Source: Candidatus Falkowbacteria bacterium (GTDB lineage Bacteria; Patescibacteriota; Patescibacteriia; UBA11705; JABHMO01). From it: a stretch of 64,000 nucleotides of DNA. Position numbers and translations under genes: made by a program. Below, piece by piece: positions 1 to 64,000 of the stretch (within the stretch, counting starts at the first letter, position 1; each line of letters opens with the position of its first letter). The stretch spans positions 25,708 to 89,707 of the forward strand of contig JABHAL010000010.1 in NCBI GenBank assembly GCA_018674305.1, in the 5' to 3' direction. The notes under the pieces were generated by a model. It was given only the letters and a program-made list of their open reading frames with translations. It made no database searches and was not told the DNA's origin.

Positions 1-233
1 TCCTCAACTACTTCAACCGGAACATTTAATGATTTGCGAACCTCTTCTGCTGTTTCCCTGGCTCTTATTCTTGGACTGACAAAAATAACTTCAATTCCTT
101 TTCCCTGAAGTTGTTGGGCCAGTTTTTGAGACTGTTTTTTTCCTTTGTCGGTAAGATGATCATCATAATCACCGCCATACCGATCCTCGATGTCACCTGT
201 AGTTTCGCCGTGGCGGATTAGGTAAATTTTCAT
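1..233 (-). CDS. Histidine phosphatase family protein (phosphoglycerate-mutase-like), N-terminal part; gene continues beyond the window start
   Basis: Reverse-strand translation from the ATG at 233 reads MKIYLIRHGETTGDIEDRYGG..., which carries the RHGE(T) catalytic motif of the histidine phosphatase superfamily. It is not in the ORF track because it is truncated by the window edge. Confidence 0.55.
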   Translation of the reverse strand, partial: MKIYLIRHGETTGDIEDRYGGDYDDHLTDKGKKQSQKLAQQLQGKGIEVIFVSPRIRARETAEEVRKSLNVPVEVVE

Positions 234-259
234 ATAATTTAACTTTTCATATTTTAACT

Positions 260-1234
260 TTAGAATCCCACATATTGAACCTCTTCTTCCAGCTGAACAC
301 CAAACTTATCACGTACTTTTGTTTTTACTAAACTAATGAGCTGCATTACGTTATCAGCTGTGGCATTATCGAAATTAACAATAAAATTTGCATGTACATC
401 AGAAATCATAGCTCCGCCGATCTTTTTGCCTTTTAACTCTAGTTCTTCGATAAATTTGGCGGCCGGCAACTTGCCTTTGATTTCCCAATCCTTATATTTT
501 TCCAATTCTGGCGTGTAAAGTAAATTCTTGAATGAACAGCCAGCGCTAGGTAGATTTAACGGTTGCGAACACATTCTTTTGTTCCATTCATCTTCAATTT
601 GCTCTAATTTCTCAGCTGCATTGGTATCAGCAATTAAACGAAAAACCACTTCCGCAATAATCCAATGTTTATTTTTCTTGAAAAGACTTTCTCGATAAGC
701 AAACTCACATTCTTCTTTACTCAAAACTATCAGACTAACCTCTTCGCCTTCGACATCAATAATCTCTACGCGGTCAACATAATCACCAGCTCCCTGACCA
801 TAAGCGCCAGCATTGCCATAAACCGCCCCGCCAACCGTACCAGGAATATTAGCTCCAAATTCTAATCCACCAAGTCCATGTTTCACGCTATCGCGAATAA
901 AACCTGACCAACTATTACCAGCAAATACTTTAGCACTAGAAGTGGAAAACTCTGTTTGCCCTTCGTCAAGCTTAATAACCAACCCGTCATAACCGTTATC
1001 TGAGACTAATACATTACTGCCACCACCCAAAATAAAAAAAGACAGTTTTAACTCACGAGCTGCTTTCACTGCCTTGTACAAATCAATCTTATTATTCACT
1101 TTAACCAAAAATTTGGCGGGTCCGCCAATTTTAAAAGTAGTATATTTTGCCAAAGGCTCATTTTCCAAAACCTCCAGTCCGATTTTTTGAGATAACTGCT
1201 GTTTCATAGTTACATTATAACAAAATCCTTCCAA
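260..1234 (-). CDS. murB: UDP-N-acetylenolpyruvoylglucosamine reductase MurB
   Basis: 324 aa. KYTTFKIGGPAKF and GGGSNVLV match the MurB FAD-binding and C-terminal domain pattern. The track start is a TTG; an internal ATG at 1207 (MKQQL) is an alternative start. Confidence 0.88.
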   Translation of the reverse strand: MEGFCYNVTMKQQLSQKIGLEVLENEPLAKYTTFKIGGPAKFLVKVNNKIDLYKAVKAARELKLSFFILGGGSNVLVSDNGYDGLVIKLDEGQTEFSTSSAKVFAGNSWSGFIRDSVKHGLGGLEFGANIPGTVGGAVYGNAGAYGQGAGDYVDRVEIIDVEGEEVSLIVLSKEECEFAYRESLFKKNKHWIIAEVVFRLIADTNAAEKLEQIEDEWNKRMCSQPLNLPSAGCSFKNLLYTPELEKYKDWEIKGKLPAAKFIEELELKGKKIGGAMISDVHANFIVNFDNATADNVMQLISLVKTKVRDKFGVQLEEEVQYVGF

Positions 1235-1393
1235 TTAATCAAATTTCAACTTAACAGAGGTTTTGCCTGTTTTGGCATAACCCTTCGCTGATTTGGTTCT
1301 GGCTAATTGACCACTCAGTGAACCTGAAGACTTGGCAAATTTCTTCTTTTGTTGCTTTTTTGGCCGTCCCTTTTTACGTATTTGATCATCCAT
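1235..1393 (-). CDS. Possible small lysine-rich basic protein (52 aa), not in the track because it is under 60 aa
   Basis: ATG at 1393 to TAA at 1235 gives MDDQIRKKGRPKKQQKKKFAKSSGSLSGQLARTKSAKGYAKTGKTSVKLKFD. It lies between murC and murB. There is no clear ribosome-binding site, so it could be spurious. Confidence 0.25.
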   Translation of the reverse strand: MDDQIRKKGRPKKQQKKKFAKSSGSLSGQLARTKSAKGYAKTGKTSVKLKFD

Positions 1394-1402
1394 ATATTCG
1401 TA

Positions 1403-2767
1403 TTAAATCTCACTCGCAAGCTTATAAATATCTCCAGCGCCCATCACCAAAACAACATCTTCATCCTGAATTATGGACTTGACCTTTACTCTCGCCTCCA
1501 TTAAATCTTCAGCATATTCAATTTGCTTCTTTGGATCATTTTGCTTAATTTTTTCAACCAAGTCCTTGGAGCTAATACTCTGTCCTTCTTCACGACCCGC
1601 GACATCATAAATTTCCGGAACAATAACAACATCAGCCAGATCAAAACTTTTCACAAAATCATCAAACAACTTTTTAGTTCGATCTCTTTGATGCGGTTGG
1701 AAGACTACAACAACCCTTCGGCCAGGTAAAAATTCACGAACAGCCTTGATTGTTTCCTGAATAGCGGTTGGGTGGTGAGCGTAGTCTGAGATTACTGTAT
1801 ACTTTTCATTCTTTATAACCTCGAACCTACGCCATATCCCCTTGAACTCACTAAGTGCTTGCTTAACTTTTCCAATTGGAACATCCAGAGACAACGCGTA
1901 AGCAATCGCGGCTAAGGCATTATAAATATTATAATCACCAGGAACATTTAACTCAAAATCACCGATATCCTGACTATAATAAACCACATTGAAGACTTGT
2001 TTTCCTGGTAACTTGCGAACATTATCAGCCCACACGTCTGCGCCACCGATTAATCCATATCTAATCAGCTTACATTTTGGTAAAATAAGATCTCGAATAT
2101 TAACATCATCATTATTATAAATTAATACATCATCCTGATCACGCAGACCGCTAATGTATTGCTGAAATGTTTGTTTAATATGATTTATATCTTTGTAAAA
2201 ATCTAAATGATCTTCTTCAATATTATTCAAAATAATTGTTTGCGGTTTCAAAAGCAACATGTGAGCTCGGTATTCACAAGCCTCCATAATTAATAGCTCC
2301 GATTGTCCGCAACGAAAATTCTTATCTAACTTATCAAAACATGACCCTAAAATTACACTAGGATCTTTTTGTGCGTCAATCAGCACTCCGGCCAGCATCG
2401 CAGTAGTTGTTGATTTACCATGTGTGCCAGAAACTGCCACAGTTTTATTTTCACGGCTAAGCTCACCCAAAACTTCGAAATAACTTTTTTGAGTAATACC
2501 CTGTTCTTTTGCTTTAATTCTTTCAGGATTATCATTGGGGACGGCGGATGAATACACAAACAAATCACAAGCATACGTAACATTCTCCGCTTTTTGCTCA
2601 TAATAAATTTTGATGCCCAGCTTTTCCAATGCTTCAGTTATTTCAGACTTTTCTACATCCGAACCAACAACTTCTACTCCATGACAATTAAAATACCGCG
2701 CCACAGCTGAAACGCCAATACCGCCTATTCCTGAAATGTAAACTTTTTTTATATTATCTGAATTCAT
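1403..2767 (-). CDS. murC: UDP-N-acetylmuramate--L-alanine ligase MurC
   Basis: 454 aa. N-terminal GIGGIGVSAVARYF and a GTHGKSTTT P-loop, with Mur ligase domain order. Confidence 0.9.
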   Translation of the reverse strand: MNSDNIKKVYISGIGGIGVSAVARYFNCHGVEVVGSDVEKSEITEALEKLGIKIYYEQKAENVTYACDLFVYSSAVPNDNPERIKAKEQGITQKSYFEVLGELSRENKTVAVSGTHGKSTTTAMLAGVLIDAQKDPSVILGSCFDKLDKNFRCGQSELLIMEACEYRAHMLLLKPQTIILNNIEEDHLDFYKDINHIKQTFQQYISGLRDQDDVLIYNNDDVNIRDLILPKCKLIRYGLIGGADVWADNVRKLPGKQVFNVVYYSQDIGDFELNVPGDYNIYNALAAIAYALSLDVPIGKVKQALSEFKGIWRRFEVIKNEKYTVISDYAHHPTAIQETIKAVREFLPGRRVVVVFQPHQRDRTKKLFDDFVKSFDLADVVIVPEIYDVAGREEGQSISSKDLVEKIKQNDPKKQIEYAEDLMEARVKVKSIIQDEDVVLVMGAGDIYKLASEI

Positions 2768-2768
2768 A

Positions 2769-3422
2769 CTAATTGATTTGTTTTGTATTTTCTTTGAACC
2801 AGGACAGTGACACGTAATTTATGTCAGTTTTGCTATCTACGTTATGAGCAACACACAAGTCTCCAGATGAATCTATAAGAAAACCAGTAACTATCCAAGT
2901 GTCAACTTGAACAGCATCTTCGTATTGATATTTTTCACCAATCACAATACCATCAAATTCATTCTTTGCCAAGTAGTACTCTTTACTATTTTCATAAAAC
3001 GGAACATCCGATTCTTTTAATACAGCACCAGGAGAAGTTATTAATACAGACCCATTCTGTCCTGGAAATTTTATAGCGATCTCGTCACTCTCTAATCTAA
3101 GAATAGTGCACCGAATCCACTTTGTAGCATTCCTATAATAAACAATATCTTCAACTGTAATTTCTTCGTCAAACTTAAGATCTTCTATTTTCACCACCTT
3201 TGTCTCAATAAACTCAACAATCTCCTCTTTCTTGGCGATGTAATCGCGCATAACTTGAAGTGCTTCATTGTCACCGGCCTCAGCTTTCTCTTTCAGTTCA
3301 GCAAATCCAAGACCACCTGAGATTTCTTCCAACTCTGACATTAATTTATCAAAATGCACTTGCTGAACTTCGGTGAAGTTAGCTTTGAGGGATTTCTCGG
3401 TTAGTTGTTCTATGCTTTTCAT
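2769..3422 (-). CDS. Paralog-family protein P1: conserved ~75-aa N-terminal helical domain plus a unique C-terminal domain
   Basis: 217 aa. The N-terminus MKSIEQLTEKSLKANFTEVQQVHFDKLMSELEEISGGLGFAELKEKAEAGDNEALQVMRDYIAKKEEIVEFIETK is shared with six other ORFs in this window; the C-terminus is unrelated to theirs. Confidence 0.7.
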   Translation of the reverse strand: MKSIEQLTEKSLKANFTEVQQVHFDKLMSELEEISGGLGFAELKEKAEAGDNEALQVMRDYIAKKEEIVEFIETKVVKIEDLKFDEEITVEDIVYYRNATKWIRCTILRLESDEIAIKFPGQNGSVLITSPGAVLKESDVPFYENSKEYYLAKNEFDGIVIGEKYQYEDAVQVDTWIVTGFLIDSSGDLCVAHNVDSKTDINYVSLSWFKENTKQIN

Positions 3423-3468
3423 ATTTGATATTTTTTAGTAGGTATTGGTTATTGGGTATTAGAAATTT

Positions 3469-3569
3469 TACTCGTTACTGTTCTCGTCCCGCATAGCGGG
3501 ATCCCGTTTGCGGGAGATTTAACATACTTAGTATTGCTTCTCTGCGTAGCGGAGTCCGCTATGCGGACG
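3469..3569. repeat. REPIN-like composite palindromic repeat (copy 1)
   Basis: The arms cccgcATAgcggg and tcccgTTTGcggga, a central agcggAGTccgct, and overall left-arm/right-arm inverted complementarity (cgtcccgcatagcggga ... gtccgctatgcggacg). About 95% identical to the copy at 4281-4380. Confidence 0.7.
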
Positions 3570-3580
3570 TGATTCATAGA

Positions 3581-4222
3581 CTATTCTACTTTTTTAAATC
3601 TATTATTAAAAGATTGTACATCTTCATTAAAAATATCATTATTTACCTTTATTTCAAAATCAAATACCCACAAAACATGAGCTATTCCAGATTGAATAGT
3701 AAAACCAACAATTTTTACCGGCCGAGCCCTGTCTGACTTCTCTATAAAATTATCACCAATCGAGTGTTCGTATAAATCTCTACTAGCTAACAACTTTGCT
3801 TCTCCAAATTGAAGAGTTTTAACGCTACGACTTGATTCCTTTAGCACAAAGCCTATGGGAGTTGTATGTTTTCCTATTGTCTCAGATAAAAACTCAACAT
3901 TATTCCCATCAATGCTTTCAACTGTACCCTTTTCAAATGTTTTACGTCCATAGGATGGAAACATGTAAACAATATCACCAATTTTTATTTTTATTTTCTT
4001 TGTTTCAATAAACTCAACAATCTCCTCTTTCTTGGCGATATAATCGCGCATAACTTGAAGTGCTTCTTTGTCACCGGCTTCAGCTTTCTCTTTCAGTTCA
4101 GCAAATCCAAGCCCACCTGAGATTTCTTCCAACTCAGACATTAATTTATCAAAATGCGCTTGCTGAACTTCGGTGAAGTTAGCTTTGAGTGAATTTTCAG
4201 TTAGTTGTTCTATGCTTTTCAT
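3581..4222 (-). CDS. Paralog-family protein P2
   Basis: 213 aa. Same N-terminal domain (about 93-96% nucleotide identity to P1 over the first ~230 nt of the CDS) with a different C-terminus. Confidence 0.7.
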   Translation of the reverse strand: MKSIEQLTENSLKANFTEVQQAHFDKLMSELEEISGGLGFAELKEKAEAGDKEALQVMRDYIAKKEEIVEFIETKKIKIKIGDIVYMFPSYGRKTFEKGTVESIDGNNVEFLSETIGKHTTPIGFVLKESSRSVKTLQFGEAKLLASRDLYEHSIGDNFIEKSDRARPVKIVGFTIQSGIAHVLWVFDFEIKVNNDIFNEDVQSFNNRFKKVE

Positions 4223-4253
4223 GAGGATTAACTATTGGTTATTGTGTATTGGT

Positions 4254-4277
4254 TATTGGGTATTGGGTATTGGGTAT
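4254..4277. repeat. Tandem heptamer repeat (TATTGGG)x3 on the plus strand, CCCAATA on the coding strand, immediately upstream of the P2 start
   Basis: tattgggtattgggtattgggtatttt. Related degenerate copies occur at 3441-3463, 56563-56590 and 57358-57393, each just upstream of a minus-strand start codon. Confidence 0.6.
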
Positions 4278-4280
4278 TTT

Positions 4281-4380
4281 ATTCGTTATTGTTCTCGTCC
4301 CGCATAGCGGGATCCCGTTTGCGGGAGATTTAACATACTTAGTATTGCTTCTCCGCGTAGCGGAGTCCGCTGTGCGGACA
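4281..4380. repeat. REPIN-like composite palindromic repeat (copy 2)
   Basis: Near-identical to 3469-3569, including the same small hairpins. Confidence 0.7.
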
Positions 4381-4390
4381 AATTTCATAA

Positions 4391-5155
4391 TTATTCATTG
4401 TCTTTTTCTAATACTTCAAAATATTCTGCAACCTTGTCAGTGTTTACCATAATCATCTTTGCAAATGGAAGGCCTTGACCAACGTTAAACATAATTTTTA
4501 CCAATATTTCAAAACCACTCTTTTGTATTTGATCTCCTCGCGGAACTGCAAATCTTTCTATTTCAACATCTTTCACGTCAATGGCCTCAATATGCCAAGG
4601 TAACTCTGGGCAGAACTCTTTAGCCATCGATTGATCAAGAAACTTTAATTTTTGCCCGACCCACAATCCATAATATTTATTTCTTTCAAACACCTCTACA
4701 AAACCTACATTTTCTACATTTATCTCATTTCCTGAAGTTTTAAAAAGCTGATCTTTGTTAACAGGGAGACTAAATCCTTCTTTCTCACCTTCCAATTTAA
4801 TATGAATTATATCAACGACGTCTGAATCTTTCCGAATGATTTCACATTTTTGCCAGACACTGTCCCTATAAATCTGGGCCTGGTCACCAGGGTGTAATTC
4901 AACTTCTTCAAATTTTCCACCCGGAAATTCCTTCTTCTCAATAAACTCAACTATCTGCTCTTTCTTGGCGATGTAATCACGCATTACTTGTAGTGCTTCT
5001 CGATCACCGTCCTCAGCTTTTTCTTTCAGTTCAGCAAAACCAAGTCCACCTGAAACTTGTTCTAACTCAGACATTAATTTATCAAAACGCGCTTGCTGAA
5101 CTTCGTCGAAGTTAGCTTTCAAAGATTTTGATTGTAGTTCAGAGTCGAAATTCAT
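4391..5155 (-). CDS. Paralog-family protein P3
   Basis: 254 aa. The N-terminus MNFDSELQSKSLKANFDEVQQARFDKLMSELEQVSGGLGFAELKEKAEDGDREALQVMRDYIAKKEQIVEFIEKK matches the family; the C-terminus is unique. Confidence 0.7.
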   Translation of the reverse strand: MNFDSELQSKSLKANFDEVQQARFDKLMSELEQVSGGLGFAELKEKAEDGDREALQVMRDYIAKKEQIVEFIEKKEFPGGKFEEVELHPGDQAQIYRDSVWQKCEIIRKDSDVVDIIHIKLEGEKEGFSLPVNKDQLFKTSGNEINVENVGFVEVFERNKYYGLWVGQKLKFLDQSMAKEFCPELPWHIEAIDVKDVEIERFAVPRGDQIQKSGFEILVKIMFNVGQGLPFAKMIMVNTDKVAEYFEVLEKDNE

Positions 5156-5161
5156 AATAAA

Positions 5162-5899
5162 TTATTTTTTTATAGCTTTTTTCAGTTTCTCAATATCATA
5201 AGAGCAAGCAAAACTCAGTGATCCTCCAGTAACAGTATTGAAATCAAAATGAACGAGAGCTAAAAGCTTATCTGGCAGACTACTATTAAAAAAAACTCTT
5301 AAAATTTTTGCGGTTTTAAGTTCATGCTTCTCAAAATCCTTCCTTACACCCTTATCCAAAACGCCCTGAATATCAAAATCATTAGGATCTATCTGGTATT
5401 TTTGAAGTAATTTTAATCCGAAAATCGACTTCACATCAAAATTATAAACAATATCGCCAACTGACATTTCTTCAGTTTTTTGAACTTTTATCAAGTCTTT
5501 TTTTAAAATCCACGGCTCCGCTACCCCGTTAACCCCTGTTCTTATTTTAATCAAATTACCGTTAGCTTCAATATCAATAACTGGACAAATCTTACCATGA
5601 TGACCAGCCCCTGGTTTCCAAAACATAACTTTGTCAAGCACTTCAATATCACATTCCCATGTTATTGGCACCTCCTTATTTTCAATAAACTCAACAACCT
5701 CCTCTTTCTTGACGATATAATTGCGCATAACTTGCAAGGCATCTTTATCACCGCCCTCAGCTTTCTCTTTCAGTTCAGCAAAACCAAGTCCACCTGAAAC
5801 TTGTTCTAACTCAGACATTAGTTTATCAAAATGTCGCTGTTGGCGTTCATCAAAGTTTGCTTTGAGAGATTTCTCTTGTAATTGTTCTAGAGTTTTCAT
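5162..5899 (-). CDS. Paralog-family protein P4
   Basis: 245 aa. Family N-terminus with a unique C-terminus. It lies 6 bp upstream of P3. Confidence 0.7.
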   Translation of the reverse strand: MKTLEQLQEKSLKANFDERQQRHFDKLMSELEQVSGGLGFAELKEKAEGGDKDALQVMRNYIVKKEEVVEFIENKEVPITWECDIEVLDKVMFWKPGAGHHGKICPVIDIEANGNLIKIRTGVNGVAEPWILKKDLIKVQKTEEMSVGDIVYNFDVKSIFGLKLLQKYQIDPNDFDIQGVLDKGVRKDFEKHELKTAKILRVFFNSSLPDKLLALVHFDFNTVTGGSLSFACSYDIEKLKKAIKK

Positions 5900-5995
5900 A
5901 TTTTAAGTATTCCCACAACCTGAAACTGGGGGAAATGTATTTTGTAGTTGTTACATGTTACATGATTTATGATACATGATTTCCACTTATTTTTC

Positions 5996-6026
5996 AACAA
6001 AAAAATCCTTACTTTGAGTAAGGACT
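5996..6026 (-). terminator. Rho-independent terminator for the 6032-6649 gene
   Basis: Stem tccttac/gtaagga (6006-6024) followed by a U-run on the minus strand (A-run 5997-6005 on plus). Confidence 0.6.
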
Positions 6027-6031
6027 GTGTA

Positions 6032-6649
6032 TTATTTCTCTAAATTACTTAAATCAGTTTTTAATCGCAGAATTTCTGCGCTCATTGCATCACGTAGCTT
6101 TTCAATTACCTTGAGAATGGTTTGATAAACCATATCTTCATCTTGATTACACTTTTTCCTAGCAATCGCCTTGTTCTTCACAGAAGCTGCTTTTATGTGA
6201 ACCATACCGTAAAAAACATCACAGTATTGCACAAAAAATGTCATATCGTTGAGTGCATTTTTCAGAACGGCTTTCTTTTCCTCAACTGATAACTCCTTCT
6301 TACAGACTGGTGCCCAGTCAATATCTGGATACAAGGCCTCCACTGCCCGTTCATTAACTTTGGTTGCCTGTTCAAAATATCGATACAATAAAGTCATCCC
6401 AGCGTTAATCTCGTCATTGGAAGGACTTCTGTTTATACCGATCAGTAACGGATTTTCTTTTGTCGGCTTTTTGATCTGAGCCTGTGCTTCTGGTACAGCT
6501 ACAAACAAAACTGAAATTGCCAAAAACATAAACGCCAGTATTACCAACACAAAGTAGAAAAACGAGAATGAAACTGGCGAGTAATCAACATCCATGGCTC
6601 GGGCAACTCGCGAACTGCGTCGCATTTCAAAACGCTTGTAGTAACTCAT
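6032..6649 (-). CDS. Hypothetical membrane-anchored protein
   Basis: 205 aa with an N-terminal hydrophobic segment (FYFVLVILAFMFLAISVLFVAV). No recognisable family. Confidence 0.55.
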   Translation of the reverse strand: MSYYKRFEMRRSSRVARAMDVDYSPVSFSFFYFVLVILAFMFLAISVLFVAVPEAQAQIKKPTKENPLLIGINRSPSNDEINAGMTLLYRYFEQATKVNERAVEALYPDIDWAPVCKKELSVEEKKAVLKNALNDMTFFVQYCDVFYGMVHIKAASVKNKAIARKKCNQDEDMVYQTILKVIEKLRDAMSAEILRLKTDLSNLEK

Positions 6650-6762
6650 GACTCAACCTCATATTTGAATGAACTAAGGTCTTAATTTAGCATAGGCTTA
6701 TATCTTTGTCAACTGAAACAAGGACCAAAAAAGACCTCAAAATAGAAGTCCTGAATATTTTT

Positions 6763-7479
6763 TTATTTTAACTTCGCAACCGTCACTATATTTAAACCTC
6801 GTAACCACGAGCTCTTCTTTCCTGGCCGATCCGGATCATTCTTCGCGCTGTAATAGTTTTTGGTCACTGTAAATCCGTTTTTCTGAAGTAATCTTTTAAT
6901 TCTTCCTTTTGTAAATGCGTAATAATAGAGTGGAACGTCGACGCCTGTGGTTTTCCAATGAGTTGTAACTCCACGCTCACCAAAAAGAATCATGGCCAGC
7001 GAAACATTTTTCCAGATTGATTTTAAATTATCTCGATTCCAAAGATTCCAGTTTACCATCAACAGTTTTCCACCCGGTTTCAACAATCTTTTCACATTTT
7101 CTATGACAGACTGTTGATTATCCTTTGGAAAATGGTTCAAAGAAGAAACCATGAAGATAACGTCAAATTTCTTAATACCCAATTCACAATCCCCAATATC
7201 CAATACATCACAAACTTCAAATTTCTGATCAGGATATGATTTTTGTGCCTGTTTAATCAACCCTTCACTATTATCAATACCTAAATAACTTATACTTTCA
7301 CCTTTTACCTGTAAACTTTCCACTAGCCGCCCATTTCCACAACCCAAATCAAGAATGTTATCGCCATCCTTGATATTTTTTGCCAAAAAGGAAATATCAC
7401 CCCAAACATAACCACGAGTGCTAGAAAATAATTCCGCAATCTTATTGTAACTTTGCTTATTTTGTTCGATTAGATCCAT
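6763..7479 (-). CDS. Class I SAM-dependent methyltransferase
   Basis: 238 aa. Motif I ILDLGCGNGR and a post-I acidic residue pattern. Confidence 0.75.
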   Translation of the reverse strand: MDLIEQNKQSYNKIAELFSSTRGYVWGDISFLAKNIKDGDNILDLGCGNGRLVESLQVKGESISYLGIDNSEGLIKQAQKSYPDQKFEVCDVLDIGDCELGIKKFDVIFMVSSLNHFPKDNQQSVIENVKRLLKPGGKLLMVNWNLWNRDNLKSIWKNVSLAMILFGERGVTTHWKTTGVDVPLYYYAFTKGRIKRLLQKNGFTVTKNYYSAKNDPDRPGKKSSWLRGLNIVTVAKLK

Positions 7480-7558
7480 ATTGAATAAATATCAAATTTA
7501 AGCTATTATAGTAATGTTACTAAATTCTTAATTCATACTTCATAATTCACAATAGTGT

Positions 7559-8644
7559 ATGTCAAAATCAAAAAAACTTCAAGTACTATGCATCGTTCTA
7601 ATTATGACAGCTTTGCCAATTTTAGCAAGCGCAGCTGGCTTTCATTCAGGAAAAATTTATTTACAAGTAGAATCTAATGGCGAAGCCTGGTACATTAATC
7701 CAACCAGCAACAACCGCTACTATTTAGGTCGACCTGATGATGCCTTTGCAATTATGCGTGGACTTGGCCTAGGAATCACCAATGAAAATCTAAAACAAAT
7801 CCCAATTGGCCTAATCAATATTTCTGGTAATGACAATGATCTTGATGGCCTGGGCAATGATTTGGAAACTGCCATTGGAACAGATTACAACAATCCAGAT
7901 ACCGATGGTGATGACTTTTTAGACAAATCGGAAGTCGAAAGTTGGAATAATCCAAATGGTGAAGGGGCACTACCTGTAAACAATGCTTTGATTAATAACC
8001 TAAAAGGACGCATTCTACTTCAAGTTGAAAACAACGGCGAAGCCTGGTACCTAAACCCAAACGACAACAAGCGTTACTTTCTTGGACGACCGCAAAGTGC
8101 CTTTGAAATAATGCGGCAACTAGGAATTGGCATTACCAATGCTAACCTAAACCAAATTCCATCCAGCTACGTCAAAGCTGAAAAAGAAATTTCAGAACAT
8201 TATAGTATTGATTATCCGAACAGTTGGAATTTCTCACAAAACTTGCAACACTCAGACGCAGTTTATAACAAAATGACAATTGTTCACGATTCTTTATTTG
8301 AATTTTCTACCGGTGCCGGTTATTTGGAAATCCTAACCCTAGAGTCCGGAAAAGATTACACTCTGGGCGATTTCAACGTTTCCGCCAAGACAGGCGCTGA
8401 AAAAATTTACAATGAAGATTTCGTACTTGAAGTAAAGCCAGTAAAAAAACAAAAATTTAAATATCAAACACTTGTAGAATACAAAACCGAAACATTTGAT
8501 AAGGGTGCAAAGCTGTATGCCGATATAATGATCAACACACACAAGTTCATTCATATGCATATGGCAATCTTTAACGAGACTGACGTTAAACTTTACGAAG
8601 ATTATTTTAATGATATTATAAAAGACTTAAAGTTAGTTTATTAA
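7559..8644 (+). CDS. Secreted protein with two ~50-aa internal repeats and an Asp-rich calcium-binding-like segment
   Basis: Signal peptide MSKSKKLQVLCIVLIMTALPILASAAG. GKIYLQVESNGEAWYINP...GITNENLKQIP is duplicated as GRILLQVENNGEAWYLNP...GITNANLNQIP, and DNDLDGLGNDLETAIGTDYNNPDTDGDDFLD lies between the copies. Confidence 0.65.
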   Translation: MSKSKKLQVLCIVLIMTALPILASAAGFHSGKIYLQVESNGEAWYINPTSNNRYYLGRPDDAFAIMRGLGLGITNENLKQIPIGLINISGNDNDLDGLGNDLETAIGTDYNNPDTDGDDFLDKSEVESWNNPNGEGALPVNNALINNLKGRILLQVENNGEAWYLNPNDNKRYFLGRPQSAFEIMRQLGIGITNANLNQIPSSYVKAEKEISEHYSIDYPNSWNFSQNLQHSDAVYNKMTIVHDSLFEFSTGAGYLEILTLESGKDYTLGDFNVSAKTGAEKIYNEDFVLEVKPVKKQKFKYQTLVEYKTETFDKGAKLYADIMINTHKFIHMHMAIFNETDVKLYEDYFNDIIKDLKLVY

Positions 8645-8700
8645 GAAAAAATAAGGCTACACAAGGCTATACGAGGCAACAAGGCTCAACTGTGTAATGT

Positions 8701-9090
8701 ATGAACAAAGCAAACAGTAAAAATTTAGGTGGTCATACTAAGATGGTTGTTTGGCAAAGCATCGAACAACTTGATGACATCGTGCAGGACATTTTAATGT
8801 GTATCCCTAAAAACAAATACAAAATATATAACCAACTAGAAAGCTCAAACGATTCTGTCGCCTCAAACTTTGTTGAGGGATACTATTCCGGTTATCTCGG
8901 TGAATATATTAAATTTCTAAAATACAGTAGACGTTCAGGTGCTGAAGTCTATACTCGTGGAAGAAGAGTTTATAAACACAAATATTTTGGAGACAATCTA
9001 TATAAAAAGTTTGAAGAACGCTGCGTAAAAACCATGTATTTAATTGACAGAACAAGACAATCTCTCGAAAAGAAACGTAATCAATTATAA
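8701..9090 (+). CDS. Four-helix-bundle protein (TIGR02436-like family)
   Basis: MVVWQSIEQL...SVASNFVEGYYSG...LKYSRRSGAEV matches the family pattern (VWQ...NI.EG...S..E). The probable true start is the internal ATG at 8743, which is preceded by GGTGG. Confidence 0.6.
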   Translation: MNKANSKNLGGHTKMVVWQSIEQLDDIVQDILMCIPKNKYKIYNQLESSNDSVASNFVEGYYSGYLGEYIKFLKYSRRSGAEVYTRGRRVYKHKYFGDNLYKKFEERCVKTMYLIDRTRQSLEKKRNQL

Positions 9091-9157
9091 CTTTTGTTGC
9101 CCTCCTATTTCTCTGTCCCCCGTTCCCTTTTCTAGCCCTGTTTAGCCCTGTTGTCCT

Positions 9158-10750
9158 ATGAATATTCACAAACAACTAGTTTTGAAACTAGCTGGCTTGA
9201 AGGTAAAAAATTCTAATCGCCTAAACAAAGTCAAACGCCAGTTTGCCAACAAACACAAGATCGGCATGATAAGCAATGCCGAACTTTTGTATTTATATCG
9301 ACAAATGCTCAAGAAAAAAGCGCTACCTCACAATGAAGACCTAGAAAAATTATTACAAAAAAGAAAAATCCGCACATTGTCAGGTGTAGCCCCTGTTGCA
9401 GTTTTGACAAAACCATACCCCTGCCCAGGAAAATGTGCCTACTGTCCAGACGAAAAATTAATGCCCAAAAGCTACCTATCAAATGAACCGGCAGTTATGA
9501 GGGCAATTTTAACTAAGTTTGATCCGTTTACCCAAGTAAATGTACGAATTCGCGCACTAACTGACAATGGCCACCTGACCGATAAAATTGAATTAATCAT
9601 TATGGGTGGCACCTGGTCATACTTTCCTAAACAATATCAAAGTTGGTTTATAAAAAGATGTTTTGATGCTTGTAATGGAAAAACTGCCAAGAATATAGAA
9701 CAAGCTCACAAGTGGAACGAAAACGCCAAACATCGTATTGTTGCTCTAACTATAGAAACAAGACCTGATTATGTTTCCCAAAAAGAAATTGCCTACTGGC
9801 GAAAACTTGGAGCAACCAAAGTAGAACTTGGTGTACAATCGCTTAATGATAAAGTTTTGCATTTAAATAAAAGAGGTCACTATATCAAGGAAGTAGCTGA
9901 AGCTACAAAATTATTCAAAATGGCTGGTTTCAAAGTGGCCTACCACATGATGCCGAATTTGCCAGGCTCAACCACTGCTAAGGATTTAAAAGATTTTAAA
10001 ACTCTTTTCGGAGACGAAGGATTTCAGCCGGACTTGATTAAAATTTACCCAACGGTTGTAACAAAGAACTCCCTACTTTTTCGTTGGTGGAAACAAGGCA
10101 AATACAAACCTTATTCAGCAAAAAAATTATTCGATTTACTTATCAAAATAAAGTTGTTAGTACCAGCCTATGTAAGAATCATCCGTTTAATTAGAGACAT
10201 TCCACTTGAAAGCATTGAAGCTGGCAATCCTATTTCCAACCTAAGACAAGATCTACAAAAGGAGTTACATAAGCAAGGTAAATTCTGTAAATGTATTCGT
10301 TGTCGCGAAGCGCGTGAAGATTTACAAGGATTAGACAAAGCAAAGCTATCCAAAATTCACTACCAGGCACCTGATGCTGATGAATATTTTTATCAACTAA
10401 CAAATTATAATAAAAAGAAGTTATTTGCATTCCTTCGTTTAAGATTACCACACAAAGACGAGCAAAACTTTATTCCAGAACTTCAAGATTGTGCTATGAT
10501 TCGCGAAATTCACACTTACGGTCGTTTAACTCCCTTAGAAAAAGAAAAAAAGAAAAAGAACATTCAACATTCAGGACTTGGAACAAAACTAACACTGGAA
10601 GCTGAAGAGTTTGCTAAGAAAAAAGGCTTCGCTAAAATGGCCGTGATTTCTGGCGTAGGCGTACGCGGTTTTTACAAAAAACTTGGCTATAAGCAAGTTG
10701 GGACATATATGATTAAAGATTTAAGTTGTAAGACTAAAACAAAGAAATAA
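9158..10750 (+). CDS. Elp3-like radical SAM/GNAT protein (putative tRNA uridine(34) acetyltransferase)
   Basis: 530 aa. CPGKCAYCP is a Cx3CxxC radical-SAM cluster motif, and the C-terminal GNAT region is HSGLGTKLTLEAEEFAKKKGFAKMAVISGVGVRGFYKKLGY. The domain order is that of Elp3. Confidence 0.75.
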   Translation: MNIHKQLVLKLAGLKVKNSNRLNKVKRQFANKHKIGMISNAELLYLYRQMLKKKALPHNEDLEKLLQKRKIRTLSGVAPVAVLTKPYPCPGKCAYCPDEKLMPKSYLSNEPAVMRAILTKFDPFTQVNVRIRALTDNGHLTDKIELIIMGGTWSYFPKQYQSWFIKRCFDACNGKTAKNIEQAHKWNENAKHRIVALTIETRPDYVSQKEIAYWRKLGATKVELGVQSLNDKVLHLNKRGHYIKEVAEATKLFKMAGFKVAYHMMPNLPGSTTAKDLKDFKTLFGDEGFQPDLIKIYPTVVTKNSLLFRWWKQGKYKPYSAKKLFDLLIKIKLLVPAYVRIIRLIRDIPLESIEAGNPISNLRQDLQKELHKQGKFCKCIRCREAREDLQGLDKAKLSKIHYQAPDADEYFYQLTNYNKKKLFAFLRLRLPHKDEQNFIPELQDCAMIREIHTYGRLTPLEKEKKKKNIQHSGLGTKLTLEAEEFAKKKGFAKMAVISGVGVRGFYKKLGYKQVGTYMIKDLSCKTKTKK

Positions 10751-10898
10751 AAACACCGAAACCCTTTCCTGAATTTAATCCACTCAAAATAAAGTACCTT
10801 CAATTAATATACATTAACCTCGACTAGTCTTGGCAAAAACACCAATTTAGTATAAAATAAACTTACTTAAATATCACAACTTTAACCTAAAATCTAAC

Positions 10899-12788
10899 AT
10901 GAAAGTATACTCAGGCTCAAAATATCCTAAACATAAAAGTTACTACAAAAAACCCTTTCTAAAAACAAGAGGCTTTTATTTTTTATTAATAGTAATTATC
11001 GCCGTAAGTAGTTTTATATACTTTTCTATCAAAAACACTTCCCCGGAAGATATTAACGACCAAAAATTTTCTGATCAAAATAATTTGCCTATCAACTCCG
11101 CAAAAGTACTGCTTGCTGACGGCAGCCTCGAAATCAAAGCCCCAAATGAAAACTGGCAAGCCATAGGTCCAGATTTTCAAATTGAAAGCCAAAGCTATAT
11201 CAAAACCGGCTCAGACTCAAAAGCGATCATTGAATTACCTGATAAAAGCTTAATTCGCATGAAGGCCGACACTCAAATCAAACTTGAAGAAATCGGGATG
11301 GCCGATATTATTATTGAGCAACTAAACGGAACCGCCTTTCATCGAGTTAATGATAGTTCCACTGCAATCTACCGCGTCAAAAACGGTTCATCTGAGCTGA
11401 CTGCCCTCGGAACAGCCTTTAATGTTTTTACAACTAGTCAATTAACTAAAGTCACTGTAACGGAAAGCAGAGTCAAGGCTAAAATATATGACAAAGATGA
11501 AAATATTATTAACATGAGAACAATTGATAGTGGCACCACGGCAACAATTAATCCTGATTTAGCTTTAGAAAAAATGATAGAAACTGAAGATGTTTCCAGC
11601 AATGACCTGATTGACGACAATTGGTACGCCTGGAACCTGGAACAAGACCAAAATTATAAATTTTTTACTGGCATCTTTGAACAAACTATAAAATTAGTTA
11701 TAACGAAACCTGAAAAAGCGGAAATGACCGTTGATAATGAGAAAATCACCATCGCTGGTGAAACAGAGCCTGGCGCTGACATCTTTATGTCTGGAAAAGA
11801 ACTGGATAACAACGATGGGCACTTTGAAACTGAATATTTATTAGGTTCAGGTGAAAACGAAATTGAAATTGTTGTCCAAAAAGGCAAAAACAAAAACAAG
11901 AGATTACTTTTAATAACCTCTACGAAAGAAAAATCTATTCTAACATTATCTGGCAAAACTGAAGATAACGCAGTTACTTTATCCTGGGAATCTGAGAACC
12001 TTGATGACTTCACAGATTTCATTGTCCTAAAAGGTGGGACCGAAGATCCAACATATCCAGATGCACCATATCATTCAGTCAAATCAACTCTTTTTTCAGA
12101 CACTTGGTCAAACTTAAGTGATGGTCACTATTTCTTCCGTATTTGTACCTTAAACAGTGAAAATGAGTGCTCTAATTATACAGATAATTATGAAACTTCT
12201 GTTGGTGAAAACAATGTTACCGAGGGGTCAATTGCTTTAGTTGCCACAAAAGAAGACGAAAATATAACGCTAAGTTGGAATTTAAGTAATGACTTGAACC
12301 CAACAGATGGGTTTAAAACCATTATCTCTCAAACTGAAGATCCTGTTTATCCAGGTAATTCCTATCATTCATTAAATAGTAATGAACGTAATGACACTTG
12401 GAAAAAACTTACTCCTGCAACATATTATTTTCGAGTTTGCCTACTCAAAGACAATGTCTGTATTTTGTACAGCAATAATGTAGCTATTGAACTCGAAGAA
12501 TTACAACAAACTGGTAAATTAACTTTAATTGGTGCACAAAATGGAAATAAAATCGACCTAGCCTGGGAAAACTCAGACACTCCAGTTACCAAAGGATTTA
12601 AAGTAATCATGGGTGAAAGTCCTGGAATCACTTTTCCAAGCAAAGACCACCATCTAATAACTTCCAATACCGCAACTAATGACTCCTGGGCAAACCTAGA
12701 AACAGGAAAAACTTACTACTTTCGTATTTGTCAAAACTTAGGTAGTAGTTGTGGCGTTTATAGTAATGAAGTAAAAATCAATTTTTAA
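10899..12788 (+). CDS. Membrane-anchored surface protein with four tandem ~100-aa fibronectin-III-like repeats
   Basis: 629 aa with an N-terminal transmembrane segment (FYFLLIVIIAVSSFIYF). Repeat ends recur: YFFRICTLNSENECSNYT, YYFRVCLLKDNVCILYSNNV and YYFRICQNLGSSCGVYSNEV. Confidence 0.65.
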   Translation: MKVYSGSKYPKHKSYYKKPFLKTRGFYFLLIVIIAVSSFIYFSIKNTSPEDINDQKFSDQNNLPINSAKVLLADGSLEIKAPNENWQAIGPDFQIESQSYIKTGSDSKAIIELPDKSLIRMKADTQIKLEEIGMADIIIEQLNGTAFHRVNDSSTAIYRVKNGSSELTALGTAFNVFTTSQLTKVTVTESRVKAKIYDKDENIINMRTIDSGTTATINPDLALEKMIETEDVSSNDLIDDNWYAWNLEQDQNYKFFTGIFEQTIKLVITKPEKAEMTVDNEKITIAGETEPGADIFMSGKELDNNDGHFETEYLLGSGENEIEIVVQKGKNKNKRLLLITSTKEKSILTLSGKTEDNAVTLSWESENLDDFTDFIVLKGGTEDPTYPDAPYHSVKSTLFSDTWSNLSDGHYFFRICTLNSENECSNYTDNYETSVGENNVTEGSIALVATKEDENITLSWNLSNDLNPTDGFKTIISQTEDPVYPGNSYHSLNSNERNDTWKKLTPATYYFRVCLLKDNVCILYSNNVAIELEELQQTGKLTLIGAQNGNKIDLAWENSDTPVTKGFKVIMGESPGITFPSKDHHLITSNTATNDSWANLETGKTYYFRICQNLGSSCGVYSNEVKINF

Positions 12789-12792
12789 AAAT

Positions 12793-12915
12793 AACCAATT
12801 GACCAATTAACCAAACTCTAAACAAATACGAATATTCAAAATACAAATTATTTTAAATTTAAAGCTTTTGAGTTTTGAATTTTAATTAGGATTTGATAAA
12901 TTGATTAATTGATAA
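12793..12915. repeat. Intergenic repeat family, copy A (CAATTGAYCAATT-ended element)
   Basis: 5' end aaccaattgaccaatt...ccaaactctaaacaaatacgaat, 3' end ttaggatttgataaattgattaattg. It aligns with copies at 15745-15900, 30512-30628 and 53443-53568. Confidence 0.65.
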
Positions 12916-12925
12916 TTAACTTAGT

Positions 12926-14176
12926 ATGCTTACTCACCTATCAAAACAAGATCCTCAAATTGCTGAGGCCATAGAAAAAGAGCTCAAACGACAACAAGAA
13001 GTAATTGAGCTCATTCCTTCAGAAAATTTTGTTTCAGTATCAGTTCTTGAAGCGCTGGGTAGTGTCCTGACTAACAAATATTCAGAAGGTTATCCAGGTA
13101 ATCGTTATTATGGTGGAACCGAAAACGTAGATATTACCGAACAACTGGCGATTGACCGAGCGAAACAACTATTTCAAGCTGAGCATGCTAATGTTCAACC
13201 ATTATCTGGTGCGCCAGCTAATATTGCAGCTTATTTTGCTTTGCTTAAACCAGGCGACACAATTTTGGGGATGGACCTATCACATGGTGGTCATTTAACC
13301 CATGGACATCCAGTTACTTCCATGTCAAAAATATTCAATTTCATAAGATACAAAACTGACAAAGAAACCGGATTGATTGATTATGATAATTTACTAGAGA
13401 TGGCCAAAGAACATCAGCCTAAATTAATTTTAGTTGGCTACTCAGCATATTCCAGAGAGATTGATTACCAAAAAGTTCAACAAATCGCTGATGAAGTTGG
13501 AGCCTTAACCATGGCTGACATTGCGCACATAGCGGGCTTAATTGCAGCTGGGGTAATGAACAATCCTGTACCAATCTTTGATATTGTTACAACTACAACT
13601 CACAAAACTTTAAGAGGCCCTCGCGGAGGCATGATCCTATGCAAAGAAAAATGGGCCGGAAAAGTTGACAAGGCCGTTTTCCCTGGATTGCAAGGTGGCC
13701 CACATGAACATAATATTGCAGGAAAAGCCGTTGCTTTTGGTGAAGCTCTAAAACCTGAGTTTAAAGTTTACGCAGCTCAAATCCTAAAGAATGCCAAAGC
13801 TCTAGAAAACAAACTAAAGGAACATGATTACAAAATAATGTTTGGTACAACCGAAAATCATTTATTATTAATTGATGTTTCAAACAAAAACTTATCTGGC
13901 AAACAGGCTCAAGAACTATTGGATTCAGTTGGCATCACTTGTAATAAAAACATGATCCCCGATGACCCAAGAAGCCCGATGGATCCATCTGGCATCAGGC
14001 TAGGAACCCCAGCCATGACCTCTCGTGGCTTTACTGAACAAGACTTTGAATTAGTTGGTGAACTCATTGCCAAAACTTTAGCTAACCCAGAGGATCAGCA
14101 GGTTCATTCTGAAGTTAAACAACAGATTCAGCAGTTGACCACGAAATACCCGCTCTATCCAGAATTAAATAACTAA
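12926..14176 (+). CDS. glyA: Serine hydroxymethyltransferase
   Basis: 416 aa. It contains the PLP-lysine region TTTTHKTLRGPRGGMI and is SHMT-like throughout. Confidence 0.92.
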   Translation: MLTHLSKQDPQIAEAIEKELKRQQEVIELIPSENFVSVSVLEALGSVLTNKYSEGYPGNRYYGGTENVDITEQLAIDRAKQLFQAEHANVQPLSGAPANIAAYFALLKPGDTILGMDLSHGGHLTHGHPVTSMSKIFNFIRYKTDKETGLIDYDNLLEMAKEHQPKLILVGYSAYSREIDYQKVQQIADEVGALTMADIAHIAGLIAAGVMNNPVPIFDIVTTTTHKTLRGPRGGMILCKEKWAGKVDKAVFPGLQGGPHEHNIAGKAVAFGEALKPEFKVYAAQILKNAKALENKLKEHDYKIMFGTTENHLLLIDVSNKNLSGKQAQELLDSVGITCNKNMIPDDPRSPMDPSGIRLGTPAMTSRGFTEQDFELVGELIAKTLANPEDQQVHSEVKQQIQQLTTKYPLYPELNN

Positions 14177-14236
14177 TTATATACTAATACTAACAAAAAG
14201 TATTAATCATATGATCAAATTATATTCAAATCAACT

Positions 14237-15061
14237 ATGATAGAAAAAATAATAGATGGTAATGATCTAAGCGAAAAATTTATCCAAAAAATTAAAAAGC
14301 AAGTTCGAGAAATGGAAGAAAAACCAAGCTTGGCTGCTATTTTAGTTGGAGATGATCCAAGCTCAAACTTATATGTTAAATTAAAAAAACGAGCTTGTGA
14401 CGAATGCGAAATTGACTTTCATGGTTATACCATCGAAAAAGATTTCTCCGAAGAAGAACTCATCAAAACCATCCACTTTTTAAATTCTGATCCCAGTACT
14501 GACGGGATTTTAGTTCAATTACCTTTACCCCCCCAATATAATACTGACAAAGTTATTGCTGAACTTGATTTCCGGAAGGACATTGACGGTTTTCATCCGA
14601 CTAACCGAGAAAACATGCAGAAATGTGTCTACAAATTAATGCCTCCGCTACCCGGAGCAATTATCGAAATGATCAAATCTACTGGTGAAGTTATTGAGAA
14701 TAAACAAATTTGTGTTCTTTGCAACACCCCAATGTTTGCTGATCCATTTAAATGTGTTTGGCAAGCCAAAAATACAATTGAAGTAATAACGACTAAAGAT
14801 AATTGGTCTGAAGCCACAAAAAAAGCGGACATATTAATAGTCGCTGTAGGAAATCCTAATTTAATTACTAAAGACTCAATAAAACAAGATGCTATCATTA
14901 TTGATGTGGGAATAAACAAAGTTGGCAAACAAATTATAGGTGATGTAGATCTTGATGATGTAATTGAAAAAGTAAAATATATTTCTCCAGTTCCTCGTGG
15001 CGTAGGTCCCATGACCATTGCCATGTTGCTAAAAAACCTTGTTGAACTGAAAACTTTTTAA
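14237..15061 (+). CDS. folD: Bifunctional methylenetetrahydrofolate dehydrogenase/cyclohydrolase
   Basis: 274 aa with PSSNLYVKLKKRACDE, GILVQLPLP and a C-terminal PVPRGVGPMTIAML, which is diagnostic for FolD. Confidence 0.9.
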   Translation: MIEKIIDGNDLSEKFIQKIKKQVREMEEKPSLAAILVGDDPSSNLYVKLKKRACDECEIDFHGYTIEKDFSEEELIKTIHFLNSDPSTDGILVQLPLPPQYNTDKVIAELDFRKDIDGFHPTNRENMQKCVYKLMPPLPGAIIEMIKSTGEVIENKQICVLCNTPMFADPFKCVWQAKNTIEVITTKDNWSEATKKADILIVAVGNPNLITKDSIKQDAIIIDVGINKVGKQIIGDVDLDDVIEKVKYISPVPRGVGPMTIAMLLKNLVELKTF

Positions 15062-15095
15062 AAAAATTTAGGGCCTGCTCCTTAGAGTCAGGCCC
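15058..15095 (-). terminator. Rho-independent terminator on the minus strand
   Basis: Stem gggcctg/caggccc (15071-15095), followed on the minus strand by a U-run (plus A-run 15058-15066). The plus strand has no T-run after the hairpin. Confidence 0.6.
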
Positions 15096-15612
15096 AATAT
15101 TATAACAAGTATTAAACGAACTAGCCCGGTGGCTCTTCAGTCTGCTGCAGAGTCTGCATGCGAACGGCCTCCTTCAAGCTTAACAATTTACAGGGAGGGT
15201 TAAACCGCCCGAATCGAATCACTATTGTTCGATCCTGACTACCTCGACGTTTACGCGATTTTACGCGAAAAGTCTCGATTTTCCAGGTTTTCCAGCCAAG
15301 CTGTTCAGTTAACTGCTCGATGTGTACGTTCACGAGACAAATCCAGGTGGTCGACTTACAAAGTTTCAACATTTCAATTTAATTGCGACCTTTCAAAAAA
15401 CGTACACTATGAGCTCACATCAGCAATCGCCAGTCATTCGTGGTCCCTCCGTTTTTTATTATCAAATTAGCTCTAAAGAACGTCGGACATTTTTCCCCCT
15501 CCGAACTGGGTGCCACGAGCTAGAGGAATCTCTGCTCGCCAACTACGCATGGTGGCATCACCCCCACCTCGGGCTTCACGCTGAATAACTCAAAGGCTCT
15601 CAGCATGAACGT
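15096..15612 (-). ncRNA. Candidate structured ncRNA of about 520-540 nt, identity unresolved (an RNase P RNA or tmRNA class cannot be excluded)
   Basis: A GC-rich (~50%) island in a ~33% GC genome with no credible ORF; the track ORFs here overlap on both strands. It has a consensus promoter on the minus strand upstream and a terminator downstream. It contains long-range complementary segments such as gggtgccac...gtggcatcaccc. Confidence 0.5.
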
Positions 15613-15618
15613 AACTGC

Positions 15619-15647
15619 ATTATAGCATATACTTAACAACTTGTCAA
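15619..15647 (-). promoter_or_regulatory. Sigma70-type promoter on the minus strand (TTGACA-17-TATAAT) driving the candidate ncRNA
   Basis: On the minus strand: TTGACA (plus 15642-15647), a 17-nt spacer, then TATAAT (plus 15619-15624). Both hexamers match the consensus perfectly. Confidence 0.55.
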
Positions 15648-15744
15648 TAGCCAGATTAACTGCAAGCTAATTTTACACAAAATACTTATCCAGAGTCTAT
15701 TCACTTGTGCTTATTACAATACTCTAATAAGATGTAGATAGATA

Positions 15745-15900
15745 ATGATCAATTGACCAATTTGCCAAATCCTAAACAATGTCAAAACTCAAAATGATAA
15801 AATACGAATTTCACTTTTGAATTTGTATTTCTATATTCCTCAACCGACCAACAATTCAACAGTAATTTAGATTTTGATCAATTGATTAATTATAATTTTC
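15745..15900. repeat. Intergenic repeat family, copy B
   Basis: gatcaattgaccaatttgccaaatcctaaacaa...aaatacgaattt...ttttgaattt...ttagattttgatcaattgattaatt, immediately upstream of dnaB. Confidence 0.65.
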
Positions 15901-15907
15901 AATAAAT

Positions 15908-17299
15908 ATGTCCGATCAATTACCTAGCAAAATCCCACCACAAAACCTAGAAGCTGAGCAATCTTTGCTAGGCTCTCTTTTGTTAGATAAACATGCATTA
16001 GACAAAATTGCGGACATTATAGACCCTGATGATTTTTACAAAGAGGCCCACCGCTACATTTATGAAGGCATGGTAGATATATACTCAAGACAAGAACCAA
16101 TTGACTTGTTAACCATAACTAACCTTTTAGAAGAACGAAATCATTTAAAAAAAGTTGGGGGGCGCAGTTATCTGGCGAACCTAGCTAATATTGTGCCTAC
16201 GGCCAGTCATGTTATACAATACGCTCACATTATCAAGAAAAAAGCTACTTTGCGACGATTACAACGTGTGGCAACTGAAATTGTGGGCTTATCCAGCAAT
16301 GAAGATGAGGACATTGATAAATTACTAGACCTATCCGAACAAAAACTGTTTACTGTCTCACAACGTTTTTTGAAACAAAGTTTTACTCCAATTAGCAACA
16401 TTCTGGGCGACACTTTTGACAGGATTGATGATATGCACAAAAACTCTGGTCAAATGCGTGGCTTGGCCAGTGGATTTACTGAACTAGATACTCTTCTAGC
16501 AGGATTCCAAAAATCAGACTTAATTGTTTTAGCGGCCCGGCCATCTGTAGGAAAAACTTCCATAGCATTAGACATGGTTCGAGAAATTGGTATTCGAGGA
16601 AAGGTACCAGTTGGTATTTTCAGCTTGGAAATGTCCAAGGAGCAAGTGGTTGACCGCCTGCTCTGCGCTGAATCAAACGTTGATTTATGGAAACTAAGAA
16701 CCGGTCGCCTATCTGACCGTGAAGATGATGATGATTTTCCTAGATTGGGTCATGCCATGGGATTATTATCTGAATCTCCAATTTTCATTGATGATTCAGC
16801 CACCTTAAATGTAATGGAGATCCGAACCAAAGCACGACGATTAAAATCTGAACATAATTTAGGAATGATAGTAATTGATTATCTTCAGTTGATGGAAGCG
16901 CGCGCCAACTCTGAAAGTCGCGTACAGGCTGTAGCAGAAATCACTCGCGCACTTAAAGGAATTGCTCGTGAATTAGATATTCCGGTGTTAGCATTATCTC
17001 AGTTATCCCGTGCGGTAGAAATGAACAAGCCAGCGATTCCAAAATTAGCGAACTTGCGTGAATCTGGTTCAATTGAGCAGGATGCTGATGTTGTACTCTT
17101 CATTTACCGTAAAGCTTCAGATAGAAATTACCGAGATGAAGAATTGACGGCGCAGGAAAAACATATTGCTGAAGTTCACATTGCCAAACATAGAAACGGG
17201 CCTACTGGCCTAGTAAAACTCTTTTTTGACGGACCTAAGGCCAGTTTTCGTAACCTTGATAAACGATTTTCACAACATGAATCCAGCTTTGATGAATAA
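15908..17299 (+). CDS. dnaB: Replicative DNA helicase DnaB
   Basis: 463 aa with a DnaB N-domain, Walker A ARPSVGKTSIALDM, and a RecA-like C-terminal domain. Confidence 0.92.
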   Translation: MSDQLPSKIPPQNLEAEQSLLGSLLLDKHALDKIADIIDPDDFYKEAHRYIYEGMVDIYSRQEPIDLLTITNLLEERNHLKKVGGRSYLANLANIVPTASHVIQYAHIIKKKATLRRLQRVATEIVGLSSNEDEDIDKLLDLSEQKLFTVSQRFLKQSFTPISNILGDTFDRIDDMHKNSGQMRGLASGFTELDTLLAGFQKSDLIVLAARPSVGKTSIALDMVREIGIRGKVPVGIFSLEMSKEQVVDRLLCAESNVDLWKLRTGRLSDREDDDDFPRLGHAMGLLSESPIFIDDSATLNVMEIRTKARRLKSEHNLGMIVIDYLQLMEARANSESRVQAVAEITRALKGIARELDIPVLALSQLSRAVEMNKPAIPKLANLRESGSIEQDADVVLFIYRKASDRNYRDEELTAQEKHIAEVHIAKHRNGPTGLVKLFFDGPKASFRNLDKRFSQHESSFDE

Positions 17300-17321
17300 T
17301 TTATTATAAAGTATTATTTTT

Positions 17322-17588
17322 ATGTTCGACAAACTAAAAATGCTAAAACAAGCAAAAGACTTACAATCCAAAATGGCCAGCATGAACTTTGATCATGAAG
17401 AAAACGGAATTAAGCTTTCAGTGAATGGCAAACAAGAAGTAATTTCTCTTGAAATTACTAATGATGAATTACTCGAAGATAAAGAAAAATTAGAAAGACT
17501 CTTGAAACAAACTGTAAATAATGCAATCCAAAATTCTCAACGCCAGGCAGCCATGAGCATGCAAGGTGAACTCGGTGGACTGTTTTAA
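17322..17588 (+). CDS. ybaB: YbaB/EbfC nucleoid-associated protein
   Basis: 88 aa with a typical YbaB sequence, lying between dnaB and recR as in the conserved dnaX-ybaB-recR neighbourhood. Confidence 0.8.
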   Translation: MFDKLKMLKQAKDLQSKMASMNFDHEENGIKLSVNGKQEVISLEITNDELLEDKEKLERLLKQTVNNAIQNSQRQAAMSMQGELGGLF

Positions 17589-17640
17589 TTTTACCAGAAA
17601 TGAGGCCTGCACAGTGTACAGGCCCTACCCACCTCGTTTT

Positions 17641-18243
17641 ATGCGTTATCCTGAAACTATCAACAACCTAATCGAATCCTTTTCTCGCCTACCGGGAATT
17701 GGACGCAAAACTGCTGAGCGGTTTGTTTTTTATTTACTAAAGAGACCTGGTGCTGAAATTGAAAAATTTGCCAAAAACCTGTATGAACTGCAAAAACACA
17801 ACTTTACTTGTCCAGATTGTTTTAATTTTTCCGAAAACCAAGGATTATGTTCAATTTGTTCTGATTCAACCAGAAACCAAAATACAATTTGTGTAATTGA
17901 AGAATTCCATGATCTAAATGTTATTGAAGCTACAGGTGAATATAAGGGACTATATCACGTACTTGGTGGCAAAATAGACCCCCCTGAAGGCATCACTCCG
18001 GACAAACTAAAAATAAAGGAGTTATTGAGGAGAATACAACAAAACAATATTCAAGAAATTATTCTAGCCTTGAATCCAGACATTCAGGGTGAAGGAACTA
18101 TTATTTACTTAAAAAACATTCTTAAACCTCTAAACATAAAATTAACTCTACTCGCACGAGGACTTCCAATGGGATCTGACATTGAATATGCGGATGAAAT
18201 TACATTGAGTAATGCTCTGAAAGGGCGACAAGAATTAAAATAA
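17641..18243 (+). CDS. recR: Recombination protein RecR
   Basis: The RecR N-terminal MRYPETINNLIESFSRLPGIGRKTAERF, a C4 zinc finger CPDC...CSIC, and a Toprim region. The track ORF starts earlier (17566) and overlaps ybaB; the MRYP start is preferred. Confidence 0.88.
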   Translation: MRYPETINNLIESFSRLPGIGRKTAERFVFYLLKRPGAEIEKFAKNLYELQKHNFTCPDCFNFSENQGLCSICSDSTRNQNTICVIEEFHDLNVIEATGEYKGLYHVLGGKIDPPEGITPDKLKIKELLRRIQQNNIQEIILALNPDIQGEGTIIYLKNILKPLNIKLTLLARGLPMGSDIEYADEITLSNALKGRQELK

Positions 18244-18420
18244 ACAGTTTATAATCAACACTTTCAGCTTAGCATTCCACGGGGTCTGGGGCGGAGTTCG
18301 CCCTCGCACTTCCCACGAACAAAAATTGTCCCCACGCGAATTCGAAGCTCCAGCGTTTTTTGGTTACTTTTTGACGCCAAAAAGTAACTCACCGAAGGAC
18401 AACTCCTGGCATGATTATTA

Positions 18421-18452
18421 AAAATAAAAAACAGGCCTTATGGCCTGTTTTT
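18421..18452. terminator. Bidirectional rho-independent terminator between recR and rplU
   Basis: caggcc-ttat-ggcctg, flanked by an A-run on the left and a T-run on the right. Confidence 0.7.
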
Positions 18453-18462
18453 ATATTGTAAA

Positions 18463-18777
18463 TTAAACTTTGTTGATCTTAACTTTTGTAAAATGTTGCC
18501 TGTGTCCAGCTTTTCGTCTATACCTTGTCTTTCTTTTATATTTTACAACTATCACTTTTTTATCACGAGCTTGTTCTAATATTTCAGCTTCAACCTTGGC
18601 ATCCTTAAGAAAAGGTTTACCAATTTCTAGCTTTGAACCTTTGTCGTCTGATTTTAGTAAAACTTGGTCAAACTCAATTTTATCACCAACTTCACCTGGT
18701 AATTTCTCAAATTTCATTAATTGTCCTTTGGTAACTTTGTACTGCTTACCACCAGTTTTTATCACTGCTAAACTCAT
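18463..18777 (-). CDS. rplU: 50S ribosomal protein L21
   Basis: 104 aa. MSLAVIKTGGKQYKVTKGQ is the bL21 signature N-terminus. Confidence 0.9.
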   Translation of the reverse strand: MSLAVIKTGGKQYKVTKGQLMKFEKLPGEVGDKIEFDQVLLKSDDKGSKLEIGKPFLKDAKVEAEILEQARDKKVIVVKYKRKTRYRRKAGHRQHFTKVKINKV

Positions 18778-18843
18778 ATTATTGAAGAAAACAAACGGGA
18801 ATGTTCTCTTGTAATTTTAGATGTTAACTAACCATAGGATACA

Positions 18844-19965
18844 CTATTTTATTTCTCCAGTCAATAGACGATCGCGCCTTTTTTTCTTTGTATAAACATA
18901 GGCTAAAATTAGCATAAATACCACCACAACCAAAACAACTGCTGCCATAAAACTTAAACCTTTATCCTGAAAGGAATATGCAATTAGACCAAAAAGTATA
19001 GCAATTAAATACAAAAAATACACAGCCTGTTTAACACTTAGCCCGGCATCCAACAAACGATGATGCAGATGCTTACGGTCAGCAGAAAATAATGGCTTAT
19101 TTTCCATTCTCCGACGAATCAAAGTCCAAATGAAGTCCAGTACTGGAATTGAAAGTAACATTAAAGTTATTCCAACTTTACTACCACTAATTATAGACAA
19201 ACTACCTAATAAAAAACCGGCCATCGTACTACCACCCTCACCTAAAAATATATTAGCAGGATTAAAATTAAATACCAAAAATCCAGCAAACACCCCGGCT
19301 ATTATCACCGCCAGGAGAGCAACATCATATTGAATAATATCGCCCTTATTTAATGCGGTCAAAAATATAAAAACTGAAGCGATTATTGCTATACCAGAAA
19401 CTAAACCATCAAGACCATCCAAAAGTTTAGTTGTATACATCATAGCGATTAGCCAAGCAAAGGTAAACAAGTCCGCAAATAAAGTTACTTTGTACGGAAA
19501 TCCTTCATACCAAAATAAATTAAAACTGTATTTATTCAATTCAAAAAGTCCTTCACCAATCGGATTGGAAATAAATTCAATGCCAATACCGCAAATAATT
19601 ACACTTAAAATTGCGAATACCGGCCAAATGATTTGCCATTTTGGTTTCAGATCAAACTTATCATCAAGAATACCACCGACTGCCAAAAATAAACTACCAA
19701 TGAATATACCCAAAAGGTTTTTCAAAATTATAGTATCACCAATTAAATCCTTGGTGATGATTGAATAAATAAGTATTACTAAATTTATACTTAAAAAAAT
19801 AGCCAATCCACCGAATAGCGGGGTTGGTTTTTTGTGAATCTTTCTTTGACCATCTGGCCTATCAATTGCCTTGGACCTTTTAGCAATCCAAATAACAACT
19901 GGTGTCAAAATCAGACAAGCAAAAAAAGAAAGCATTAGAGCGAAAATGTAATCGTAGCTGTTCAT
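18844..19965 (-). CDS. Glycosyltransferase family 4 polyprenyl-phosphate HexNAc-1-phosphate transferase (WecA/MraY-like)
   Basis: Multi-pass membrane protein with IDRPDGQRKIHKKPTPLFGG and a DGLDGL motif. The track ORF extends to 20025 through a (caagtaaaa)n tandem repeat that encodes LVLLV; the MNSYDY start at 19965 is preferred. Confidence 0.75.
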   Translation of the reverse strand: MNSYDYIFALMLSFFACLILTPVVIWIAKRSKAIDRPDGQRKIHKKPTPLFGGLAIFLSINLVILIYSIITKDLIGDTIILKNLLGIFIGSLFLAVGGILDDKFDLKPKWQIIWPVFAILSVIICGIGIEFISNPIGEGLFELNKYSFNLFWYEGFPYKVTLFADLFTFAWLIAMMYTTKLLDGLDGLVSGIAIIASVFIFLTALNKGDIIQYDVALLAVIIAGVFAGFLVFNFNPANIFLGEGGSTMAGFLLGSLSIISGSKVGITLMLLSIPVLDFIWTLIRRRMENKPLFSADRKHLHHRLLDAGLSVKQAVYFLYLIAILFGLIAYSFQDKGLSFMAAVVLVVVVFMLILAYVYTKKKRRDRLLTGEIK

Positions 19966-20075
19966 AAGTAAAACTAGCAAGAAGAGCAAGACAAGTAAAA
20001 CAAGTAAAACAAGTAAAACTAACAAGACAGTAACTTGTCTCGTTGGTCTCGCTTGTCTAGCTAGTCTTGCTAGTT
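19966..20075. repeat. Short tandem repeats (caagtaaaa x3 and tgtct-containing units) upstream of the GT4 gene
   Basis: caagtaaaacaagtaaaacaagtaaaac followed by cttgtctcgttggtctcgcttgtctagctagtcttgctag. Confidence 0.6.
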
Positions 20076-20175
20076 CAATTCTACACTATTTTACTATTTA
20101 TTTCAACCTTAAACTTGACAATTTTCAAAAACTATAATATACTACTACATTGCACTAAAAACAAGGAGGTGTGCA

Positions 20176-20442
20176 ATGTGGTTCTTGATTGTTTTCCTAC
20201 TTTCAATTAGTCCTCGGTTGATCATGTTCATCCTGTTCGTGGCAACGGACTACTTGGGCAGTGCCTTTGACAGTGTCTTTTGGCCAATCGTAGGTTTTCT
20301 TTTCATGCCCTGGACCACACTGTGGTGCGCTTACGTATGGAACAATGGCGAATTCGGCACATGGCGAATCATTGTTCTGGTACTCTGCGTATTAGCTGAT
20401 CTTGGTGGCGGCAAAACCGTAACCTCGGGCAGCTCTAGCTAA
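20176..20442 (+). CDS. Small hypothetical membrane protein
   Basis: 88 aa with two hydrophobic helices and a strong ribosome-binding site, AAGGAGGTG, 5 nt upstream of the ATG. Confidence 0.65.
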   Translation: MWFLIVFLLSISPRLIMFILFVATDYLGSAFDSVFWPIVGFLFMPWTTLWCAYVWNNGEFGTWRIIVLVLCVLADLGGGKTVTSGSSS

Positions 20443-20448
20443 ATTAAC

Positions 20449-20489
20449 AAAAAAGACTCATGCTTCACTTGCATGGGTCTTTTACTTTT
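20449..20489. terminator. Bidirectional terminator between the small membrane-protein gene and the ClpC-like gene
   Basis: agactcatgc...gcatgggtct hairpin flanked by A-runs and T-runs on both sides. Confidence 0.6.
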
Positions 20490-20521
20490 AAAATATAGTA
20501 TTAAGGAATATAACAATTTAC

Positions 20522-23278
20522 CTAAATTTCCTTGCCCTTCTCAACTCGAAGAGTATTTCCAACTTCAAGGATAACTTTATCGCGTCGACCAACTTCGCCA
20601 GCTAAAATCTTTTTAGCCAATGAATCATCAATCTTTTCTTGAATTGCTCTACGCAGTGGTCGCGCGCCAAACTTCGGATCAAAACCTGCTTCAGCCAATT
20701 CAGCAATAGCTGCTTCAGTAGCAGTAAATTCAATGCCCTTTTCTTTTAATCTTTTAGTTATTTTATTCACCATCAACTTAGCAATCTGAATAACATCCAT
20801 CATTGATAGCGGTTTAAACACAACAACACCATCAAACCGATTTAGAAACTCTGGTCGATAATGTTCTTTTAATTTTTCATTGATTAAGACTTCTTTAATC
20901 TCTTCAACCGATGTGCCTTTATTTATTTCATCCTGAATATATTGAGCCCCTGCATTAGAGGTCATTATTATAATTGTATTAGTAAAGTCAATTGTACGCC
21001 CCTGAGCATCAGTCAATCTTCCATCATCCAAAACTTGCAAAAACAAATTTAAAACATCTGGATGTGCTTTTTCAACTTCATCAAACAAAAGTAAGGCAAA
21101 CGGATTTTTGCGAACTGCCTCAGTTAAAATACCAGTGTTAGAACCAGAACCTATTAAACGATCAATACTGGACCGCTCCTGATACTCAGACATGTCAGTA
21201 CGAATCATAGCATTTTCATTACTAAAATAAACCTCGGCAACGGTTTTGGCTAACTCGGTTTTACCCACACCAGTTGGACCAAGAAACAACATACTGGCAA
21301 TTGGGCGCTTTCCTTCCCGAAGCTCAGCTCTCGCGCGCCGCAAACTGGTAGCGACAATATTTACCGCCTCTACCTGATCGATCATGCGTTCATGAATTCT
21401 ATCCTCCAGATTTAATAATTTTTCACTTTCTTTTTGAGTAACTTGGGTTAATGGAATGCTGGTTAAATTTGAAATAACCGCTGCTACATCCTCACCACCC
21501 ACAACCTTATTTTCCCCTCGTTCTTTTTTTACCTTTATAGCAGACTGTTCTAGTATTTCAATTGCCTTTTCAGGTAAATAACGATCATGAATGTACCTAG
21601 AAGATAAAATTGCAGCTTTCTCAATCGCAGAATAGGAAAAATAAACATGGTTCTGATATTCCATTGGTCCACTTTTGGCTTCCAAAACTTGAATAGCATC
21701 ATTAAGTTCAAGTTCTTCAACTTTTACCGTCTGAAAGGCTGAATCCAAGCTCTTGTTTTCAACTGCTCCAAGATAACCATCTCCAGTAGTAGTGGCTACT
21801 ACATGAAACAAATGCTTAGAAAGTAATTGAGCGAATACTTCAGACAAATCTAAACTCTGTTCACCGCCAGCTGTAATGCCATGTAAATTATGCAAATTCT
21901 CCACTGCTAAAACGATATTTCTGGCTCTCATTGCCTCATTGATAATCAACATCAAGCGCTGTTCCGCTGCAGCCGCATCAGCACCAGCCAGTAAACTTGA
22001 AATATTTAAACTAACTAAACGTTTATCTTGCAAAATTTCGGGTACATCCTCAGCTACCATTTTTTGGGCCAATCCTTGCAAAATTGTAGTTCGCCCAACA
22101 CCTTGATTTCCAACCAACAATACGCCTTGTCGACTACCCTCAATAATACGAAACATTTGCTCAAACTCTTTTTCACGACCAATACAAGGGAAAAACTGTC
22201 CGTATTTAGCCTGTAAAGTTAAATCTTCACTAAATCTATCTAACATTGGTGTAGCGATCGCAGTCATGGCCCTATCCATACCTGACTTAGGTTTATAACG
22301 AGCTTTGCCTTGATATCTTTGCCAATTTTTTCTTAACTGATCCTGAATACGAACCCAGGCTACTACATTCTTCACTTGTTGATAATTCAATCCAAAATCA
22401 ATTAACAATTCTTCGACATCATCCTTTTCCACCTCGGTTTTTTCTGGTGAAGCTAAAGCCAACACAATTTCCGCTAAATCAACTTTTGGCCAATGTCCTT
22501 CATACGCTTCTAAATAAGCAACAATAAGCAAACGATGCATTTCCTCAGACAAAATCGGATTACCCGGTCTTGCAATAATATGTTTAGATAAATATCTACT
22601 TATTTTCTTTTTTAATTTATCAAATGAAACTCCCAATCGTCCCAAAATAATCGCCGACTTGTTGAACTGGAACAAAACACCCAATAAATGAACGCGCAAT
22701 ATTTCATGATGTTCAAAGTGCCCAGCCAATTCCCAACTCGCCTGAAGAGCTTTCTTGGATTCAACTGTAAAAGACTTGGAAATATCAACCAACTTACTCT
22801 TTTTTAATTTCCAGACTTCTTGCCAATCCAAAGAAGGATTAGGAAATTCACTCTTTTTATGAAAATGTTTAGCTAACACATTATATTTAGCTGAACTTTC
22901 CTGATCTAATCGATAATATAAATATAGATCTACTAATAAAGTCAACCAAAAATACATTTTTTCAAAACTTGGAGTTGACCAATATTTCAAAGTAAAAAAT
23001 GAACTAAAGTTATCAAGATAACCAATATAAGCCATAACTATAAATCCAGAAATACCAAAAAGCGCTAATACAGCATTAATAATCAAACGTACTTTGCGAA
23101 TTCCTTTTTCGTAAGCATTATTTACAGGATCATAAAACTGTCCCCAATATAAAACTTTGTCTTCAAGAAAATAGACTACGCCAAGCCCACGACAGGTATT
23201 ACATAACAGCCCATCAGTATATCCGGCTCCATCGCACTCTTGGCAAACTAAAAAATTGTTATCTAATTTCTCACTCAT
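20522..23278 (-). CDS. ClpC/ClpB-family AAA+ ATPase with N-terminal zinc ribbon and transmembrane segments
   Basis: 918 aa. N-terminal CQECDGAGYTDGLLCNTCRGLG (a 4-Cys motif) and hydrophobic helices (LIINAVLALFGISGFIVMAYIGYL), followed by Clp-N-like repeats, AAA-1 (GNQGVGRTTILQGLAQ) and AAA-2 (LGPTGVGKTELAKTVAE). Confidence 0.85.
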   Translation of the reverse strand: MSEKLDNNFLVCQECDGAGYTDGLLCNTCRGLGVVYFLEDKVLYWGQFYDPVNNAYEKGIRKVRLIINAVLALFGISGFIVMAYIGYLDNFSSFFTLKYWSTPSFEKMYFWLTLLVDLYLYYRLDQESSAKYNVLAKHFHKKSEFPNPSLDWQEVWKLKKSKLVDISKSFTVESKKALQASWELAGHFEHHEILRVHLLGVLFQFNKSAIILGRLGVSFDKLKKKISRYLSKHIIARPGNPILSEEMHRLLIVAYLEAYEGHWPKVDLAEIVLALASPEKTEVEKDDVEELLIDFGLNYQQVKNVVAWVRIQDQLRKNWQRYQGKARYKPKSGMDRAMTAIATPMLDRFSEDLTLQAKYGQFFPCIGREKEFEQMFRIIEGSRQGVLLVGNQGVGRTTILQGLAQKMVAEDVPEILQDKRLVSLNISSLLAGADAAAAEQRLMLIINEAMRARNIVLAVENLHNLHGITAGGEQSLDLSEVFAQLLSKHLFHVVATTTGDGYLGAVENKSLDSAFQTVKVEELELNDAIQVLEAKSGPMEYQNHVYFSYSAIEKAAILSSRYIHDRYLPEKAIEILEQSAIKVKKERGENKVVGGEDVAAVISNLTSIPLTQVTQKESEKLLNLEDRIHERMIDQVEAVNIVATSLRRARAELREGKRPIASMLFLGPTGVGKTELAKTVAEVYFSNENAMIRTDMSEYQERSSIDRLIGSGSNTGILTEAVRKNPFALLLFDEVEKAHPDVLNLFLQVLDDGRLTDAQGRTIDFTNTIIIMTSNAGAQYIQDEINKGTSVEEIKEVLINEKLKEHYRPEFLNRFDGVVVFKPLSMMDVIQIAKLMVNKITKRLKEKGIEFTATEAAIAELAEAGFDPKFGARPLRRAIQEKIDDSLAKKILAGEVGRRDKVILEVGNTLRVEKGKEI

Positions 23279-23691
23279 ATAAGTTTTCCAAACACATTAA
23301 GGTTGTACAAAATCATGATAACTAAAAAAATTGGCAAGACCAGCCAAAATATAAAAATAATTAAACTAAATATTAACCAGAATATTAGAGCAAAAGTTCT
23401 AAATATTATATTGAACAAACGCATGAAAAAACTAATGATTCTGCTCTGCCAATCATGTTGCCCAAACATAGGCACGAAAATATTTTTCAGCCAAAGTGTT
23501 ACACCTAATTCAGAGTTACCCTGAGAAATAAAACCCGTCATGCGTTTAAAGGCCTTAATCAGGCCAGCTGAATACCACCAGATAGGCCAATACAAAAAAT
23601 CTAAAACTATATCCTTTACAATAAATTTAAAAGATTTGAGTAAAATGTTTTCCTTCACCATACTTTTTATTTTTGATCTTTGTTTACTCAA
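23275..23691 (-). CDS. Hypothetical small membrane protein, translationally coupled to the ClpC-like gene
   Basis: 138 aa. Its stop overlaps the ClpC start (ATGA), and the C-terminus is poly-hydrophobic. Confidence 0.55.
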   Translation of the reverse strand: MSKQRSKIKSMVKENILLKSFKFIVKDIVLDFLYWPIWWYSAGLIKAFKRMTGFISQGNSELGVTLWLKNIFVPMFGQHDWQSRIISFFMRLFNIIFRTFALIFWLIFSLIIFIFWLVLPIFLVIMILYNLNVFGKLI

Positions 23692-23920
23692 ATATTATAC
23701 CATAAACTGCAATTAACACACAATAAGTAATGCACACACCCTCATATAAACTATTACTAAAGCTCAATCATCCCACCCTCCCTCCCCACTGGAGGCGCCT
23801 GCGGCGGGCCTGGTTCGTCGTCACTATGTTGTTCCTCCTCACCTTTTTCTTCACAGTAATCTAAAGTCTTGTGATCTTGTACACATTGGCCATTAGGCCA
23901 ACAGATCTGTATATCATGTA

Positions 23921-23959
23921 ACAAAAAAAGAGGACTAATTCGCATTGCGAATTAGTCCC
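23921..23959 (-). terminator. Strong rho-independent terminator on the minus strand
   Basis: Perfect 12-bp stem ggactaattcgc/gcgaattagtcc with a 3-nt loop, followed on the minus strand by a 7-U run (plus A-run 23923-23929). Confidence 0.75.
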
Positions 23960-25233
23960 TTTACCATCGTTGAACATTGACTTGTGGGCCAACATCCTCG
24001 TACATTAAAGTTTGATTTTACCATTACAGTTTGTCTTTGAGACACGGTTTGTTCATTTGTGAAGTGCTAGTTTTGAAGCTTGGCTTAACCAATTCTTGAT
24101 TTTTGTTTTGTTCTGACCGAGGTCAGTTTCCAACTATTACAAGTTTGGCGACTTACCGTCCCGAAGGATGGCTAAAGATAGTTTATCACTCTATGATTGC
24201 TCATTGAGTTTCCGCTATCAAGTCTTACTTTTGCTTTTTCTTCTAGTTCTTCTGAACATTCCTTGTGTTCTGTTGTCTTGTCAACACTAGGCTGACATCG
24301 CGTGAAGGTTAATTGTCTGACCGAAGTCAGTGAGGAACATTTCGCTAGCCGAAGCTTTTGATTTGTTCTTACTTTTAACTTTCCAGAATACTTTGCTCTT
24401 TGGACATTAGCTGTTTCGTTTACTTGCTGGATTTTTGTTTTCTTCCTTTCGGAGGATCACTTTGTCCACTGGGGTAAACTACTAGTTCGTTTTCTCTGTC
24501 GTTCTGTAGTCTTGCTAAAGCAGTTTTACCAAGGAGTTTTTCGTTTTTACACAAAATACTTCTTGATTTTTTTGCTTTGATGCAAGTTGCTTGCGTTGAA
24601 GATTGGCTCTTGATCTAGTCTTGGCTAGCTTTTTTCTTCTGTTACCGAAGTAACGTCAGAATCCGGTTAACTTTGATTTTGATCCGTCATAGCTTATCTT
24701 CTGCATGCCCACTGATCGATTTTGATTGCGAATTAGCGACGTTTAACTTACTTGCCTCGAAAGGTTTTCTGTCTTTGTCTACTGCTAATTTACTGTTTAG
24801 CTCCATTTATAATAGTAGTCGTTGGTTTTTCCGAAGAAAATCCTGACTGCTAAATAGAGGCCAAATCTGTCATTGCCTTTTCTGAGTGGGTTGGTTACCA
24901 CTACAGTAAAAGCTCGAGATCTGTGGTGCATGTTAGTGTCAAGGCGCTTTTCACGGCTGTGCCCTTAAGTCAGTTGTCCAAGTTAATTTGGAGTATTGCT
25001 ACTCTTTGGTTAACTTTTTCTCCTGTCTCAGGACTCCACCTCAGAACTTGCATTCTTTGGTTTCCCTTGTCTTTACTTGCTCAATTACTTGTAATGAACT
25101 TTGTTGATGGTAATTCACATTATACTCGTATATCAAAACCTGTCAAGTGCCTAACTGTGGATAACTTTTAACTCTATTTTTTGTTTAATTTTAGAGGAAA
25201 ACTTTACCCCATTGACAAAATTATATATTATTG
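23960..25233 (-). ncRNA. Candidate large (~1.3 kb) structured ncRNA on the minus strand
   Basis: Only one short track ORF (24923-25171). The plus strand is T/G-rich and A-poor, so the minus-strand RNA is A/C-rich. At least five ccgaag sites on plus correspond to C(UUCG)G on minus, each flanked by complementary stems (for example gttac-CGAA-gtaac at 24640 and ctgac-CGAA-gtcag at 24318). It ends at the 23921-23959 terminator. Confidence 0.45.
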
Positions 25234-25240
25234 TTAATCT

Positions 25241-25270
25241 TTTATATCTGCTATAAATTTATAATAGCAA
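25241..25270 (-). promoter_or_regulatory. Possible promoter on the minus strand (TTGCTA-18-TATAAA) for the large ncRNA candidate
   Basis: Reverse complement of 25241-25270: ttgcta, an 18-nt spacer, then tataaa. Moderate match to consensus. Confidence 0.3.
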
Positions 25271-25304
25271 GTGTTTATTAACAATTGACCACTAGAAGGA
25301 GGGA

Positions 25305-25997
25305 ATGATGGAAGCTACGCTAATTGGTGTTTTTGTTTTAAGTGTACTTATCTTCTTGTATTGGACATGGACACTTATGTTTGTACGGAACATAGACACT
25401 GAAGCCTTTATGGCCCAGATTCAAAAACTGATCATGGCCAACAACCTTGACCGAGCAATTAAACTTTGTAATGCTGCCCCAAATGCAGTCATGACTCAGC
25501 TGACTAAAAGCGTTTTGATTTGCGCTAATCAACCACACAGATTATATCTAGCCTATCTACAGACGACTTTCAAGCTGAATCACGAGGCGAAAAACCTAAA
25601 AAAATCTCCAACCCGAATCACAATTATTATTCTCATTTATGGGCTACTAGTAATGGGTTTCGTTGTGCAACCTCTAGGCTGGACGTTGGGTGCGGTTCTA
25701 GGCATCATTGCTTTTGTTTTGCTATCGCTGACCTCTGCGTTCATTTCCGCTCGTCTTGTCAAAACCAAAAAGGACAAGTTATACCTATTCAGGCTGATGG
25801 ACCTCTTGCAATATCGAATGGCTAATTACAACACGGATGAATCCAACGAAGGCCTAACTTTTATGCAAGCCAGGCCACTAACTGAAGACGAACTAGCCAG
25901 GCGCATGTCAACTGGGGCGCCTCCCCCGAAGGTTAGACCTTCGCCAGTGGACGAACTCAAATCAAAATTGCAATCCGAACTATTACCCAAGCTTTAG
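25305..25997 (+). CDS. Hypothetical membrane protein (paralog A of a tandem pair)
   Basis: 230 aa with ribosome-binding site GAAGGAGGG. Topology is TM1, a soluble segment containing NNLDRAIKLCNAAP, a TM2-TM3 hairpin, then a C-terminal tail. GC is elevated (~45-48%). Confidence 0.65.
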   Translation: MMEATLIGVFVLSVLIFLYWTWTLMFVRNIDTEAFMAQIQKLIMANNLDRAIKLCNAAPNAVMTQLTKSVLICANQPHRLYLAYLQTTFKLNHEAKNLKKSPTRITIIILIYGLLVMGFVVQPLGWTLGAVLGIIAFVLLSLTSAFISARLVKTKKDKLYLFRLMDLLQYRMANYNTDESNEGLTFMQARPLTEDELARRMSTGAPPPKVRPSPVDELKSKLQSELLPKL

Positions 25998-26009
25998 GGA
26001 GGACGAATA

Positions 26010-26708
26010 ATGCTATTTGTGATTGGTATAATACTCTGTGTATTTGCAGGTTTAACGATCCTTGGTTCCATAATCGAAATAATGAAAGAAAGTATCGCTA
26101 TTACTGCCTTCATGCATCAGGTAAAAAAGCTGGTTCTGAGCAATAATATTGATCGAGCAATTAAGTTGTGTAACTGCGCGCCCCATTCAACGTTAGCCGT
26201 TGCAGCTAAAAAGCTGTTAACTAGAGCTAACAAGAACAGTGCGCTGTACCAAACATTTTTACAAGCCAAAATGGAACTTGAGATAGAAAGTTGGTCAAAC
26301 AAGTCTGCTACCAAATGGGCTTTGTGGAACCTAACACTTGCAATTGGATTTTTCACTGCTGGCTCTATGTACAACATGTTATTCGAGGGAGCGCTTTTGT
26401 GCGGTATTGCCTATACCAGTTTCTCACTAGCACAGTTTGTGTCCTCATTCAGACACAAACTGCTTTGCAAAGAGATTCCAGCCCTAGAGGACTTACTCCA
26501 AACACTAATGGAGCGCTTAGGGGTAACTGCCCCTGACTTTGCTCTATTAGATAATCCATCTCAGGAACTGCTAGCTAAACAAGAAAAGCTAATGGAAGCC
26601 TTTGAGCGGAGTTACACCAAAGACAAAGATGCTGGTCGAGAAACTCGACCGGTAGAAGCTGTTTTCCTCGAGAAGATAGATCTACGAACCGGTCTTTTCC
26701 CTGCTTAG
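26010..26708 (+). CDS. Hypothetical membrane protein (paralog B of the tandem pair)
   Basis: 232 aa with ribosome-binding site AGGGAGG. It shares NNIDRAIKLCNCAP and the same topology as 25305-25997. Confidence 0.65.
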   Translation: MLFVIGIILCVFAGLTILGSIIEIMKESIAITAFMHQVKKLVLSNNIDRAIKLCNCAPHSTLAVAAKKLLTRANKNSALYQTFLQAKMELEIESWSNKSATKWALWNLTLAIGFFTAGSMYNMLFEGALLCGIAYTSFSLAQFVSSFRHKLLCKEIPALEDLLQTLMERLGVTAPDFALLDNPSQELLAKQEKLMEAFERSYTKDKDAGRETRPVEAVFLEKIDLRTGLFPA

Positions 26709-26770
26709 ACAACCAAAAAGTCGATTGTTCACAACAATCGACTTTTTTATTATTCAATACTAAATGTCTA

Positions 26771-27385
26771 CTAAAGGTATTCTTTTAATACTTCTAAAAA
26801 ATTATCAAAATCAATTGCCCTATTTTTAAAATCTAAATCGTCATAATTAATAATAATCACTTGCGCCAACTTGAAATTGCCAGCCCAGTTGTCATACAGA
26901 TCATTTAAATCTTTAATATATTTACGGTCAATGGTTTTCTCAAAATCCCGCCCGCGCTTTTCAATTCTCTGCATTATTCTATCCACAGAAGCTCGCAGAT
27001 AAATAACCAAGTCAGGTGCGGGTAAAATTTTCGTGCAAACTTTATAGATCTGACGATACGATTTCCAGTCTCGTTTGGAAATATGTTTTCTATTATATAA
27101 ATGCCGGGCAAACACTTCTGCATTTTCATAAATACTACGATCTTGAATTACTGAATGTTTATCCACAGTTAAATCATAATGATCCTGCAATCTCTTGCCC
27201 AAGAAAAACATTTGCGAATGGTATGCCCACTTTTTCATGTCTTTGTAAAAATCTTCCAGGTACGGATTTTCGGTTACCGGTTCTATATATGGCTTCAACT
27301 TAAAATGACCAGCTAACTTTTTAGTTAGAGTTGATTTTCCAATTCCAATGTTGCCTGAGATGGCGATGAATTTCTTATTCTTCAT
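26771..27385 (-). CDS. Deoxynucleoside kinase (dCK/dGK family)
   Basis: 204 aa with P-loop AISGNIGIGKSTLTKKL, plus YIEPV and ERS-like motifs. Confidence 0.8.
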   Translation of the reverse strand: MKNKKFIAISGNIGIGKSTLTKKLAGHFKLKPYIEPVTENPYLEDFYKDMKKWAYHSQMFFLGKRLQDHYDLTVDKHSVIQDRSIYENAEVFARHLYNRKHISKRDWKSYRQIYKVCTKILPAPDLVIYLRASVDRIMQRIEKRGRDFEKTIDRKYIKDLNDLYDNWAGNFKLAQVIIINYDDLDFKNRAIDFDNFLEVLKEYL

Positions 27386-27394
27386 ACAGATTAC

Positions 27395-27908
27395 AGATTT
27401 GTACGGGTGTACGGATTAATTAGGATTTAATTAATATTAACTACTCTTCTAAATTTTACTCCTTCAGGTGAAAACAAGATTAACAAACCAACCTCTAATT
27501 TCAATAGTTTTAAGTATTCATTTATTTGATCAAAGTCTTTTCTAATAAATCTTTTACCCACTTTCAACTCAATCAATATTAAATCAAAAAATAATATATC
27601 CAAACGACTATTACCAATTTTTTCACCTTTATATTTAACTGGCAAATTAATTTGAGAACTTACTGGAATATTTTTACTTTCAGAATCCTTTATTATTGCT
27701 CTTTCATAATATTTTTCTCTGTATCCAGATCCTAATTCATTATAAACATCAAACATTATTCCAATTATAATTTCTGTTTTGTCTTTATGAAGGAGTTCCA
27801 TATATGTCTATTCTATCAAATTTTTCAAGATCCGTACATCCCAACTACCGCGAACAGGCGCACAAATCCGTTAACTGTTTTTGTGAATCCGTACATCCGT
27901 ACAAATCT
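27395..27908. mobile_element. Cassette of about 514 bp bounded by 23-bp terminal inverted repeats and carrying a GxxExxY-family gene
   Basis: The left end 27395-27417, reverse-complemented, reads aatccgtacacccgtacaaatct. The right end 27886-27908 reads aatccgtacatccgtacaaatct, a 22/23 match. Extra TCCGTAC iterons lie at 27830 and 27913. Confidence 0.5.
27427..27801 (-). CDS. GxxExxY protein (PD-(D/E)XK-fold family, TIGR04256-like)
   Basis: 124 aa. ...IIIGIMFDVYNELGSGYREKYYERAI...GNSRLDILFFDLILIELKV fits the GxxExxY family pattern. Confidence 0.7.
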   Translation of the reverse strand: MELLHKDKTEIIIGIMFDVYNELGSGYREKYYERAIIKDSESKNIPVSSQINLPVKYKGEKIGNSRLDILFFDLILIELKVGKRFIRKDFDQINEYLKLLKLEVGLLILFSPEGVKFRRVVNIN

Positions 27909-27923
27909 AAAATCCGTACCTAT

Positions 27924-27961
27924 ATAAAAAAACAGAGCCTGGTTAGAGAACCAAGGCTCTG
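27924..27961 (-). terminator. Rho-independent terminator after lipoprotein 1
   Basis: cagagcctgg...ccaaggctctg hairpin followed on the minus strand by a U-run (plus aaaaaaa 27924-27932). Confidence 0.7.
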
Positions 27962-27972
27962 TTGTGTTATTA

Positions 27973-28515
27973 CTATTTATCTTCGATAACACGTACCATT
28001 GCCGGCGGAGTGGCCAGCTGAAGTGGCTGATCGCACAGCATGTACGTCCCGCTCCACTCTAGGTAAACATCATCCGTAGTAAAGAAGAAAACCGCGTCAC
28101 CATTGGTTCCGTACGAACCATCGAGCTGCGGGCTTTCCACAACCTTACCACCAACACGTCTACGTGCAAAAGGATCATCGACAATCTGTTCACCAGTAGT
28201 TAACTTGGAGTTAACACTGGAGACCTTACCCTTGATAGTATGAAAGGCCATCACCTTACCATAGCTAACCAGGTAAATGTAGCTGATCTTGTTCGGATCA
28301 TTGAAACGGTTAAGCCGCTTTGACAGGTTATCTCGCTCCAAAGAACTCTCGATCTTGGGCGGCGGCGTGGCCTTGATCAGACGACCCTGCTGCTCTTCCG
28401 TGAAATTGGCCTCTGCCTTCTGGGTCTCACCCTGGCCCTCGTAGGACTCATCATCACAACCAACAAAGGCAGTGAACGCGAAAACACACGCAATTGCCAG
28501 CATAATTTTCTTCAT
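27973..28515 (-). CDS. Lipoprotein paralog 1 (unknown family)
   Basis: 180 aa with signal and lipobox AFTAFVGC. Conserved core LIKATPPPKIESSLER...ISYIYLVSYGKVMAFHTIKGKV...VESPQLDGSYG...PLQLATPP. Local GC is about 50-55%. Confidence 0.7.
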   Translation of the reverse strand: MKKIMLAIACVFAFTAFVGCDDESYEGQGETQKAEANFTEEQQGRLIKATPPPKIESSLERDNLSKRLNRFNDPNKISYIYLVSYGKVMAFHTIKGKVSSVNSKLTTGEQIVDDPFARRRVGGKVVESPQLDGSYGTNGDAVFFFTTDDVYLEWSGTYMLCDQPLQLATPPAMVRVIEDK

Positions 28516-29102
28516 TTCGACACCTCCTCGTCGCTCGTATCAGTCTTGGGATTATCCTCAATAATGCGAACCATCTCCGGAGGAGTAGACAGCTGAAGTG
28601 GTTGGTCGCTCAGCATGTATGCACCGTTCCACTCCAAGTAAATATCGTCCGTGGTGAAGAAGAAAACCGCATCGCCATTAGTTCCATATGAACCATCGAG
28701 CTGCGGGCTTTCTACTACCTTACCAGACCTGCCCTCATGATGAGCAAAAGGATCCTTCACGATCTGCTCACCAGTAGTCAACTTTGAATTAACACTAGAA
28801 ACCTTTCCCTTGATTGCATGAAAGGCCATGACCTTACCAAAATCGACCAAGTAGATATAACTGATCTTGTTGGGATCATTGAAACGAACAAGACGCTTGG
28901 CCAAATTCTCACGCTCCAAAGAGCTCTCGATCTTGGGCGGTGGGGTGGACTTGATCAGACGACCCTGCTGCGCTTCCGTGATCTTAGCTTCTTCCTTCTG
29001 GGTCTCACCCTGGCCCTCATAAGTTTGCTTTTCCGTCTTGCAGCCAACAAAGGCAAACGCCAGAATCAAGCTAAACAAAACCAACGTCTTTCCAGTCCTC
29101 AT
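28512..29102 (-). CDS. Lipoprotein paralog 2
   Basis: 196 aa with lipobox AFAFVGC and ribosome-binding site GAGGAGG. It is about 70% identical to paralog 1, and its stop overlaps the paralog 1 start (ATGA). Confidence 0.7.
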   Translation of the reverse strand: MRTGKTLVLFSLILAFAFVGCKTEKQTYEGQGETQKEEAKITEAQQGRLIKSTPPPKIESSLERENLAKRLVRFNDPNKISYIYLVDFGKVMAFHAIKGKVSSVNSKLTTGEQIVKDPFAHHEGRSGKVVESPQLDGSYGTNGDAVFFFTTDDIYLEWNGAYMLSDQPLQLSTPPEMVRIIEDNPKTDTSDEEVSK

Positions 29103-29226
29103 CGCAACCTCCTCAAGGTTATTAAGATGAATACACTAACAGATAGTGTAAACATCCTATAATATCACATATGAAATACTTTGTCAATAGCGACTGTAAT
29201 TTTACCACAAAGTCGCCCCTTTGAGA

Positions 29227-29263
29227 TAAAAAAACAGAGCCTGGTTAGAGAACCAAGGCTCTG
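29227..29263 (-). terminator. Rho-independent terminator after lipoprotein 3 (duplicate of the 27924-27961 module)
   Basis: Same hairpin and A-run. About 60 bp including the gene 3' end is duplicated (aaaaaacagagcctggttagagaaccaaggctctgtYgtgttattactaYttgtcttcgat). Confidence 0.7.
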
Positions 29264-29274
29264 TCGTGTTATTA

Positions 29275-29817
29275 CTACTTGTCTTCGATCATCCGGACCA
29301 TGGCCGGTGGCGTAGACAGTTGCAGTGGCTCAGTAAGCCACATGTAATCACCTCGCCACTGGACCAATACTTCTTCTGTAGTCCAGAAGAAGATCGCGTC
29401 TTCACTCGGACCATAGGATCCGTCCAATCCAGGACTTTCCATCGTATGTCGAGTTCGTCCAGCGCCAGTTGATCCATCGCCGACCTCGACAACCTGATCA
29501 CGCGTAGTCAACTTAGACGAACAATAAGTAACCTTGCCCTTCACCGTATGAAAGGCCATCACCTTGCCATAACTGATCAAGTAAATATAAGAGATTCGAT
29601 CTTCACGATTGATCTCCTTGAGATACTTCACCAGATTCTCCCGCTCTAGAGAATTTTTCATCTCCGGCGGAGGAGTCGACTTGAGTAACCGTTCCTGGTT
29701 CCTCTCTGTCATTTCCATCTCATCGATGGTAGTCTGGCCAGTATCCAGCGCCTTACCGCAACTGATCATACCCATAGCCAGAACACAGAGAGTAACAATC
29801 GTCATAAGCTTCTTCAT
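29275..29817 (-). CDS. Lipoprotein paralog 3 (diverged)
   Basis: 180 aa with lipobox GMISCG. It is about 45% identical to paralogs 1 and 2 and conserves the TPPPEM, ISYIYLISYGKVMAFHTVKGKV and PLQLSTPPAMVRMIEDK blocks. Confidence 0.7.
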   Translation of the reverse strand: MKKLMTIVTLCVLAMGMISCGKALDTGQTTIDEMEMTERNQERLLKSTPPPEMKNSLERENLVKYLKEINREDRISYIYLISYGKVMAFHTVKGKVTYCSSKLTTRDQVVEVGDGSTGAGRTRHTMESPGLDGSYGPSEDAIFFWTTEEVLVQWRGDYMWLTEPLQLSTPPAMVRMIEDK

Positions 29818-29826
29818 GTCAATCTC

Positions 29827-30342
29827 CTACTGGCCGGGGATAGTGAAATCTGCCGGATGCGTCGCCGGAAGATCATCAGTTTTGAACAGCTCACGGTTGG
29901 CCATTTCAGTTCGCGCATTGTACTTGGCCACCACGTCTCGCCGTTGATTCTGCAGACCCAGCACGATCGTGTTGAGTCGAGAATACTCGGTCTTGTCCTC
30001 GAACGTCCAATCCTTGCGCGGACCAGCGTCTTCCTTGAAGCGCTTGAGCGCCGCGTCAGAATTGACGATCTTGGACTCCAGCGACAGGATATCCTGATTC
30101 GTCTGCTTGAACCACTCGTAGTTCTGGATCACGTTGTCCGCGTCCAGAGTCTTCTCCATGATCTTCACAGCCTGCTCGCCGGGATAACACACCACCCGGA
30201 CAACCGTCCCGATGAGTCCCAACACAATCACAACTGCGAGGATCTTGAAGAACATACTCCAAGGTCCACCTTTGGCCAGGTTGTAGGCCGTGTTTTCGTA
30301 CTTTCGCCCAACATCATCCCATCGATCATCATTCCGTGTCAT
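29827..30342 (-). CDS. LemA-like membrane protein (low-confidence family assignment)
   Basis: Ribosome-binding site AAGGAGGTG before the internal ATG (MTRNDDR). One transmembrane helix (FFKILAVVIVLGLIGTVV) then a helical region with YNARTEMANRELFK, loosely LemA-like. The track ORF extends to 30369. Confidence 0.45.
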   Translation of the reverse strand: MTRNDDRWDDVGRKYENTAYNLAKGGPWSMFFKILAVVIVLGLIGTVVRVVCYPGEQAVKIMEKTLDADNVIQNYEWFKQTNQDILSLESKIVNSDAALKRFKEDAGPRKDWTFEDKTEYSRLNTIVLGLQNQRRDVVAKYNARTEMANRELFKTDDLPATHPADFTIPGQ

Positions 30343-30473
30343 CTCCACCTCCTTAAGGTTTAGACACAAAAATACTTCTATTCAGCAACACAGTTTTCAT
30401 AAGAGTATAGCATAAAGATTAAATACTGTCAACCCTATTACCTAAATTTACAACAGAAATACTATTTGAAACA

Positions 30474-30497
30474 AAAAACAGGCAAATAACGCCTGCT
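30474..30497 (-). terminator. Rho-independent terminator after the helicase gene
   Basis: caggc-aaataac-gcctg followed on the minus strand by a U-run (plus aaaaaa 30474-30479). Confidence 0.5.
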
Positions 30498-30511
30498 TAA
30501 TAACAAAGAAA

Positions 30512-30628
30512 CAATTAACCAAATCCTAAATAAACACAAAATATCAATGCTTAAAATATAAAAATAACTTTTGAATTTAAATATTATAATTTGTTTAGAA
30601 TTTAGAGTTTGATTCATTGATCAATTTG
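30512..30628. repeat. Intergenic repeat family, copy C (5'-truncated)
   Basis: acaattaaccaaatcctaaataaac...cttttgaattt...ttagagtttgattcattgatcaattt. Confidence 0.6.
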
Positions 30629-32593
30629 TCAATCTACATAAATAACATCTTCGCCCTCATCATTAAACCCATACGGCTGATGTCCTTGCTTCATATACTT
30701 TGATTCATCTAACTCACGGATGAACATAGACGGTTTGGAAAATACCTCACCGAACTTGTAACTAAACGAACGAACCGGGAACAACATATTCAATTCATCC
30801 TTGGCTCTCGTGGCCGCCACGTAAAACAAACGTCGTTCTTCCTCCAACTCGCGCGGATTGTCAATAGATTTATGGTGAGGAAAATGACCATCGCGTAATC
30901 CGATTATAAAAACTACTGCCCACTCCAAGCCTTTGGCTTGATGAATTGTGGACAAAATCACTGCGTTCTTGTCATGTTCATGCTCATCAGCAAACGACTC
31001 ACTAAGCATCACGTCAGTTAAAAGTTTATCCAAATCATTATACATTGCCACAAAGTTAACCAATTGACCTAAGTCATCCAGGCGGTCACGATAATTCTCA
31101 TAAGCATTTTTCAAATACTCTTCATAACCATGCGCTAAAACATATTCCACTGCCTCGGCAATATAACCTTTTTGATTTTTATCTAAATCTTTCAGAAAAC
31201 TAAAAGTTGAAGAAATCCTTCCCCAGCTAATTGCAGCTTTACCCGTTAACTTTAAATTTCCATCGATTAATTCGCTCAGCTCACCGAATTCCTGAATTTT
31301 TTTCCAAATAACTTCAGCTCTTTTCATTCCAATGCCTTCATACATTAATAAAATTCGTTTCCAGGAGACCTCATCCTGATAGTTAGTTAAAACTTTTAAA
31401 TAGGCCACAACGTCTTTGACGTGAGCTTGCTCAAAATAGCGCATACCACCGCGTACAACGTAAGGAATATTTTGTTTTGATAGTTCCAGTTGAATTTCCG
31501 CTGATTGAAAAGTTGCGCGATACAAAACTGCCATTGATTCATAATTAACACCATCACGATACAGTTGCATTATTCTTTTGATAATCAAACTAGCCTGTTG
31601 TTGCTGATCACGTGCGGCAATCAAAGTTGGTAAAATATTATCTCCTCGGTTTGGTTTTAATGCTTTTTGAAATTGATCCACGTTATGCTCAATACTATTA
31701 TTTGCTAAATCTAATATTTGAGGAGTACTACGATAATTAGTTTCAATTTTGTAAATTTTGGTTTTTGCAAACAGTTTAGGAAAATTTAATATGTTCTTTA
31801 CATCAGCAGCGCGAAATGAATAAATACTTTGTGAATCATCACCAACTACCAGTACATTATTATGAAATGACGACAAATGTCGAATAATTTCCGCTTGGAT
31901 GTAATTTGTATCTTGATATTCGTCAACCAAAATGTATTCAAACTGCTTGGCAAATCTTTCTTTGATATCTGGGAATTGCTCTAACAGTCTCAACCAATTC
32001 ACTAAAAGGTCATCAAAGTCCATCACGTTGGCAACTTTTTTCTTTTTATTATAAATAAAAGCAATCTCTTCACATTTTTCCGCAATAAAATCAGGGTAAG
32101 AATAATACACTTCAACCACCTCACGAATATCTTGATTGGTGTTTCGGGAATAACTAATCATACCTTGAACAATACTGGCCTTAGGAAAATTCTGCCCTTT
32201 AACATTCAACGCCAATTCTTCCATCGCGGCCTTAACCAAACTGATTGAATCAGCTTGATCTAAAATATTGAAGTTTCGATTATAATCTAGCTTGTCAGCG
32301 TATTTACGAAGAACTCTATTGGCAATACGATGAAATGTACCGCCCCACAAATGATCAGGGTTAAATCCTAACAAATTTTCTACTCTGGCTAACATTTCAT
32401 TGGCCGCTCTATTGGTAAACGTAACCAACAATATACTTTCAGGTTTTATCCCACATTCTACTAAATAAGCCACACGAAAAACTAAAGTGCGTGTTTTTCC
32501 TGACCCGGCGCCCGCCAAAACCAAACAAGGGCCGTCCGATTCGGTAACGACTTGATATTGTTCTTTATTTAGTAGTTTTTTATACTCAATCAT
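30629..32593 (-). CDS. UvrD/PcrA/Rep-family ATP-dependent DNA helicase
   Basis: 654 aa. Motif I is LVLAGAGSGKTRTLVFRVAYL, with DEYQDTN-like motif II and the rest of the helicase motifs. Confidence 0.88.
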   Translation of the reverse strand: MIEYKKLLNKEQYQVVTESDGPCLVLAGAGSGKTRTLVFRVAYLVECGIKPESILLVTFTNRAANEMLARVENLLGFNPDHLWGGTFHRIANRVLRKYADKLDYNRNFNILDQADSISLVKAAMEELALNVKGQNFPKASIVQGMISYSRNTNQDIREVVEVYYSYPDFIAEKCEEIAFIYNKKKKVANVMDFDDLLVNWLRLLEQFPDIKERFAKQFEYILVDEYQDTNYIQAEIIRHLSSFHNNVLVVGDDSQSIYSFRAADVKNILNFPKLFAKTKIYKIETNYRSTPQILDLANNSIEHNVDQFQKALKPNRGDNILPTLIAARDQQQQASLIIKRIMQLYRDGVNYESMAVLYRATFQSAEIQLELSKQNIPYVVRGGMRYFEQAHVKDVVAYLKVLTNYQDEVSWKRILLMYEGIGMKRAEVIWKKIQEFGELSELIDGNLKLTGKAAISWGRISSTFSFLKDLDKNQKGYIAEAVEYVLAHGYEEYLKNAYENYRDRLDDLGQLVNFVAMYNDLDKLLTDVMLSESFADEHEHDKNAVILSTIHQAKGLEWAVVFIIGLRDGHFPHHKSIDNPRELEEERRLFYVAATRAKDELNMLFPVRSFSYKFGEVFSKPSMFIRELDESKYMKQGHQPYGFNDEGEDVIYVD

Positions 32594-32598
32594 TTGGA

Positions 32599-33174
32599 TT
32601 ACGAGATTACAAGATTATTCCTGTCACGTTGCCATTTTTGGGGATTGCAACGAATATACCAACGAACTTGCTCTAATTCCTCCTGACTTCGAATTATCCG
32701 ATCGTAAAATCTCCCCTGCCAAAACCTTTCACCAACTGTCCCCCTTATTTTATTAATTTGTTTAGCTGACTGCATTTTAAATCGTCCAATCATTTTGGGC
32801 AATAACATATGGCGACGAATCATTCGACGACACGTTGTGTCGTCTGCATACATTCGTAGAGACAATTCATGAATTGTCTCTACATCACGGTCGTCGCCAT
32901 TAACAATTCTAATTATCCCATGAAAATGATTGGGCATAATTATATATTTATCTATTTCACATTGTGGATAATGCCGAAACGCATCTTGCCAACATTGCTC
33001 AACAATTTCACCAAAGTCATTTAGAAACATCTTTTCATTCCTAACTTTCCCTAGCCACTCAATCATATAAGATGTACACATCGTAACATAATAGAATCCA
33101 TCAGACGAATAATTCCAATACGGCAAACGTGTTGATTTAATTCTATACCTGTTTTTATATAATTCCTCACTCAT
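32599..33174 (-). CDS. IS200-like / REP-associated tyrosine (Y1, HUH) transposase
   Basis: 191 aa. HUH motif PNHFHGIIRI and a C-terminal tyrosine region RFWQGRFYDRII...YIRCNPQKW. It ends 5 bp upstream of the helicase start. Confidence 0.7.
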   Translation of the reverse strand: MSEELYKNRYRIKSTRLPYWNYSSDGFYYVTMCTSYMIEWLGKVRNEKMFLNDFGEIVEQCWQDAFRHYPQCEIDKYIIMPNHFHGIIRIVNGDDRDVETIHELSLRMYADDTTCRRMIRRHMLLPKMIGRFKMQSAKQINKIRGTVGERFWQGRFYDRIIRSQEELEQVRWYIRCNPQKWQRDRNNLVIS

Positions 33175-33205
33175 ATTGGTATTATTTTACCACAAAAATA
33201 GCCAA

Positions 33206-33234
33206 AACAAAAAAAGGGCCTAATGTAGACCCTT
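33206..33234 (-). terminator. Probable terminator after the 33250 gene
   Basis: agggtct...ggccct stem with a G-U pair, followed on the minus strand by a U-run (plus aaaaaaa). Confidence 0.4.
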
Positions 33235-33249
33235 ATAATATTCAACAAC

Positions 33250-33657
33250 CTAAGTACCAAGCTTAGTGGCAATGGCACTCACATAAGTATCGATATTTAC
33301 TTCTCCGAAAACAGTATGCTCAAACAACCGTCCATCAAACAACTTCCGAGTATCATCAGTAACTGAATGTCCGATACAAATCAAGACCTGCCGTTGTTCT
33401 TCAGTCAAAAGATCATAAACACGCCTTGAAAACCCAGGAGTCATCGGGCGCAAACACAGAAAAATCAAGTCAAACTTTTTTCCCCTAAAATGTTGAATCG
33501 CGGCTTCATCAGTTGGCAGTGGCCACAAAAAATCATTTTCAAATTCTATACCATCTCTTGTAAAAAACCCAAACAATGTTGTTATCGCCTGAAAAAAACT
33601 ATCGTCTGGTGCCATTTCACTAGTTGTAAAAAACAAAACCCTCTTTGTTTCTTTCAT
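33250..33657 (-). CDS. Hypothetical protein
   Basis: Ribosome-binding site AAGGAGG before the internal ATG (MKETKRVLFF). The track ORF extends to 33735. No family recognised. Confidence 0.5.
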   Translation of the reverse strand: MKETKRVLFFTTSEMAPDDSFFQAITTLFGFFTRDGIEFENDFLWPLPTDEAAIQHFRGKKFDLIFLCLRPMTPGFSRRVYDLLTEEQRQVLICIGHSVTDDTRKLFDGRLFEHTVFGEVNIDTYVSAIATKLGT

Positions 33658-33802
33658 GGGGGCCTCCTTTGCCTTCCAATAATAGAGATTAACAAAGAAG
33701 TTGAATTTTGTCAATATATAAACAAAGAGTATCAAGCATTGTAAAATAAAAAAATCCCACCATCGGCAAGATTATATCCGCTTTATCCACGTGTAATCCG
33801 TT

Positions 33803-34351
33803 CTATCCGCGCTGACTAAATTCACAACCACAATAGTCCTGCCTGTGGAAATCTTCTTGCGAACTTAATTCACAAGATTTTTTGAAGCCTTCGTTCTTAC
33901 GCCAAATCGTATCAATGAATTTTAGATTATAAAACTCTGCGAACTCCTGGCCGATCTGATTTATCATTTCCGCGGGTTTATGTGGACTAATAGTTAAAGT
34001 TGAAGCAAACGCGTCAAAGCCATCCTCCATCGCTCGTTGCGCCACCTCACCAAGTCGATGCATAAAACATTTGCGACAGCGCTCACCCTTTTCTGGTTCA
34101 TTTTCCAAACCTTTAATTAACTCTAACCATTCATCATGTACGTATTTTCCTTCAATTAATTTAATCCCCAATTTTTCAGTGTAACGCTTAACCTCATCTA
34201 AACGTAGTTTATATTCCTCTTCTGGAAAAATATTTGGATTATAAAAATAAACAGAGACCTCATGTCCCTCTTTTTGCAATTCATTAATAACTTGCCCGCC
34301 GCACGGAGCACAGCAAGAATGGAGTAATATTTTCATAAGATCAAGGATCAA
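33803..34351 (-). CDS. queH: Epoxyqueuosine reductase QueH (DUF208)
   Basis: 182 aa. LLHSCCAPCGG with conserved Cys/His, ...ERCRKCFMHRL and the C-terminal CGCEFS are typical of QueH. Confidence 0.8.
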   Translation of the reverse strand: MILDLMKILLHSCCAPCGGQVINELQKEGHEVSVYFYNPNIFPEEEYKLRLDEVKRYTEKLGIKLIEGKYVHDEWLELIKGLENEPEKGERCRKCFMHRLGEVAQRAMEDGFDAFASTLTISPHKPAEMINQIGQEFAEFYNLKFIDTIWRKNEGFKKSCELSSQEDFHRQDYCGCEFSQRG

Positions 34352-34406
34352 GGGGCAAAGGTCAAAGAAGGATTAAAGCATAAAGATAAAAGAATAAAGA
34401 ATTACA

Positions 34407-34814
34407 CTAATCTTTTTTCTTGATTCTAGTTCCTTCCTTTCCATGAATTATTGAACCTAGGATTTTAGTTAACTCCAAAGCCTCTTGTGCCAACCTTTGT
34501 CTTTCTGCTTCTATTTTTTTATCATCCTCAATTACATACAAAAGACTCAGCCAGTGACGACTTTCTTTTGCTTCTTTCCGACATATTTTTAATCTATGTA
34601 ATTCATCTTTTGGACTTACTGATTCCCAACCTTCAATATAATTTGCGCCAACTGAACCCGAGGACCTAACCAATTGTTTTCCATCTTCAATATTGGCCGT
34701 TGTTTTTTGTAATTGTCTAACTAACGACCTACAATCCTGACCAAACTTTAAACAACGGTCATATAATTGATTTTTTGCTGAAAAATTATTCTGTTCCATA
34801 TGTCCCACGTTCAC
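34407..34814 (-). CDS. Four-helix-bundle protein (TIGR02436-like; the family historically annotated as 23S rRNA intervening-sequence protein)
   Basis: 135 aa with QLVRSSGSVGANYIEGWESVSPKDELHRLKICRKEAKESRHWLSLL, the canonical pattern. Confidence 0.75.
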   Translation of the reverse strand: MNVGHMEQNNFSAKNQLYDRCLKFGQDCRSLVRQLQKTTANIEDGKQLVRSSGSVGANYIEGWESVSPKDELHRLKICRKEAKESRHWLSLLYVIEDDKKIEAERQRLAQEALELTKILGSIIHGKEGTRIKKKD

Positions 34815-34822
34815 TTTAAGCT

Positions 34823-35113
34823 TTATTCTTTACTCTTGGCTCTTTCTTTGCCCTTTACCCCTTGCTCTTTGCTCTTAATCCAAACCTGCTTAAAGATCTG
34901 CAACGTCAAAGTTGATAAGATAAAAGCCAACGCCGGCACAATTGAATTCATAAACGGTTTTGGTAAGCCGGCAAAATAAAAAAACACAACTATAACAACA
35001 TAGGTTAAAATCGCAATCACAATTTTCCGAAACCAACTGGTTTCCCATGCCTTGTCAGCTTCAACTCGGCGGTTACGTTTTTTGATTTGGATTATTTCCT
35101 TTTCCAGATCCAT
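34823..35113 (-). CDS. Small two-transmembrane-helix protein
   Basis: 96 aa with two hydrophobic helices. The C-terminal KGKERAKSKE is encoded by simple AAGG/CAAGG repeats. Confidence 0.5.
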   Translation of the reverse strand: MDLEKEIIQIKKRNRRVEADKAWETSWFRKIVIAILTYVVIVVFFYFAGLPKPFMNSIVPALAFILSTLTLQIFKQVWIKSKEQGVKGKERAKSKE

Positions 35114-35189
35114 AATTATATTTAATTCTTATTCCTGAACCCTAAAACCTTAAAGCTTCCCTAACTCTTGAACCTTGAATCCTAAACCT

Positions 35190-35570
35190 TTAATGCAGAT
35201 AGCTTTCCTTATAAAGCCAAGCGCTAAGGGTAGTTACAATTGTATAAATTGCTGCACCCAAAAAGCCGGCCCACCAAATAGTTATATCAAAGCCTTGGAT
35301 AAAGGTTGCTACAAACCAAAAGACTAAAGCATTAATCACCAAATTGGATAAACCCAAAGTGATAATGTTAATTGGAAAAGTTATCAACTTTAATATCATC
35401 CCCGGAACAAAATTAACCAAACCAATTACCACCACTAATATCATGGCGTAATAAAGGCTGGCCACTTCAATTCCCGGGATAAAATAACCTATGGCCAATA
35501 AACCAACTGCGTTTATAAGCCAACGAAGAATCATGTACATATTAAATAAATCAAGAAAACAAGAAATCAA
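35190..35570 (-). CDS. DUF360 / phage-holin-4_2-like membrane protein
   Basis: 126 aa with four predicted transmembrane helices. ILRWLINAVGLLAIGYFIPGIEV...GFLGAAIYTIV matches the YvlD/DUF360 pattern. Confidence 0.6.
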   Translation of the reverse strand: MISCFLDLFNMYMILRWLINAVGLLAIGYFIPGIEVASLYYAMILVVVIGLVNFVPGMILKLITFPINIITLGLSNLVINALVFWFVATFIQGFDITIWWAGFLGAAIYTIVTTLSAWLYKESYLH

Positions 35571-35597
35571 GAAAACAATTATAAAATACGTCCATAA

Positions 35598-36158
35598 TTA
35601 TTGCTTTTTTGCTTTTTTGCTTTTTTGCTTTTTTACAATTTTTGTTTTAATATAATCTTTCACTAGTCGCTCAACCCAACCGTGCTCATCAAGTAAGTCC
35701 AGGAAATAACGAGCTTCTCTGCTAACTTTGCGACGATTAAATAAATAAACAAGCTTAGCAATCCAATAATATACTATTATTAAAATTATTATTGTGTAAA
35801 GCACCCACCAAAACCAGTTGTTCTTCAAAGACCAAAACTGAATATTCAAGCGAACAGTATCATAACGAACATTTCCGTATTGATCCTCAACTTTTAGCTT
35901 AATGACATGTTCACCTTTATCAAAAAAATAACGAACCTTCTCAGACAAATAAATATCCTTGTTATCGATCGTCCATTCGTAATTTAATCCCTCATGATCA
36001 GGCAGAGTAGACACAACATAAAATTCATAAGTTTGCCAACTCAATTGAGAATATTTAATGTAAGCCTCTTGAAGTGGCTGAACAAAAGTTTGCTGGGCCA
36101 ACCCAACATTAAAACTAAAAATAAACAATATTACAATTACAACAATTTTTTTTGTCAT
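35598..36158 (-). CDS. Surface protein with a PKD-like domain, a C-terminal transmembrane anchor and a basic tail
   Basis: 186 aa with signal peptide MTKKIVVIVILFIFSFNVGLA. YEWTIDNKDIY...KLKVEDQYGNV is PKD-like; then the transmembrane segment WVLYTIIILIIVYYWIA and KK-rich tail. Confidence 0.6.
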   Translation of the reverse strand: MTKKIVVIVILFIFSFNVGLAQQTFVQPLQEAYIKYSQLSWQTYEFYVVSTLPDHEGLNYEWTIDNKDIYLSEKVRYFFDKGEHVIKLKVEDQYGNVRYDTVRLNIQFWSLKNNWFWWVLYTIIILIIVYYWIAKLVYLFNRRKVSREARYFLDLLDEHGWVERLVKDYIKTKIVKKQKSKKAKKQ

Positions 36159-36160
36159 TT

Positions 36161-37345
36161 TTATTCCCTCCTTAACTTCTTAGGTTTTTTTGGTTCACGT
36201 TTTAATTTTCCATTTTTTTTATCGCTTTTTTTCGGTGCATTGTGTCTGAACTCATAAGAATACAGAAAGATTAAAGCAATGAACACTAAAACAATTAACC
36301 ATAACCAATAATTATATACGGACCAAAAAGCTACTACCACAGTAACGTTATCATAAATATAATTTTCAAACGGCCCCTTGACTTTCAAGGTTACAAAATA
36401 ATCACCCGTTCCACGAAATCTGTGATCATCATTAACATTAGCATCACTACCATCACCGTAAAGCCAATGATATTCCAAATTATCAGTACTTAGATCTTGG
36501 ATATTTGTCGAAAAATCAAACTTAAACGTGTTCCAATTTATCTGCTGAACATTAATTTTCACTTCTTGTAACAATTCCACAACTGGAGAATTATAAAATT
36601 CTTCAACTAATTCTGCCTTTTCTGGCTCCGGATCCTTGGGGGTAAAAATTTGGCTAATCAGACTTGGCTTCTTGGGTTCAGGTTCTGGAGCTGGAGCAGG
36701 TACTGGAGTAACTTCAACTACAGGCTCTGGCTCGGGCTCTGGTATCACCGGCTCAGGTTCATCTTTGTATTTATTAGGATCCAGCGGATAAAGATCATCT
36801 GCATCAAGCACACCATCACCGTCAGTATCTCTATTGTCCTTGTCAGTTCCAAGTTGCTCTTCCTGACCATCAAGCAAAGAATCATTATCATCATCAGTAT
36901 CTAAATCGTCCCCAATTCCATCCTGATCATTATCACCTTGAACTATGAACTTTTGAGTAATTATTGAATTGTTAGTTAAATTGTCATCATTAGGAATTAT
37001 CGACAACAAGGTTACCATTACACGAAAATCATTTTTAGGAACAGTAAAATCAACATACACCTCATCATAATATCCATCAGCCAAAACTGAAACTTCTGCG
37101 CTACCAATCATTTGTGATTCATTATTGATATAAAAAGCAATATACCCCAAAGCATCTTGATTACCATTATTATAAACAGAGGCATATACCCTAAGATCTT
37201 CACCAACTAAAAGATTATTGGTGTTTTTAGAAAACCTAATCTCATTGGCATTAAGACCTAAATCAACATCATGATCAGCGGCATGTATCCCAAACAAAGG
37301 ACAAGTCAAAAAAACAATTGTAAAGAAAATGAATAATTTTCGCAT
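36161..37345 (-). CDS. Surface protein with CARDB-like domain, Asp-rich (thrombospondin-3-like) calcium-binding repeats, a PEPEP linker, a PKD domain, a C-terminal transmembrane anchor and a basic tail
   Basis: Start preferred at MRKLFIFF (37345), 1 nt after the upstream stop. Contains DNDQDGIGDDLDTDDDNDSLLDGQ...DTDGDGVLDADD and EPEPVIPEPEPEPVVEVTPVPAPAPEPEP. YHWLYGDGSDAN...GDYFVTLKV is a PKD signature. Confidence 0.7.
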   Translation of the reverse strand: MRKLFIFFTIVFLTCPLFGIHAADHDVDLGLNANEIRFSKNTNNLLVGEDLRVYASVYNNGNQDALGYIAFYINNESQMIGSAEVSVLADGYYDEVYVDFTVPKNDFRVMVTLLSIIPNDDNLTNNSIITQKFIVQGDNDQDGIGDDLDTDDDNDSLLDGQEEQLGTDKDNRDTDGDGVLDADDLYPLDPNKYKDEPEPVIPEPEPEPVVEVTPVPAPAPEPEPKKPSLISQIFTPKDPEPEKAELVEEFYNSPVVELLQEVKINVQQINWNTFKFDFSTNIQDLSTDNLEYHWLYGDGSDANVNDDHRFRGTGDYFVTLKVKGPFENYIYDNVTVVVAFWSVYNYWLWLIVLVFIALIFLYSYEFRHNAPKKSDKKNGKLKREPKKPKKLRRE

Positions 37346-37346
37346 A

Positions 37347-37790
37347 CTAAATAACTTTAAGCTCACTTAGAGCATCTTTGAATAATTTTAAAACCTTACG
37401 TGCCTCTCCATGCTTCAAGTCGTAGCGGACATTATGCACAATCTGATTTCGGACTTTGTGTGCCCACCATACTTTTTTTAATCTTGGAAATTTATAGGAA
37501 GCTAATTTTAATCTTTCTGCCATGGTAGCTCCAGTAAAAAACATTACTTTTAACGCCTCGTCCAACAATTTATCAGCTTCAATTACTGCCAGTTTATAAT
37601 TCATCTCTTTGCCATAACCCATCAATTCTTGTATCTTTCTCCAACGCTCTCGGAAAAACTTACGATCTATTTCACTTGGTAACCTATTCTTTCGAGCAAA
37701 CATTCCGACTACCAAAGCTAACACTAAAATTATCACAATTCCGACAAGAACAGTATAATCAATCACTGTGAATTCCCAAGCAATACTCAT
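37347..37790 (-). CDS. Hypothetical membrane-anchored protein with a C-terminal R-x4-H motif
   Basis: 147 aa with N-terminal transmembrane segment VLVGIVIILVLALVVGMF and C-terminal WWAHKVRNQIVHNVRYD. Confidence 0.5.
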   Translation of the reverse strand: MSIAWEFTVIDYTVLVGIVIILVLALVVGMFARKNRLPSEIDRKFFRERWRKIQELMGYGKEMNYKLAVIEADKLLDEALKVMFFTGATMAERLKLASYKFPRLKKVWWAHKVRNQIVHNVRYDLKHGEARKVLKLFKDALSELKVI

Positions 37791-37841
37791 ATAGCATGTA
37801 GTCTGTAGTATCTTCTGTGACTGTTTAATGATTATAGTTTA

Positions 37842-39266
37842 TTAAATAATTTGCTCAACTTGGTGCGCAACATTTAATAAGGTTTGCTCATCAAAATGCT
37901 TGCCCAAAAACTGTAAGCCAACCGGCAACTTTTTTACTTGGCCACAAGGAATTGAAATTCCAGGCAACCCAGCAACATTAGCAGAAACCGTAAAAACATC
38001 GGACAAATACATAGTCAGCGGATCGTCAAATTTTTCACCAATATTAAAAGCTACTGTCGGTGAAGTTGGAGTAACAATACAATCAACCATTTCAAAAGCT
38101 TGATCAAAATCTTCTTTTATTAAACGTCGAACCTGCTGAGCTTTTTTATAATAAGCATCATAATAACCCGAAGACAAAACATAAGTTCCTAACATAATCC
38201 GTCGACGCGCTTCTTCTCCAAAACCCTTTCGTCGACTTTCCAAATACATTTCTAATAAATTCCCTGCCTCAGCTCGATAACCATAACGCACTCCGTCATA
38301 ACGAGCTAAATTAGAAGATACTTCCGCTGGCATTAAAACATAATATGTAGCTAAGGCGTACTTGGTTCTTGGTAAACTGATGTCAACCAACTCAGCGCCA
38401 AGCTTAGACAATTTACTAATAGCCTTTTTAACAACTTTTTCTACTTCAGGATCCATACCCTTGATAAAATATTCACTTGGGATACCAATTTTTAAACCTT
38501 TGATATCTTTTTCTAAATTGTTAATCACCAGAGGTTGTTTATCCACAGTTGTTGAATCAAACTTATCTAAACCAGCAATTTTTTCGTATACATAAGCAGC
38601 GTCTTTGACCGTCTTCGTCAAAGTTCCAATCTGATCAAAACTAGAAGCCATCGCCATGAGACCATAACGAGAAGTACGTCCATAAGTAGGTTTAAATCCA
38701 ACAACTCCGCACAATGATCCTGGCTGTCGAACAGATCCACCCGTATCCGAACCCAAAGCATAGATTGCCTCATTGGCTGCCACAGCAGCTGCACTACCAC
38801 TAGACGATCCACCGGGAACCTTTTCTAAATTATGTGGGTTTTTGGTTGGCCCGAAATGTGAAGTTTCTCCGGAACCGCCCATTGCAAACTCATCACAATT
38901 AGTTTTTCCTATAATAACCGCGCCTTGATCTTTTAGCTTTCTAATTGCGGTCGCATCATATGTTGCAATGTATGTCGATAAAATTTTCGAACCTGCAGTT
39001 GCTTTTACTCCATCAACCATAATATTATCTTTGATCGCGACTGGAACACCTTCTAGAACATTAAGCTTGCCGTCTTTTTTGAATTTTTTATCAACTTTCT
39101 CAGCCTGTGTATACGCTTGATCTTCTGTTATGGTAATGAACGCATTCAAATCATTATCTTGCTCTCGAATAGAATCAAAACAGGATTTAGCCAATTCCAC
39201 AGCGGAAAACTGTTTTTTGCTAAGTCCTTCGTGAGCATCTGCAATTGTAAGAGTATTGAGTTTCAT
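37842..39266 (-). CDS. gatA: Glutamyl/aspartyl-tRNA amidotransferase subunit A
   Basis: 474 aa with amidase signature GGSSSGSAAAVAA and GSDTGGSVRQP. Confidence 0.92.
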   Translation of the reverse strand: MKLNTLTIADAHEGLSKKQFSAVELAKSCFDSIREQDNDLNAFITITEDQAYTQAEKVDKKFKKDGKLNVLEGVPVAIKDNIMVDGVKATAGSKILSTYIATYDATAIRKLKDQGAVIIGKTNCDEFAMGGSGETSHFGPTKNPHNLEKVPGGSSSGSAAAVAANEAIYALGSDTGGSVRQPGSLCGVVGFKPTYGRTSRYGLMAMASSFDQIGTLTKTVKDAAYVYEKIAGLDKFDSTTVDKQPLVINNLEKDIKGLKIGIPSEYFIKGMDPEVEKVVKKAISKLSKLGAELVDISLPRTKYALATYYVLMPAEVSSNLARYDGVRYGYRAEAGNLLEMYLESRRKGFGEEARRRIMLGTYVLSSGYYDAYYKKAQQVRRLIKEDFDQAFEMVDCIVTPTSPTVAFNIGEKFDDPLTMYLSDVFTVSANVAGLPGISIPCGQVKKLPVGLQFLGKHFDEQTLLNVAHQVEQII

Positions 39267-39286
39267 TATAATAAGTCTAATAATTT

Positions 39287-39580
39287 TTAATCCTTCTCAA
39301 CAAAGACTGCTTTCACCTTGACCTGTTTTTTGCTTAGCTCCGGAGCCTCAGCCAAAACTTTTTCCGGATCACAAATCTGAACAACTTTATCTTCGCGAGT
39401 TATATTATTCAAATCAAAAACGTGGGTAAGTGGTTCCACGTTATCTGTGTTTAATTCCTTGAGTTGTCCAAAATAATCTAAAATAGTAGAAATCTGCTCA
39501 GCATATTTCTCTTTTTCTTCTTCAGTAATACCTAACCGAGCCAAATTGGCTAGGTGCTCAATATGTTCTTTATCTATAGA
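39287..39580 (-). CDS. gatC: Glutamyl/aspartyl-tRNA amidotransferase subunit C
   Basis: GatC-like MSIDKEHIEHLANLARLGITEEEKEKYAEQISTILDYF. The internal ATG is preferred over the track start at 39628. Confidence 0.8.
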   Translation of the reverse strand, partial: SIDKEHIEHLANLARLGITEEEKEKYAEQISTILDYFGQLKELNTDNVEPLTHVFDLNNITREDKVVQICDPEKVLAEAPELSKKQVKVKAVFVEKD

Positions 39581-39661
39581 CATAAATTCACTTAAAATTA
39601 TACCAAGATTATACTCAAAATGCAACAAAAAAATCCTTACTTTTGAAGTAAAGATTTATTA

Positions 39662-39826
39662 TTAATAAAACCCATAATACTTTTTAGCAATCCACAAAAG
39701 GCCTTTAAAAATCCAGACTGAGAAAACAGCACCAAAAAAACCAGCAACTACCATAAGTACAAATTCTTGCCAGTTTTGAATCAAAGCTTCATCAATACAA
39801 CTTTTGAGCTTTTTCCCAATATTCAT
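39662..39826 (-). CDS. Possible 54-aa single-transmembrane peptide, overlapping ATGA with the upstream ORF
   Basis: MNIGKKLKSCIDEALIQNWQEFVLMVVAGFFGAVFSVWIFKGLLWIAKKYYGFY, with AGGAG about 10 nt upstream. Not in the track because it is under 60 aa. Confidence 0.3.
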   Translation of the reverse strand: MNIGKKLKSCIDEALIQNWQEFVLMVVAGFFGAVFSVWIFKGLLWIAKKYYGFY

Positions 39827-40062
39827 GCCTCCTGACTCCTAAAGAACATGCTTATTTGCAACATAACTAAGTTATTTTCAGGCTCTAACAGCAAAGTTCC
39901 AAGAGTAAGACCTGTGCAATCTAGAACAACATTCAACTGCTCAGAGCTTTCTATTAACTGACAACTCTCCCAACGACTTGCCCAACCTCGAGGTGCCCGA
40001 TGCCAAAGTTCAATTCCTTGATCAAGAAACTTCACTGCCCAACGATAGTCCAAAAAGAACAT
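39823..40062 (-). CDS. Hypothetical small protein
   Basis: 79 aa with AAAGGAGG upstream. No family recognised. Confidence 0.4.
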   Translation of the reverse strand: MFFLDYRWAVKFLDQGIELWHRAPRGWASRWESCQLIESSEQLNVVLDCTGLTLGTLLLEPENNLVMLQISMFFRSQEA

Positions 40063-40189
40063 ATTTTCCTCCTTTAGAATAACCGTATTATAGTGATTTA
40101 ATAAGAAATGTCAAATGCTCATACCTTGACAAACTCATAAATTTAGATATAATGTAATGTTCATTAACATTCAACCTATGAGGTGAGAA

Positions 40190-40678
40190 ATGAATTATAA
40201 CAAGAAGAAAGATGAAAATACTAGGTATAACATTGTTAACTTTCTAGACAACTGCTTTTGGCTGAGTTCTTTAGCCTGGGGATTGCTTACAATTTTGTGC
40301 TTTGTCCAGGTTTACTTTTTTGAACTTGATGAAAAATTCTTTGATCACTGGTGCTATGCCTACTATATCTTTGTGGTTTCCTATGCGATTAGCCGCAAAG
40401 CCAAGTACACCCTATATCCGACCAAAACGGAAACTCGCTACAGTGAATACATTGTTGTGGGTTGGTTCATTATAACTGTGGTCTTTGGAGCTTTAACACA
40501 GTTCCATTATCACGGTAAACTTGATTTAATGATTGAACTATTTGAAGTAGATGCGGTTATCGCTAGTGTTCTTGGACTTGGCTCAGCCTATAAACGCTGG
40601 ATCATTCCCATGATGAAACTCAAGCAGTTCAAAGAGAGACTGGAAGGTGAGGAACTCACTGAAGATAAGAATGATTAA
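40190..40678 (+). CDS. Hypothetical membrane protein
   Basis: 162 aa with ribosome-binding site GAGGTGAG and multiple hydrophobic helices. Confidence 0.6.
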   Translation: MNYNKKKDENTRYNIVNFLDNCFWLSSLAWGLLTILCFVQVYFFELDEKFFDHWCYAYYIFVVSYAISRKAKYTLYPTKTETRYSEYIVVGWFIITVVFGALTQFHYHGKLDLMIELFEVDAVIASVLGLGSAYKRWIIPMMKLKQFKERLEGEELTEDKND

Positions 40679-40716
40679 ACACGAAAGCTGCCTACGTAAC
40701 GACGTAAGCAGCTTTT

Positions 40717-41376
40717 TTATTGTAAAATATAGAGATTAGTAATTGAAGAGAAAAAAATCGGCTTATTTTCATCCTCAATTTCTAAATATTCTCGAATACT
40801 AACTACATGGCCTTTAAGAACATGATAGCCATCAGCCATGAAAAACTCTCGACACAAATCATCAAAATCAACAAACGAATAATCAACTACCACTCTTTGA
40901 TGTCTGACGATTTCTAAATCAGATCGATGCATTGCACTAAAAGCTTGAATAATACCTTGCCTTTCTGAAATAAATAACTCAGCAAGCTGACACAAAACAT
41001 TATCCATGGCTGGTTCAATCACTAAGATTTTCCCCTCATCAGTCAACATTCTTCTTGCTTTGTGTAGTGCCTCTATCTTGCGATCTAATCCACCTTTAAA
41101 GTGATGTAAACAACTAGAAAAAACTACTGCATCAAAACTTTCGACCAATTCAACATCAAAGTAATCAGCTCGGATCATTTCAACTTGAGGAAATCTATCC
41201 TTGATTTCCTGATATCGGCGTTGGCGTAATTCGATGCCTGTTAACTGTGTATTCTCACATAGCAAAGCTTGCATCTCCCGGCCGGACCAACAGCCCACTT
41301 GTAAAATTTTCTTTCCGGCCGGCGAAACTAAACTCTGAATTACCTGAGCTTCCAGACTAGAAGGTGAAATTTTCAT
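40717..41376 (-). CDS. Class I SAM-dependent methyltransferase
   Basis: 219 aa with motif I ILQVGCWSGRE and the VVFSSCLHHF region. Confidence 0.7.
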   Translation of the reverse strand: MKISPSSLEAQVIQSLVSPAGKKILQVGCWSGREMQALLCENTQLTGIELRQRRYQEIKDRFPQVEMIRADYFDVELVESFDAVVFSSCLHHFKGGLDRKIEALHKARRMLTDEGKILVIEPAMDNVLCQLAELFISERQGIIQAFSAMHRSDLEIVRHQRVVVDYSFVDFDDLCREFFMADGYHVLKGHVVSIREYLEIEDENKPIFFSSITNLYILQ

Positions 41377-41456
41377 TAGTTACCTCATTTTTAATGGACA
41401 CTTCATTATAATTGAACTCCCAAAGTTTGTCAATGTAGAGACATTTTCACAATAGT

Positions 41457-41527
41457 CATTCCGGACTTGATCCGGAATCCCAGGTCTCCTTATAAAGATT
41501 TTTAAGACTCCGGATCAAGTCCGGAGT
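41457..41527. repeat. REPIN-like pair of inverted REP hairpins
   Basis: H1 cattccggacttgatccggaatc, and H2 ctccggatcaagtccggag whose core is the reverse complement of H1. The H1 25-mer recurs identically at 59525-59549 inside murI. Confidence 0.7.
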
Positions 41528-41599
41528 GACGCTTTGGGGTATATTAGATAAAACAAACAAAAACACCAACTCGAGTTGGCTTTAAATATGAGGATTCTA

Positions 41600-43642
<2,043 letters not shown>

Positions 43643-43684
43643 TCAATATATTAACTAATTTTACCCAAAAGGTCAAGGAAATAC

Positions 43685-43713
43685 TTGACAAAACGCAAAA
43701 TGTATGCTATAAT
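43685..43713 (+). promoter_or_regulatory. Consensus sigma70 promoter TTGACA-17-TATAAT
   Basis: ttgaca (43685-43690), 17-nt spacer aaacgcaaaatgtatgc, tataat (43708-43713). The -35 context atacttgacaaaa is also found at 59941. Confidence 0.65.
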
Positions 43714-43719
43714 GAAACC

Positions 43720-43951
43720 TGTTCGTTGAAAATTGTTACTATAGTTAAATTAATTATAGTAACAGGAGTGCCCGACAAAAGCCTTAGGGTGTCAGGCCAA
43801 GAATGTTCATTAAAAGACTGAAATTAAAGAAACCCCAACAAATGGAGATCGTCATGACCTGGACTTAAATTCATTTAGCCCCATCGGACCACAGTAGGTT
43901 GTTAATTCTTAGGAATAACAACTGAAGGTCACAGAGATGGGGCCTTTTTTT
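43720..43951 (+). ncRNA. Candidate ~230-nt small RNA
   Basis: It starts about 7 nt after the -10 and ends with an intrinsic terminator: stem gccccatc/gatggggc enclosing gttgtta...taacaac, then a 7-T run. Internal hairpin gttactata...tatagtaac. No ORF. The following gene is on the opposite strand, so a riboswitch is unlikely. Confidence 0.55.
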
Positions 43952-44828
43952 ACAAAATAATAAATATCCCACCCGCCACAATCAGACCAATCGCCATGGT
44001 CTTTTTTAGTAACACTTTTCTACTATGTCTTTCCAAAATAATTTTAGGATAAAAAAAGCTCAGGAAAGTAGCTGCAAAAAACACCAACATTGGTTTAGTC
44101 GCCATTAAAGCTGAAACCAATGAAACCGAACCCAAACTAATGGCTTTGGTGAAAAAGATTAGGGCCAATCCAGATAAAATCGCAACAAAGCACAAATGAA
44201 TAATTCCCACTTTTGCCTTTTCCCGAATATGAGGATGATGGACCACTAACAAAACTAAAGGAACAACTATTCCACCAATTCCAAACCAGAATAACATTGG
44301 CCAAAAATCAATACCTGAACTTACATACTTAATTAAAATATTTCTCAATGCAAAAAACATCATTGCAACAAAAGCAAAAACATAGAATTTAAATAATTTA
44401 CTTTTGGCCTCCGATTTTCGATGAGTGATTAAAACCGCCCCAGTGATTATAAGTAAAATCCCAATATAGTTCATAATACTTAAGCGTTCCTGAAAAACAA
44501 AAAACGCAATAGCCGAAATCAACAACGGTTCAGTCGATAACATCGGGGCCAGTCGAGAAACTTCAACCTTTTTCATGGCCATATAGTAAAAACCCAGGCC
44601 CGTAGAATAAATAATTCCTGCCAACATTGCCATAATTACCATCCAAACCGGAATAATTACGCCACCATTCAGAACTGCTACTAAAATGAACAGTAAATAA
44701 ATTGTAAATCCAAAAACCGTAGTAACTAAAATAGGGTCTCGTAGTTCATGCCCAATTATATATTTATCCATGATGTTCACCACAGTCCATAAGAGCATGG
44801 CAATTAGAGTAAAAATGATCCAAAGCAT
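43950..44828 (-). CDS. EamA/DMT-family transporter
   Basis: 292 aa with about 10 transmembrane helices in two EamA-like halves. Confidence 0.7.
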   Translation of the reverse strand: MLWIIFTLIAMLLWTVVNIMDKYIIGHELRDPILVTTVFGFTIYLLFILVAVLNGGVIIPVWMVIMAMLAGIIYSTGLGFYYMAMKKVEVSRLAPMLSTEPLLISAIAFFVFQERLSIMNYIGILLIITGAVLITHRKSEAKSKLFKFYVFAFVAMMFFALRNILIKYVSSGIDFWPMLFWFGIGGIVVPLVLLVVHHPHIREKAKVGIIHLCFVAILSGLALIFFTKAISLGSVSLVSALMATKPMLVFFAATFLSFFYPKIILERHSRKVLLKKTMAIGLIVAGGIFIIL

Positions 44829-44906
44829 ATTATAATTGATTACTGATATTTACTGATGTACTGATAGGATAGCTCAAATCATCAGTAAATCAGTATTATT
44901 CAGTAC

Positions 44907-45707
44907 TCATTTTTTAATCACACTCTCACTAAACAAAACATAATCAAACAAACCAAGCGTTGGCGAATATCGAGGCATATCAACCATTAATCGATGACTA
45001 GCTTGGCCTTGTTTGCCCAAAGCTTCAATACTTAAAGTATTAGGAAAAGCTTTGGATTGGCCTGATGCATTGTCCAATGAATATAATTTTATCGTTAAAT
45101 TATCAGCGGTACTATAAAGCGCCTTGACTCGCACTCTATAATTACCAGAACTGCTAATATAATTATTCAAAGCTGAATTTGAAGGTTGTCCGCCACTATA
45201 AAGAAATTTTTGAACTGCTAAATCTTCCAACTCCCAATCAAGTGGCAGGACTGGCCATTTAAACACAAAATTATTCGGCCATTTAATTATGGAAACCTCC
45301 AACCAAGTGGTTGATCCTTGCCAATCAAAATAAACCGATTCAATCTGACTGGTCTGAGTATTTTTTTCTGGAGTAAACAGGTCAAACTGCACTGTTTGAT
45401 TAGTTGGTAGATCTAATTTTAATTCTTTAACTGCCTCACTATCAACATCCAAATCACAATCAATATCATCCACGTTACAATCCCCAGCCATTGGTAATCT
45501 ATCCAGTTTTCTAATTGAGTATAGTGCTTTTTCGATTCCACTCTCAGCATTATAAAAAGCTGATTGAGCCGTGGTAATCAAGCCGGTCTGAACAATAGAA
45601 CTACGTACCAGATTGGAAAGCACGATCGTGGAACTTAAAATTGCCGCAATGGTTAAAAGCGAATAGATCAATACATTTCCTTGTTGTGATTTAAATTTTT
45701 TTTCCAT
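44907..45707 (-). CDS. PilX-N-like minor pilin / pseudopilin
   Basis: 266 aa. N-terminal QQGNVLIYSLLTIAAILSSTIVL resembles the PilX N-terminal segment. Confidence 0.5.
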   Translation of the reverse strand: MEKKFKSQQGNVLIYSLLTIAAILSSTIVLSNLVRSSIVQTGLITTAQSAFYNAESGIEKALYSIRKLDRLPMAGDCNVDDIDCDLDVDSEAVKELKLDLPTNQTVQFDLFTPEKNTQTSQIESVYFDWQGSTTWLEVSIIKWPNNFVFKWPVLPLDWELEDLAVQKFLYSGGQPSNSALNNYISSSGNYRVRVKALYSTADNLTIKLYSLDNASGQSKAFPNTLSIEALGKQGQASHRLMVDMPRYSPTLGLFDYVLFSESVIKK

Positions 45708-45763
45708 TTTTAACCTTAATAATTTTTCACTTTATGAACTTTACAAACTTTCAACTTTACAAC

Positions 45764-46330
45764 TTATCTCGCATAATAACGTGAACTAATCGTGGTCTGT
45801 AAAGCTAATGGTTTTTGGTCCTCCTCATGTACCGCAACTGGCAAAGCTTTTAAATAAATTGTTATTTGCGGTTGTTTATCACTTTTGTACTGCTTAGTTA
45901 TATTATCAAACTCAAGCGGGTCTTCATTCGGAGCAATTCTAAAACTTAAACTTTGAATATCAAAATTATCCGCTGAAATTATTGATCTCTGATCATCAAT
46001 TGACTGAATTAAGCAAGTTTCTATTCCTAATGCACAACCAACAGTTTCAGTTCCAAATGCAACTTTTTGGTTTTGTGAATTTATCAAATGGAGTTCATCC
46101 TGCAATTCATTTATAGGCAAGTGATATGCTGAATAGTCAATCTGGCTCAAACGAATCTGCTGAGCAATTTGCTCCATATTGTACTGTAAATCAACCATAG
46201 ATTTTTGCATAACCATACTTTTTCTTTGAGAAATAGTTACTGATAAAAAAATATCACTAACCACAAGCATCATGGTCATAAAAACGGCCATTACCACCAA
46301 CATTTCAATTAAGGAAAAACCTTTTTTCAT
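45764..46330 (-). CDS. Type IV pilin-like protein (prepilin N-terminal cleavage/methylation domain)
   Basis: MKKGFSLIEMLVVMAVFMTMMLVV is a class III signal with Gly-Phe and Glu+5. Confidence 0.75.
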   Translation of the reverse strand: MKKGFSLIEMLVVMAVFMTMMLVVSDIFLSVTISQRKSMVMQKSMVDLQYNMEQIAQQIRLSQIDYSAYHLPINELQDELHLINSQNQKVAFGTETVGCALGIETCLIQSIDDQRSIISADNFDIQSLSFRIAPNEDPLEFDNITKQYKSDKQPQITIYLKALPVAVHEEDQKPLALQTTISSRYYAR

Positions 46331-46332
46331 AA

Positions 46333-49300
46333 TTATTTAACTTCCCTCGCGATATAACAACTTTCCGTCAAGTCATACCCCCCGCCTACCTTACCATTAA
46401 ACGCAAACGGCTCTGACAAAGTTACATTTTTGTTTGGTTCTCTAGAATACTTAGTTATGTGAGCAATTGTCATACTGTAATTTGAAATCGTACCTGATAC
46501 ACCTGGAACAATTACCTTTTTAGCACCTCTTTTAACAGCGACTTCTTGCATTTGATCCAAGAATTTCTCAATTAAATAATTGATGTCTAAGTCTGCTTCT
46601 CCAGGCACATCAAAACCCCGAACCAACAAAACCTTATCGCCATTTCTATCTTCTAGTTCAAACATCAAAACTGATCCTATAAATTCAGCATCTCCCAGTT
46701 CATCTTTTACCACAAACTTATAAGGAACAACATTAGGATATGTTTTCAATAAAGGATACTCAGCCGTATAACAAACATCCGCAATATATCCAGCCATTTC
46801 GCCAACAAATCCACGATCAGGAATTAATTTAACATCCAGTGGCGCGCCAGTTTCTACTTTAGAGAAATTAGCTACCTCAGCTCTAAGCGGATCAACCTGA
46901 GACTTGAACAATTTAGAAACATCCACCAGTTTAGAATTATCCTTAGCTCCAGTAATTTGTTTCCAAGCTTCTTCAGTCCAATAACCTTCTTCGTTTTTCT
47001 TTTGCGTATTTATTACATGATCTTTAATAAAGTTATCCACAATATTAATAATATTCAAAACTCCTTGTGCTGTCACTTCCCCTTCTAGTCCACTGATTAA
47101 ATTTTCTAAAGTTTCAGGTGAAAAATTAACTGTGAATAATTTTTTCAGAATAATCTGTCGCAAAACCGGGTATATTTCTGATTTACTAGCAAAGCGTCGA
47201 TCAACCGATAGTAATGGTATCAATAGAGCATCCAAGTCCTGAGCAGCTTGAACATCTGCTAATATTTTTTCATAATTTGAATATTGCATCTTGATATATT
47301 TATTATCCGGTTTCTTGACCAGGATTTCCTGGAGTTCCTTGAGCTTCTCACGAATTCGTACTTCGGCTTTACTTTTCAATCCAGTTATATCTTTTGGATT
47401 TTCTGAGGCCTCAAATATTTCTGCTCGCAAAAGCTCAAAATCTGCCTGTACTTTTTCAACATTAACTTCAAGTCTAATTCTAGGAACAGACACCTCAATA
47501 ACTTCATAACCAGCAGGCAGTTCTGTAATTTCACCAGCACTAAAATCGCTATTCCAATCTTCAATAATTTTTTCCATCCTTGGTCGACCACTATCGAATC
47601 GGTGAGTACTTTTACCAGTCATTAGACGTAAAATCTCCGTTTCAAATGTATTATATTCTTCAAGTTCTCCGATTGTATCTTCAGAATAGAGTAGTTGTTT
47701 TATTTTATCTAACCGTTTCTCCAACTCCTCAACATTGGTTATCCCTTGAGCAACTTGTTCTTCAGGCAAATCAATACCTTTTTGCTCATGCAGAACAATA
47801 TTCCGATAATATTCAAATATTATTTTAGTTTTTGACAATCCAAATCGTTTCACATACTCAATTGAGATGTCAAAACTTTCTTGATCTAGTTCAACAGTTG
47901 GCTCATAACCACCAAATATATTACTCATAAACTGACTTGTTCTATCATAATCATTGTGAGTGAATGCGTTTCTCTTTTCGTTTGATTTCTTAGGTAAAAC
48001 ATCCAAGAACTCCTCTACTTTTTGTTCACCAAAAACTAATTTCCAAACTTCTTTTCCGCCGAAACGAATAAACGAAGTAGAATCTTTTTGAGCGACCTGT
48101 TTCAAACTCTTTTCTATTTTTTTCAATACTTCTGAGTAATCACTTGAATTATATATAGCAGATTCAATCTCAGAAACCGTCCACTCATCTTCCCTACTTC
48201 CATTTTTTGATAAATTATCAGCAAAATTATAATATTCAATAATTTTCCTAACGAAATCAAGCTGACCTTTTTTTTGAAAGTCATATTTTTCTAATAATCC
48301 TTGTATCAGCTTAGCTGGCCAACTTATAATTATACCGAGTAACTCACTTCTGCCTGCCTCATCTTTTAGCACAGCTGGGTCTTGATAAACATTATTTAAA
48401 CTTTCTTCAAGTCCTGGTTCTTCCTCGAAATAATTTTTGTGCGCCATTACCATTTTTGGGAATTCCAGGAAATCTCCATTTTCTGGATTTGCCATTAATT
48501 TCATTAAAACCCCATTTGGTTTATTGCCTGCATCATTAATAATATCAAAAAACAGGTCTTCCCTTCTTAATCCCAGCTCATTACAAATTTTATTAAAAAA
48601 TATTACATGGTCAGCATCATCAGGATCAAAGTCCTCAAACAAGCGCTCAATATGTGCCCTGATTAACTCCGTCTTATCAAGACCAAGCTTTTTTGCAATC
48701 CCCACTAACTTGACTAGAACCTCTTCTTTTCCACCACTCAAATGATAAAAAGCTGACAATTCATCTTTCGTCCAATTATGTTTTTCCTTCAATTCCTCGC
48801 ATATTTCTTCATTATACACAATCGCCTTGGGAAATCGAATCATATTCCGAGGAGAAGCTATCTGATTTAAATAGGAATCCTCATCTACTAATATTTTGAT
48901 AACTTTTTGTTTTTCTTCAGGCAATGTAACTAAATATTTCTGCAATACATCCTCAGGTAGTTCACGGCCCAATAAAGCTATCTGATAAACTGCTGTTGAA
49001 ATTGTATCTCCACGTTTTTCTCTAAATGCATATTGCAAAAACATATCCAGCGCCTCAGGTCGGCCCAATGCTCTCATAGTAGGCATAGCCATTGACGGAT
49101 CACCTCTTTCGTCCATTAAATTTTCATTATTCAAAGAATTAAGGACTAAACCAGTAAATTCGGCAACTTCATCTTCAGCCACTAAGCCAGATTCAACTAA
49201 ACTCGGGGCTAGGGTGTTCCAATGATGACCTCTCTTTCCTCGAACTTCAAATGCCGTTATGTTACCTGGAATCAAATCTCTACGAATTTTCATTTGTTCT

Positions 49301-50418
49301 ACCTTTCGACCAACATCTTCTTTTAATCTATCCCCTTTCAAGGTATCCAGTATTTTGGTACTCAATTGCTCAGCCTTTTTACCAGCACTATAAGTAGCCA
49401 TCAAGTCAAGCCAGTCACTAACAGTAACCTTGGCTCCTCTCGCATAACTCAATGAATTCAGAATTTCTCCTAAATCATAAAGTCCGTGTGTTTGATATAA
49501 ATTGGCGAGTTCTCTTTGTAATTCCTGAAATCTTTTATTTTCTTCAGGTGTTTGCGCATGTACACTCTTTGAAAATGCAAGGTCCATAAACTCACGAACC
49601 CACTCCATAATTTCCGCCTTCTTCTGGTCGGTAAATTTTCCCAAAGTTGGTAAAACAGCGTGCTCTTGCAAACTTTGAGAATACTCTAACCAAGCCCCTT
49701 CAAGTGCATTTTCTATATTTAATTTATGGTCCCTTACGGTTTGGTCAAAATAGGTTACACTAATACTTCTGACAAGTTTTTTTTCATTTTTACCAAGACT
49801 GAGCATGGTGACATTAACTTCCGACAGTTCGCCTCTAGCTTCTTCGATTTGATTTTTCAGTTCCTCAATTTCTAAATTTAACTTTTCAGCTTTCTGACCT
49901 GAACTGGCTAATTCTTTTTTATTTCTGAATTTACCTAGGAACTGAGTCGACAAATCTGCAATTCTCCTCCTAGTTTGCGTTTCTTGCTTTTCCAAATCAA
50001 TTAATCGTTTTCTGTCTTCTGTTAATTCAAGTTTTCTCTTTTCATGCCACTGAACAATCATGAAAGCTTCATCCTGAAACTGCTGTAACATGGTATAAAC
50101 CTCTCCAAGGTCAACCCGTTTTTCCTTTTCTATTTGAGTCATCAATTCATACAGGTCATCTGAATAAGAATTTAACTTGGAAACGACTTCTTCTTGGTCC
50201 ATGTCTATCGCTTCCATACTGGTATCAACCTCCTGTCTCAGATTCATTATTTTCTGAAACATCTGATGATCCAAGCTTTCTCTCAATTCTAAGCCTTCTT
50301 TTACTTTTTTCAAATGATCAACAAGACCACCAGAACCAGTCTCGGCAGTTTGCTCAGGCCTCTCGCTTTTAGCCTCTGGAGAATCTTCTCCAATTTTTTT
50401 AGCACTGTTTTGTGTCAT
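46333..50418 (-). CDS. Very large (1361 aa) hypothetical protein embedded in the pilin operon, with no signal peptide or transmembrane helix
   Basis: Acidic, coiled-coil-rich N-terminus with no Walker motifs recognised. It is tightly packed between pilin genes, with 1-2 nt gaps on both sides. Confidence 0.75.
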   Translation of the reverse strand: MTQNSAKKIGEDSPEAKSERPEQTAETGSGGLVDHLKKVKEGLELRESLDHQMFQKIMNLRQEVDTSMEAIDMDQEEVVSKLNSYSDDLYELMTQIEKEKRVDLGEVYTMLQQFQDEAFMIVQWHEKRKLELTEDRKRLIDLEKQETQTRRRIADLSTQFLGKFRNKKELASSGQKAEKLNLEIEELKNQIEEARGELSEVNVTMLSLGKNEKKLVRSISVTYFDQTVRDHKLNIENALEGAWLEYSQSLQEHAVLPTLGKFTDQKKAEIMEWVREFMDLAFSKSVHAQTPEENKRFQELQRELANLYQTHGLYDLGEILNSLSYARGAKVTVSDWLDLMATYSAGKKAEQLSTKILDTLKGDRLKEDVGRKVEQMKIRRDLIPGNITAFEVRGKRGHHWNTLAPSLVESGLVAEDEVAEFTGLVLNSLNNENLMDERGDPSMAMPTMRALGRPEALDMFLQYAFREKRGDTISTAVYQIALLGRELPEDVLQKYLVTLPEEKQKVIKILVDEDSYLNQIASPRNMIRFPKAIVYNEEICEELKEKHNWTKDELSAFYHLSGGKEEVLVKLVGIAKKLGLDKTELIRAHIERLFEDFDPDDADHVIFFNKICNELGLRREDLFFDIINDAGNKPNGVLMKLMANPENGDFLEFPKMVMAHKNYFEEEPGLEESLNNVYQDPAVLKDEAGRSELLGIIISWPAKLIQGLLEKYDFQKKGQLDFVRKIIEYYNFADNLSKNGSREDEWTVSEIESAIYNSSDYSEVLKKIEKSLKQVAQKDSTSFIRFGGKEVWKLVFGEQKVEEFLDVLPKKSNEKRNAFTHNDYDRTSQFMSNIFGGYEPTVELDQESFDISIEYVKRFGLSKTKIIFEYYRNIVLHEQKGIDLPEEQVAQGITNVEELEKRLDKIKQLLYSEDTIGELEEYNTFETEILRLMTGKSTHRFDSGRPRMEKIIEDWNSDFSAGEITELPAGYEVIEVSVPRIRLEVNVEKVQADFELLRAEIFEASENPKDITGLKSKAEVRIREKLKELQEILVKKPDNKYIKMQYSNYEKILADVQAAQDLDALLIPLLSVDRRFASKSEIYPVLRQIILKKLFTVNFSPETLENLISGLEGEVTAQGVLNIINIVDNFIKDHVINTQKKNEEGYWTEEAWKQITGAKDNSKLVDVSKLFKSQVDPLRAEVANFSKVETGAPLDVKLIPDRGFVGEMAGYIADVCYTAEYPLLKTYPNVVPYKFVVKDELGDAEFIGSVLMFELEDRNGDKVLLVRGFDVPGEADLDINYLIEKFLDQMQEVAVKRGAKKVIVPGVSGTISNYSMTIAHITKYSREPNKNVTLSEPFAFNGKVGGGYDLTESCYIAREVK

Positions 50419-50419
50419 A

Positions 50420-51043
50420 TTATCTCCAATTATATAAGTAATCGACTAAAGAAATATTCCGCCAAGCTGGACCCTGCTTCCAACGAACCATAGAAAAAAC
50501 CTGAATACCTATTTGCTTATTGGGACAGGCTTGACCAGACACACAGATACCATCTCCACCACAAGCAGTTGTTGATTCACAAATTGGACGATTCTCAACC
50601 ATGCGATAATAATTAGTTGGCTCGTCAGATTCAACTGAACTATAAAAACCCTTATCATCAAAATACAGCCGACACATTTCATCTTCCTGACAATCATCGA
50701 AATCCATCCCTGTCGATTTCAGGGTCCATTCACCATCATAAGGACTAATATAAACAATAAATCGATAATCAAGCCCATCCTGTAAAAAAGTATTCCAGTA
50801 AACGCAATTTTCTTCATCATCTGGATCAAAACAACCCTTCAACCAATTAGAATCGCGGGTATTACGAACAACCTCAACTCCTTCGCGAGCTAAATTCAAG
50901 GCTGTATTTCTATTGATTGATTCAGAAATTGCGATAAAACTTTGTGTAGAGCGTGACAAGAAACCAACTAACGCAATCGCAATAATAGCCACTGCGATAA
51001 TGGCTTCAATCAAAGTTTGACCTTGTTTATTTTGGCTTAACAT
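50420..51043 (-). CDS. Pilin-like protein with a Cys-rich C-terminal domain
   Basis: N-terminal GQTLIEAIIAVAIIAIALVGF prepilin-like helix, and a C-terminus with six or more Cys residues. Confidence 0.65.
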   Translation of the reverse strand: MLSQNKQGQTLIEAIIAVAIIAIALVGFLSRSTQSFIAISESINRNTALNLAREGVEVVRNTRDSNWLKGCFDPDDEENCVYWNTFLQDGLDYRFIVYISPYDGEWTLKSTGMDFDDCQEDEMCRLYFDDKGFYSSVESDEPTNYYRMVENRPICESTTACGGDGICVSGQACPNKQIGIQVFSMVRWKQGPAWRNISLVDYLYNWR

Positions 51044-51047
51044 AAAA

Positions 51048-51560
51048 TTAATTTCCCGAAGTTACCAATCCCGACTCTAAATCAACAACTAAATATCGTA
51101 TTTCCTCAGATTTTTTTGATTTTAAATGAAATGTATAACCACCACTCTGTTCACAGTCGCCACCAGCTAAACAAGTATTATGTCCTTGCTGGTCCCAACG
51201 AAAGCAAATTATCTTATTTAGGAAGTTTTGAAACTCTACACCTTCAGTCAAATTAATCACTTGATCAATTTCGTCGCCTGTATTGAAGTTGCAATCTGCA
51301 TTATTATCAAAAAATAAAGTATATGCTTTACCACTAGGTTCTATTTTTAAACCGTACATTTCCGAGCTTTGATGGTTGTTCATCTTTCCAGACAATGCGT
51401 TGATCTTCTGTTCGTTTAATTTTTGCTCCAAAAGATTAACTTCGTTCGCTAGACTTTGCCTTTGACTTTGATTTGAAAAACTCAAAACACCCATAGTTGT
51501 GATTATGGCAACTATAGCAATAGAAACGATCAATTCGATCAAACTAAATCCTTTTTTCAT
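51048..51560 (-). CDS. Type IV pilin-like protein
   Basis: MKKGFSLIELIVSIAIVAIITTMGVL class III signal, with C-terminal Cys pairs. Confidence 0.75.
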   Translation of the reverse strand: MKKGFSLIELIVSIAIVAIITTMGVLSFSNQSQRQSLANEVNLLEQKLNEQKINALSGKMNNHQSSEMYGLKIEPSGKAYTLFFDNNADCNFNTGDEIDQVINLTEGVEFQNFLNKIICFRWDQQGHNTCLAGGDCEQSGGYTFHLKSKKSEEIRYLVVDLESGLVTSGN

Positions 51561-51561
51561 A

Positions 51562-52374
51562 CTACAAACCTAGGTTTGTTAAATACCAAGCTAATAGTTG
51601 TTGTCCCCAAAATAAAGCTACAAAGGTGGAACCCGTCAGAAACACACCAAAAGGCACCGGGCTTTTCATAGTTTTTATTTTGAAAGCTAAAAGTATTACA
51701 CTAATCACAGCACCAGAAACATAAGCTAAAATTAGAGCCACAAAAATTATTGGCCAACCAAGCATAAATCCCATTACTGCGCCTAAACGAATATCACCAC
51801 CGCCAACCCATTTACCCTTGGAAACCCAATACTGCAGAGCAAAAAAACCACCACCAATCAGACCAGCTACTATCAAATTAATTAGAATTGAAAAGTAATT
51901 TCCTGAATGACTTAAAATAAAAAAGTTTACCAAAAAGGCAAACACCATTAACGGTATAGAAACTGCATCAAAAATTAAATAATACCGTAGGTCAGTTGTA
52001 AAAATAATAATTAATCCCGCCACAAAAACTAAATCTCGAAAGAACATAGGATTTGCCATAGCTTGACCCACTTGATGATGATAAGCTAAAAAAACAAACA
52101 GCAAACCCGTCACCAATTCAACACTTGGATATTGCCAAGAAATCTTCTGTTTACAACCACGACACTTAGCCTTTAACCAAATAAAACTAAAAATTGGAAC
52201 TAGATCATAGTTCTTTAATTTTTGGTGACAGTGAGGACAGTTCGACCGCTTTTTCCAGATTGATTTTTTTTCTGGCAAGCGATAAATCACCACATTTAAG
52301 AAGCTTCCAATACAAGCTCCAATTATGAAGATTAAAACGTAAGTTAACATAAATATATAAGTTCCAAGTTTCAA
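51562..52374 (-). CDS. Prepilin peptidase (A24 family, PilD-like)
   Basis: 270 aa with an N-terminal Cys tetrad CPHC...CRGC, a multi-pass membrane region, and a conserved Asp-containing segment GGGDIRLGA. Confidence 0.8.
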   Translation of the reverse strand: MKLGTYIFMLTYVLIFIIGACIGSFLNVVIYRLPEKKSIWKKRSNCPHCHQKLKNYDLVPIFSFIWLKAKCRGCKQKISWQYPSVELVTGLLFVFLAYHHQVGQAMANPMFFRDLVFVAGLIIIFTTDLRYYLIFDAVSIPLMVFAFLVNFFILSHSGNYFSILINLIVAGLIGGGFFALQYWVSKGKWVGGGDIRLGAVMGFMLGWPIIFVALILAYVSGAVISVILLAFKIKTMKSPVPFGVFLTGSTFVALFWGQQLLAWYLTNLGL

Positions 52375-52424
52375 GATCCAAGTACCAAGTTATCACTTGA
52401 AACTTGTTACTTGTCGCTTGTTAT

Positions 52425-53417
52425 TTAGACTTTTTCTACCATTTCAACTAACCGATTCGCATAACCCCATTCATTATCATACCAAGCTAGAACTTTGACT
52501 AAATTACCGTCAACCACTTTTGTAAATTTAAGATCAACAATTGCTGAAGCGGTTGTCCCGATAATGTCACTTGAAACTAATTCATCTTCGCTAACTTCAA
52601 GCACTCCCTTAAAATGAACCATTTTTGAATATTTTTTGAAGGCTTGATTGACCTGCTTTTCAGTAACATTTTTCTTTAACAAGGCCACCACGTCAACTAA
52701 GGACCCAGTAATCATTGGCACTCGGATGGACATACCATCGAATTTGCCTTTTAAATTGGGTAATACTTTACCAGTGGCAATTGCAGCACCAGTAGTAGTT
52801 GGAATAATATTACCAAGAACAGAACGTCCACGACGCCAATCTTTTTCATAAGCCAAATCAACCGTTCTTTGAGATGAAGTAACTGCGTGAATAGTTGAGA
52901 GCATGGCTTTTTCTACACCGAATGCACTTTCCAAAACTGCCATAATTGGTGAAACACAATTTGTAGTACAAGACGCATTTGCAAAAGCTTTTTCTTTTTT
53001 TACATTATTATCATTAATACCCCGCACCACCGTCATTACACCTTCATCTTTTATTGGAGCAGACAAAATTACATTTTTCGCTCCAGCGGTTAAATGCTTT
53101 TTGACCTCGTTGGTTTTGCGAAAGGCACCAGTACACTCCAGGGCGACATTAACCTTATGTTTTTTCCAGGGAAGTTTTGCTGGATCGGCAATTGAATAAA
53201 CTGGAAACTTCCTACCATTAACAACTAAATGCTGACCACTAACACTGATTTTTTTGTCAAACTTTCCGTGAGCGGTGTCATATTTCAAAAGATAAGCTAA
53301 ATTATTTATATCAGCCAAATCATTTATAGCTACAATCCTTAGATTCTTTTTTGTTAACGCAACTTTAAATGCAGCTCGGCCTACCCGGCCAAAGCCATTG
53401 ATTGCTACTTTAGTCAT
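52425..53417 (-). CDS. gap: Type I glyceraldehyde-3-phosphate dehydrogenase
   Basis: 330 aa with VAINGFGRVGR (NAD-binding) and the ASCTTNC active-site region. Confidence 0.92.
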   Translation of the reverse strand: MTKVAINGFGRVGRAAFKVALTKKNLRIVAINDLADINNLAYLLKYDTAHGKFDKKISVSGQHLVVNGRKFPVYSIADPAKLPWKKHKVNVALECTGAFRKTNEVKKHLTAGAKNVILSAPIKDEGVMTVVRGINDNNVKKEKAFANASCTTNCVSPIMAVLESAFGVEKAMLSTIHAVTSSQRTVDLAYEKDWRRGRSVLGNIIPTTTGAAIATGKVLPNLKGKFDGMSIRVPMITGSLVDVVALLKKNVTEKQVNQAFKKYSKMVHFKGVLEVSEDELVSSDIIGTTASAIVDLKFTKVVDGNLVKVLAWYDNEWGYANRLVEMVEKV

Positions 53418-53442
53418 AAAATAAAATATTAATTATTAATTA

Positions 53443-53568
53443 CCAATTGATCAATCACCTAAAATCTAAATAAACCTAAATGAACAAATTCGAAAATAAT
53501 TTCAAACCTTTGGAAATTTTTATTTTAAATTTATCTGGGACTTAGAGTTTTGATCCATTGATTAATTT
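53443..53568. repeat. Intergenic repeat family, copy D
   Basis: taccaattgatcaatcacctaaaatctaaataaacc...ttagagttttgatccattgattaattt. Confidence 0.6.
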
Positions 53569-53605
53569 CATTAGCTTTATTATAACAAATTTTACCCATT
53601 TTGGC

Positions 53606-53634
53606 GAAAAAAACAGAGGTGTGGATACCTCTGC
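53606..53634 (-). terminator. Rho-independent terminator after the 53657 gene
   Basis: cagaggt-gtggata-cctctg hairpin followed on the minus strand by a U-run (plus aaaaaaa 53607-53613). Confidence 0.6.
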
Positions 53635-53656
53635 TTTTATGTAATATTTTGTCTAC

Positions 53657-54415
53657 TTAATCAAGTTGAAATTTTCTTATAAACACCTTAGCAATCTCAC
53701 TCTCTAAATTCTCAGCAAATTCTATTTGCACAAACTGATCAGAAACTGGAATAACAATAGCGGTACTATCTACATAATATTTAAATCCAATCTTGCCAGC
53801 AATAGAGATCAAAGAGGACTCTTCATCAGCGAAATTATTACTGTCCGTAACTGTAACAATAACGTCCCCGACATCCTCGGAATCATCTGGACGAATCTGG
53901 CCGTCAGCAAAAAAATGCACCTGTTTAACATATGGTCTATCAAAATAAGTCCAGGAATTTGGAAAATAAGTAGTCACTCCATACTTAGCAAAACTTAGCC
54001 AATCATCTTCAATCTCTAAAATATCTTCATCAAGTTCTGCCTCTAAATCATCTGCATCTATATTCCCACTCATCCAAGAAAAAGCCTCACTCGACTCTGA
54101 TGGTGTAAATGCACTAGTAAACTGCGCGGGAAGGATATCTTTCAGTGCCTCCTGGAATATCACTCTAGTAATTCTAGTTTCCATATACATGGCACCAAAC
54201 AAGACACCAAAAGCAATGAATACACAGAATATTAAAACTGTGATCATGATCGCAAGACCTTTGAAATAATGAACTTCAGTTTTCAATAATCGAATTCTAA
54301 TCTGATCATCTGTTAATTTTTGCTCTAACTGTTTTTTTGTTTTTTCTACTGGTTTCTTTTTTGTTGTTTTTGTTGTTTTTGTCGTTTTTTTTGTTTTTGC
54401 TGGCATAAAGTACAA
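53657..54415 (-). CDS. Hypothetical membrane-anchored protein with an N-terminal KTTK tandem repeat
   Basis: 252 aa. KTKKTTKTTKTTKKKP is encoded by simple-sequence DNA, followed by one transmembrane helix. Confidence 0.5.
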   Translation of the reverse strand: MYFMPAKTKKTTKTTKTTKKKPVEKTKKQLEQKLTDDQIRIRLLKTEVHYFKGLAIMITVLIFCVFIAFGVLFGAMYMETRITRVIFQEALKDILPAQFTSAFTPSESSEAFSWMSGNIDADDLEAELDEDILEIEDDWLSFAKYGVTTYFPNSWTYFDRPYVKQVHFFADGQIRPDDSEDVGDVIVTVTDSNNFADEESSLISIAGKIGFKYYVDSTAIVIPVSDQFVQIEFAENLESEIAKVFIRKFQLD

Positions 54416-54502
54416 ATATAAAAATTAAAAATAGAAAGCTTAAAGCACTTACTTTCAACTTTCAACATTTAACTTTTAACTGCCATTATTATACCACATT
54501 AT

Positions 54503-55267
54503 TTAATTCAAGAAAACAATACTCTGGATAAAATAATCCACTTCCGGTAATATTTCATCAGGAACAAAGGCCATTACATAAAAATCCTCCCGAGGATAAA
54601 CGATAACCAAATGACTATCTTCCTGGTCGGAACCTTCATTATCTTGAAAATATCGATACAGAATATACTTTTGGTTCAGAATATTTTCCTTAACAAAACA
54701 ATTTCTAACTTCACCCAAATCTAACAATTTCAGTTTTTTGAACAGTTGCCCATCACATTCCCCAGATTGATTTTGGGACAATACTTCTTGAACTGCCAGG
54801 TTAGCATAATCAACTTTCTCAGCCAAAGAAAAATCATAAGTCGCCACCGTCAACTCTAGAGACTCAGTCTCCTCTGCTTTACTAAATTTACCAAAATAGC
54901 GAAAGCCTTCATAATCTTCAACCTGTTTATCGTCCTTATTTTCCAAAGAAAAACTTCCCCAATTTGCAGGGCTTTTGAATTGAAATTTAAAATCACTGTT
55001 TTGATAAATTCGCCACTGCTTAGTAGCCTCTGTAAACTTCAAAGCTTTTTGGGCAGTTTGCTCATCGGAAACTGAGAATTGATCAATCTTATCATTGGTG
55101 GTATTTATCTGCTGAATTAAATTAAAAACACCTTGTTCCACATTTTTCAGATCAGTATAAATATAATTTACAAACATTAGAACAAAAACAAAAAGTACAA
55201 CCAGCACTACAATTAGAACCCCAGACCAAGTAAATTTAATCTTCTTGCTTTTTTTTCGTTTAGGCAT
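54503..55267 (-). CDS. Hypothetical membrane-anchored protein
   Basis: 254 aa with an N-terminal signal-anchor (VLIVVLVVLFVFVLMFV). Confidence 0.5.
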   Translation of the reverse strand: MPKRKKSKKIKFTWSGVLIVVLVVLFVFVLMFVNYIYTDLKNVEQGVFNLIQQINTTNDKIDQFSVSDEQTAQKALKFTEATKQWRIYQNSDFKFQFKSPANWGSFSLENKDDKQVEDYEGFRYFGKFSKAEETESLELTVATYDFSLAEKVDYANLAVQEVLSQNQSGECDGQLFKKLKLLDLGEVRNCFVKENILNQKYILYRYFQDNEGSDQEDSHLVIVYPREDFYVMAFVPDEILPEVDYFIQSIVFLN

Positions 55268-55288
55268 TTATAATCAGAATTAATTTAA

Positions 55289-56482
55289 CTAAGGAGTAAT
55301 TTTCTCCCATAAAGTTATAAAAAAATCTTTGAATCGTAATAAATCTCTACCTGTTACAACCACAACTAACAACATCAGAAAAGCAAAACCAGCTGCATGA
55401 ACTATCTGTTCTGTTTTTTGTTTGATTGGTTTACCTCTCAATTTTTCAACTATTAAAAACAAAACTCTACCGCCATCTAATGCTGGCAAAGGCAAGAAAT
55501 TAATAATCGCTAAATTCAATGATAATAACGCAGTAAATTGCAAAATGTAAACAAAGCCCATACGCGCAACCTGTCCGGTCATGACCGCAATACCTACCGG
55601 CCCTGCTACATCAATTCCCAAAGGCTGACCAACAATTGCATTTTTGATTACTGTATAAAAAGCTACAATAATTTGCACAAACATTATTATCGTGGCCTTG
55701 ATTCCCAACCAGATCGATTGATACCAAGGATACGAAACTGTTCCGGTCTTGGCCAAACCAATACCTACCGCTTTTTCACTCAATTCTTCTATCTCTACTG
55801 CTGAAACTGTAAATTCCATTTCCTCATCAAGTCTTTTAATTGTAAAGTTTAACGGCTCCTCCTCATTCTGATCAATATAATCTTGCACAGCTTGAACTTC
55901 TGTAAATTTTTCTCCATTTATACTAAGAACAACATCACCCATCTTTAAACCGATTTCTTCAGCTGGAGAATCTTCCAAAATCGACATGATCTGTACTTTC
56001 GGATTTTGAATGTGAGCTTGTGCCAAATCACCGTCAATAACTTGCGGTGCGCCAATCATAAAAGCAATGATCAAGCAAACTGCAGCTAAAATCACATTCA
56101 TAGTCACACCAGCACTTAAAATTGTAGCTCGCTTCCAAGCTTTTTTGCCACCGAAACTATCTGGATCGGCCTTACTTTCTCCATCTTCGCCTTTAATTTT
56201 CACAAAACCACCAAGTGGAATCCAGTTCATGGAATAAATTGTATCGTCAGATTTAATTTCTTCAGTGGCTTTATTTCCCCAGAAAAATTTGCGTTTACCA
56301 TTAACTTTGCGCCAGCCAAAAATTCTAGGTGGGAATCCAAAACCAAACTCGTCACATTTAACTCCCAATTTACGGGCAGTCCAAAAGTGGCCCAATTCAT
56401 GGAAAAAGACCATCACTCCTAAGATAATAATGAAAACAATTAACGTGAACATAAACGACATAATATCCAATACACAATACAC
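55289..56482 (-). CDS. RseP-like site-2 protease (M50 zinc metalloprotease with PDZ domain)
   Basis: HELGHF HExxH motif within the first transmembrane segment, a PDZ-like GLKMGDVVLSING, and an LDGG motif near the C-terminus. Confidence 0.85.
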   Translation of the reverse strand: MYCVLDIMSFMFTLIVFIIILGVMVFFHELGHFWTARKLGVKCDEFGFGFPPRIFGWRKVNGKRKFFWGNKATEEIKSDDTIYSMNWIPLGGFVKIKGEDGESKADPDSFGGKKAWKRATILSAGVTMNVILAAVCLIIAFMIGAPQVIDGDLAQAHIQNPKVQIMSILEDSPAEEIGLKMGDVVLSINGEKFTEVQAVQDYIDQNEEEPLNFTIKRLDEEMEFTVSAVEIEELSEKAVGIGLAKTGTVSYPWYQSIWLGIKATIIMFVQIIVAFYTVIKNAIVGQPLGIDVAGPVGIAVMTGQVARMGFVYILQFTALLSLNLAIINFLPLPALDGGRVLFLIVEKLRGKPIKQKTEQIVHAAGFAFLMLLVVVVTGRDLLRFKDFFITLWEKITP

Positions 56483-56588
56483 AATTCATAATAAAACTTG
56501 TTTATTGTTTATTGTTTATGATTTAATTTTTATTAATTTATATTTATTGTTTATTTTATTGGGTATTTGGTATTTGTCACTGGTTATT

Positions 56589-57311
56589 CTAACTAATTTT
56601 ATCAAACCCTATCTTAAACGCGCTCAATGATAAACCAGCTACCTTACGCTTCCCAGATACATCAACAGCACTATGATATTCAAATAATACACATAACTTT
56701 TTGGGGTCTTCAGATAAATCCGTAAAAAAACCTATTACACGAGTTTTGTAATCACTATTTGATGACCTGGACTTAAATTCATCACCAACTTTATATCCTT
56801 TATATTCGTGTAGTTCTAATAAAACCTCCTTAATTTGACCAACATTTTCAGTGTTTTCATATTTGGATTCAACTGGTCCGGCAATTTTAATTAAACTAGC
56901 CATTTCAAAAGTATGCCATGAATTAAAAACATCTAGAAAAACCTTAGCAAGTAGTTTAACAGGTTCCACCGTCTCGATTCGTCCAGGTTGAAAATCTCCT
57001 TCTGGGGTCATAACGACTACCCGATCACCCTCCTTCATTTCTGTAATCTCCACAAATTCATTTTCTGGCGATATCTTCATCTCCTTGGTTTCAATAAACT
57101 CAACTATTTCCTCTTTTTTTGTAATGTAATCGCGCATCACTTGAAGCGCCTCTTTACTTCCAGCTTCGGCCTTTTCTTTCAAGTCAGCAAATCCAAATCC
57201 ACCTGAAATTACTTCTAACTCAGACATTATTTTATCAAAATGCGCTTGCTGAACTTCGTTGAAGTTAGCATGCAAGGATTTTTCGGTTAAAGATTGTTCG
57301 GGATTTAACAT
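56589..57311 (-). CDS. Paralog-family protein P5
   Basis: Family N-terminus SLTEKSLHANFNEVQQAHFDKIMSELEVISGGFGFADLKEKAEAGSKEALQVMRDYITKKEEIVEFIETKEMK. A start at M11 (MLNPEQ) is preferred by homology with P7; the track start is 57341. Confidence 0.65.
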   Translation of the reverse strand: MLNPEQSLTEKSLHANFNEVQQAHFDKIMSELEVISGGFGFADLKEKAEAGSKEALQVMRDYITKKEEIVEFIETKEMKISPENEFVEITEMKEGDRVVVMTPEGDFQPGRIETVEPVKLLAKVFLDVFNSWHTFEMASLIKIAGPVESKYENTENVGQIKEVLLELHEYKGYKVGDEFKSRSSNSDYKTRVIGFFTDLSEDPKKLCVLFEYHSAVDVSGKRKVAGLSLSAFKIGFDKIS

Positions 57312-57391
57312 AATTTTCAGTAAACGGTAAACGTTAAACAATAAACCTTTAATTACTTATTGGATATTAGGTATTGGGCATTTGATATTGG

Positions 57392-58117
57392 TTACTCCTT
57401 GGCGTTAGTATTTATTTTCTTGAAATTTCTAGAAAAATCAGCTATATACCAATGACCGACCTTCCTTTTTCCAGCCTTATCTAAATCATAATCTATAAAC
57501 TCACCTAAAATTTTTAACTTTCCGTGAACAAGCACAAATCCTATCAAACGATTTTTCCAGTTTTGGACCTTTGATTTAAACTCGTCACCAACTTTATACT
57601 GCTCAAACTCATGAAGCTCTAATAAAAGTTCTTTGTCATCAACCTCTTCCTCACCAACAACTGTGTATTTTTCACCAACTGGTCCGGCGATTTTAGCTAA
57701 CCTTGTTATCATATATCCACGAGTAACATCTTCCTCATCCATTTTAACGTTTACGCCCAGAAAAGCATCCGGACTTGAGCAGATTGTCCCTATTTGAAAT
57801 TGTCTTGCTCCATCTAAAATTAACACGCTGTCACCATTTTTAAGTTCTGTTATCTCCACAAATTCATTTTCTGGCGATATATTCATTTCCTTTGTTTCAA
57901 TAAACTCCACAATTTCTTCTTTCTTCGCGATGTAATCTCGCATCACCTGAAGAGCTTCCTTACTTCCAGCCTCAGCTTTTGCTTTTAGCTCAGCAAAGCC
58001 TAACCCACCTGAGATCACTTCTAACTCAGACATTAGTTTATCAAAATGAGCTTGCTGACTTTCATCAAAGTTTGCATGCAAAGATTTTTCGATTAAAGAT
58101 TGTTCTAGCTTAAACAT
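57392..58117 (-). CDS. Paralog-family protein P6
   Basis: 241 aa with the family N-terminus. Its C-terminus shares LAKIAGPVGEKY and LLELHEFEQYKVGDEFKSK with P5 and P7. Confidence 0.7.
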   Translation of the reverse strand: MFKLEQSLIEKSLHANFDESQQAHFDKLMSELEVISGGLGFAELKAKAEAGSKEALQVMRDYIAKKEEIVEFIETKEMNISPENEFVEITELKNGDSVLILDGARQFQIGTICSSPDAFLGVNVKMDEEDVTRGYMITRLAKIAGPVGEKYTVVGEEEVDDKELLLELHEFEQYKVGDEFKSKVQNWKNRLIGFVLVHGKLKILGEFIDYDLDKAGKRKVGHWYIADFSRNFKKINTNAKE

Positions 58118-58123
58118 AGTTAA

Positions 58124-58843
58124 TTATCTAATTTTTTTACACTTTAACAAAAAAGGTTCAGGCTCATTATAGTACACAAAATACTTCCCAGTCGCTTCAT
58201 CAACATTATCAATAGTTTCATATAACAATTTAACCACACCACGGTCCAAAACAAATGCAATCAATCGCACTTTATAGGGAGTATTTTTTACCGCAAACTC
58301 ATCACCAACCTTGAAATCTTCATATTGATGAGTTTCTAACAAAAGAACATCCAACTGTTCTTCAGTTGATACAGGGTTGCCATATTTAAGACCAAATGGA
58401 CCAGCTATTTTTGCTAATGTTAGCAATGGACACCTAGTAATTCTCATTCCATCAAAAGCTACTTTTGCCCTTTTACTATCACCAAAATCAAAAAAATCTT
58501 TTATTTCACCTATCTTTCCATGTCTCCATGAACCCTCCTGTAAAAACGTAACCGTATCATTAACTTTTATTTCAGTAATTTCTACAATCGGATTCGCCTC
58601 GAAATCTGGCATTTTCTTGGTTTCAATAAACTCAACTATCTGTTCTTTCTTGGCAATATAATCCCGCATCACCTGAAGAGCTTCCGTACTTCCAGCCTCA
58701 GCTTTTTCTTTTAGCTCAGCAAACCCTAATCCACCCGAGATTACTTCTAACTCAGACATTAATTTATCAAAATGCATCTGCTGAACTTCGGTGAAGTTAG
58801 CTTTGAGTGCGTTTTCTTGTAATTGTTGTTCTGGGTTAATCAT
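58124..58843 (-). CDS. Paralog-family protein P7
   Basis: 239 aa with the family N-terminus MINPEQQLQENALKANFTEVQQMHFDKLMSELEVISGGLGFAELKEKAEAGSTEALQVMRDYIAKKEQIVEFIETK. Confidence 0.7.
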   Translation of the reverse strand: MINPEQQLQENALKANFTEVQQMHFDKLMSELEVISGGLGFAELKEKAEAGSTEALQVMRDYIAKKEQIVEFIETKKMPDFEANPIVEITEIKVNDTVTFLQEGSWRHGKIGEIKDFFDFGDSKRAKVAFDGMRITRCPLLTLAKIAGPFGLKYGNPVSTEEQLDVLLLETHQYEDFKVGDEFAVKNTPYKVRLIAFVLDRGVVKLLYETIDNVDEATGKYFVYYNEPEPFLLKCKKIR

Positions 58844-58927
58844 ATAATACGAATGAATTAAGATACGAATGCCGCGAATATTCGAATGCCACGAATAGAA
58901 TCCAAAATATTTATTCGCATATTAGCA

Positions 58928-59821
58928 TCATTCGCATGAGAGTATATTCGTATCAATCTTATGTAACTCAATTTTCTCACCAAAAAACTTATCTGCTGTT
59001 TCCTGAAAATTATCGCTTAGATCTGTCACTAAATATTTGGTTTGTGAATTTTTACTTAAATCATTATCAATTTCCGGATGCCTCTTTAAATAATCTTTTA
59101 AACTCTTGGCCACAATCTCACCAGGATTAGGAACCAAGCAATTCGGCCCCATTATTTGTTTAATTTGTTCTATTAATAATGGATAATGAGTACAAGCTAA
59201 AACTAAAACTTGAACCGCTTGCTCTCGCAATGGTTGAATATATTTTTCTAAAATAACTTTGGTTTCAGGTTCATTCATCCAGCCTTCCTCAATCAACGGC
59301 ACCAGCAATGGACAAGCTTGTTGAACTATATTGAGTTCATGAACCTTTGACCCTGAACCTTTACCCCTTCCTTGCCCCTGAATCCTGACTCCTTGACCCT
59401 TTAATTCTACCACATAAATGTTCGAATTAACAGTTCCTCGCGTGCCAATTATTCCAACTTTACTACAACCAAGCCCTGCCACATACTCTGCCATCGGCCG
59501 CACCACTCCCAGTATATTAAATTCGTCATTCCGGACTTGATCCGGAATCTCACGAACAAGGCCGGGTAGCCACTCTTGCTGCAATCGTCTCAACGCTTTC
59601 GCACTGGCAGTATTACAAGCAACTATAATTAATTTGCAACCATTTTTAAATAAATAATCACACGCCTTTCTGGTCAAACCAAAGATAGCCTCATCAGATC
59701 TATTTCCGTAAGGAACATGAAGTGTATCACCCAAATACATATAATCGTATTTCGGCAAACTACGTTTAATTTCTTTTAATACGGTTAATCCACCTAAACC
59801 GCTATCAAAGACACCAATCAT
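58928..59821 (-). CDS. murI: Glutamate racemase MurI, with two repeat-derived in-frame insertions
   Basis: GVFDSGLGGLTV, IVACNTASA, ACTHYP and the rest are MurI-like. ...LVREIPDQVRNDEF... is encoded by the REP-like 25-mer, and GQGVRIQGQGRGKGSGSKV by CAAGG-type simple repeats. Confidence 0.8.
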   Translation of the reverse strand: MIGVFDSGLGGLTVLKEIKRSLPKYDYMYLGDTLHVPYGNRSDEAIFGLTRKACDYLFKNGCKLIIVACNTASAKALRRLQQEWLPGLVREIPDQVRNDEFNILGVVRPMAEYVAGLGCSKVGIIGTRGTVNSNIYVVELKGQGVRIQGQGRGKGSGSKVHELNIVQQACPLLVPLIEEGWMNEPETKVILEKYIQPLREQAVQVLVLACTHYPLLIEQIKQIMGPNCLVPNPGEIVAKSLKDYLKRHPEIDNDLSKNSQTKYLVTDLSDNFQETADKFFGEKIELHKIDTNILSCE

Positions 59822-59944
59822 AGAAAAACAAGATATTAGACAAATATTGACTACTATTAACCTAATATTATAACCTTACTTGCCCAGAGTTCATCGAAGG
59901 GTATTTTACTATTTTAGCAGAAATTACAGTAACAGTAAATATAC

Positions 59945-59973
59945 TTGACAAAAACAACTTTTTGAGTTAAACT
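59945..59973 (+). promoter_or_regulatory. Probable promoter TTGACA-17-TAAACT
   Basis: atacttgacaaaa context identical to the sRNA promoter at 43681. It lies upstream of the 60001 gene. Confidence 0.4.
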
Positions 59974-60000
59974 TGCTTGTAATCACAATGAGGTGTCTAA

Positions 60001-60291
60001 ATGATTGAAATACAAATCGAAGAAAGACCTAGTCCTGAACTAAAAATCGCCTTTGTACAAAAACTGGATAACGGCAACACCGTATTGAAAGTTCTTTTAC
60101 TATCTGAACACTTGGACATTCTTTTTGAAAAAATACTTGAACTCAAACCTGGGTACAGTTTTCACGAATACACTCAGGAAGTAAAAAGAAGAATTGAAGG
60201 AAAGAGTGTAGATGACGCAATCAAAGAGATCCGATTTTTCAATCAATCAAGTCCAACCGTTGTACATCATTTGAGAAAAAGGGAGGAATAA
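60001..60291 (+). CDS. Hypothetical small protein (tandem paralog 1)
   Basis: 96 aa with ribosome-binding site GAGGTG. It shares a P.PE...K.DN...IL.E...PGY pattern with the next ORF. Confidence 0.5.
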   Translation: MIEIQIEERPSPELKIAFVQKLDNGNTVLKVLLLSEHLDILFEKILELKPGYSFHEYTQEVKRRIEGKSVDDAIKEIRFFNQSSPTVVHHLRKREE

Positions 60292-60293
60292 CC

Positions 60294-60581
60294 ATGCTAA
60301 CAGTTATGCTTAAGTCCCCACGACCTGAATGTCAAGTTTACATCCGTGAATTTCACAAGCCTGACAATCCAGCCTTGTTCGTTACCATTCGGGTAATGGA
60401 CCCACAAGATCAAATCTTGCTTGAAAGCCGGGCTACGATTTTACCAGGATACACCTCTGCTGACTTGCGCTATGATATGGAAACTGCCATGAGAGATTTG
60501 CCTCCGCATGACGGCAAAGGTGCTACGATTATAATCAATGATCTTATTCTCAGCATGCCAGAAAAATTACGGGTAGCCTAA
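60294..60581 (+). CDS. Hypothetical small protein (tandem paralog 2)
   Basis: 95 aa with ribosome-binding site AAGGGAGG, starting 2 nt after the previous stop. Confidence 0.5.
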   Translation: MLTVMLKSPRPECQVYIREFHKPDNPALFVTIRVMDPQDQILLESRATILPGYTSADLRYDMETAMRDLPPHDGKGATIIINDLILSMPEKLRVA

Positions 60582-60596
60582 ACTAAAACACCACAA

Positions 60597-60628
60597 CAGC
60601 CCAACGATTTGGGCTGTTTTTCTTTTTT
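60597..60628 (+). terminator. Rho-independent terminator
   Basis: cagcccaa-cgat-ttgggctg followed by tttttctttttt. Confidence 0.7.
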
Positions 60629-60679
60629 AAATATTATGTTAAAATTTTAGTAGACCCATTCATTTAACGGAGACTAAAA

Positions 60680-61144
60680 ATGGCTAACTCAACAAATTCA
60701 GCAGAACAATTGAAGGATGTAGTTTTAGTAGGATCTGATCATGGCGGATTTGAGTTAAAACGGAAAATTCTGGATTTTCTTGAACTTAACTATATTCCTG
60801 TCGAGGATGTTGGCACTTATTTCAGCGAACCTTGCGACTATCCTGATATTGCCAGACTGGTAGCCGAGCCAATCTCTACTGGAACACACACTCGCGGAAT
60901 TTTAGTGTGCGGAACTGGACTGGGTATTTCAATTGCTGCGAACAAATCCCCAGGAGTACAAGCTGCGGTCGGCTACAATGAAATTGCAACTCAAATGGCT
61001 CGCGAACACAATGATGCTCACATCATCTGTTTTGGAGAACGTACTATGGACCATGATGAAGTTTTAAGGTGCGTAAAAATCTTTTTGGAAACGCCCTTTT
61101 CAAATGGAGAGAGACACATTAAAAGACTTCAGAAGCTCGAATAG
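60680..61144 (+). CDS. rpiB: Ribose-5-phosphate isomerase B
   Basis: 154 aa with VLVGSDHGGFELK and ILVCGTGLGISIAANK, the RpiB/LacAB signatures. Confidence 0.85.
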   Translation: MANSTNSAEQLKDVVLVGSDHGGFELKRKILDFLELNYIPVEDVGTYFSEPCDYPDIARLVAEPISTGTHTRGILVCGTGLGISIAANKSPGVQAAVGYNEIATQMAREHNDAHIICFGERTMDHDEVLRCVKIFLETPFSNGERHIKRLQKLE

Positions 61145-61169
61145 TCTTTATGTTTTCCAAACAAAAAAA

Positions 61170-61204
61170 CCACCAACTACATTGTAGTGGTGGGTTTTAT
61201 TTTT
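61170..61204 (+). terminator. Rho-independent terminator after rpiB
   Basis: ccaccaactac...gtagtggtgg hairpin followed by ttttattttt. Confidence 0.6.
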
Positions 61205-61373
61205 CACCGCAAAGGCTTATCAAAAACCTCTGATCTTGTTGATTTCCCTTTCAATCAACAGTTGCGTATCCGTAGCAACTGTTTCTTTTGGCAGCGACTT
61301 CAGCAAAGTAGAATCAGGACTGCGAGTGAAACCCATGAACTTAGTATTCTGTCAGCAATTAGCTAAAATTAAA

Positions 61374-61404
61374 CAAAAAAATGAACCATTAGGTTCATTT
61401 TTTA
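61374..61404. terminator. Bidirectional terminator downstream of the phosphohexomutase gene
   Basis: atgaacc-atta-ggttcat flanked by an A-run and a T-run. Confidence 0.6.
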
Positions 61405-61426
61405 TATTATATTACACCTTAAATCT

Positions 61427-62770
61427 TTAATCTGTCCGTATTATCTCTAAAATCTCATCACGCTTTTCTTTCATCAACTCTTCCGTCTTTGCTTCTAAGT
61501 TTAATCGCAGAAGCGGCTCGGTATTACTTGGACGAACATTGAACCACCAGTCTTCAAATTCAAAAGTTCCACCATCAAACGCCTGAGTCAAATTATCACC
61601 AAATCTTTCTTTTAACTTGGCAATAATCTCATCCTTGTCTTCAACTTCTGAATTAGTCTCTTCAATCCGATAATATGTTTGAAATTCTTTAATTGTTTCT
61701 GAAAATGACTTACCTTCTTCACTTAACATCTGCAAAACAATTACGGTCGCGATAATTCCACTATCCGCTCGATAATTGTCCTTGAAATAATAATGACCTG
61801 AATGCTCACCAGCAAAAACCGCGCCAGTTTCTTTCATGTCCTGTTTAATATATGAGTGTCCAACCTTACTTGTAAAAGCTTTTCCACCCATTTTTTCCAC
61901 AACTTCAGGAACGGCCTTACTCACAACCACATTACGAATTATTGTAGCGCCTGGATTTTTTTCTAATAATTTTTTCGCCACCATAGCCGTTATCCAAGAG
62001 CTGTCAATCATATCCCCTTTTTCATCAACAAAAAACACTCGATCTGCATCACCATCAAAGGCTAAACCAAGATCAGCGTTAGTTTCTTTCACTTTGGCGA
62101 TTAAGTCCAAATTATTTTCAATTTCAATCGGACTGGGCTGATGGTTTGGAAAAGTACCGTCCAACTCAAAATATAGAGGAATAATTTCGCAGGGTAAATC
62201 ATTAAAAATTGCCGGGACAATTTTTCCAGCCATTCCATTTCCAGCGTCAACTACAATTTTTAGAGGTTTTATTTTTTCTTTATCAATAAAAGTGTAAACA
62301 TGCTCGGCGAATTCTTCTAAAATCCCATCTTTTCCTTCAACTTGCCCCAAAACTTCAGAATCAGTAAATTCGTTTTTCAAAACTAATTCTTTCATTTCAG
62401 TTAGTCCGCTTTCCTTTCCAACTGGCTGGGCTCCGGACAAACAAAACTTAATCCCAATATAATCCTTTGGATTGTGCGAGGCTGTGATCATGGCGCCTGC
62501 CATTTGATATTTTCCAGAAGCAAAATAAACTGTATCAGTGCTGACAAGACCAAGAGTTATTACCTTTGCTCCCTGTTTTGTTGCTCCACGAATAAAAGCC
62601 TGACTCATTTGTGGTGAAGAAATTCGCATATCCCAACCCAAAACTAATTCTTTGATTTGAAAATGAAGAACAAAAGCTTGTCCTACTCGTTCCATTATTT
62701 CTTCATTGAATTGGTCAGGATAAATGCCCCGAAAATCGTAGGCTTTAAAAATTAATTGATCAATCTGCAT
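61427..62770 (-). CDS. Phosphoglucomutase/phosphomannomutase (alpha-D-phosphohexomutase family)
   Basis: 447 aa with the active-site TASHNP and metal-binding DGDADR. Confidence 0.85.
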   Translation of the reverse strand: MQIDQLIFKAYDFRGIYPDQFNEEIMERVGQAFVLHFQIKELVLGWDMRISSPQMSQAFIRGATKQGAKVITLGLVSTDTVYFASGKYQMAGAMITASHNPKDYIGIKFCLSGAQPVGKESGLTEMKELVLKNEFTDSEVLGQVEGKDGILEEFAEHVYTFIDKEKIKPLKIVVDAGNGMAGKIVPAIFNDLPCEIIPLYFELDGTFPNHQPSPIEIENNLDLIAKVKETNADLGLAFDGDADRVFFVDEKGDMIDSSWITAMVAKKLLEKNPGATIIRNVVVSKAVPEVVEKMGGKAFTSKVGHSYIKQDMKETGAVFAGEHSGHYYFKDNYRADSGIIATVIVLQMLSEEGKSFSETIKEFQTYYRIEETNSEVEDKDEIIAKLKERFGDNLTQAFDGGTFEFEDWWFNVRPSNTEPLLRLNLEAKTEELMKEKRDEILEIIRTD

Positions 62771-62775
62771 AAAAA

Positions 62776-63924
62776 TTATTTTAATACACCCTTAAATATT
62801 AAATACAATGCCCCAAATCCAGCGGTGCTTATAATTAAATTAATTAAAAATCCAACAAAAGGCAAGGATATTGCCACTACAACAATAAATACTCCGAGTA
62901 TCATTGGCCAAAATAATTTATTATTTTTCACGTCTTCTTTCAAAATCAAGGCACCAATTGCCAAAGCCACAAAAACTTTAACCACATAAAAAGCAATCAA
63001 ATATAGTCCCATAGCAATTAACCCCAATGGCATTCCAACCATAGTCGCCATTAATAATAAACTAACCATCGGAGTAAAAATAAGCCACCAAAAGCCATGA
63101 TTAAAACACTTTAATGGATCTTTGCTAACTGTTGCCGCTAAAAGCATGGTGATTTTTTTCATAACCCTAATCATCACCATTGCCAAAACCAATAATCCAA
63201 AGAAGTAAAATAGTCTCCCAAATATATACAGATAGTCAAAAGTTTTCCTCCAATCAACGCTGACTTGCTGGCTTAATTGCTTAGTTTGCCCAGTAATCTG
63301 CAAAGAATCAAAGTTAACCATTGTTTTTCTGGTTGGAGAATATTCCAAATTACCACCAACACTTAATCCTTCTGCAAACTCTACCGACCCCTTTGGATCA
63401 ATATGCAAAAATAAATTACCACCAATATTTTGATCAAGCTTAGCAGAAACACCAAATAAATTTATATCGCCTTGATGTTCTGACTGTAAATCAAATTTAT
63501 TTGCTCCAACCATAATATCCTGACCAACAGTCCCTGAAACGATAACTGACTCTCCTGCTCCAGTAAAGTTTTTTCGGACCTCTCCCGTAATCACTATTTT
63601 CCCAGCCAAGAATCGCAAATTGCCTTTTACTGTGCCATTAATTGTCAAATTTTCGGCTGCTCCAATCAAATCCCCTTCAATAACACCATCAACTACAACT
63701 GTTTCAGCTAAAATATAAGCATCTTTTTGTAATGTGCCAGAAATATCAACGGTCTCCCCAGTTTTGAAAAAATTATAGCTAATAACTTGTTCTTTTGGAA
63801 TAAATACGTTTTCCATCTCTCCGTAACTAGCTAAAGTCACCGCAGGCAAACATAAAACAATTAGAATTAATATCAGCCAAAACTTTTTCATAAATTTGTA
63901 CTTTTTAATTATTAATTTACCCAC
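62776..63924 (-). CDS. Membrane protein with an N-terminal beta-helical, bactofilin-like repeat domain and a C-terminal multi-transmembrane region
   Basis: 382 aa with a signal sequence, repeated V.G.V.GDL/N units (VVVDGVIEGDLIGAAENLTINGTVKGNLRFLAGKIVITGEV), and four or more C-terminal transmembrane helices. Confidence 0.5.
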   Translation of the reverse strand: MGKLIIKKYKFMKKFWLILILIVLCLPAVTLASYGEMENVFIPKEQVISYNFFKTGETVDISGTLQKDAYILAETVVVDGVIEGDLIGAAENLTINGTVKGNLRFLAGKIVITGEVRKNFTGAGESVIVSGTVGQDIMVGANKFDLQSEHQGDINLFGVSAKLDQNIGGNLFLHIDPKGSVEFAEGLSVGGNLEYSPTRKTMVNFDSLQITGQTKQLSQQVSVDWRKTFDYLYIFGRLFYFFGLLVLAMVMIRVMKKITMLLAATVSKDPLKCFNHGFWWLIFTPMVSLLLMATMVGMPLGLIAMGLYLIAFYVVKVFVALAIGALILKEDVKNNKLFWPMILGVFIVVVAISLPFVGFLINLIISTAGFGALYLIFKGVLK

Positions 63925-64000
63925 TTTTCAACTTTGACGTTTAGGTATAAGTATTATACAATATTAGCAGAAAAATACAAAAATTTAGGAAAGCACGGAA

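Follow-up and report, generated by a model that had tools for sequence, protein, structure and literature searches.

Two copies of a composite hairpin element within a duplicated or converted block of paralogous genes in a marine Candidatus Falkowbacteria genome

Sequence comparison indicates that the two composite palindromes lying between neighbouring paralogous genes of a marine Candidatus Falkowbacteria genome (CPR/Patescibacteria) are parts of one ~380-nt block, which either was duplicated or became homogenised through gene conversion between these paralogs, and that the copies do not come from transposition. The analysis was performed on a window of 64,000 nt (the whole stretch of DNA studied). 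The heptamer tracts accompanying the palindromes are one instance of a genome-wide class. Judged by its position and folding, the element most likely works in RNA, as a multi-hairpin module between cistrons that resembles REP/BIME. Taken as a whole, the combination of local block duplication, an RNA-level intercistronic hairpin module, and genome-wide heptamer leaders is, in our estimate, rather probable. The finding is thus best described as a local duplication carrying a hairpin cluster; neither a mobile population of REPINs nor a contingency switch is revealed by it. Coordinates of the features are given in Table 1.

Table 1. Features of the window discussed in the text (positions are those of the window).
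Feature	Position	Strand	Remarks
Composite palindrome, copy 1	3486..3568	.	starts 12 nt past the stop codon of gene 3581-4222
Composite palindrome, copy 2	4297..4379	.	starts 11 nt past the stop codon of gene 4391-5155
Duplicated/converted block, copy A	3198..3568	-	palindrome, leader, and first ~75 codons of 2769-3422
Duplicated/converted block, copy B	3998..4379	-	palindrome, leader, and first ~75 codons of 3581-4222
Heptamer-periodic leader of gene 2769-3422	3423..3485	-	nine 7-nt units, from palindrome to ATG
Heptamer-periodic leader of gene 3581-4222	4223..4296	-	11 nt longer than the sister leader
CCAATA-type degenerate heptamer leader of paralog 56589-57311	57312..57391	-	without palindrome
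Spacer of ACCAAAT/ACCCAAT and AAACAAT heptamers	56483..56588	-	paralog on the upstream side, M50 peptidase gene downstream
Paralog g1, 217 aa	2769..3422	-	conserved helical N-domain, variable beta-rich C-terminal part
Paralog g2, 213 aa	3581..4222	-	AlphaFold pLDDT 81
Paralog g3, 254 aa	4391..5155	-	no palindrome or heptamers upstream, 6-nt spacer only
Paralog g4, 245 aa	5162..5899	-	first gene of a likely operon; ATCATGT-type heptamers upstream
Sigma-70-like promoter match TTGAAA-17-TATCAT	5969..5997	-	consensus match only
RAYT-like Y1 (HUH) transposase homologue	32599..33174	-	UvrD-type helicase gene begins 5 nt downstream

The original prediction had described two near-identical elements of ~100 nt, and both were found where it had placed them (the second at 4281-4380). 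Their cores, 3486-3568 and 4297-4379, differed at 2 of 83 positions: copy 2 had a T to C change in a loop and a stem change that made hairpin 2 perfect. All the nested small hairpins that had been claimed were present; in copy 1 they were cccgcATAgcggg (3488-3500), tcccgTTTGcggga (3502-3515), and agcggAGTccgct (3548-3560). The architecture is that of four short GC-rich hairpins, two in tandem per arm, with the arms inverted. On the plus strand of copy 1, the first arm reads TCCCGC-ATA-GCGGGA and then TCCCG-TTTG-CGGGA, and is followed by a 24-nt centre, after which the second arm reads CTCTGC-GTA-GCGGAG and then GTCCGC-TAT-GCGGAC. The arms (3486-3516 and 3540-3568) were mutually inverted, as in the two-arm organisation of REPINs, and folding of both strands gave -37 to -43 kcal/mol (z -4.2 to -4.8), a value equalled by none of 200 shuffles. 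The proposed resemblance to a REP doublet was thereby borne out, and the element can be described as REP-doublet/BIME-like. A 12-bp outer stem formed when the whole element was folded (z -4.9). With up to one mismatch, CCGCATAGCGG occurred six times in the window (0.13 expected), and five of these occurrences were within the two elements. At the lone stem difference between the copies, the gene strand has a C.A mismatch and the opposite strand a G.U wobble, which weakly favours a role of the antisense strand or a role at the DNA level.

Several candidate identities of the element were rejected. No intrinsic terminator, i.e., a GC hairpin with a U-tract, was found on either strand of 3423-3580 or 4223-4390; canonical terminators were present elsewhere in the window. 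The fold is cloverleaf-like, but ARAGORN detected no tRNA or tmRNA, so the element is no tRNA relative. A regular-expression search of both strands of 3300-4500 for integron attC sites, defined as R'' (RYYYAAC) and R' (GTTRRRY) paired at a distance of 35–130 nt, revealed no paired core sites. Rfam 15 yielded no match at gathering score in the window, and within 3380-4440 (E ≤10) all matches were at chance level, far below gathering.

In BLAST, blocks A and B aligned as a single block with 91.4% identity over 382 aligned nt. Correspondingly, the direct repeats D1 (240 nt, 93%) and D2 (157 nt, 88%) were contiguous, with a spacing of 800/811 nt. The homology extended ~300 nt past the element and took in the leader and 75 codons; the flanks of the two copies are therefore related, not unrelated as in REPINs. 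Third-codon-position identity was 0.90 between g1 and g2 and 0.55–0.79 in every other pair of paralogs. Since both palindromes lie within one ~380-nt block together with the leader and coding sequence, local duplication or gene conversion accounts for the two copies; as the block takes in coding sequence, the palindromes are not independent insertions.

The run of same-strand paralogs continues into murC-murB, and the stop codon of g1 is located 1 nt before the murC start. The promoter match at 5969-5997 was the only one on this strand to reach 10 of 12 positions ahead of the paralog run and was preceded, upstream of g4, by a terminator-like hairpin (6004-6026). Nearby promoter-like matches on the gene strand reached only 9 of 12 (4419-4390 and 3657-3630), and the number of such matches in the region was not in excess (23 vs. 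19.9 in shuffles). Neither a canonical promoter nor a canonical terminator was found inside the two palindrome spacers. Also present in the window are several further families of repeats and what may be a large non-coding RNA.

Searches of the paralogs against Pfam and NCBIfam gave no matches, and no record of the protein 2769-3422 was found in look-ups. The AlphaFold model of g2 consisted of a four-helix N-domain and tandem Tudor/KOW-like barrels, and no signal peptide was present. On this basis (no signal peptide, a predicted helical and Tudor/KOW-like fold), the products of the paralogs look cytoplasmic. A fold search with the paralog model detected weak Tudor/KOW/MBT-like similarities only (E above 0.001), and hence no function was assigned. 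The paralogs represent a CPR-specific family in which the 5' module (spacer and N-domain) stays homogenised and the C-termini diverge. At least 25 members of mosaic structure were found in the sampled DNA, and the palindrome was present in only two of them.

If transcribed with the genes, the element would form four local hairpins or, alternatively, a 12-bp outer stem around three hairpins, and this structure would begin 11–12 nt past the upstream stop codon. The hairpins could then act as an RNA 3'-end barrier or a processing site, by which the cistrons on either side would be uncoupled in stability or expression; the model for such a barrier is the intercistronic REP/BIME elements of enterobacterial operons. 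The palindromes had earlier been proposed as recombination sites or transcript boundaries. A boundary is the most plausible role; a recombination role also fits, since the block boundary is the outer edge of the palindrome.

The sampled loci of this Falkowbacteria genome comprised 177,634 nt of non-redundant sequence (~178 kb). The search for further palindromes called for by the original prediction, made with blastn-short in this sample, found no third copy; as ~178 kb of a genome of probably ~1 Mb were covered, a few more copies could exist. The commonest 16-mer of the element was found twice in these 177,634 nt, a sample of the genome. For REPIN/REP 16-mers of RAYT groups 2 and 3, 57–140 occurrences were reported (PMC5581495). 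A scan of viral contigs gave no matches to the element, BLAST against a phage collection gave none, and a plasmid collection yielded one 37-nt match at chance level. An open frame through the element was also searched in a protein database as a route to other copies via spurious ORFs, with no candidates. At further paralog arrays of this genome, among them L033 and L039, no palindrome was found.

One arm (up to 30 nt) recurred almost identically in other Patescibacteria and Omnitrophota MAGs. A scan of a genome collection with the 19-mer CCCGCATAGCGGGATCCCG gave 14 matches, none of which contained the whole element and none of which was from the source genome; they had the tandem double hairpin alone in common, and four were located at orthologous serS 3' ends. 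A metagenome scan gave three matches of the same tandem double hairpin type, in a collection from which the window locus is absent. Convergent terminator-like hairpins may be only part of the reason for this recurrence of the arm. The tandem double hairpin (TCCCGC-loop-GCGGGA)x2 is thus shared, nearly unchanged, by these Patescibacteria and Omnitrophota MAGs. At 9125-9263 of locus L037, the layout recurred: past a stop codon came a double hairpin, its centre again GGGATCCCG, and then 7-nt repeats and the start of a paralog.

The palindrome could instead be a DNA-level hot spot of recombination or replication stalling that bounds conversion tracts and shuffles the N-module onto variable C-terminal cassettes. 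The homology does end 1–10 nt from the outer palindrome edge and, on the other side, at the end of the conserved N-domain; this domain is also the source of the most repeated 16-mers of the sampled genome (14–16 copies), and the assembly JABHIS010000004.1 breaks inside a paralog N-domain. We nevertheless regard this explanation as unlikely: the mosaic structure is common to the whole family, the palindrome to two members, and neither attC-type core sites nor an adjoining recombinase gene was present.

It is improbable, too, that the element is functionless, i.e., a chance-born or decayed cluster of GC-rich hairpins hitch-hiking on gene duplication. Its restriction to one duplicated block, its absence from the other paralog arrays, and the lack of matches to known RNA families would agree with such an origin. 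However, the core had 2 differences per 83 positions, compared with 6 per 62 third codon positions in the coding part of the block next to it, so that its conservation equals or exceeds that of coding sequence; moreover, the same stem is used four times, and the double hairpin recurs at gene ends elsewhere and at L037.

Along with the intercistronic hairpin module, the preferred reading includes the heptamer tracts. The leader 3423-3485 contained a TRF array of 2.9 units (3441-3460) and no Shine-Dalgarno sequence. Within 4223-4296, TRF placed 6.6 units at 4233-4278 (array 4233-4291), and the three perfect heptamers predicted at 4254-4277 were confirmed as three TATTGGG units (CCCAATA) at 4254-4274. 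A doubled heptamer with up to two mismatches occurred 13 times (0.42 expected), including 56557-56570 and 57358-57378. The claim that such tracts stand before each paralog held for those at 3441, 4254, and 57358, but genes 4391-5155 and 57392-58117 had upstream spacers of 6 nt each without heptamers, and upstream of genes 5162-5899 and 58124-58843 the repeats were of other units. Repeats were also present in the tract reported at 56563-56590, but this tract follows a paralog and precedes the M50 peptidase gene. The sister leaders differ by 11 nt despite flanks of 91–97% identity, which means that tract length does change over evolutionary time.

Tandem arrays of period 6–10 were found at a density of 1.71/kb in intergenic and 0.30/kb in coding sequence, and concatenated intergenic sequence contained 14 arrays compared to 0.57 ± 0.67 in dinucleotide shuffles. 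The tandem 7-nt repeats were thus, as in cyanobacterial STRRs, enriched in intergenic DNA genome-wide and of several unit types. Lag-7 autocorrelation of the upstream spacers had a z of 10.9, or 7.0 with TATTGGG spacers removed; in other loci of the same genome z was 11.3, in unrelated CPR loci 5.0, and in the E. coli control -1.4. A lag-7 match of at least 0.45 was observed in 14 of 42 upstream spacers and in 3% of shuffles. Overall, about one-third of gene-upstream spacers, including those of housekeeping genes, were degenerate 7-nt arrays, each with its own unit, and similar spacer arrays occurred in several other Patescibacteria. Period-7 arrays were seen in Falkowbacteria, Saccharibacteria, and other CPR loci but not in Omnitrophota loci or in E. 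coli. A search of the literature on heptamer and tandem repeats in Patescibacteria and Falkowbacteria found nothing relevant. Period-7 upstream DNA appears to be lineage-wide in these ultra-small bacteria, the promoters, leaders, and mutation processes of which are essentially unstudied. The arrays might have a real function, for example, as leaders recognised by a protein or the ribosome, or in tuning of expression by slippage, and would then parallel the cyanobacterial STRRs. The heptamer tracts probably grow and decay by replication slippage. Rather than dedicated switches for phase variation, they would be G-poor leaders that lack a Shine-Dalgarno sequence.

Phase-variable simple-sequence tracts typically have five or more perfect units. 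The tracts studied here had three (4254-4274), the rest being degenerate. The comparison of unit number that had been suggested as a check was made across assemblies and found it unchanged; these belong to a near-clonal population (99.8–100% identity), and their consensus sequences cannot reveal minority repeat-length alleles. Three assemblies covering both spacers (L015 and L041 among them) had identical heptamer tracts, no indels were found in the heptamer spacers of L019, L021, and L027, which carried 19, 13, and 12 SNPs, respectively, and the six-unit AATACTT tract showed no indel between L025 and L026. The original prediction had seen in the heptamers a substrate of slipped-strand phase variation, and the CCCAATA tract would then be a contingency locus in which the downstream paralog is switched or tuned through slipped-strand changes in the number of units, as happens at hmw1A/hmw2A. 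We judge this to be quite unlikely. Tandem heptamers directly before a start codon, the 11-nt difference between the sister leaders, and six perfect AATACTT units at another paralog (L025 5179-5275) are in its favour, and in Haemophilus influenzae the heptanucleotide repeats of the hmw1A/hmw2A promoters, 13–38 units in length, are known to modulate expression (PMC2651432). Against it are the three perfect units compared with those numbers, the identical tracts and lack of indels in SNP-bearing assemblies, the arrays before one-third of all genes, and the predicted cytoplasmic location of products without signal peptides; the claim of phase variation was consequently not upheld.

The REP-associated transposase proposed at 32599-33174 proved to be RAYT-like in part. 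The gene is single-copy, has HUH and Tyr motifs, and passed the Pfam Y1_Tnp cut-off (28.4 bits; cut-off 23), but its best NCBIfam match, REP_Tyr_transpos, remained below the threshold (56.4 bits; cut-off 80). The best PDB match was E. coli TnpA-REP 4ER8, with HFH and WQGRFYD...WYIRCNP aligned (E 0.035). REP/REPIN copies flank their cognate RAYT gene (PMC5581495). This gene is 29 kb away from the palindromes; no CCGCATAGCGG-type motif was present within 29 kb of it, no hairpin flanks were found, and its flanking 16-mers occurred once in the sampled genome. Other candidate substrates of this protein would be the GTCAYTCCGGAYTTGATCCGGART hairpin and the GTAG...CTAC palindrome inside its own gene. 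Mobilisation of the element by the protein, as a REPIN/MITE-like non-autonomous member of a dispersed family, is highly improbable: the inverted arms of short GC hairpins, the RAYT-like gene (best matches 4ER8 and REP_Tyr_transpos), the recurrence of one arm in other CPR and Omnitrophota genomes, and the ~50% GC content of the element in a genome of 36% GC would fit it, but the only two copies in 177.6 kb belong to one duplicated block reaching into coding sequence, the RAYT-like gene lacks such flanks and adjoins a helicase gene, its NCBIfam score is below the cut-off, and other repeat families of the same genome are more widely dispersed and are better REP candidates.

We entertain only tentatively, as a rather doubtful joint proposal, that start-codon period-7 arrays are an undescribed Patescibacteria-wide feature and that the double hairpin is a shared small mobile or functional RNA module, of which the present element would be an inverted pair.

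Among known systems, integron cassettes with attC sites resemble the locus in having a ~100-nt imperfect palindrome right after each of two small same-strand ORFs. Unlike attC, the element has no R''/R' cores, the similarity runs into the next gene, there is no nearby integrase, and most paralogs are without the element. Correia elements and other Neisseria MITEs are ~100 nt long, have inverted ends, are intergenic and co-transcribed, and can form a long RNA hairpin. Here, in contrast, evidence of target-site duplication and a dispersed family were lacking, and the arms are nested small hairpins rather than simple terminal inverted repeats. REP/BIME, REPINs, and RAYT transposases are described in Enterobacteria and Pseudomonas (PMC3116915, PMC3337134, PMC5581495). 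As in these systems, short GC-rich imperfect extragenic palindromes are inverted into a composite of ~100 nt, the element lies between cistrons of the same orientation, and the genome has a single-copy HUH/Tyr RAYT-like gene. Unlike REPINs, the element has only two copies, both from local block duplication; its 16-mers are not abundant, and the RAYT-like gene has none of the copies at its flanks. Each arm consists of two tandem hairpins that share a stem, and the host belongs to the CPR. The hmw1A/hmw2A repeats (PMC2651432) are likewise 7-nt tandem repeats directly upstream of a gene and a slipped-strand substrate; the present tract differs in its three perfect units (vs. 13–38), degenerate neighbours, and no observed length polymorphism, and it is not specific to surface proteins, the same period being found before one-third of all genes. 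STRR heptamers of heterocystous cyanobacteria are tandem 7-bp repeats of several units in intergenic and promoter DNA, with unknown function (PMC2670836). The Falkowbacteria arrays share with them the spread of tandem 7-bp repeats of several unit sequences across intergenic and promoter DNA, but they belong to a patescibacterial host, have A/T-rich units, nearly one per spacer, and form short degenerate arrays abutting start codons.

The composite palindromes and heptamer tracts of the original prediction were confirmed in the sequence, upstream of g1 and g2 among four adjacent paralogs designated g1 to g4. Since the outer hairpins of each palindrome are complementary to each other, a long hairpin across the whole unit is also possible. 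The sequence CCGCATAGCGG was found six times in 64 kb with up to one mismatch (0.13 expected), five of the six within the two palindromes.

Coordinates of the features (positions in the window unless a sampled locus, L, is named)
Feature	Position	Strand	Description
Composite palindromes	3486-3568, 4297-4379	+ (reading)	four short GC hairpins each
Hairpin 1		+	TCCCGC-ATA-GCGGGA
Hairpin 2		+	TCCCG-TTTG-CGGGA
Centre between hairpins 2 and 3			24 nt, A/T-rich
Hairpin 3		+	CTC(T/C)GC-GTA-GCGGAG
Hairpin 4		+	GTCCGC-T(A/G)T-GCGGAC
TATTGGG tract	4233-4278		6.6 units (TRF), three perfect (4254-4274)
TATTGGG tract	3441-3460		2.9 units (TRF)
Related heptamer tracts	56557-56576, 57358-57391
Promoter-like site	5997-5969	minus	upstream of g4, behind terminator-like hairpin 6026-6004
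Transcription order			g4 (5162-5899), g3 (4391-5155), palindrome 2 + heptamers, g2 (3581-4222), palindrome 1 + heptamers, g1 (2769-3422), murC, 52-aa ORF, murB
Paralog family loci	2769-5899, 56589-58843; L025, L029, L033, L035, L037, L039
A/T-rich ~130-nt element	12781-12925, 15740-15905, 30481-30630, 53418-53569
GTCAYTCCGGAYTTGATCCGGART hairpin	41453-41545; L025 10290-10390		inverted doublets
GTCAYTCCGGAYTTGATCCGGART hairpin	59523-59560		inside Asp/Glu racemase ORF 58928-59821
GTCAYTCCGGAYTTGATCCGGART hairpin	L035 16245-16285
Seryl-tRNA synthetase double hairpin	L002 6061-6090, L013 1770-1800, L022 6027-6056, L024 7314-7343
Period-7 loci	window-wide; L025, L029, L033, L035, L037; L001, L002, L004, L005, L024

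Two contiguous direct repeats, one of 240 nt in coding sequence (D1, 93% identity) and one of 157 nt in the spacer (D2, 88% ungapped), had 800/811-nt spacing, and BLAST joined them in a single 382-nt alignment of 91.4% identity (3198-3568 vs 3998-4379). Third-codon-position identity of the N-domain was 0.90 for g1/g2 vs 0.55–0.79 for all other pairs among the seven window paralogs; the C-terminal halves of g1 and g2 were only distantly related. The contiguous repeat and the high third-position identity therefore show that a block of palindrome, leader and first ~75 codons underwent recent duplication or gene conversion between neighbouring genes. Independent insertion of the palindromes was ruled out, because the homology runs through the leader into ~75 codons. 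A palindrome acting as a DNA-level recombination boundary would be consistent with the block edge, which lies a few nucleotides from the outer edge of the palindrome; the same edge is beside the upstream gene's stop codon, and we regard this role as unlikely.

All genes around the palindromes are on the minus strand, and murC starts 1 nt beyond the g1 stop. No terminator-like site was found in either palindrome-bearing spacer, and gene-strand promoter-like matches near both spacers reached 9 of 12 positions at best, with a regional frequency not above that of shuffles, so the elements are most simply intercistronic. Folding potential in this intercistronic position was strong on both strands (z −4.2 to −4.9 vs dinucleotide shuffles). 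The element would be transcribed as part of the g4-to-murC message, and its RNA would form four hairpins, or a 12-bp stem around three, starting 11–12 nt past the upstream stop. Most likely, such a structure would block 3' exonucleases, terminate transcription in part or be cut by an RNase, and would thereby uncouple neighbouring cistrons in the manner of intercistronic REP/BIME elements. One observation speaks against a role on the mRNA strand: at the single stem position that differs between the palindromes, the gene strand carries a C.A mismatch, and the other strand pairs G.U. A palindrome without function is improbable. The cores differ at 2 of 83 nt vs 6 of 62 third codon positions of the adjoining coding sequence, so that the palindrome is conserved no less than the latter, weak evidence of constraint.

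By the names of identical proteins, the window belongs to a marine Candidatus Falkowbacteria bacterium (CPR/Patescibacteria). Exact-protein look-ups, directed at the window flanks and at five further paralog loci, gave 177,634 nt of non-redundant sequence from the same genome; window sequence was found in more than 50 sample blocks with 99.8–100% identity. The paralogs had no match in Pfam or NCBIfam. They consist of a strongly conserved helical N-domain of ~75 aa and a variable beta-rich C-terminal part; an AlphaFold model (pLDDT 81) bears only a weak resemblance to tandem Tudor/KOW barrels, and a signal peptide is absent. The family is restricted to Falkowbacteria, with at least 25 paralogs in the ~178 kb sampled (database clusters, n = 52), and often adjoins peptidoglycan genes (murC, murI, another Mur ligase, PBP, alanine racemase). 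The commonest 16-mers of the sample (14–16 copies) derive from N-domain coding sequence, and one assembly has its break within this domain.

Heptamers had been predicted before each paralog; they precede g1 and g2, but in two paralogs the spacer is 6 nt long and in two more it contains other units. Known heptamer switches contain 13–38 perfect units (PMC2651432), whereas the window tract has three. Both palindrome/heptamer spacers were identical in three assemblies (window, GCA_018670895.1, GCA_018665965.1) of a near-clonal population, in which consensus hides minority alleles; across 8.8 kb, GCA_018665965.1 differed from the window by one SNP and no gaps. No indels were detected in other heptamer spacers of assemblies 12–19 SNPs apart (near-clonal, consensus sequences only), the six-unit AATACTT tract was equally long in sampled loci L025 and L026, and the sole indel among the compared assemblies was a Mur ligase frameshift of 2 nt. 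Near-clonality and hidden minority alleles make this a weak test of polymorphism. Judging from the sister leaders, which differ by 11 nt in length between flanks 91–97% identical, the tracts do change length over evolutionary time. With three perfect units and no length change among these near-clonal consensus assemblies, the predicted phase variation was not borne out, and a contingency locus is as improbable as a palindrome without function.

By blastn-short, the palindrome occurred nowhere in the 177,634-nt sample but at its two window positions, and its commonest 16-mer occurred twice; there is no dispersal within the DNA sampled. Viral contigs, phages and plasmids yielded no palindrome. 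The predicted RAYT (ORF 32599-33174) is a RAYT-like gene in which an HFH (HUH) motif and the segment WQGRFYD...WYIRCNP align to E. coli TnpA-REP, its best PDB match (4ER8, E 0.035). It scored 28.4 bits for Pfam Y1_Tnp (cut-off 23) and 56.4 for NCBIfam REP_Tyr_transpos, below the cut-off of 80. The ORF lies 29 kb from the palindromes, with a UvrD-type helicase gene 5 nt downstream; on its sole extragenic flank there is an ordinary terminator, the 16-mers of which are unique. What defines REPINs is that they are abundant and flank their own RAYT (PMC5581495); the palindrome has two copies in 177,634 nt, both in one duplicated block, and does not flank this ORF. A REPIN moved by the RAYT-like protein, despite the architecture and the gene, is thus the least probable reading. 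Overall, the predicted architecture and RAYT-like gene stood, mobility and phase variation did not, and the element is of an ordinary kind, being a composite extragenic palindrome borne on a duplication.

In sampled locus L037 (9125-9263), a double hairpin TCCCGAT...ATCGGGA/TCCCG...CGGGA directly follows a stop codon and shares its centre GGGATCCCG with the window palindrome; repeats of 7 nt (TAGTAAC-type) come next, and then the start of a paralog. The succession of stop codon, GC hairpins, heptamers and start codon was thus seen once more, independently. The 19-mer CCCGCATAGCGGGATCCCG matched three metagenome contigs and 14 species genomes, the latter mainly MAGs of Patescibacteria and Omnitrophota. 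The common part is limited to the tandem double hairpin TCCCGC-ATA-GCGGGA/TCCCG(C)-loop-(G)CGGGA, usually at gene ends, four of them orthologous serS 3' ends; it may reflect shared ancestry or convergence of terminator-like hairpins. Several Saccharibacteria- and Parcubacteria-type genomes have the double hairpin TTTTCCCGCATAGCGGGATCCCG-loop-CGGGAAAA in a conserved, orthologous position, overlapping the final codons and stop of the seryl-tRNA synthetase gene.

Other repeats were observed. A perfect 28-nt palindrome, GTAGAGACAATTCA/TGAATTGTCTCTAC (32856-32883), lies between the HUH and Tyr motifs of the RAYT-like ORF, where the protein has an insertion relative to family profiles. A separate A/T-rich ~130-nt element with inverted ends AATTGACCAATTAACCAAATCCTAAA ... 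TTTAGAGTTTGATCAATTGATTAATT has four copies in unrelated window spacers, usually abutting a start codon; the remaining ~110 kb of sampled DNA contained no others. Compared with the composite palindrome, this element is the more MITE-like and the more dispersed. The REP-like GC hairpin GTCAYTCCGGAYTTGATCCGGART occurs in at least five separate places, twice as a REPIN-like inverted doublet and once inside coding sequence. This hairpin likewise does not flank the RAYT-like gene, but is a better candidate partner for it than the composite palindrome.

The window 1-64000 contained no tRNA, tmRNA or Rfam family at gathering score. On the minus strand, 23692-25304 (1.6 kb without an ORF >82 aa) reads as a long RNA with many UUCG- and GAAA-capped hairpins (GUUACUUCGGUAAC, CUGACUUCGGUCAG, CUGACCUCGGUCAG, CCUCCGAAAGGAAG) and a canonical intrinsic terminator at its end, near 23890-23925; with zero Rfam matches, this stretch is a candidate for a large, structured non-coding RNA. 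The terminator hairpin AAAAAAACAGAGCCTGGTTAGAGAACCAAGGCTCTGT is duplicated (27930-27972, 29232-29274) after two pairs of 180-196-aa ORFs. These ORFs (27973-30369) lie in a stretch of 48% GC (vs 36%), the only GC-rich one in the window, and may represent a module that was acquired or duplicated recently.

Heptamer periodicity is genome-wide and not particular to the paralogs. Intergenic sequence had 1.71 tandem arrays of period 6–10 per kb and coding sequence 0.30, a 5.8-fold difference in density, and concatenated intergenic sequence contained 14 arrays vs 0.57 ± 0.67 in dinucleotide shuffles. Within 70 nt upstream of start codons, the lag-7 match was 0.395 where ~0.31 was expected (z 10.9, echoed at lag 14; z 7.0 without the TATTGGG spacers), and it was ≥0.45 in 14 of 42 upstream spacers vs 3% of shuffles. 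The z was 11.3 in other loci of this genome, 5.0 in unrelated CPR/Omnitrophota loci and −1.4 in a 50-kb E. coli control; unrelated loci with arrays were Patescibacteria and one WOR-3 locus, and the Omnitrophota loci had none. Units nearly always differ from spacer to spacer (AATTCAT, ACTTTCA, CTTGTCTCG, AAACAAT, ACGAATG, GTAACAC and others). Arrays tend to be absent at genes with a canonical TTGACA/TATAAT promoter and GGAGG Shine-Dalgarno; the array at 54416-54502 is downstream of the extended −10 TGGTATAAT and thus sits in the leader. This period-7 organisation of gene-upstream DNA across Patescibacteria, of which no description was found in the literature, is the most interesting by-product of the analysis. 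The heptamers resemble the STRRs of cyanobacteria, intergenic 7-bp repeats of unknown function (PMC2670836), and are an STRR-like genome-wide class; for them as for the composite palindrome, the host is unusual.

Follow-up and report, generated by a model that had tools for sequence, protein, structure and literature searches.

Four homologous copies of a small AT-rich palindromic repeat in intergenic spacers of a Candidatus Falkowbacteria genome

The small dispersed repeats of bacteria, among them MITE, ERIC, REP and Correia elements, have been reviewed together with their effects on mRNA (PMC3184786). In one described arrangement, the REPIN, two inverted, conserved units that each bear a palindrome enclose a less conserved spacer; the whole forms a hairpin, and a single-copy RAYT gene lies nearby (PMC3116915). 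Repeats of another kind, heptamers of the TAACTGA type, occur upstream of genes without a Shine-Dalgarno (SD) sequence in Beggiatoaceae and cyanobacteria (PMC4679880). For candidate-phyla-radiation (CPR) bacteria, whose genomes are reduced, there are hardly any descriptions of small dispersed repeats, and our full-text literature searches returned nothing relevant on repeats of the present kind in Patescibacteria.

We analyzed a window of 64,000 nucleotides (the whole stretch of DNA introduced above; GC ~36%, with a negative GC skew throughout) in which four copies of an intergenic repeat had been predicted. We confirmed the observation: the four sequences, here called c1 to c4, are homologous copies of a repeat that is 117–157 bp long and typically ~125 bp. 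With moderate confidence, we read them as copies of a single dispersed repeat that is lineage-specific, non-coding and of the MITE/ERIC/REPIN-like sort and that would be co-transcribed with its neighbors as an AU-rich hairpin.

Four copies of one composite palindrome

All four copies were present where the original prediction had placed them, with slightly wider ends, and they share a single orientation, as had been claimed (Table 1). They align to one another end to end. Pairwise global alignments scored z = 6.7–9.5 against shuffles, with 67–82% identity over the aligned columns. As a control, seven other AT-rich spacers of the window were compared with the copies and gave z values from −2.4 to +1.1. 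Because neither composition-matched shuffles nor other AT-rich spacers show such similarity, AT-richness alone does not explain it, and the refutation set out in advance, that low-complexity AT composition would account for the resemblance, fails.

Profile searches gave the same picture. The only matches in the window to a profile HMM of the four copies were those copies themselves, with E-values of 7e-22 to 3e-28 on the plus strand; the weaker self-matches on the reverse strand arise because the elements are palindromically symmetric. Leave-one-out profiles retrieved the omitted copy in every case (E = 4.4e-11 for c1, 6.2e-13 for c2, 5.7e-8 for c3 and 7.1e-13 for c4), and the best unrelated match to these profiles had E > 0.1. 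Searches with the core alone retrieved no other copy, which places the similarity mainly in the ends. Individual motifs are likewise in excess: CAATTGAYYAATT occurs 9 times (1.6 expected), the 3' block 5 times (0.17 expected) and the 11-mer ATTGATYAATT 7 times (0.55 expected).

The source population has been assembled in many samples (including the metagenome-assembled genome GCA_018665965.1). Across independent assemblies the four copies are 100% identical and show no length polymorphism, so they are not assembly artefacts. The flanks of the window, searched for 10 kb on either side, held no further copy, which leaves a total of four in ~84 kb. Since the copies diverge from one another by 18–33%, either any spread was not recent or they decay fast.

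Each copy is an end-to-end imperfect palindrome of 18–26% GC with a periodicity of 7–8 nt. Its two terminal blocks, ~35 nt each, are mutually inverted and made of 7–8-nt sub-repeats. When the four left arms were aligned with the reverse complements of the four right arms, the eight sequences matched over ~37 nt with a mean column identity of 73% (consensus AAT.A.CAATTGATCAATTAACCAAA.TCTAAATAA), and arm pairs taken between copies were 83–86% complementary. The core between the arms is poorly conserved and very AT-rich, its left half being A/C-rich and its right half T/G-rich; in c2 it carries ~30 extra nucleotides. No conserved ORF was found within the elements, and their small ORFs are not kept between copies.

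The shared blocks had been predicted to follow one order, and they do recur in order. All four copies carry the series CAATTGA, CCAATTA, ACCAAAY, YCTAAAY ... TTTAGRN, TTTGATN, NATTGAT, YAATT, with the exception that c3 lacks the outermost 5' CAATTGA. The 3' block is not uniform, however, since c4 has a 1-nt insertion and c1 breaks the K position of the pattern. In addition, the relative position of AAATACGAAT differs between c1 and c2. A restriction-site reading of CAATTG was rejected, the hexamer occurring at its expected frequency.

The left and right arms are not exact mirror images. Left arms read GACCAAT / AACCAAA and right arms AATCAAT / ATCAAA, consistently in all copies. An asymmetry common to every copy would already have been present in one master sequence, which argues for copying and against independent origin.

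An alternative is that the resemblance arose in place, by a "stutter" in which degenerate 7–8-nt tandem repeats converged without being copies of one sequence. The spacers of this window do have such a background. Their degenerate 7–8-nt tandem sub-repeats vary between spacers and frequently reach start codons lacking an SD sequence, an SD-like motif being found in only ~30% of the window's genes. Lag-7 autocorrelation reached z = 7.2 in the window's other spacers and 4.8–5.2 in those of relatives, and lag-8 autocorrelation reached z = 6.2 in relative L012. The same heptad style was seen in L010, L012, L145, L151 and L155 and seems clade-wide, with orthologous spacers of relatives alike in style and different in sequence. 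Tandem Repeats Finder listed dozens of short arrays of period 7–9, mostly just upstream of start codons; within the family it reported only short period-8 arrays at either end of c1 and small ones inside and next to c4. Elsewhere, too, heptamer repeats such as TAACTGA are known to precede start codons closely (PMC4679880); we found no description of the heptad spacer phenomenon in Patescibacteria.

Against convergence in place, one ordered series of distinct sub-repeats recurs in all four copies, as do the left/right differences. Leave-one-out E-values ran from 1e-8 to 1e-13, while the other spacers of stuttering type show no similarity to the family. Length polymorphism between assemblies, too, is lacking in the copies. 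We consider an origin by stutter very improbable. The family is built in the heptad style of the other spacers, but it is one composite sequence found at several loci.

Genomic sites and predicted transcripts

The neighboring genes had been named correctly: the copies lie beside the genes for serine hydroxymethyltransferase (SHMT, glyA), DnaB, GAPDH (gap) and a UvrD-like helicase. Copies c1, c2 and c4 are directly upstream of start codons, and c3 is not. Relative to transcription, the copies occur in both orientations.

Table 1. Coordinates of the repeat copies and of neighboring features in the window.
Feature	Coordinates	Strand	Remarks
Copy c1	12790–12918	+	Left arm ~12790–12826, right arm ~12882–12918
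dnaB promoter-like block, CTTGTGC...TAATAAGAT	15705–15733	+	Conserved with L012; putative promoter role
Copy c2 (longest)	15744–15900	+	Between conserved promoter-like block and dnaB start (15908)
Intrinsic terminator-like hairpin and T-run	30476–30498	−	Downstream of c3 on the minus strand
Copy c3 (outer left sub-repeat missing)	30505–30634	+	Adjoins UvrD-like helicase stop (30629–30631, minus strand)
RAYT-like Y1/HUH gene (191 aa)	32599–33174	−	5 nt upstream of UvrD-like helicase gene
Copy c4	53438–53573	+	Between predicted minus-strand extended −10 promoter and gap start codon (53417)
Terminator hairpin of upstream gene, then promoter-like site	53579–53636	−	Conserved in L149 and L151

Copy c1 fills a 137-nt spacer that runs from the stop codon of a FecR-domain gene (12788) to the start of glyA (12926), and no terminator-like site was found between these two co-directional genes. 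The promoter-like block before dnaB ends ~11 nt ahead of c2. Before gap, a promoter-like site (TCGCCA-17-TGTTATAAT) ends at 53579, ~6 nt before c4. As judged from predicted transcription, c2 appears to be the 5' UTR of dnaB and c4, read in the minus sense, that of gap. Because c3 comes directly after the helicase stop codon and is followed by a terminator-like hairpin, we infer that it lies in the 3' UTR of a predicted minus-sense helicase transcript. All four copies are probably in transcribed spacers.

Other features were recorded near two of these sites. On the minus strand at 15619–15647, a perfect sigma-70 consensus (TTGACA-17-TGnTATAAT, 12/12) faces away from dnaB toward an ORF of 70–83 aa. 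A DnaA-box-like sequence, TTATCCAGA (TTATACACG in L012), is found at 15690–15700, just upstream of the conserved dnaB promoter-like block. At ~27921–30500, a 2.7-kb island of four tandem paralogous genes with strong SD sites and repeated terminators has 48% GC, compared with ~36% elsewhere. It lies between the helicase and PD-(D/E)XK genes, has c3 at its helicase-proximal edge, is absent from relative L153, and was probably acquired horizontally.

The repeats had also been proposed to be a dispersed regulatory or promoter module. This proposal is not supported: the copies have opposite orientations with respect to downstream genes, and one copy is located in a predicted 3' UTR. The best promoter-like sites are outside the elements, and those of gap and dnaB are conserved in relatives that have no element. 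Promoter-like sites inside the elements are weak and no commoner than in shuffles.

Regulation could take another form. If the palindromic, CAATTGAYCAATTG-like ends were operators bound by one regulator or nucleoid protein, glyA, dnaB, gap and the helicase gene would be co-regulated, and selection for binding would keep the copies similar. That the ends are far better conserved than the core fits such a role, as do the strong over-representation of ATTGATYAATT and the three copies directly upstream of start codons. Binding sites, however, need neither blocks that continue in order through the core nor a left/right asymmetry common to all copies. The sites are downstream of the predicted promoters, with c3 after a stop codon and before a terminator, and in relatives the same genes have unrelated leaders. 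A search of the elements for the IHF consensus found none. We regard a shared operator module as quite improbable.

We undertook in silico folding of the element RNAs. The predicted hairpins have energies of −15 to −30 kcal/mol (z = −1.1 to −4.3), and compared with shuffles the minus-strand RNA of every copy has the more stable fold (z = −2.0 to −4.3). Because the element is symmetric, its RNA is laid out alike in either orientation, with an A/C-rich 5' arm and a U/G-rich 3' arm; the latter ends 10–26 nt ahead of the start codon. Double changes were seen in only 2 of the 18 consensus stem pairs. Self-complementarity of the core was no better than a half-shuffle null (z = 1.0–2.3). Arm pairings across copies scored equal to pairings within a copy, so the hairpin has no covariation support. 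Mismatches compatible with G-U pairing on the minus strand were in excess (22 against 9). We rejected strand-specific RNA selection as the reading of this excess, which is confounded by the window's negative GC skew and can be explained by the mutational bias behind that skew.

The minus-strand folds, together with the position of three copies ahead of metabolic or replication genes, could be taken to indicate a structured cis-regulatory RNA, either a riboswitch or a leader, or a family of small-RNA genes. We think this exceedingly improbable. Rfam 15 gave no match at the gathering score in the window and nothing meaningful at E ≤ 1 around any copy. Covariation is lacking, the elements do not have a promoter plus terminator of their own, they stand in both orientations relative to genes, and these leaders are missing in relatives. 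The predicted structures are simple AU-rich hairpins without the conserved unpaired pockets that are typical of ligand-binding RNAs.

If the copies are instead those of a dispersed repeat, as we prefer, the elements would be co-transcribed with the neighboring genes, and a long AU-rich hairpin with interruptions would form in the RNA from either orientation. In the leaders of gap and dnaB this hairpin would begin no more than a few nucleotides from the predicted 5' end; before glyA it would stand in an intercistronic position, and after the helicase gene it would precede the terminator. By analogy with REP, ERIC and Correia elements, its most plausible effect would be on mRNA decay or translation initiation, and it would not be a promoter.

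Distribution among relatives and a candidate copying enzyme

The closest relative sampled is ~86% identical in coding DNA. Approximately 28 kb of this relative, covering sites 1, 3 and 4, is without any family member; a relative of 84–85% identity likewise has none at sites 1, 2 and 4. In the 85% relative L012, the shared dnaB block is followed by an unrelated hairpin-forming leader. At site 3, c3 and the 2.7-kb GC-rich island sit between the helicase gene and the spacer that follows it directly in the relative. Two relatives, L149 and L151, whose gap products show 94% and 84% amino-acid identity, share the terminator–promoter block before gap, and their gap leader is only 31–33 nt long, compared with ~160 nt where c4 is present. 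By parsimony, the conserved block and the short leaders of these relatives indicate that c4 was gained in the present lineage. At ~86% identity unconstrained DNA is unalignable, so clean empty sites, element boundaries and duplications are not readable from these comparisons.

In 185,579 species genomes, the JGI metagenomes and IMG/VR, scans for the exact pattern of the 3' block gave only single, partial chance matches, and none could be extended to a complete element with the profile; two of these collections evidently lack the source genome in matching form. Phage and plasmid collections held no match to the family. A blastn search for distant similarity (E ≤ 0.01) in 5,426 E. coli genomes (20,395 records) also found no match, so the family has no similarity to ERIC.

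Several other non-coding regions were noticed during these comparisons. An ORF-free region of ~1.0–1.3 kb at 23921–25194 is 91.9% identical to positions 6942–8209 of L153, a relative of ~86% ANI, and is more conserved than any coding block (81–88%). It is absent from the 80% relative L155 and has no Rfam match at the gathering score or at E ≤ 1; it is a candidate for a large conserved non-coding RNA. The 226-nt, GC-richer spacer between recR and the L21 gene (18244–18470; palindrome z = 4.8, no Rfam match at the gathering score) may possibly encode a small structured RNA. In L151, a 458-nt non-coding region downstream of a RAYT-like gene contains GAAGAGTCCGGGG, and positions 18230–18560 resemble, on visual inspection, a structured RNA gene of the RNase P type.

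The homology, architecture, positions and lineage-specificity of the repeat family are established by the results above. Mobility is something we infer, because the analysis found neither a recognizable target-site duplication nor a partner transposase with matching ends. The flanks of c1–c4 contain no consistent target-site duplication. Copies c1 and c2 have ATAA/ATAAT on both sides, which in AT-rich DNA and with fuzzy arm ends cannot be distinguished from chance. No transposase with matching ends was found in the window or in its ±10 kb flanks. The MITE-like reading offered in the original prediction fits the inverted terminal blocks, small size, lack of a conserved ORF, dispersed copies and absence at three orthologous sites of the nearest relative. 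We propose that, within this lineage, a transposition-like or recombinational process placed copies of one asymmetric master in these spacers; a RAYT-like gene of the window is a candidate for the enzyme.

The product of this gene matches Pfam Y1_Tnp above its cut-off (E = 1.9e-6, 28.4 bits; cut-off 23) and NCBIfam REP_Tyr_transpos below its curated cut-off (E = 2.8e-15, 56.4 bits; cut-off 80). Its HUH motif and catalytic Tyr align to those of E. coli TnpA-REP, PDB 4ER8. The gene is predicted to be co-transcribed, probably, with the UvrD/PcrA-like helicase gene. It was found in one genomic context among 22 contigs, has a syntenic ortholog with 41% identity in L155, and has no counterpart at this locus in L153. 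In L151 the DNA ligase gene has a second RAYT-like gene, of a different kind, beside it. The spacer upstream of the gene in the window (33175–33249) holds no copy of the repeat. The first non-coding stretch downstream of the RAYT–helicase pair is the one that contains c3, with the 1965-bp helicase gene in between.

These observations raise the possibility that the terminal blocks are REP-like palindromes and each pair of them a REPIN, moved as single-stranded DNA by the Y1/HUH protein. Conserved, palindrome-bearing ends around a less conserved spacer fit the published description (PMC3116915). The domain matches and the alignment to 4ER8 also agree with it, as do the single genomic context of the gene and the place of c3 after the RAYT–helicase pair. 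In relative L153, neither the RAYT-like gene (at this locus) nor the repeat family (at three sites) is present. A uniform chromosomal orientation would be expected of strand-specific single-stranded transposition, although at n = 4 this is weak evidence.

Several observations weigh against this, and we think it rather unlikely that the elements are REPINs of this protein. Its NCBIfam score of 56 is below the curated cut-off of 80, and its single-sequence AlphaFold model was too poor to help (pLDDT 42). With 18–26% GC, the elements have no GTAG-type head, and their palindromic cores are too short and AT-rich for stable REP hairpins. Copy c3 is ~2 kb from the gene and does not adjoin it. In 22 kb of relative L155, which carries the orthologous RAYT-like gene, no comparable family of repeats was found. 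The true partner could be the GC-rich hairpin doublets elsewhere in the window, which are more REP-like.

Repeats of GC-rich type were also found in the window. The REP-like hairpin TTCCGGACTTGATCCGGAA forms an inverted doublet at 41453–41531, between methyltransferase and ligase genes, and has a third copy within an Asp/Glu racemase ORF at 59524–59550 (3 matches, 0 expected). Between members of a seven-member family of paralogous genes without a Pfam match lies a 157-nt direct repeat (3422–3578 and 4233–4389, 88% identity), whose GC-rich hairpins (CCCGCATAGCGGGA and similar) are found downstream of arrays of the heptamer TATTGGG.

A more specific version of the REPIN proposal, which we judge unlikely, is that these are AT-rich, heptad-built REPINs of a CPR bacterium, mobilized by a RAYT-like protein that is encoded in an operon with a UvrD/PcrA-type helicase. 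If true, it would extend the REPIN–RAYT partnership to Patescibacteria and to a very different type of REP sequence. A functional pairing of nuclease and helicase would be suggested as well, in an operon whose own 3' UTR carries a copy.

Comparison with known repeat systems

We compared the family with four described systems. Like ERIC, it is an imperfect palindrome (~127 bp in ERIC) of transcribed intergenic regions, occurs in either orientation, and would be expected to act, if at all, via mRNA structure and decay (PMC3184786). Unlike ERIC, it is much more AT-rich, is made of 7–8-nt sub-repeats, belongs to another phylum, and shows no TA-type flanking duplication. It shows no sequence homology to ERIC in the E. 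coli genomes searched and belongs to no known family in Rfam 15.

With the heptamer repeats the family has in common spacers of 7-nt periodicity that end a few nucleotides before start codons without an SD sequence (PMC4679880). The TAACTGA/LSSR repeats are, however, arrays of one exact heptamer genome-wide, while here degenerate, spacer-specific sub-repeats are assembled into a 125-bp composite palindrome. The sub-repeats of the elements are heterogeneous and make no single-heptamer tandem array.

The resemblance to REPIN/RAYT systems lies in a symmetric doublet with conserved palindromic ends, a less conserved spacer, a predicted hairpin and an apparently single-copy RAYT-like gene nearby. 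In contrast to REPs, whose short imperfect palindromes have GC-rich stems and a GTAG-type head, the new element is AT-rich and has no such head. Its copies are few and do not directly flank the gene, the protein is below the NCBIfam cut-off, and the spacer shows no compensatory changes.

With MITE-type elements such as Correia/NEMIS of Neisseria, RUP and Nezha, the family has in common a length of 100–160 bp, terminal inverted repeats around a short non-coding core, dispersal and, as predicted here, co-transcription (PMC3184786). As in MITEs, its presence varies between related genomes (PMC3184786), with the qualification that the relatives sampled are too distant for clean empty sites. It differs from MITEs in having no recognizable target-site duplication, IHF site or convincing internal promoter, and no related full-length IS was identified.

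The family indicates that reduced CPR genomes of ~1 Mb gain and lose 125-bp palindromic inserts in leaders and trailers, here those of the core genes gap, dnaB, glyA and one for a PcrA/UvrD-like helicase. Through them, the stability or translation of mRNAs could be altered where classical regulators are few and many genes have no SD sequence. The family profile and the candidate RAYT-like enzyme together provide a handle on spacer turnover in this clade. From the evidence so far, the find is modest rather than surprising: a previously undescribed family that is a new example of the familiar class to which MITE, ERIC and REPIN elements belong, and not a new mechanism.

Follow-up and report, generated by a model that had tools for sequence, protein, structure and literature searches.

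A conserved RNA gene with Shine-Dalgarno-led mini-ORFs between folD and dnaB in Falkowbacteria-like Patescibacteria, a possible ribosome-engaging regulatory RNA

The 64,000-nucleotide stretch of Candidatus Falkowbacteria DNA analyzed here (the window, from contig JABHAL010000010.1) carries a 553-nt transcription unit between folD and dnaB that is under selection and conserved far above the neutral level. We propose that it is an RNA gene, predicted to be abundant, structured and specific to the clade of Falkowbacteria-like Patescibacteria, and belonging to no Rfam family. Its transcription signals, conservation, lack of protein homology, absence from Rfam, recurrent architecture, and fixed position and orientation are directly established. 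The RNA probably acts through ribosomes, because its tiny ORFs are led by ribosome-binding sites and end in proline motifs linked to stalling. Our best explanation, with a probability of roughly 0.4, is a conserved RNA that works via ribosomes in the manner of an attenuator or of the CreT "proline-codon" RNAs. The sequence-only reading that drew attention to the unit had offered two identities. The first, a divergent RNase P RNA or tmRNA, finds no support, as covariance-model searches and ARAGORN were negative. An uncharacterized large noncoding RNA holds in substance, given the conservation far above neutral, the lack of protein homology, and some compensated helices.

Candidate-phyla bacteria have tiny genomes, and their gene regulation at the RNA level is almost undescribed. 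The unit adds a strongly selected RNA, reaching 550-930 nt and invisible to Rfam, that lies beside the genes for the replicative helicase and for one-carbon metabolism. It joins a large conserved fold, leader-peptide-like mini-ORFs, and arrest motifs that proteomes avoid, features that are normally met apart. If the mini-ORFs stall ribosomes, the mechanisms of arrest peptides and proline-codon RNAs would reach a housekeeping context beyond CRISPR and secretion control, in a 550-nt RNA that would be tractable in vitro, and Patescibacteria would gain one more class of RNA gene that can be annotated.

Genomic context and transcription signals

A promoter had been noted on the minus strand at 15647-15619, and the promoter scan found there an exact 12/12 match to the sigma-70 consensus TTGACA-17-TATAAT together with an extended -10 TG (TGnTATAAT). 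Perfect TTGACA-N16-18-TATAAT promoters occur six times in the 64-kb window against 0.11 expected, so the organism uses the consensus and the promoter of the unit belongs to a small, very strong set. With its start placed 7 nt past the -10 element and its end at the U-tract, the 553-nt transcript would span 15060-15612 of the minus strand. The intrinsic terminator proposed with the promoter was likewise borne out, at 15060-15095 of the minus strand: a stem-loop, GGGCCUGACUCUAAGGAGCAGGCCC, at 15095-15071 (dG -19.2 kcal/mol), carries AAGGAG in its loop and is followed by UAAAUUUUUUU ending at 15060. This element is 92% identical in the closest relative, L060, and was missed by a simple terminator scan, presumably on account of an internal mismatch in the stem. 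It abuts the stop codon of folD, which ends at 15061. The GC enrichment of the unit is real but smaller than the approximately 50% versus approximately 33% first put forward, amounting to 46% over the 553 nt, and up to 51% in 200-nt windows, against a window average of 36.7%.

The flanking genes are folD (Pfam THF_DHG_CYH) and dnaB, as named before, and in all family members the unit sits on the strand opposite both. Two tandem DnaA-box-like sites (TTATCCAGA gtc TATTCACTT; 15686-15706, plus strand) lie between the RNA promoter and dnaB. They are part of the context of the unit and fall outside the transcript. The same pair, with the consensus TTATCCA[G/C]N..TTATCAACTTGT, is found upstream of the unit in L004, L050, L053, L061, L062 and L065. 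A reading of these sites as oriC was rejected because a GC-skew switch is absent. A 70-aa hypothetical protein, HN858_02510, has been called inside the unit; it is spurious and is an example of gene-caller error in Patescibacteria.

Conservation and distribution

Conservation in related genomes, to which the sequence-only reading had pointed as a check, is present at 87% RNA identity in L060. The unit aligns end to end with positions 1874-1318 of that locus (nhmmer E=4e-127), with an overall identity of 86.6% that rises to 94.3% over 333 columns (168-500, window 15450-15121). For folD, the same comparison gives 65% identity for the FolD protein, 71% for nucleotides and 51% for third codon positions. 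Internal linkers of the unit are only 58-60% identical, and this mosaic, with a 94% block beside such linkers, argues against recent transfer.

At least eight other lineages have a related or analogous unit, 120-930 nt in length, at the same site and in the same orientation. Next to the 553 nt of the window there are units of 557 nt in L060, 361 nt in L062, 248 nt in L068, about 180 nt in L004, L048 and L064, 120 nt in L050 and about 930 nt in L008, and those of subfamily B (L053-56, L061, L065 and L066) measure 285-327 nt. The folD-dnaB gap of L002, L003, L005, L006, L057 and L067 holds no unit, a statement about the locus and not about whole genomes. The neighbors glyA, folD, dnaB, ybaB and recR are present in all loci, and in nine of ten members compared the 3' end of the unit overlaps or touches the folD stop codon. 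Promoters of comparable strength stand at the same place. They read TTGACA-17-TAAAAT, TAATAT or TACTAT in L004, L053, L061, L062, L065 and L066, and those of L068 and L008 match TTGACA-17-TATAAT perfectly. What recurs across the family is a strong promoter, folds rich in GC, and mini-ORFs of 5-12 codons led by a Shine-Dalgarno sequence; an RNA may hold up to three of these mini-ORFs.

Coding capacity and known RNA families

The short overlapping ORFs described earlier encode 83 aa (minus strand), 81 aa and 88 aa (both plus strand), and they are the only ones in the unit. Searches of all three against Pfam and PHROGs gave no match. The 83-aa ORF matched only itself among 5.8 billion proteins, and its frame is broken by 1-nt indels in L060. 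The antisense ORF of 81 aa had no match among 1.84 billion representatives, and the sense strand of L060 contains no stop-free stretch of 40 codons or more. Protein homology, which the earlier reading had counted as evidence against itself, was found for no tested frame. Its statement that the unit has no ORF is correct for conventional genes but missed the Shine-Dalgarno-led mini-ORFs, which are the best-conserved elements.

A cmscan of the whole 64 kb against Rfam 15 returned no model at gathering score. The models for RNase P, tmRNA, SRP, 6S, OLE, GOLLD and ROOL gave nothing at E<=10 on 14900-15800, and the remaining Rfam 15 families, HEARO and raiA included, gave only chance-level matches (snoRNA, CbSR12 and miRNAs, E 1-5). 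Eleven homologous or analogous loci searched with the Rfam models yielded nothing relevant at E<=5, and ARAGORN reported no tmRNA genes. A tmRNA was rejected, as the small ORFs of the unit carry a Shine-Dalgarno sequence and AUG, whereas the tag reading frame of tmRNA has no start codon, and there is neither a tRNA-like end nor an Rfam tmRNA match. RNase P RNA was rejected for want of a covariance-model match (P4 helix, CR-I to CR-V core) in the window or the 11 loci. A universal housekeeping RNA was also rejected, because a size range from 120 to about 930 nt and absence from the locus in several relatives make it a poor fit. For a CsrA sponge of the CsrB/RsmZ type, GGA counts equal the dinucleotide-shuffle expectation in 11 of 11 members (10 observed versus 10.6 expected in the window RNA), and tblastn found no CsrA-like ORF in the window. 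Within the window there are no repeats of the unit elsewhere and no complementary target for its RNA was found.

Elements and predicted pairings of the RNA

The RNA, described here from 5' to 3' along the minus strand, opens with a hairpin, CAUGCUGA...UCAGCGUG (15577-15607), whose pairing is kept despite a sequence identity to L060 of no more than 63%. The two versions differ by a pair of double compensatory changes (A:U to G:C, U:A to C:G) and by two switches of the type G:C/G:U or A:U/G:U. The GC-rich 5' domain that follows (15478-15575) is 81% identical to L060, and AGCCCGAGGUGG at 15575-15564 is predicted to pair with the 3' end of mini-ORF2, CCACCGGGCU. A long-range complementarity suggested by eye between GGGUGAUGCCAC (15563-15552) and GUGGCACCC (15516-15508) survives in part: both strings are present and the outer GGGUG/CACCC is kept in L060, but two of five pairs of the inner half are lost there. 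An A-rich variable linker (15451-15468), with 58% identity to L060 at about the neutral level, lies upstream of the first Shine-Dalgarno sequence. It gives way to a 27-nt core, GGAGGGACCACGAAUGACUGGCGAUUG (15424-15450), within which this Shine-Dalgarno sequence and a spacer of 8 nt precede the beginning of mini-ORF1. The core shows zero to two differences in L060, L062, L004/L048, L064 and L068, where FolD is only about 60-65% identical.

The stretch at 15193-15419 is the larger part of a highly conserved 3' extension and lies inside the 94.3% block. It includes a helix, GUGUACGUU/AACGUACAC, pairing 15407-15399 with 15330-15322, a further GUCUCG/CGAGAC pairing, tandem CUGGAAAA and UCGCGUAAA repeats, and a hairpin, GGAUCGAA...UUCGAUUC. 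Its CCCUCCC is the complement of the first Shine-Dalgarno sequence, and in the window RNA this GGAGGG is predicted to pair with CCCUCC. The helix around UUUUUUGAAA recurs with other sequence as GGCGC/GCGCC in L062 and as CGUUCACGC/GCGUGAACG in subfamily B. The second Shine-Dalgarno sequence (AAGGAGG) is presented by a small hairpin, GCUU-GAAGG-AGGC (15167-15179), whose closing pair is G:C in the window and U:A in L060, again a double compensatory change. An AU-rich variable linker (15096-15120; 60% identical to L060) leads from mini-ORF2 to the terminator.

Both Shine-Dalgarno sequences of the window RNA are predicted to be largely sequestered, with P(unpaired) of 0.02 and 0.12. In subfamily B, the first Shine-Dalgarno sequence and start region are predicted to pair with an invariant ...AUGGGAUCC, and the 5' ACGU with the final codon of the terminal ORF and its stop. 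The global structure is weakly supported: L060 does not confirm the minimum free energy fold of the window RNA alone, as 12 of its pairs are kept and 15 are broken, and the consensus folds rest on two and four sequences. Short candidate antiterminator pairings were seen by eye in the window (AGUCAGG/CCUGACU) and in subfamily B (GGAUCCG/CGGAUCC), with none in L004 or L068.

Mini-ORFs

Mini-ORF1 (15420-15437, minus strand) reads AUG ACU GGC GAU UGC UGA and would encode MTGDC. This peptide is kept with three different stops (UGA in the window and L060, UAA in L062, UAG in L068) and with synonymous GAU/GAC, and its counterparts in L004 and L064 are MTGDWP/MTGDWS, each followed by a stop. It contains no known stalling motif and no rare or tandem codons. 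Mini-ORF2 (15121-15159, minus strand), AUG CAG ACU CUG CAG CAG ACU GAA GAG CCA CCG GGC UAG, would encode MQTLQQTEEPPG; it has AAGGAGG 8 nt upstream, comprises 12 codons, ends in Pro-Pro-Gly, and shows no change in L060. Across both strands of the 64 kb, only one other Shine-Dalgarno-led ORF of at most 25 codons contains Pro-Pro.

L062, L068 and subfamily B have Pro-Pro mini-ORFs of an analogous kind, and the mini-ORFs of the family include, each before a stop codon, MTGDC, ...EEPPG, ...IPPN, ...TPPG/D., MPRAPPI and ...ARGPP. An exact RAPP is present in L068 (MPRAPPI) and RGPP in L008 (MRVCFARGPP), with RAPA in L061 and L066; the EEPPG end of mini-ORF2 in the window is a polyproline motif and not RAPP. 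In subfamily B, ORF1 reads M(S/A)ETPP(D/G)Q or MVTPP(G/D).. with an in-frame 3-nt indel. In the terminal ORF of that subfamily, MN.IR(D)AP(A/M), the start switches between GUG and AUG and the stop between UAG and UGA, next to an in-frame 3-nt indel and synonymous AAU/AAC and AUU/AUC changes. The Pro-Pro codons vary by lineage (CCA CCG, CCG CCG or CCG CCU). Overall, the substitutions in the mini-ORFs look like coding changes.

In the family the Shine-Dalgarno sequence lies 4-10 nt before an AUG, GUG or UUG. Under definitions of Shine-Dalgarno sequence, mini-ORF and terminal position that were set after inspection of the data, 10 of 11 members have such a mini-ORF ending at most 30 nt before the terminator stem, an arrangement that arises in 2-6% of dinucleotide shuffles per member, or in 0.4-1.1% when Pro is among the last three residues. 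Most members have 3-9 nt between the terminal stop and the stem; the gap widens to 16 nt in L053 and to 25-26 nt in the window and L060. L050 has no terminal mini-ORF, and L008 fits only in part; CCACCGG-like strings are also found outside any ORF in the latter. Distinct Pro-Pro mini-ORFs with a Shine-Dalgarno sequence number two in the whole window, against 0.6 expected, and five inside the RNAs, against a background of about four in 420 kb of loci. Shine-Dalgarno sequences are rare in this genome, where only about 15 of 52 genes have one when the term is taken loosely, so the conserved strong ones of the unit are unlikely to be incidental.

Proposed function and rival explanations

In the ribosome-engaging reading, GC-rich helices around both mini-ORFs may sequester their ribosome-binding sites. 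Ribosomes would initiate on the mini-ORFs and then pause or arrest at the Pro-Pro (RAPP/RGPP-like) C-termini, for a time that would track the state of translation, be it EF-P, Pro-tRNA, release factors, or formylation and initiation capacity. Their occupancy would remodel the RNA. The output may be attenuator-like, with the terminator either folding or being read through; as it abuts the folD stop in almost every member, such read-through would run antisense to folD-glyA. Alternatively, it may lie in the quantity of ribosomes or factors that the RNA ties up. Translation of the mini-ORFs, stalling, and the type of output are all inferred from sequence features. There is no sense-strand gene after the terminator, where the convergent folD is found instead, so the output of a classical attenuator is missing, and with a gap of 25-26 nt in the window RNA a terminating ribosome would not cover the terminator stem. 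The ribosome-engaging reading also leaves unexplained about 230 nt of the best-conserved block that lack any mini-ORF. The 27-nt core is invariant even at its spacer and third codon positions, for which coding alone is insufficient, and this points to an RNA-level ligand or partner.

The glyA-folD one-carbon operon supplies the formyl group for initiator tRNA. It is conceivable, if doubtful, that the RNAs form a new class, either stand-alone "ribosome-sensor" RNAs that feed back on glyA-folD or a CRISPR-independent global throttle on translation. The arrest mini-ORFs (Pro-Pro, RAPP, RGPP) of a sensor would report the state of the translation machinery, possibly its formylation and initiation capacity, and the signal would reach the operon by terminator read-through or antisense transcription. 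This feedback is proposed because the RNA is fixed in a position convergent to, and overlapping, the folD 3' end.

Among the rival explanations, a classical structured noncoding RNA, that is, a trans-acting sRNA or a ribonucleoprotein RNA in which the GGAGG/AUG blocks are RNA motifs and the mini-ORFs untranslated by-products, is possible, although on balance unlikely. It would account well for a core kept at every position, spacer and third positions included, at about 60% FolD identity, for a 333-column block 94% conserved mostly without mini-ORFs, and for compensatory changes in local helices; the CCACCGG-like strings outside ORFs in L008 and the very strong promoters, like those of abundant housekeeping RNAs, also suit it. 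However, it leaves unexplained the in-frame indels, start and stop switching and synonymous changes in three mini-ORFs, the repeated appearance of Pro-Pro, RAPP and RGPP in sequences that are not homologous, and the constant Shine-Dalgarno-led mini-ORF just before the terminator. The lack of a complementary target in the window, the very fast turnover of length and sequence, and the absence of the unit from some relatives also speak against it. We regard as rather improbable a CreT-like "proline-codon" RNA that brakes translation in trans, as a toxin or growth regulator, by trapping ribosomes, EF-P or tRNA-Pro, and that would be kept in check by its large GC-rich fold, by the DnaA boxes at its promoter, or by both. 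The architecture matches all three elements needed for CreT2 toxicity, the promoters are perfect or near-perfect, the predicted sequestration of the Shine-Dalgarno sequences would fit a restrained RNA, and the DnaA-box-like sites beside the promoter are conserved. Against this, no CRISPR-Cas or CreA-like partner is nearby and the Rfam scan of the window shows no CRISPR family, the context is syntenic and housekeeping, and one to three codons separate Pro-Pro from the stop, which does not follow directly. The units are also far larger than CreT with most of the conserved sequence outside the module, mini-ORF1 lacks rare or tandem codons, and the fixed position convergent on folD would go unexplained.

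An mRNA for micropeptides (MTGDC and the mini-ORF2 product) acting as signals or cofactors would agree with the coding-like conservation of the mini-ORFs. We hold it very improbable, as the peptides of different subfamilies have nothing in common beyond the Pro-Pro or Ala-Pro theme, are 5-12 residues in length and carry no export signal, and the constraint lies mostly in RNA outside the ORFs. A decaying remnant without present function, whether a pseudogene, a leader whose gene has been lost or the scar of a mobile element, could explain the patchy presence across lineages, the wide variation in length and the lack of a downstream gene. It is extremely improbable, given that 333 columns are 94% identical where neutral sites reach about 51-60%, and that consensus promoters and terminators are intact in every member; no copies occur elsewhere in the window and the tested frames have no protein homology. 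The lowest probability, close to negligible, goes to a divergent RNase P RNA, tmRNA, SRP RNA or 6S RNA. The unit is GC-rich, strongly promoted and of suitable size, and GGAGGGGGAAAAAUGUCCGA bears a superficial likeness to the P4 region. The covariance models are silent even at E<=10, ARAGORN is negative, a tRNA-like end is lacking, sizes span a roughly 8-fold range, and close relatives lack the unit at the locus.

Comparison with known systems

Like OLE, GOLLD, ROOL, raiA, HEARO, and RNase P RNA or tmRNA, the unit combines a high GC content with a length of several hundred nucleotides, is conserved and highly structured, and stands out in an AT-rich genome. It differs from these large RNAs in having no covariance-model similarity, an extremely fast turnover of size, a single syntenic locus in a single clade, and Shine-Dalgarno-led mini-ORFs. 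With dual-function sRNAs (SgrS/SgrT, RNAIII/hld, SR1) it shares its own promoter and terminator and the combination of a small ORF with conserved non-ORF RNA. However, its peptides are far shorter and not conserved as peptides across the family, and no base-pairing seed or target was found for it.

Ribosome-dependent attenuators of the trpL, pyrL and hisL type also have a Shine-Dalgarno-led short ORF in a structured leader-like RNA, with an intrinsic terminator soon after the ORF; in 10 of the 11 members here, 3-26 nt separate the stop from the stem that follows. In contrast to them, the unit has no sense gene past its terminator, Pro-Pro or arrest-like codons instead of runs for a regulated amino acid, up to three mini-ORFs, a length of up to 550-930 nt, and only candidate antiterminator pairings. 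The released RNA could act alone, as does the attenuator-derived rnTrpL of Sinorhizobium (PMC6614838). Polyproline pausing affects intrinsic termination (PMC5021804), and RAPP and RGPP cause robust arrest and are excluded from proteomes (PMC12992588, PMC10951233). RAPP-like arrest peptides (ApdA, ApdP, ApcA, SecM with RAGP), which carry R-A/G-P-P, RAPG or RAGP at the arrest point, and EF-P-dependent polyproline pauses share with the unit a C-terminal motif near the stop of a small ORF: RAPP in L068, RGPP in L008, RAPA in L061/L066, and PPG, PPD or PPN in the window, L062 and subfamily B. Known arrest peptides have tens of residues, often with a secretion or membrane segment, and precede a regulated gene, whereas the ORFs of the unit have 5-12 codons and stand alone in a noncoding RNA.

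The "proline-codon toxin" of P. aeruginosa is the CreT of a CRISPR-regulated toxin-antitoxin module, and in CreT RNAs a Shine-Dalgarno sequence, a 15-nt mini-ORF with two Pro codons and a hairpin suffice for translation arrest (bioRxiv 10.64898/2026.06.02.729485). For CreT2 toxicity, the Pro codons must be consecutive and near the stop and the hairpin GC-rich, its structure mattering and not its sequence (bioRxiv 10.64898/2026.06.02.729485); another CreT sequesters tRNA (PMC8501985). The unit lacks a cas, CRISPR or CreA context, has extra codons before the stop, and possesses a much larger conserved fold. It shares with CreT the Shine-Dalgarno sequence, the mini-ORF with two consecutive Pro codons and the stable GC-rich hairpin, arranged in the window as AAGGAGG, an 8-nt spacer, a 12-codon ORF with CCA CCG near its stop, and the terminator hairpin, and more tightly in L062 and L068. 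The two would also be alike, as we propose for the unit, in being RNAs that act via the ribosome and not through a protein product.

Locus and transcription unit

The genes folD (14237-15061, +) and dnaB (15908-17299, +) are separated in the window by an 846-nt gap, with glyA upstream of folD and ybaB and recR downstream of dnaB. The gap holds a transcription unit on the minus strand, whose inferred RNA is 553 nt long (15612-15060). A sequence-only reading had proposed a GC-rich transcript here with its own promoter and terminator, and both signals were borne out. The promoter TTGACAAGTTGTTAAGTATATGCTATAAT (15647-15619, -) matches the sigma-70 consensus at 12 of 12 positions and has an extended -10 TG. 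A terminator hairpin of -19.2 kcal/mol (15095-15071, -) is followed by UAAAUUUUUUU, which places the end of the unit at about 15060, a single base away from the stop codon of folD. Perfect TTGACA-N16-18-TATAAT sites number six in the window against 0.11 expected, which indicates that the organism uses this consensus; judged by its sequence, the RNA promoter is among its strongest. The claimed GC enrichment stands, with figures slightly different from those first given (46% over the 553 nt and 51% at the peak, against 36.7% for the window). As had also been claimed, the only ORFs are short frames of 81-88 aa that overlap on both strands.

Between the RNA promoter and dnaB are two tandem DnaA-box-like sites, TTATCCA[G/C]N..TTATCAACTTGT (15686-15706). 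They are conserved upstream of the RNA promoter, with equivalents at six related loci (L004, L050, L053, L061, L062 and L065), and their likely role is to let DnaA regulate dnaB, the RNA or both. A replication origin at this locus was rejected because no GC-skew switch or inversion was found in the window; DnaA boxes are not enriched there either.

A family of RNAs between folD and dnaB

Related loci, designated L002-L068, were gathered through relatives of FolD and DnaB. In many of them the folD-dnaB gap is filled by a unit with its own sigma-70 promoter and intrinsic terminator, always on the strand opposite to both genes. Subfamily A consists of the window RNA, its closest homolog in L060 (557 nt), and the units of L062 (361 nt), L068 (248 nt) and L004, L048 and L064 (about 180 nt). 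All of these have a 27-nt core, GGAGGGACCACGAAUGACUGGCGAUUG (15450-15424, -), which comprises the first Shine-Dalgarno site, a spacer and the start of the first mini-ORF and differs by 0-2 changes among members. Subfamily B (L053-56, L061, L065 and L066; 285-327 nt) is mutually alignable and is tied to subfamily A by position, architecture and short common blocks such as ...CGUUCAC..., a helix around UUUUGAAA, and GCGUGAACG.UAC. An analogous unit of 120 nt is found in L050. Of the 10 members compared, only L068 has its U-tract clear of the folD stop codon, by about 8 nt; in the other 9 the two overlap or abut. The unit is absent in L002, L003, L005, L006, L057 and L067, where folD nearly touches dnaB. 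Searches with the 27-nt core found nothing in viral contigs, and in metagenome contigs only L048, which is the organism of L004, plus chance matches in high-GC genes.

The gap in L008, from Falkowbacteria UBA11705, holds a GC-rich unit of about 930 nt (2726-3690 of that locus, -; 58% GC). This unit, absent from Rfam, has a perfect promoter of the extended -10 type and carries the element GAGGGCAGAAAGCGCAUGA twice, giving the mini-ORFs MNRS and MTV (peptides are written without their stop). In five more distant Patescibacteria (L007, L010, L012, L013 and L016) the gene divergent from dnaB encodes an amino-acid-transporter-like membrane permease of ~400 aa, and no homologous RNA unit was found. 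Because these loci have a real permease gene and no homologous RNA, a role of the RNA as leader to a divergent transporter gene was rejected. An extra GC-rich stretch (3200-3500) lies between the permease gene and dnaB in L010.

Conservation and structure

L060 is a 1.9-kb metagenome contig whose FolD is 65% identical to that of the window; no closer relative was present in the protein database, which had no DnaB at 80-99% identity to the window's. Between window and L060, folD has 71% nucleotide identity, and 51% at third codon positions. L060 carries the entire unit in the same place (nhmmer E=4e-127) at 86.6% pairwise identity over 561 alignment columns, the 93% mean column identity being a separate statistic of the same alignment. 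Against the 51% at folD third positions, this is the conservation in relatives on which the sequence-only reading depended. The core plus the conserved block after it, the 3' extension, reach 94.3% over 333 columns and the terminator 92%, while the 5' hairpin has 63% and the two internal linkers (15468-15451 and 15120-15096) have 58% and 60%. Such strongly constrained blocks between near-neutral linkers argue for purifying selection on the RNA and, as a mosaic, against recent horizontal transfer of the unit. That the unit is a decaying remnant we regard as highly improbable.

Comparative evidence for structure is local. The unit folds better than shuffled sequences in both orientations (z = -2.7 and -2.8), which is not discriminating. 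Two double compensatory changes separate the 5' hairpins of window and L060, and the hairpin presenting the second Shine-Dalgarno site has one, its closing pair G:C becoming U:A in L060. The helix GUGUACGUU/AACGUACAC changes from A:U to G:U in L060 and has as counterparts GGCGC/GCGCC in L062 and CGUUCACGC/GCGUGAACG in subfamily B. In the consensus fold of window and L060 all 144 pairs are intact, with 3 double changes; this fold derives from two sequences and is biased. In the subfamily B consensus 94.8% of cells are paired, with 3 double changes, a score reached by 22 of 500 shuffles. The minimum free energy fold of the window sequence by itself was rejected as a structure model, with L060 keeping 12 of its pairs and breaking 15, the same ratio as in a permuted control. 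Both consensus folds predict two further pairings. One joins the first Shine-Dalgarno and start region to a conserved segment downstream of it (window, CCCUCC; subfamily B, ...AUGGGAUCC), and the other joins the last mini-ORF, at its 3' end, to the 5' part of the RNA.

Comparison with described RNAs and proteins

At gathering score, no family of Rfam 15 matched anywhere in the 64 kb, and at E<=10 only two chance matches were returned for 14900-15800; ARAGORN found no tmRNA and no tRNA. Rfam searches of 35 related loci, all unit homologs included, gave two tRNAs plus noise at gathering and permissive thresholds. The options of RNase P RNA and tmRNA put forward in the sequence-only reading are thus unsupported, as are SRP and 6S RNA, and the chance that the unit is a known housekeeping RNA appears close to nil. 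A CsrA sponge was rejected, as GGA motifs are not enriched, and so was a T-box or tRNA-like reading of the core, in which inspection by eye showed the UGGN bulge and the T-loop to be absent. Neither a second copy or repeat of the unit nor an extended complementary target was found within the window, and we found no description of such an RNA in CPR bacteria in the papers searched. The unit is outside every described RNA family, and there is strong evidence that it represents a selected RNA family that is still unannotated.

A protein-coding reading of the unit was likewise rejected. Pfam and PHROGs were negative for five unit ORFs. A word-index search of 5.8 billion proteins with the 83-aa sense ORF returned only its own 70-aa 'hypothetical protein' record, and an exhaustive HMMER search of 1.84 billion cluster representatives with the 81-aa antisense ORF gave 0 matches. 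The long sense frame is lost in L060 through two 1-nt indels. For the ORFs tested, the earlier claim of a non-coding unit withstood the check for protein homology. Public annotation places the 70-aa 'hypothetical protein HN858_02510', which has no homologs, inside the unit (15121-15333, -); this gene is almost certainly spurious. Similar spurious calls are present in L061 (41 aa), L064 (57 aa) and L068 (66 aa).

Mini-ORFs

Shine-Dalgarno sites are rare in the window, preceding about 15 of 52 long ORFs under a loose definition (stop codons of these ORFs: TAA 32, TAG 16, TGA 4). Every family member has a strong GGAGG-type site 4-10 nt before an AUG, GUG or UUG that opens 5-12 codons. The window RNA contains two conserved mini-ORFs, ORF1, MTGDC (15437-15420, -), and ORF2, MQTLQQTEEPPG (15159-15121, -), the latter with AAGGAGG 8 nt upstream displayed by a small hairpin. 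A third, MSDVL (transcript nt 123), lost its AUG in L060 and was excluded from the count. Sequestration of a rare-codon tRNA by ORF1 was considered and is unsupported, its codons not being tandem rare codons.

The substitution patterns of the mini-ORFs look coding-like. ORF1 ends in UGA in the window and L060, UAA in L062 and UAG in L068, with a synonymous GAU/GAC change, and its versions in L004 and L064 read MTGDWP and MTGDWS. In subfamily B the first mini-ORF reads MSETPPDQ, MAETPPGQ, MVTPPGNC or MVTPPDK, with an in-frame 3-nt indel. The terminal one, MNNIRDAPM or MN(R/Y)IRAPA, switches both its start codon (GUG/AUG) and its stop codon (UAG/UGA), and also has a 3-nt indel that keeps the frame and the synonymous changes AAU/AAC and AUU/AUC. 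Elsewhere the terminal mini-ORFs are MIEIPPN (L062) and MPRAPPI (L068), and the first mini-ORF of L008 is MRVCFARGPP. Members that cannot be aligned as nucleotides have thus converged, close to their stop codons, on Pro-Pro-(G/D/N), RAPP, RGPP or RAP.

In 10 of the 11 members, a Shine-Dalgarno-led mini-ORF ends no more than 30 nt from the terminator stem. In dinucleotide shuffles this occurs in 2-6% per member (11% for the short L050), and with a proline among the last three residues in 0.4-1.1%. Over its two strands, the window has two distinct Shine-Dalgarno-led ORFs of at most 25 codons with Pro-Pro, one of them ORF2, against 0.6 expected; 420 kb of related loci yielded about 4 distinct background cases, compared with 5 inside the RNAs. 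These numbers are indicative, because the definitions were set post hoc, after the data had been seen. No such mini-ORFs were found in the two other promoter-terminator units noticed in the window (23930-25146 and 43685-43955).

Other features of the window

The first of these units (23930-25146, -) is about 1.2 kb long without a long ORF, and has a perfect TTGACA-16-TATAAT promoter (25146-25119) and a terminator at about 23975-23935. Immediately ahead of the -35 element is a perfect DnaA box, TTATCCACA (25164-25156). UUCG-tetraloop hairpins are numerous in the A-rich body. The unit has no Rfam match and is possibly another large non-coding RNA. The second (43685-43955, +), of about 240 nt between two minus-strand genes, has a perfect consensus promoter (43685-43713) and the terminator CCCCAUC...GAUGGGGCCUUUUUUU, and also has no Rfam match. 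A GC-rich island (25305-30369; 48% GC at 28-30 kb) contains six ORFs of 180-232 aa, five with a strong Shine-Dalgarno site, unlike most window genes, and none with a Pfam match; it is possibly foreign or clade-specific DNA. A Glycos_transf_4 (MraY/WecA-like) gene (18844-20025, -), assigned through the Pfam of a homolog, has a longest ORF that begins at TTG and adds the repetitive N-terminus MLVLLVLLVLLVLLFLLVLL; probably the start is over-extended, or a short tandem DNA repeat precedes the true one.

Interpretation

The best-supported reading, to which we give a probability of about 0.4, is a regulatory RNA that works by ribosome stalling. The mini-ORFs would recruit ribosomes that pause or arrest on reaching the proline motifs, and ribosome occupancy would remodel the RNA fold. 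The output could be attenuator-like, with the terminal mini-ORF beside the terminator governing read-through antisense into folD-glyA, which would account for the gene's constant orientation, convergent on folD, and for its overlap with the 3' end of folD. FolD and GlyA supply 10-formyl-THF for initiator-tRNA formylation, and feedback from translation onto their operon would therefore be thematically plausible. Alternatively, the RNA could tie up ribosomes or factors in trans, in the manner of CreT of P. aeruginosa.

Several points stand against ribosome stalling. There is no sense gene downstream of the terminator, the window RNA has 25 nt between stop and stem, any antiterminator is putative, and ORF1 lacks a known stalling motif. 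Invariance throughout the 27-nt core suggests an RNA-level partner, and about 230 nt of the best-conserved block has no mini-ORF. A purely structured non-coding RNA would accommodate these last two points and would leave the coding-like changes and proline motifs as incidental; we consider it unlikely, though deserving of attention. A translation brake of the CreT type, which shares the proline-codon mini-ORFs and hairpins with the stalling reading, seems more doubtful. The coding-like substitutions would also suit a micropeptide mRNA, in which the long stretch free of mini-ORFs has no evident place, and this we hold to be very improbable. The ribosome-stalling mechanism is testable, and as a proposal from sequence it is unproven.

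Comparison with known systems

RAPP and RGPP cause robust ribosome arrest at the peptidyl-transferase centre that is partly refractory to EF-P, and are depleted from bacterial proteomes (PMC10951233; PMC12992588). Polyproline pausing, relieved by EF-P, affects intrinsic termination through transcription-translation coupling (PMC5021804). In P. aeruginosa CreT, a Shine-Dalgarno site, a 15-nt mini-ORF with two consecutive proline codons and a GC-rich hairpin are necessary and sufficient for translation arrest (bioRxiv 10.64898/2026.06.02.729485). The window RNA, L062 and L068 have these three elements in their terminal modules, and subfamily B has them in its first mini-ORF, which is followed by the hairpin GGGGAUUUCCCC. 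The combination of a large conserved fold, several mini-ORFs, no downstream gene and a fixed position convergent on folD at a housekeeping locus is without precedent, whereas its components have precedents in leader peptides, arrest motifs and proline-codon mini-ORFs with a hairpin.
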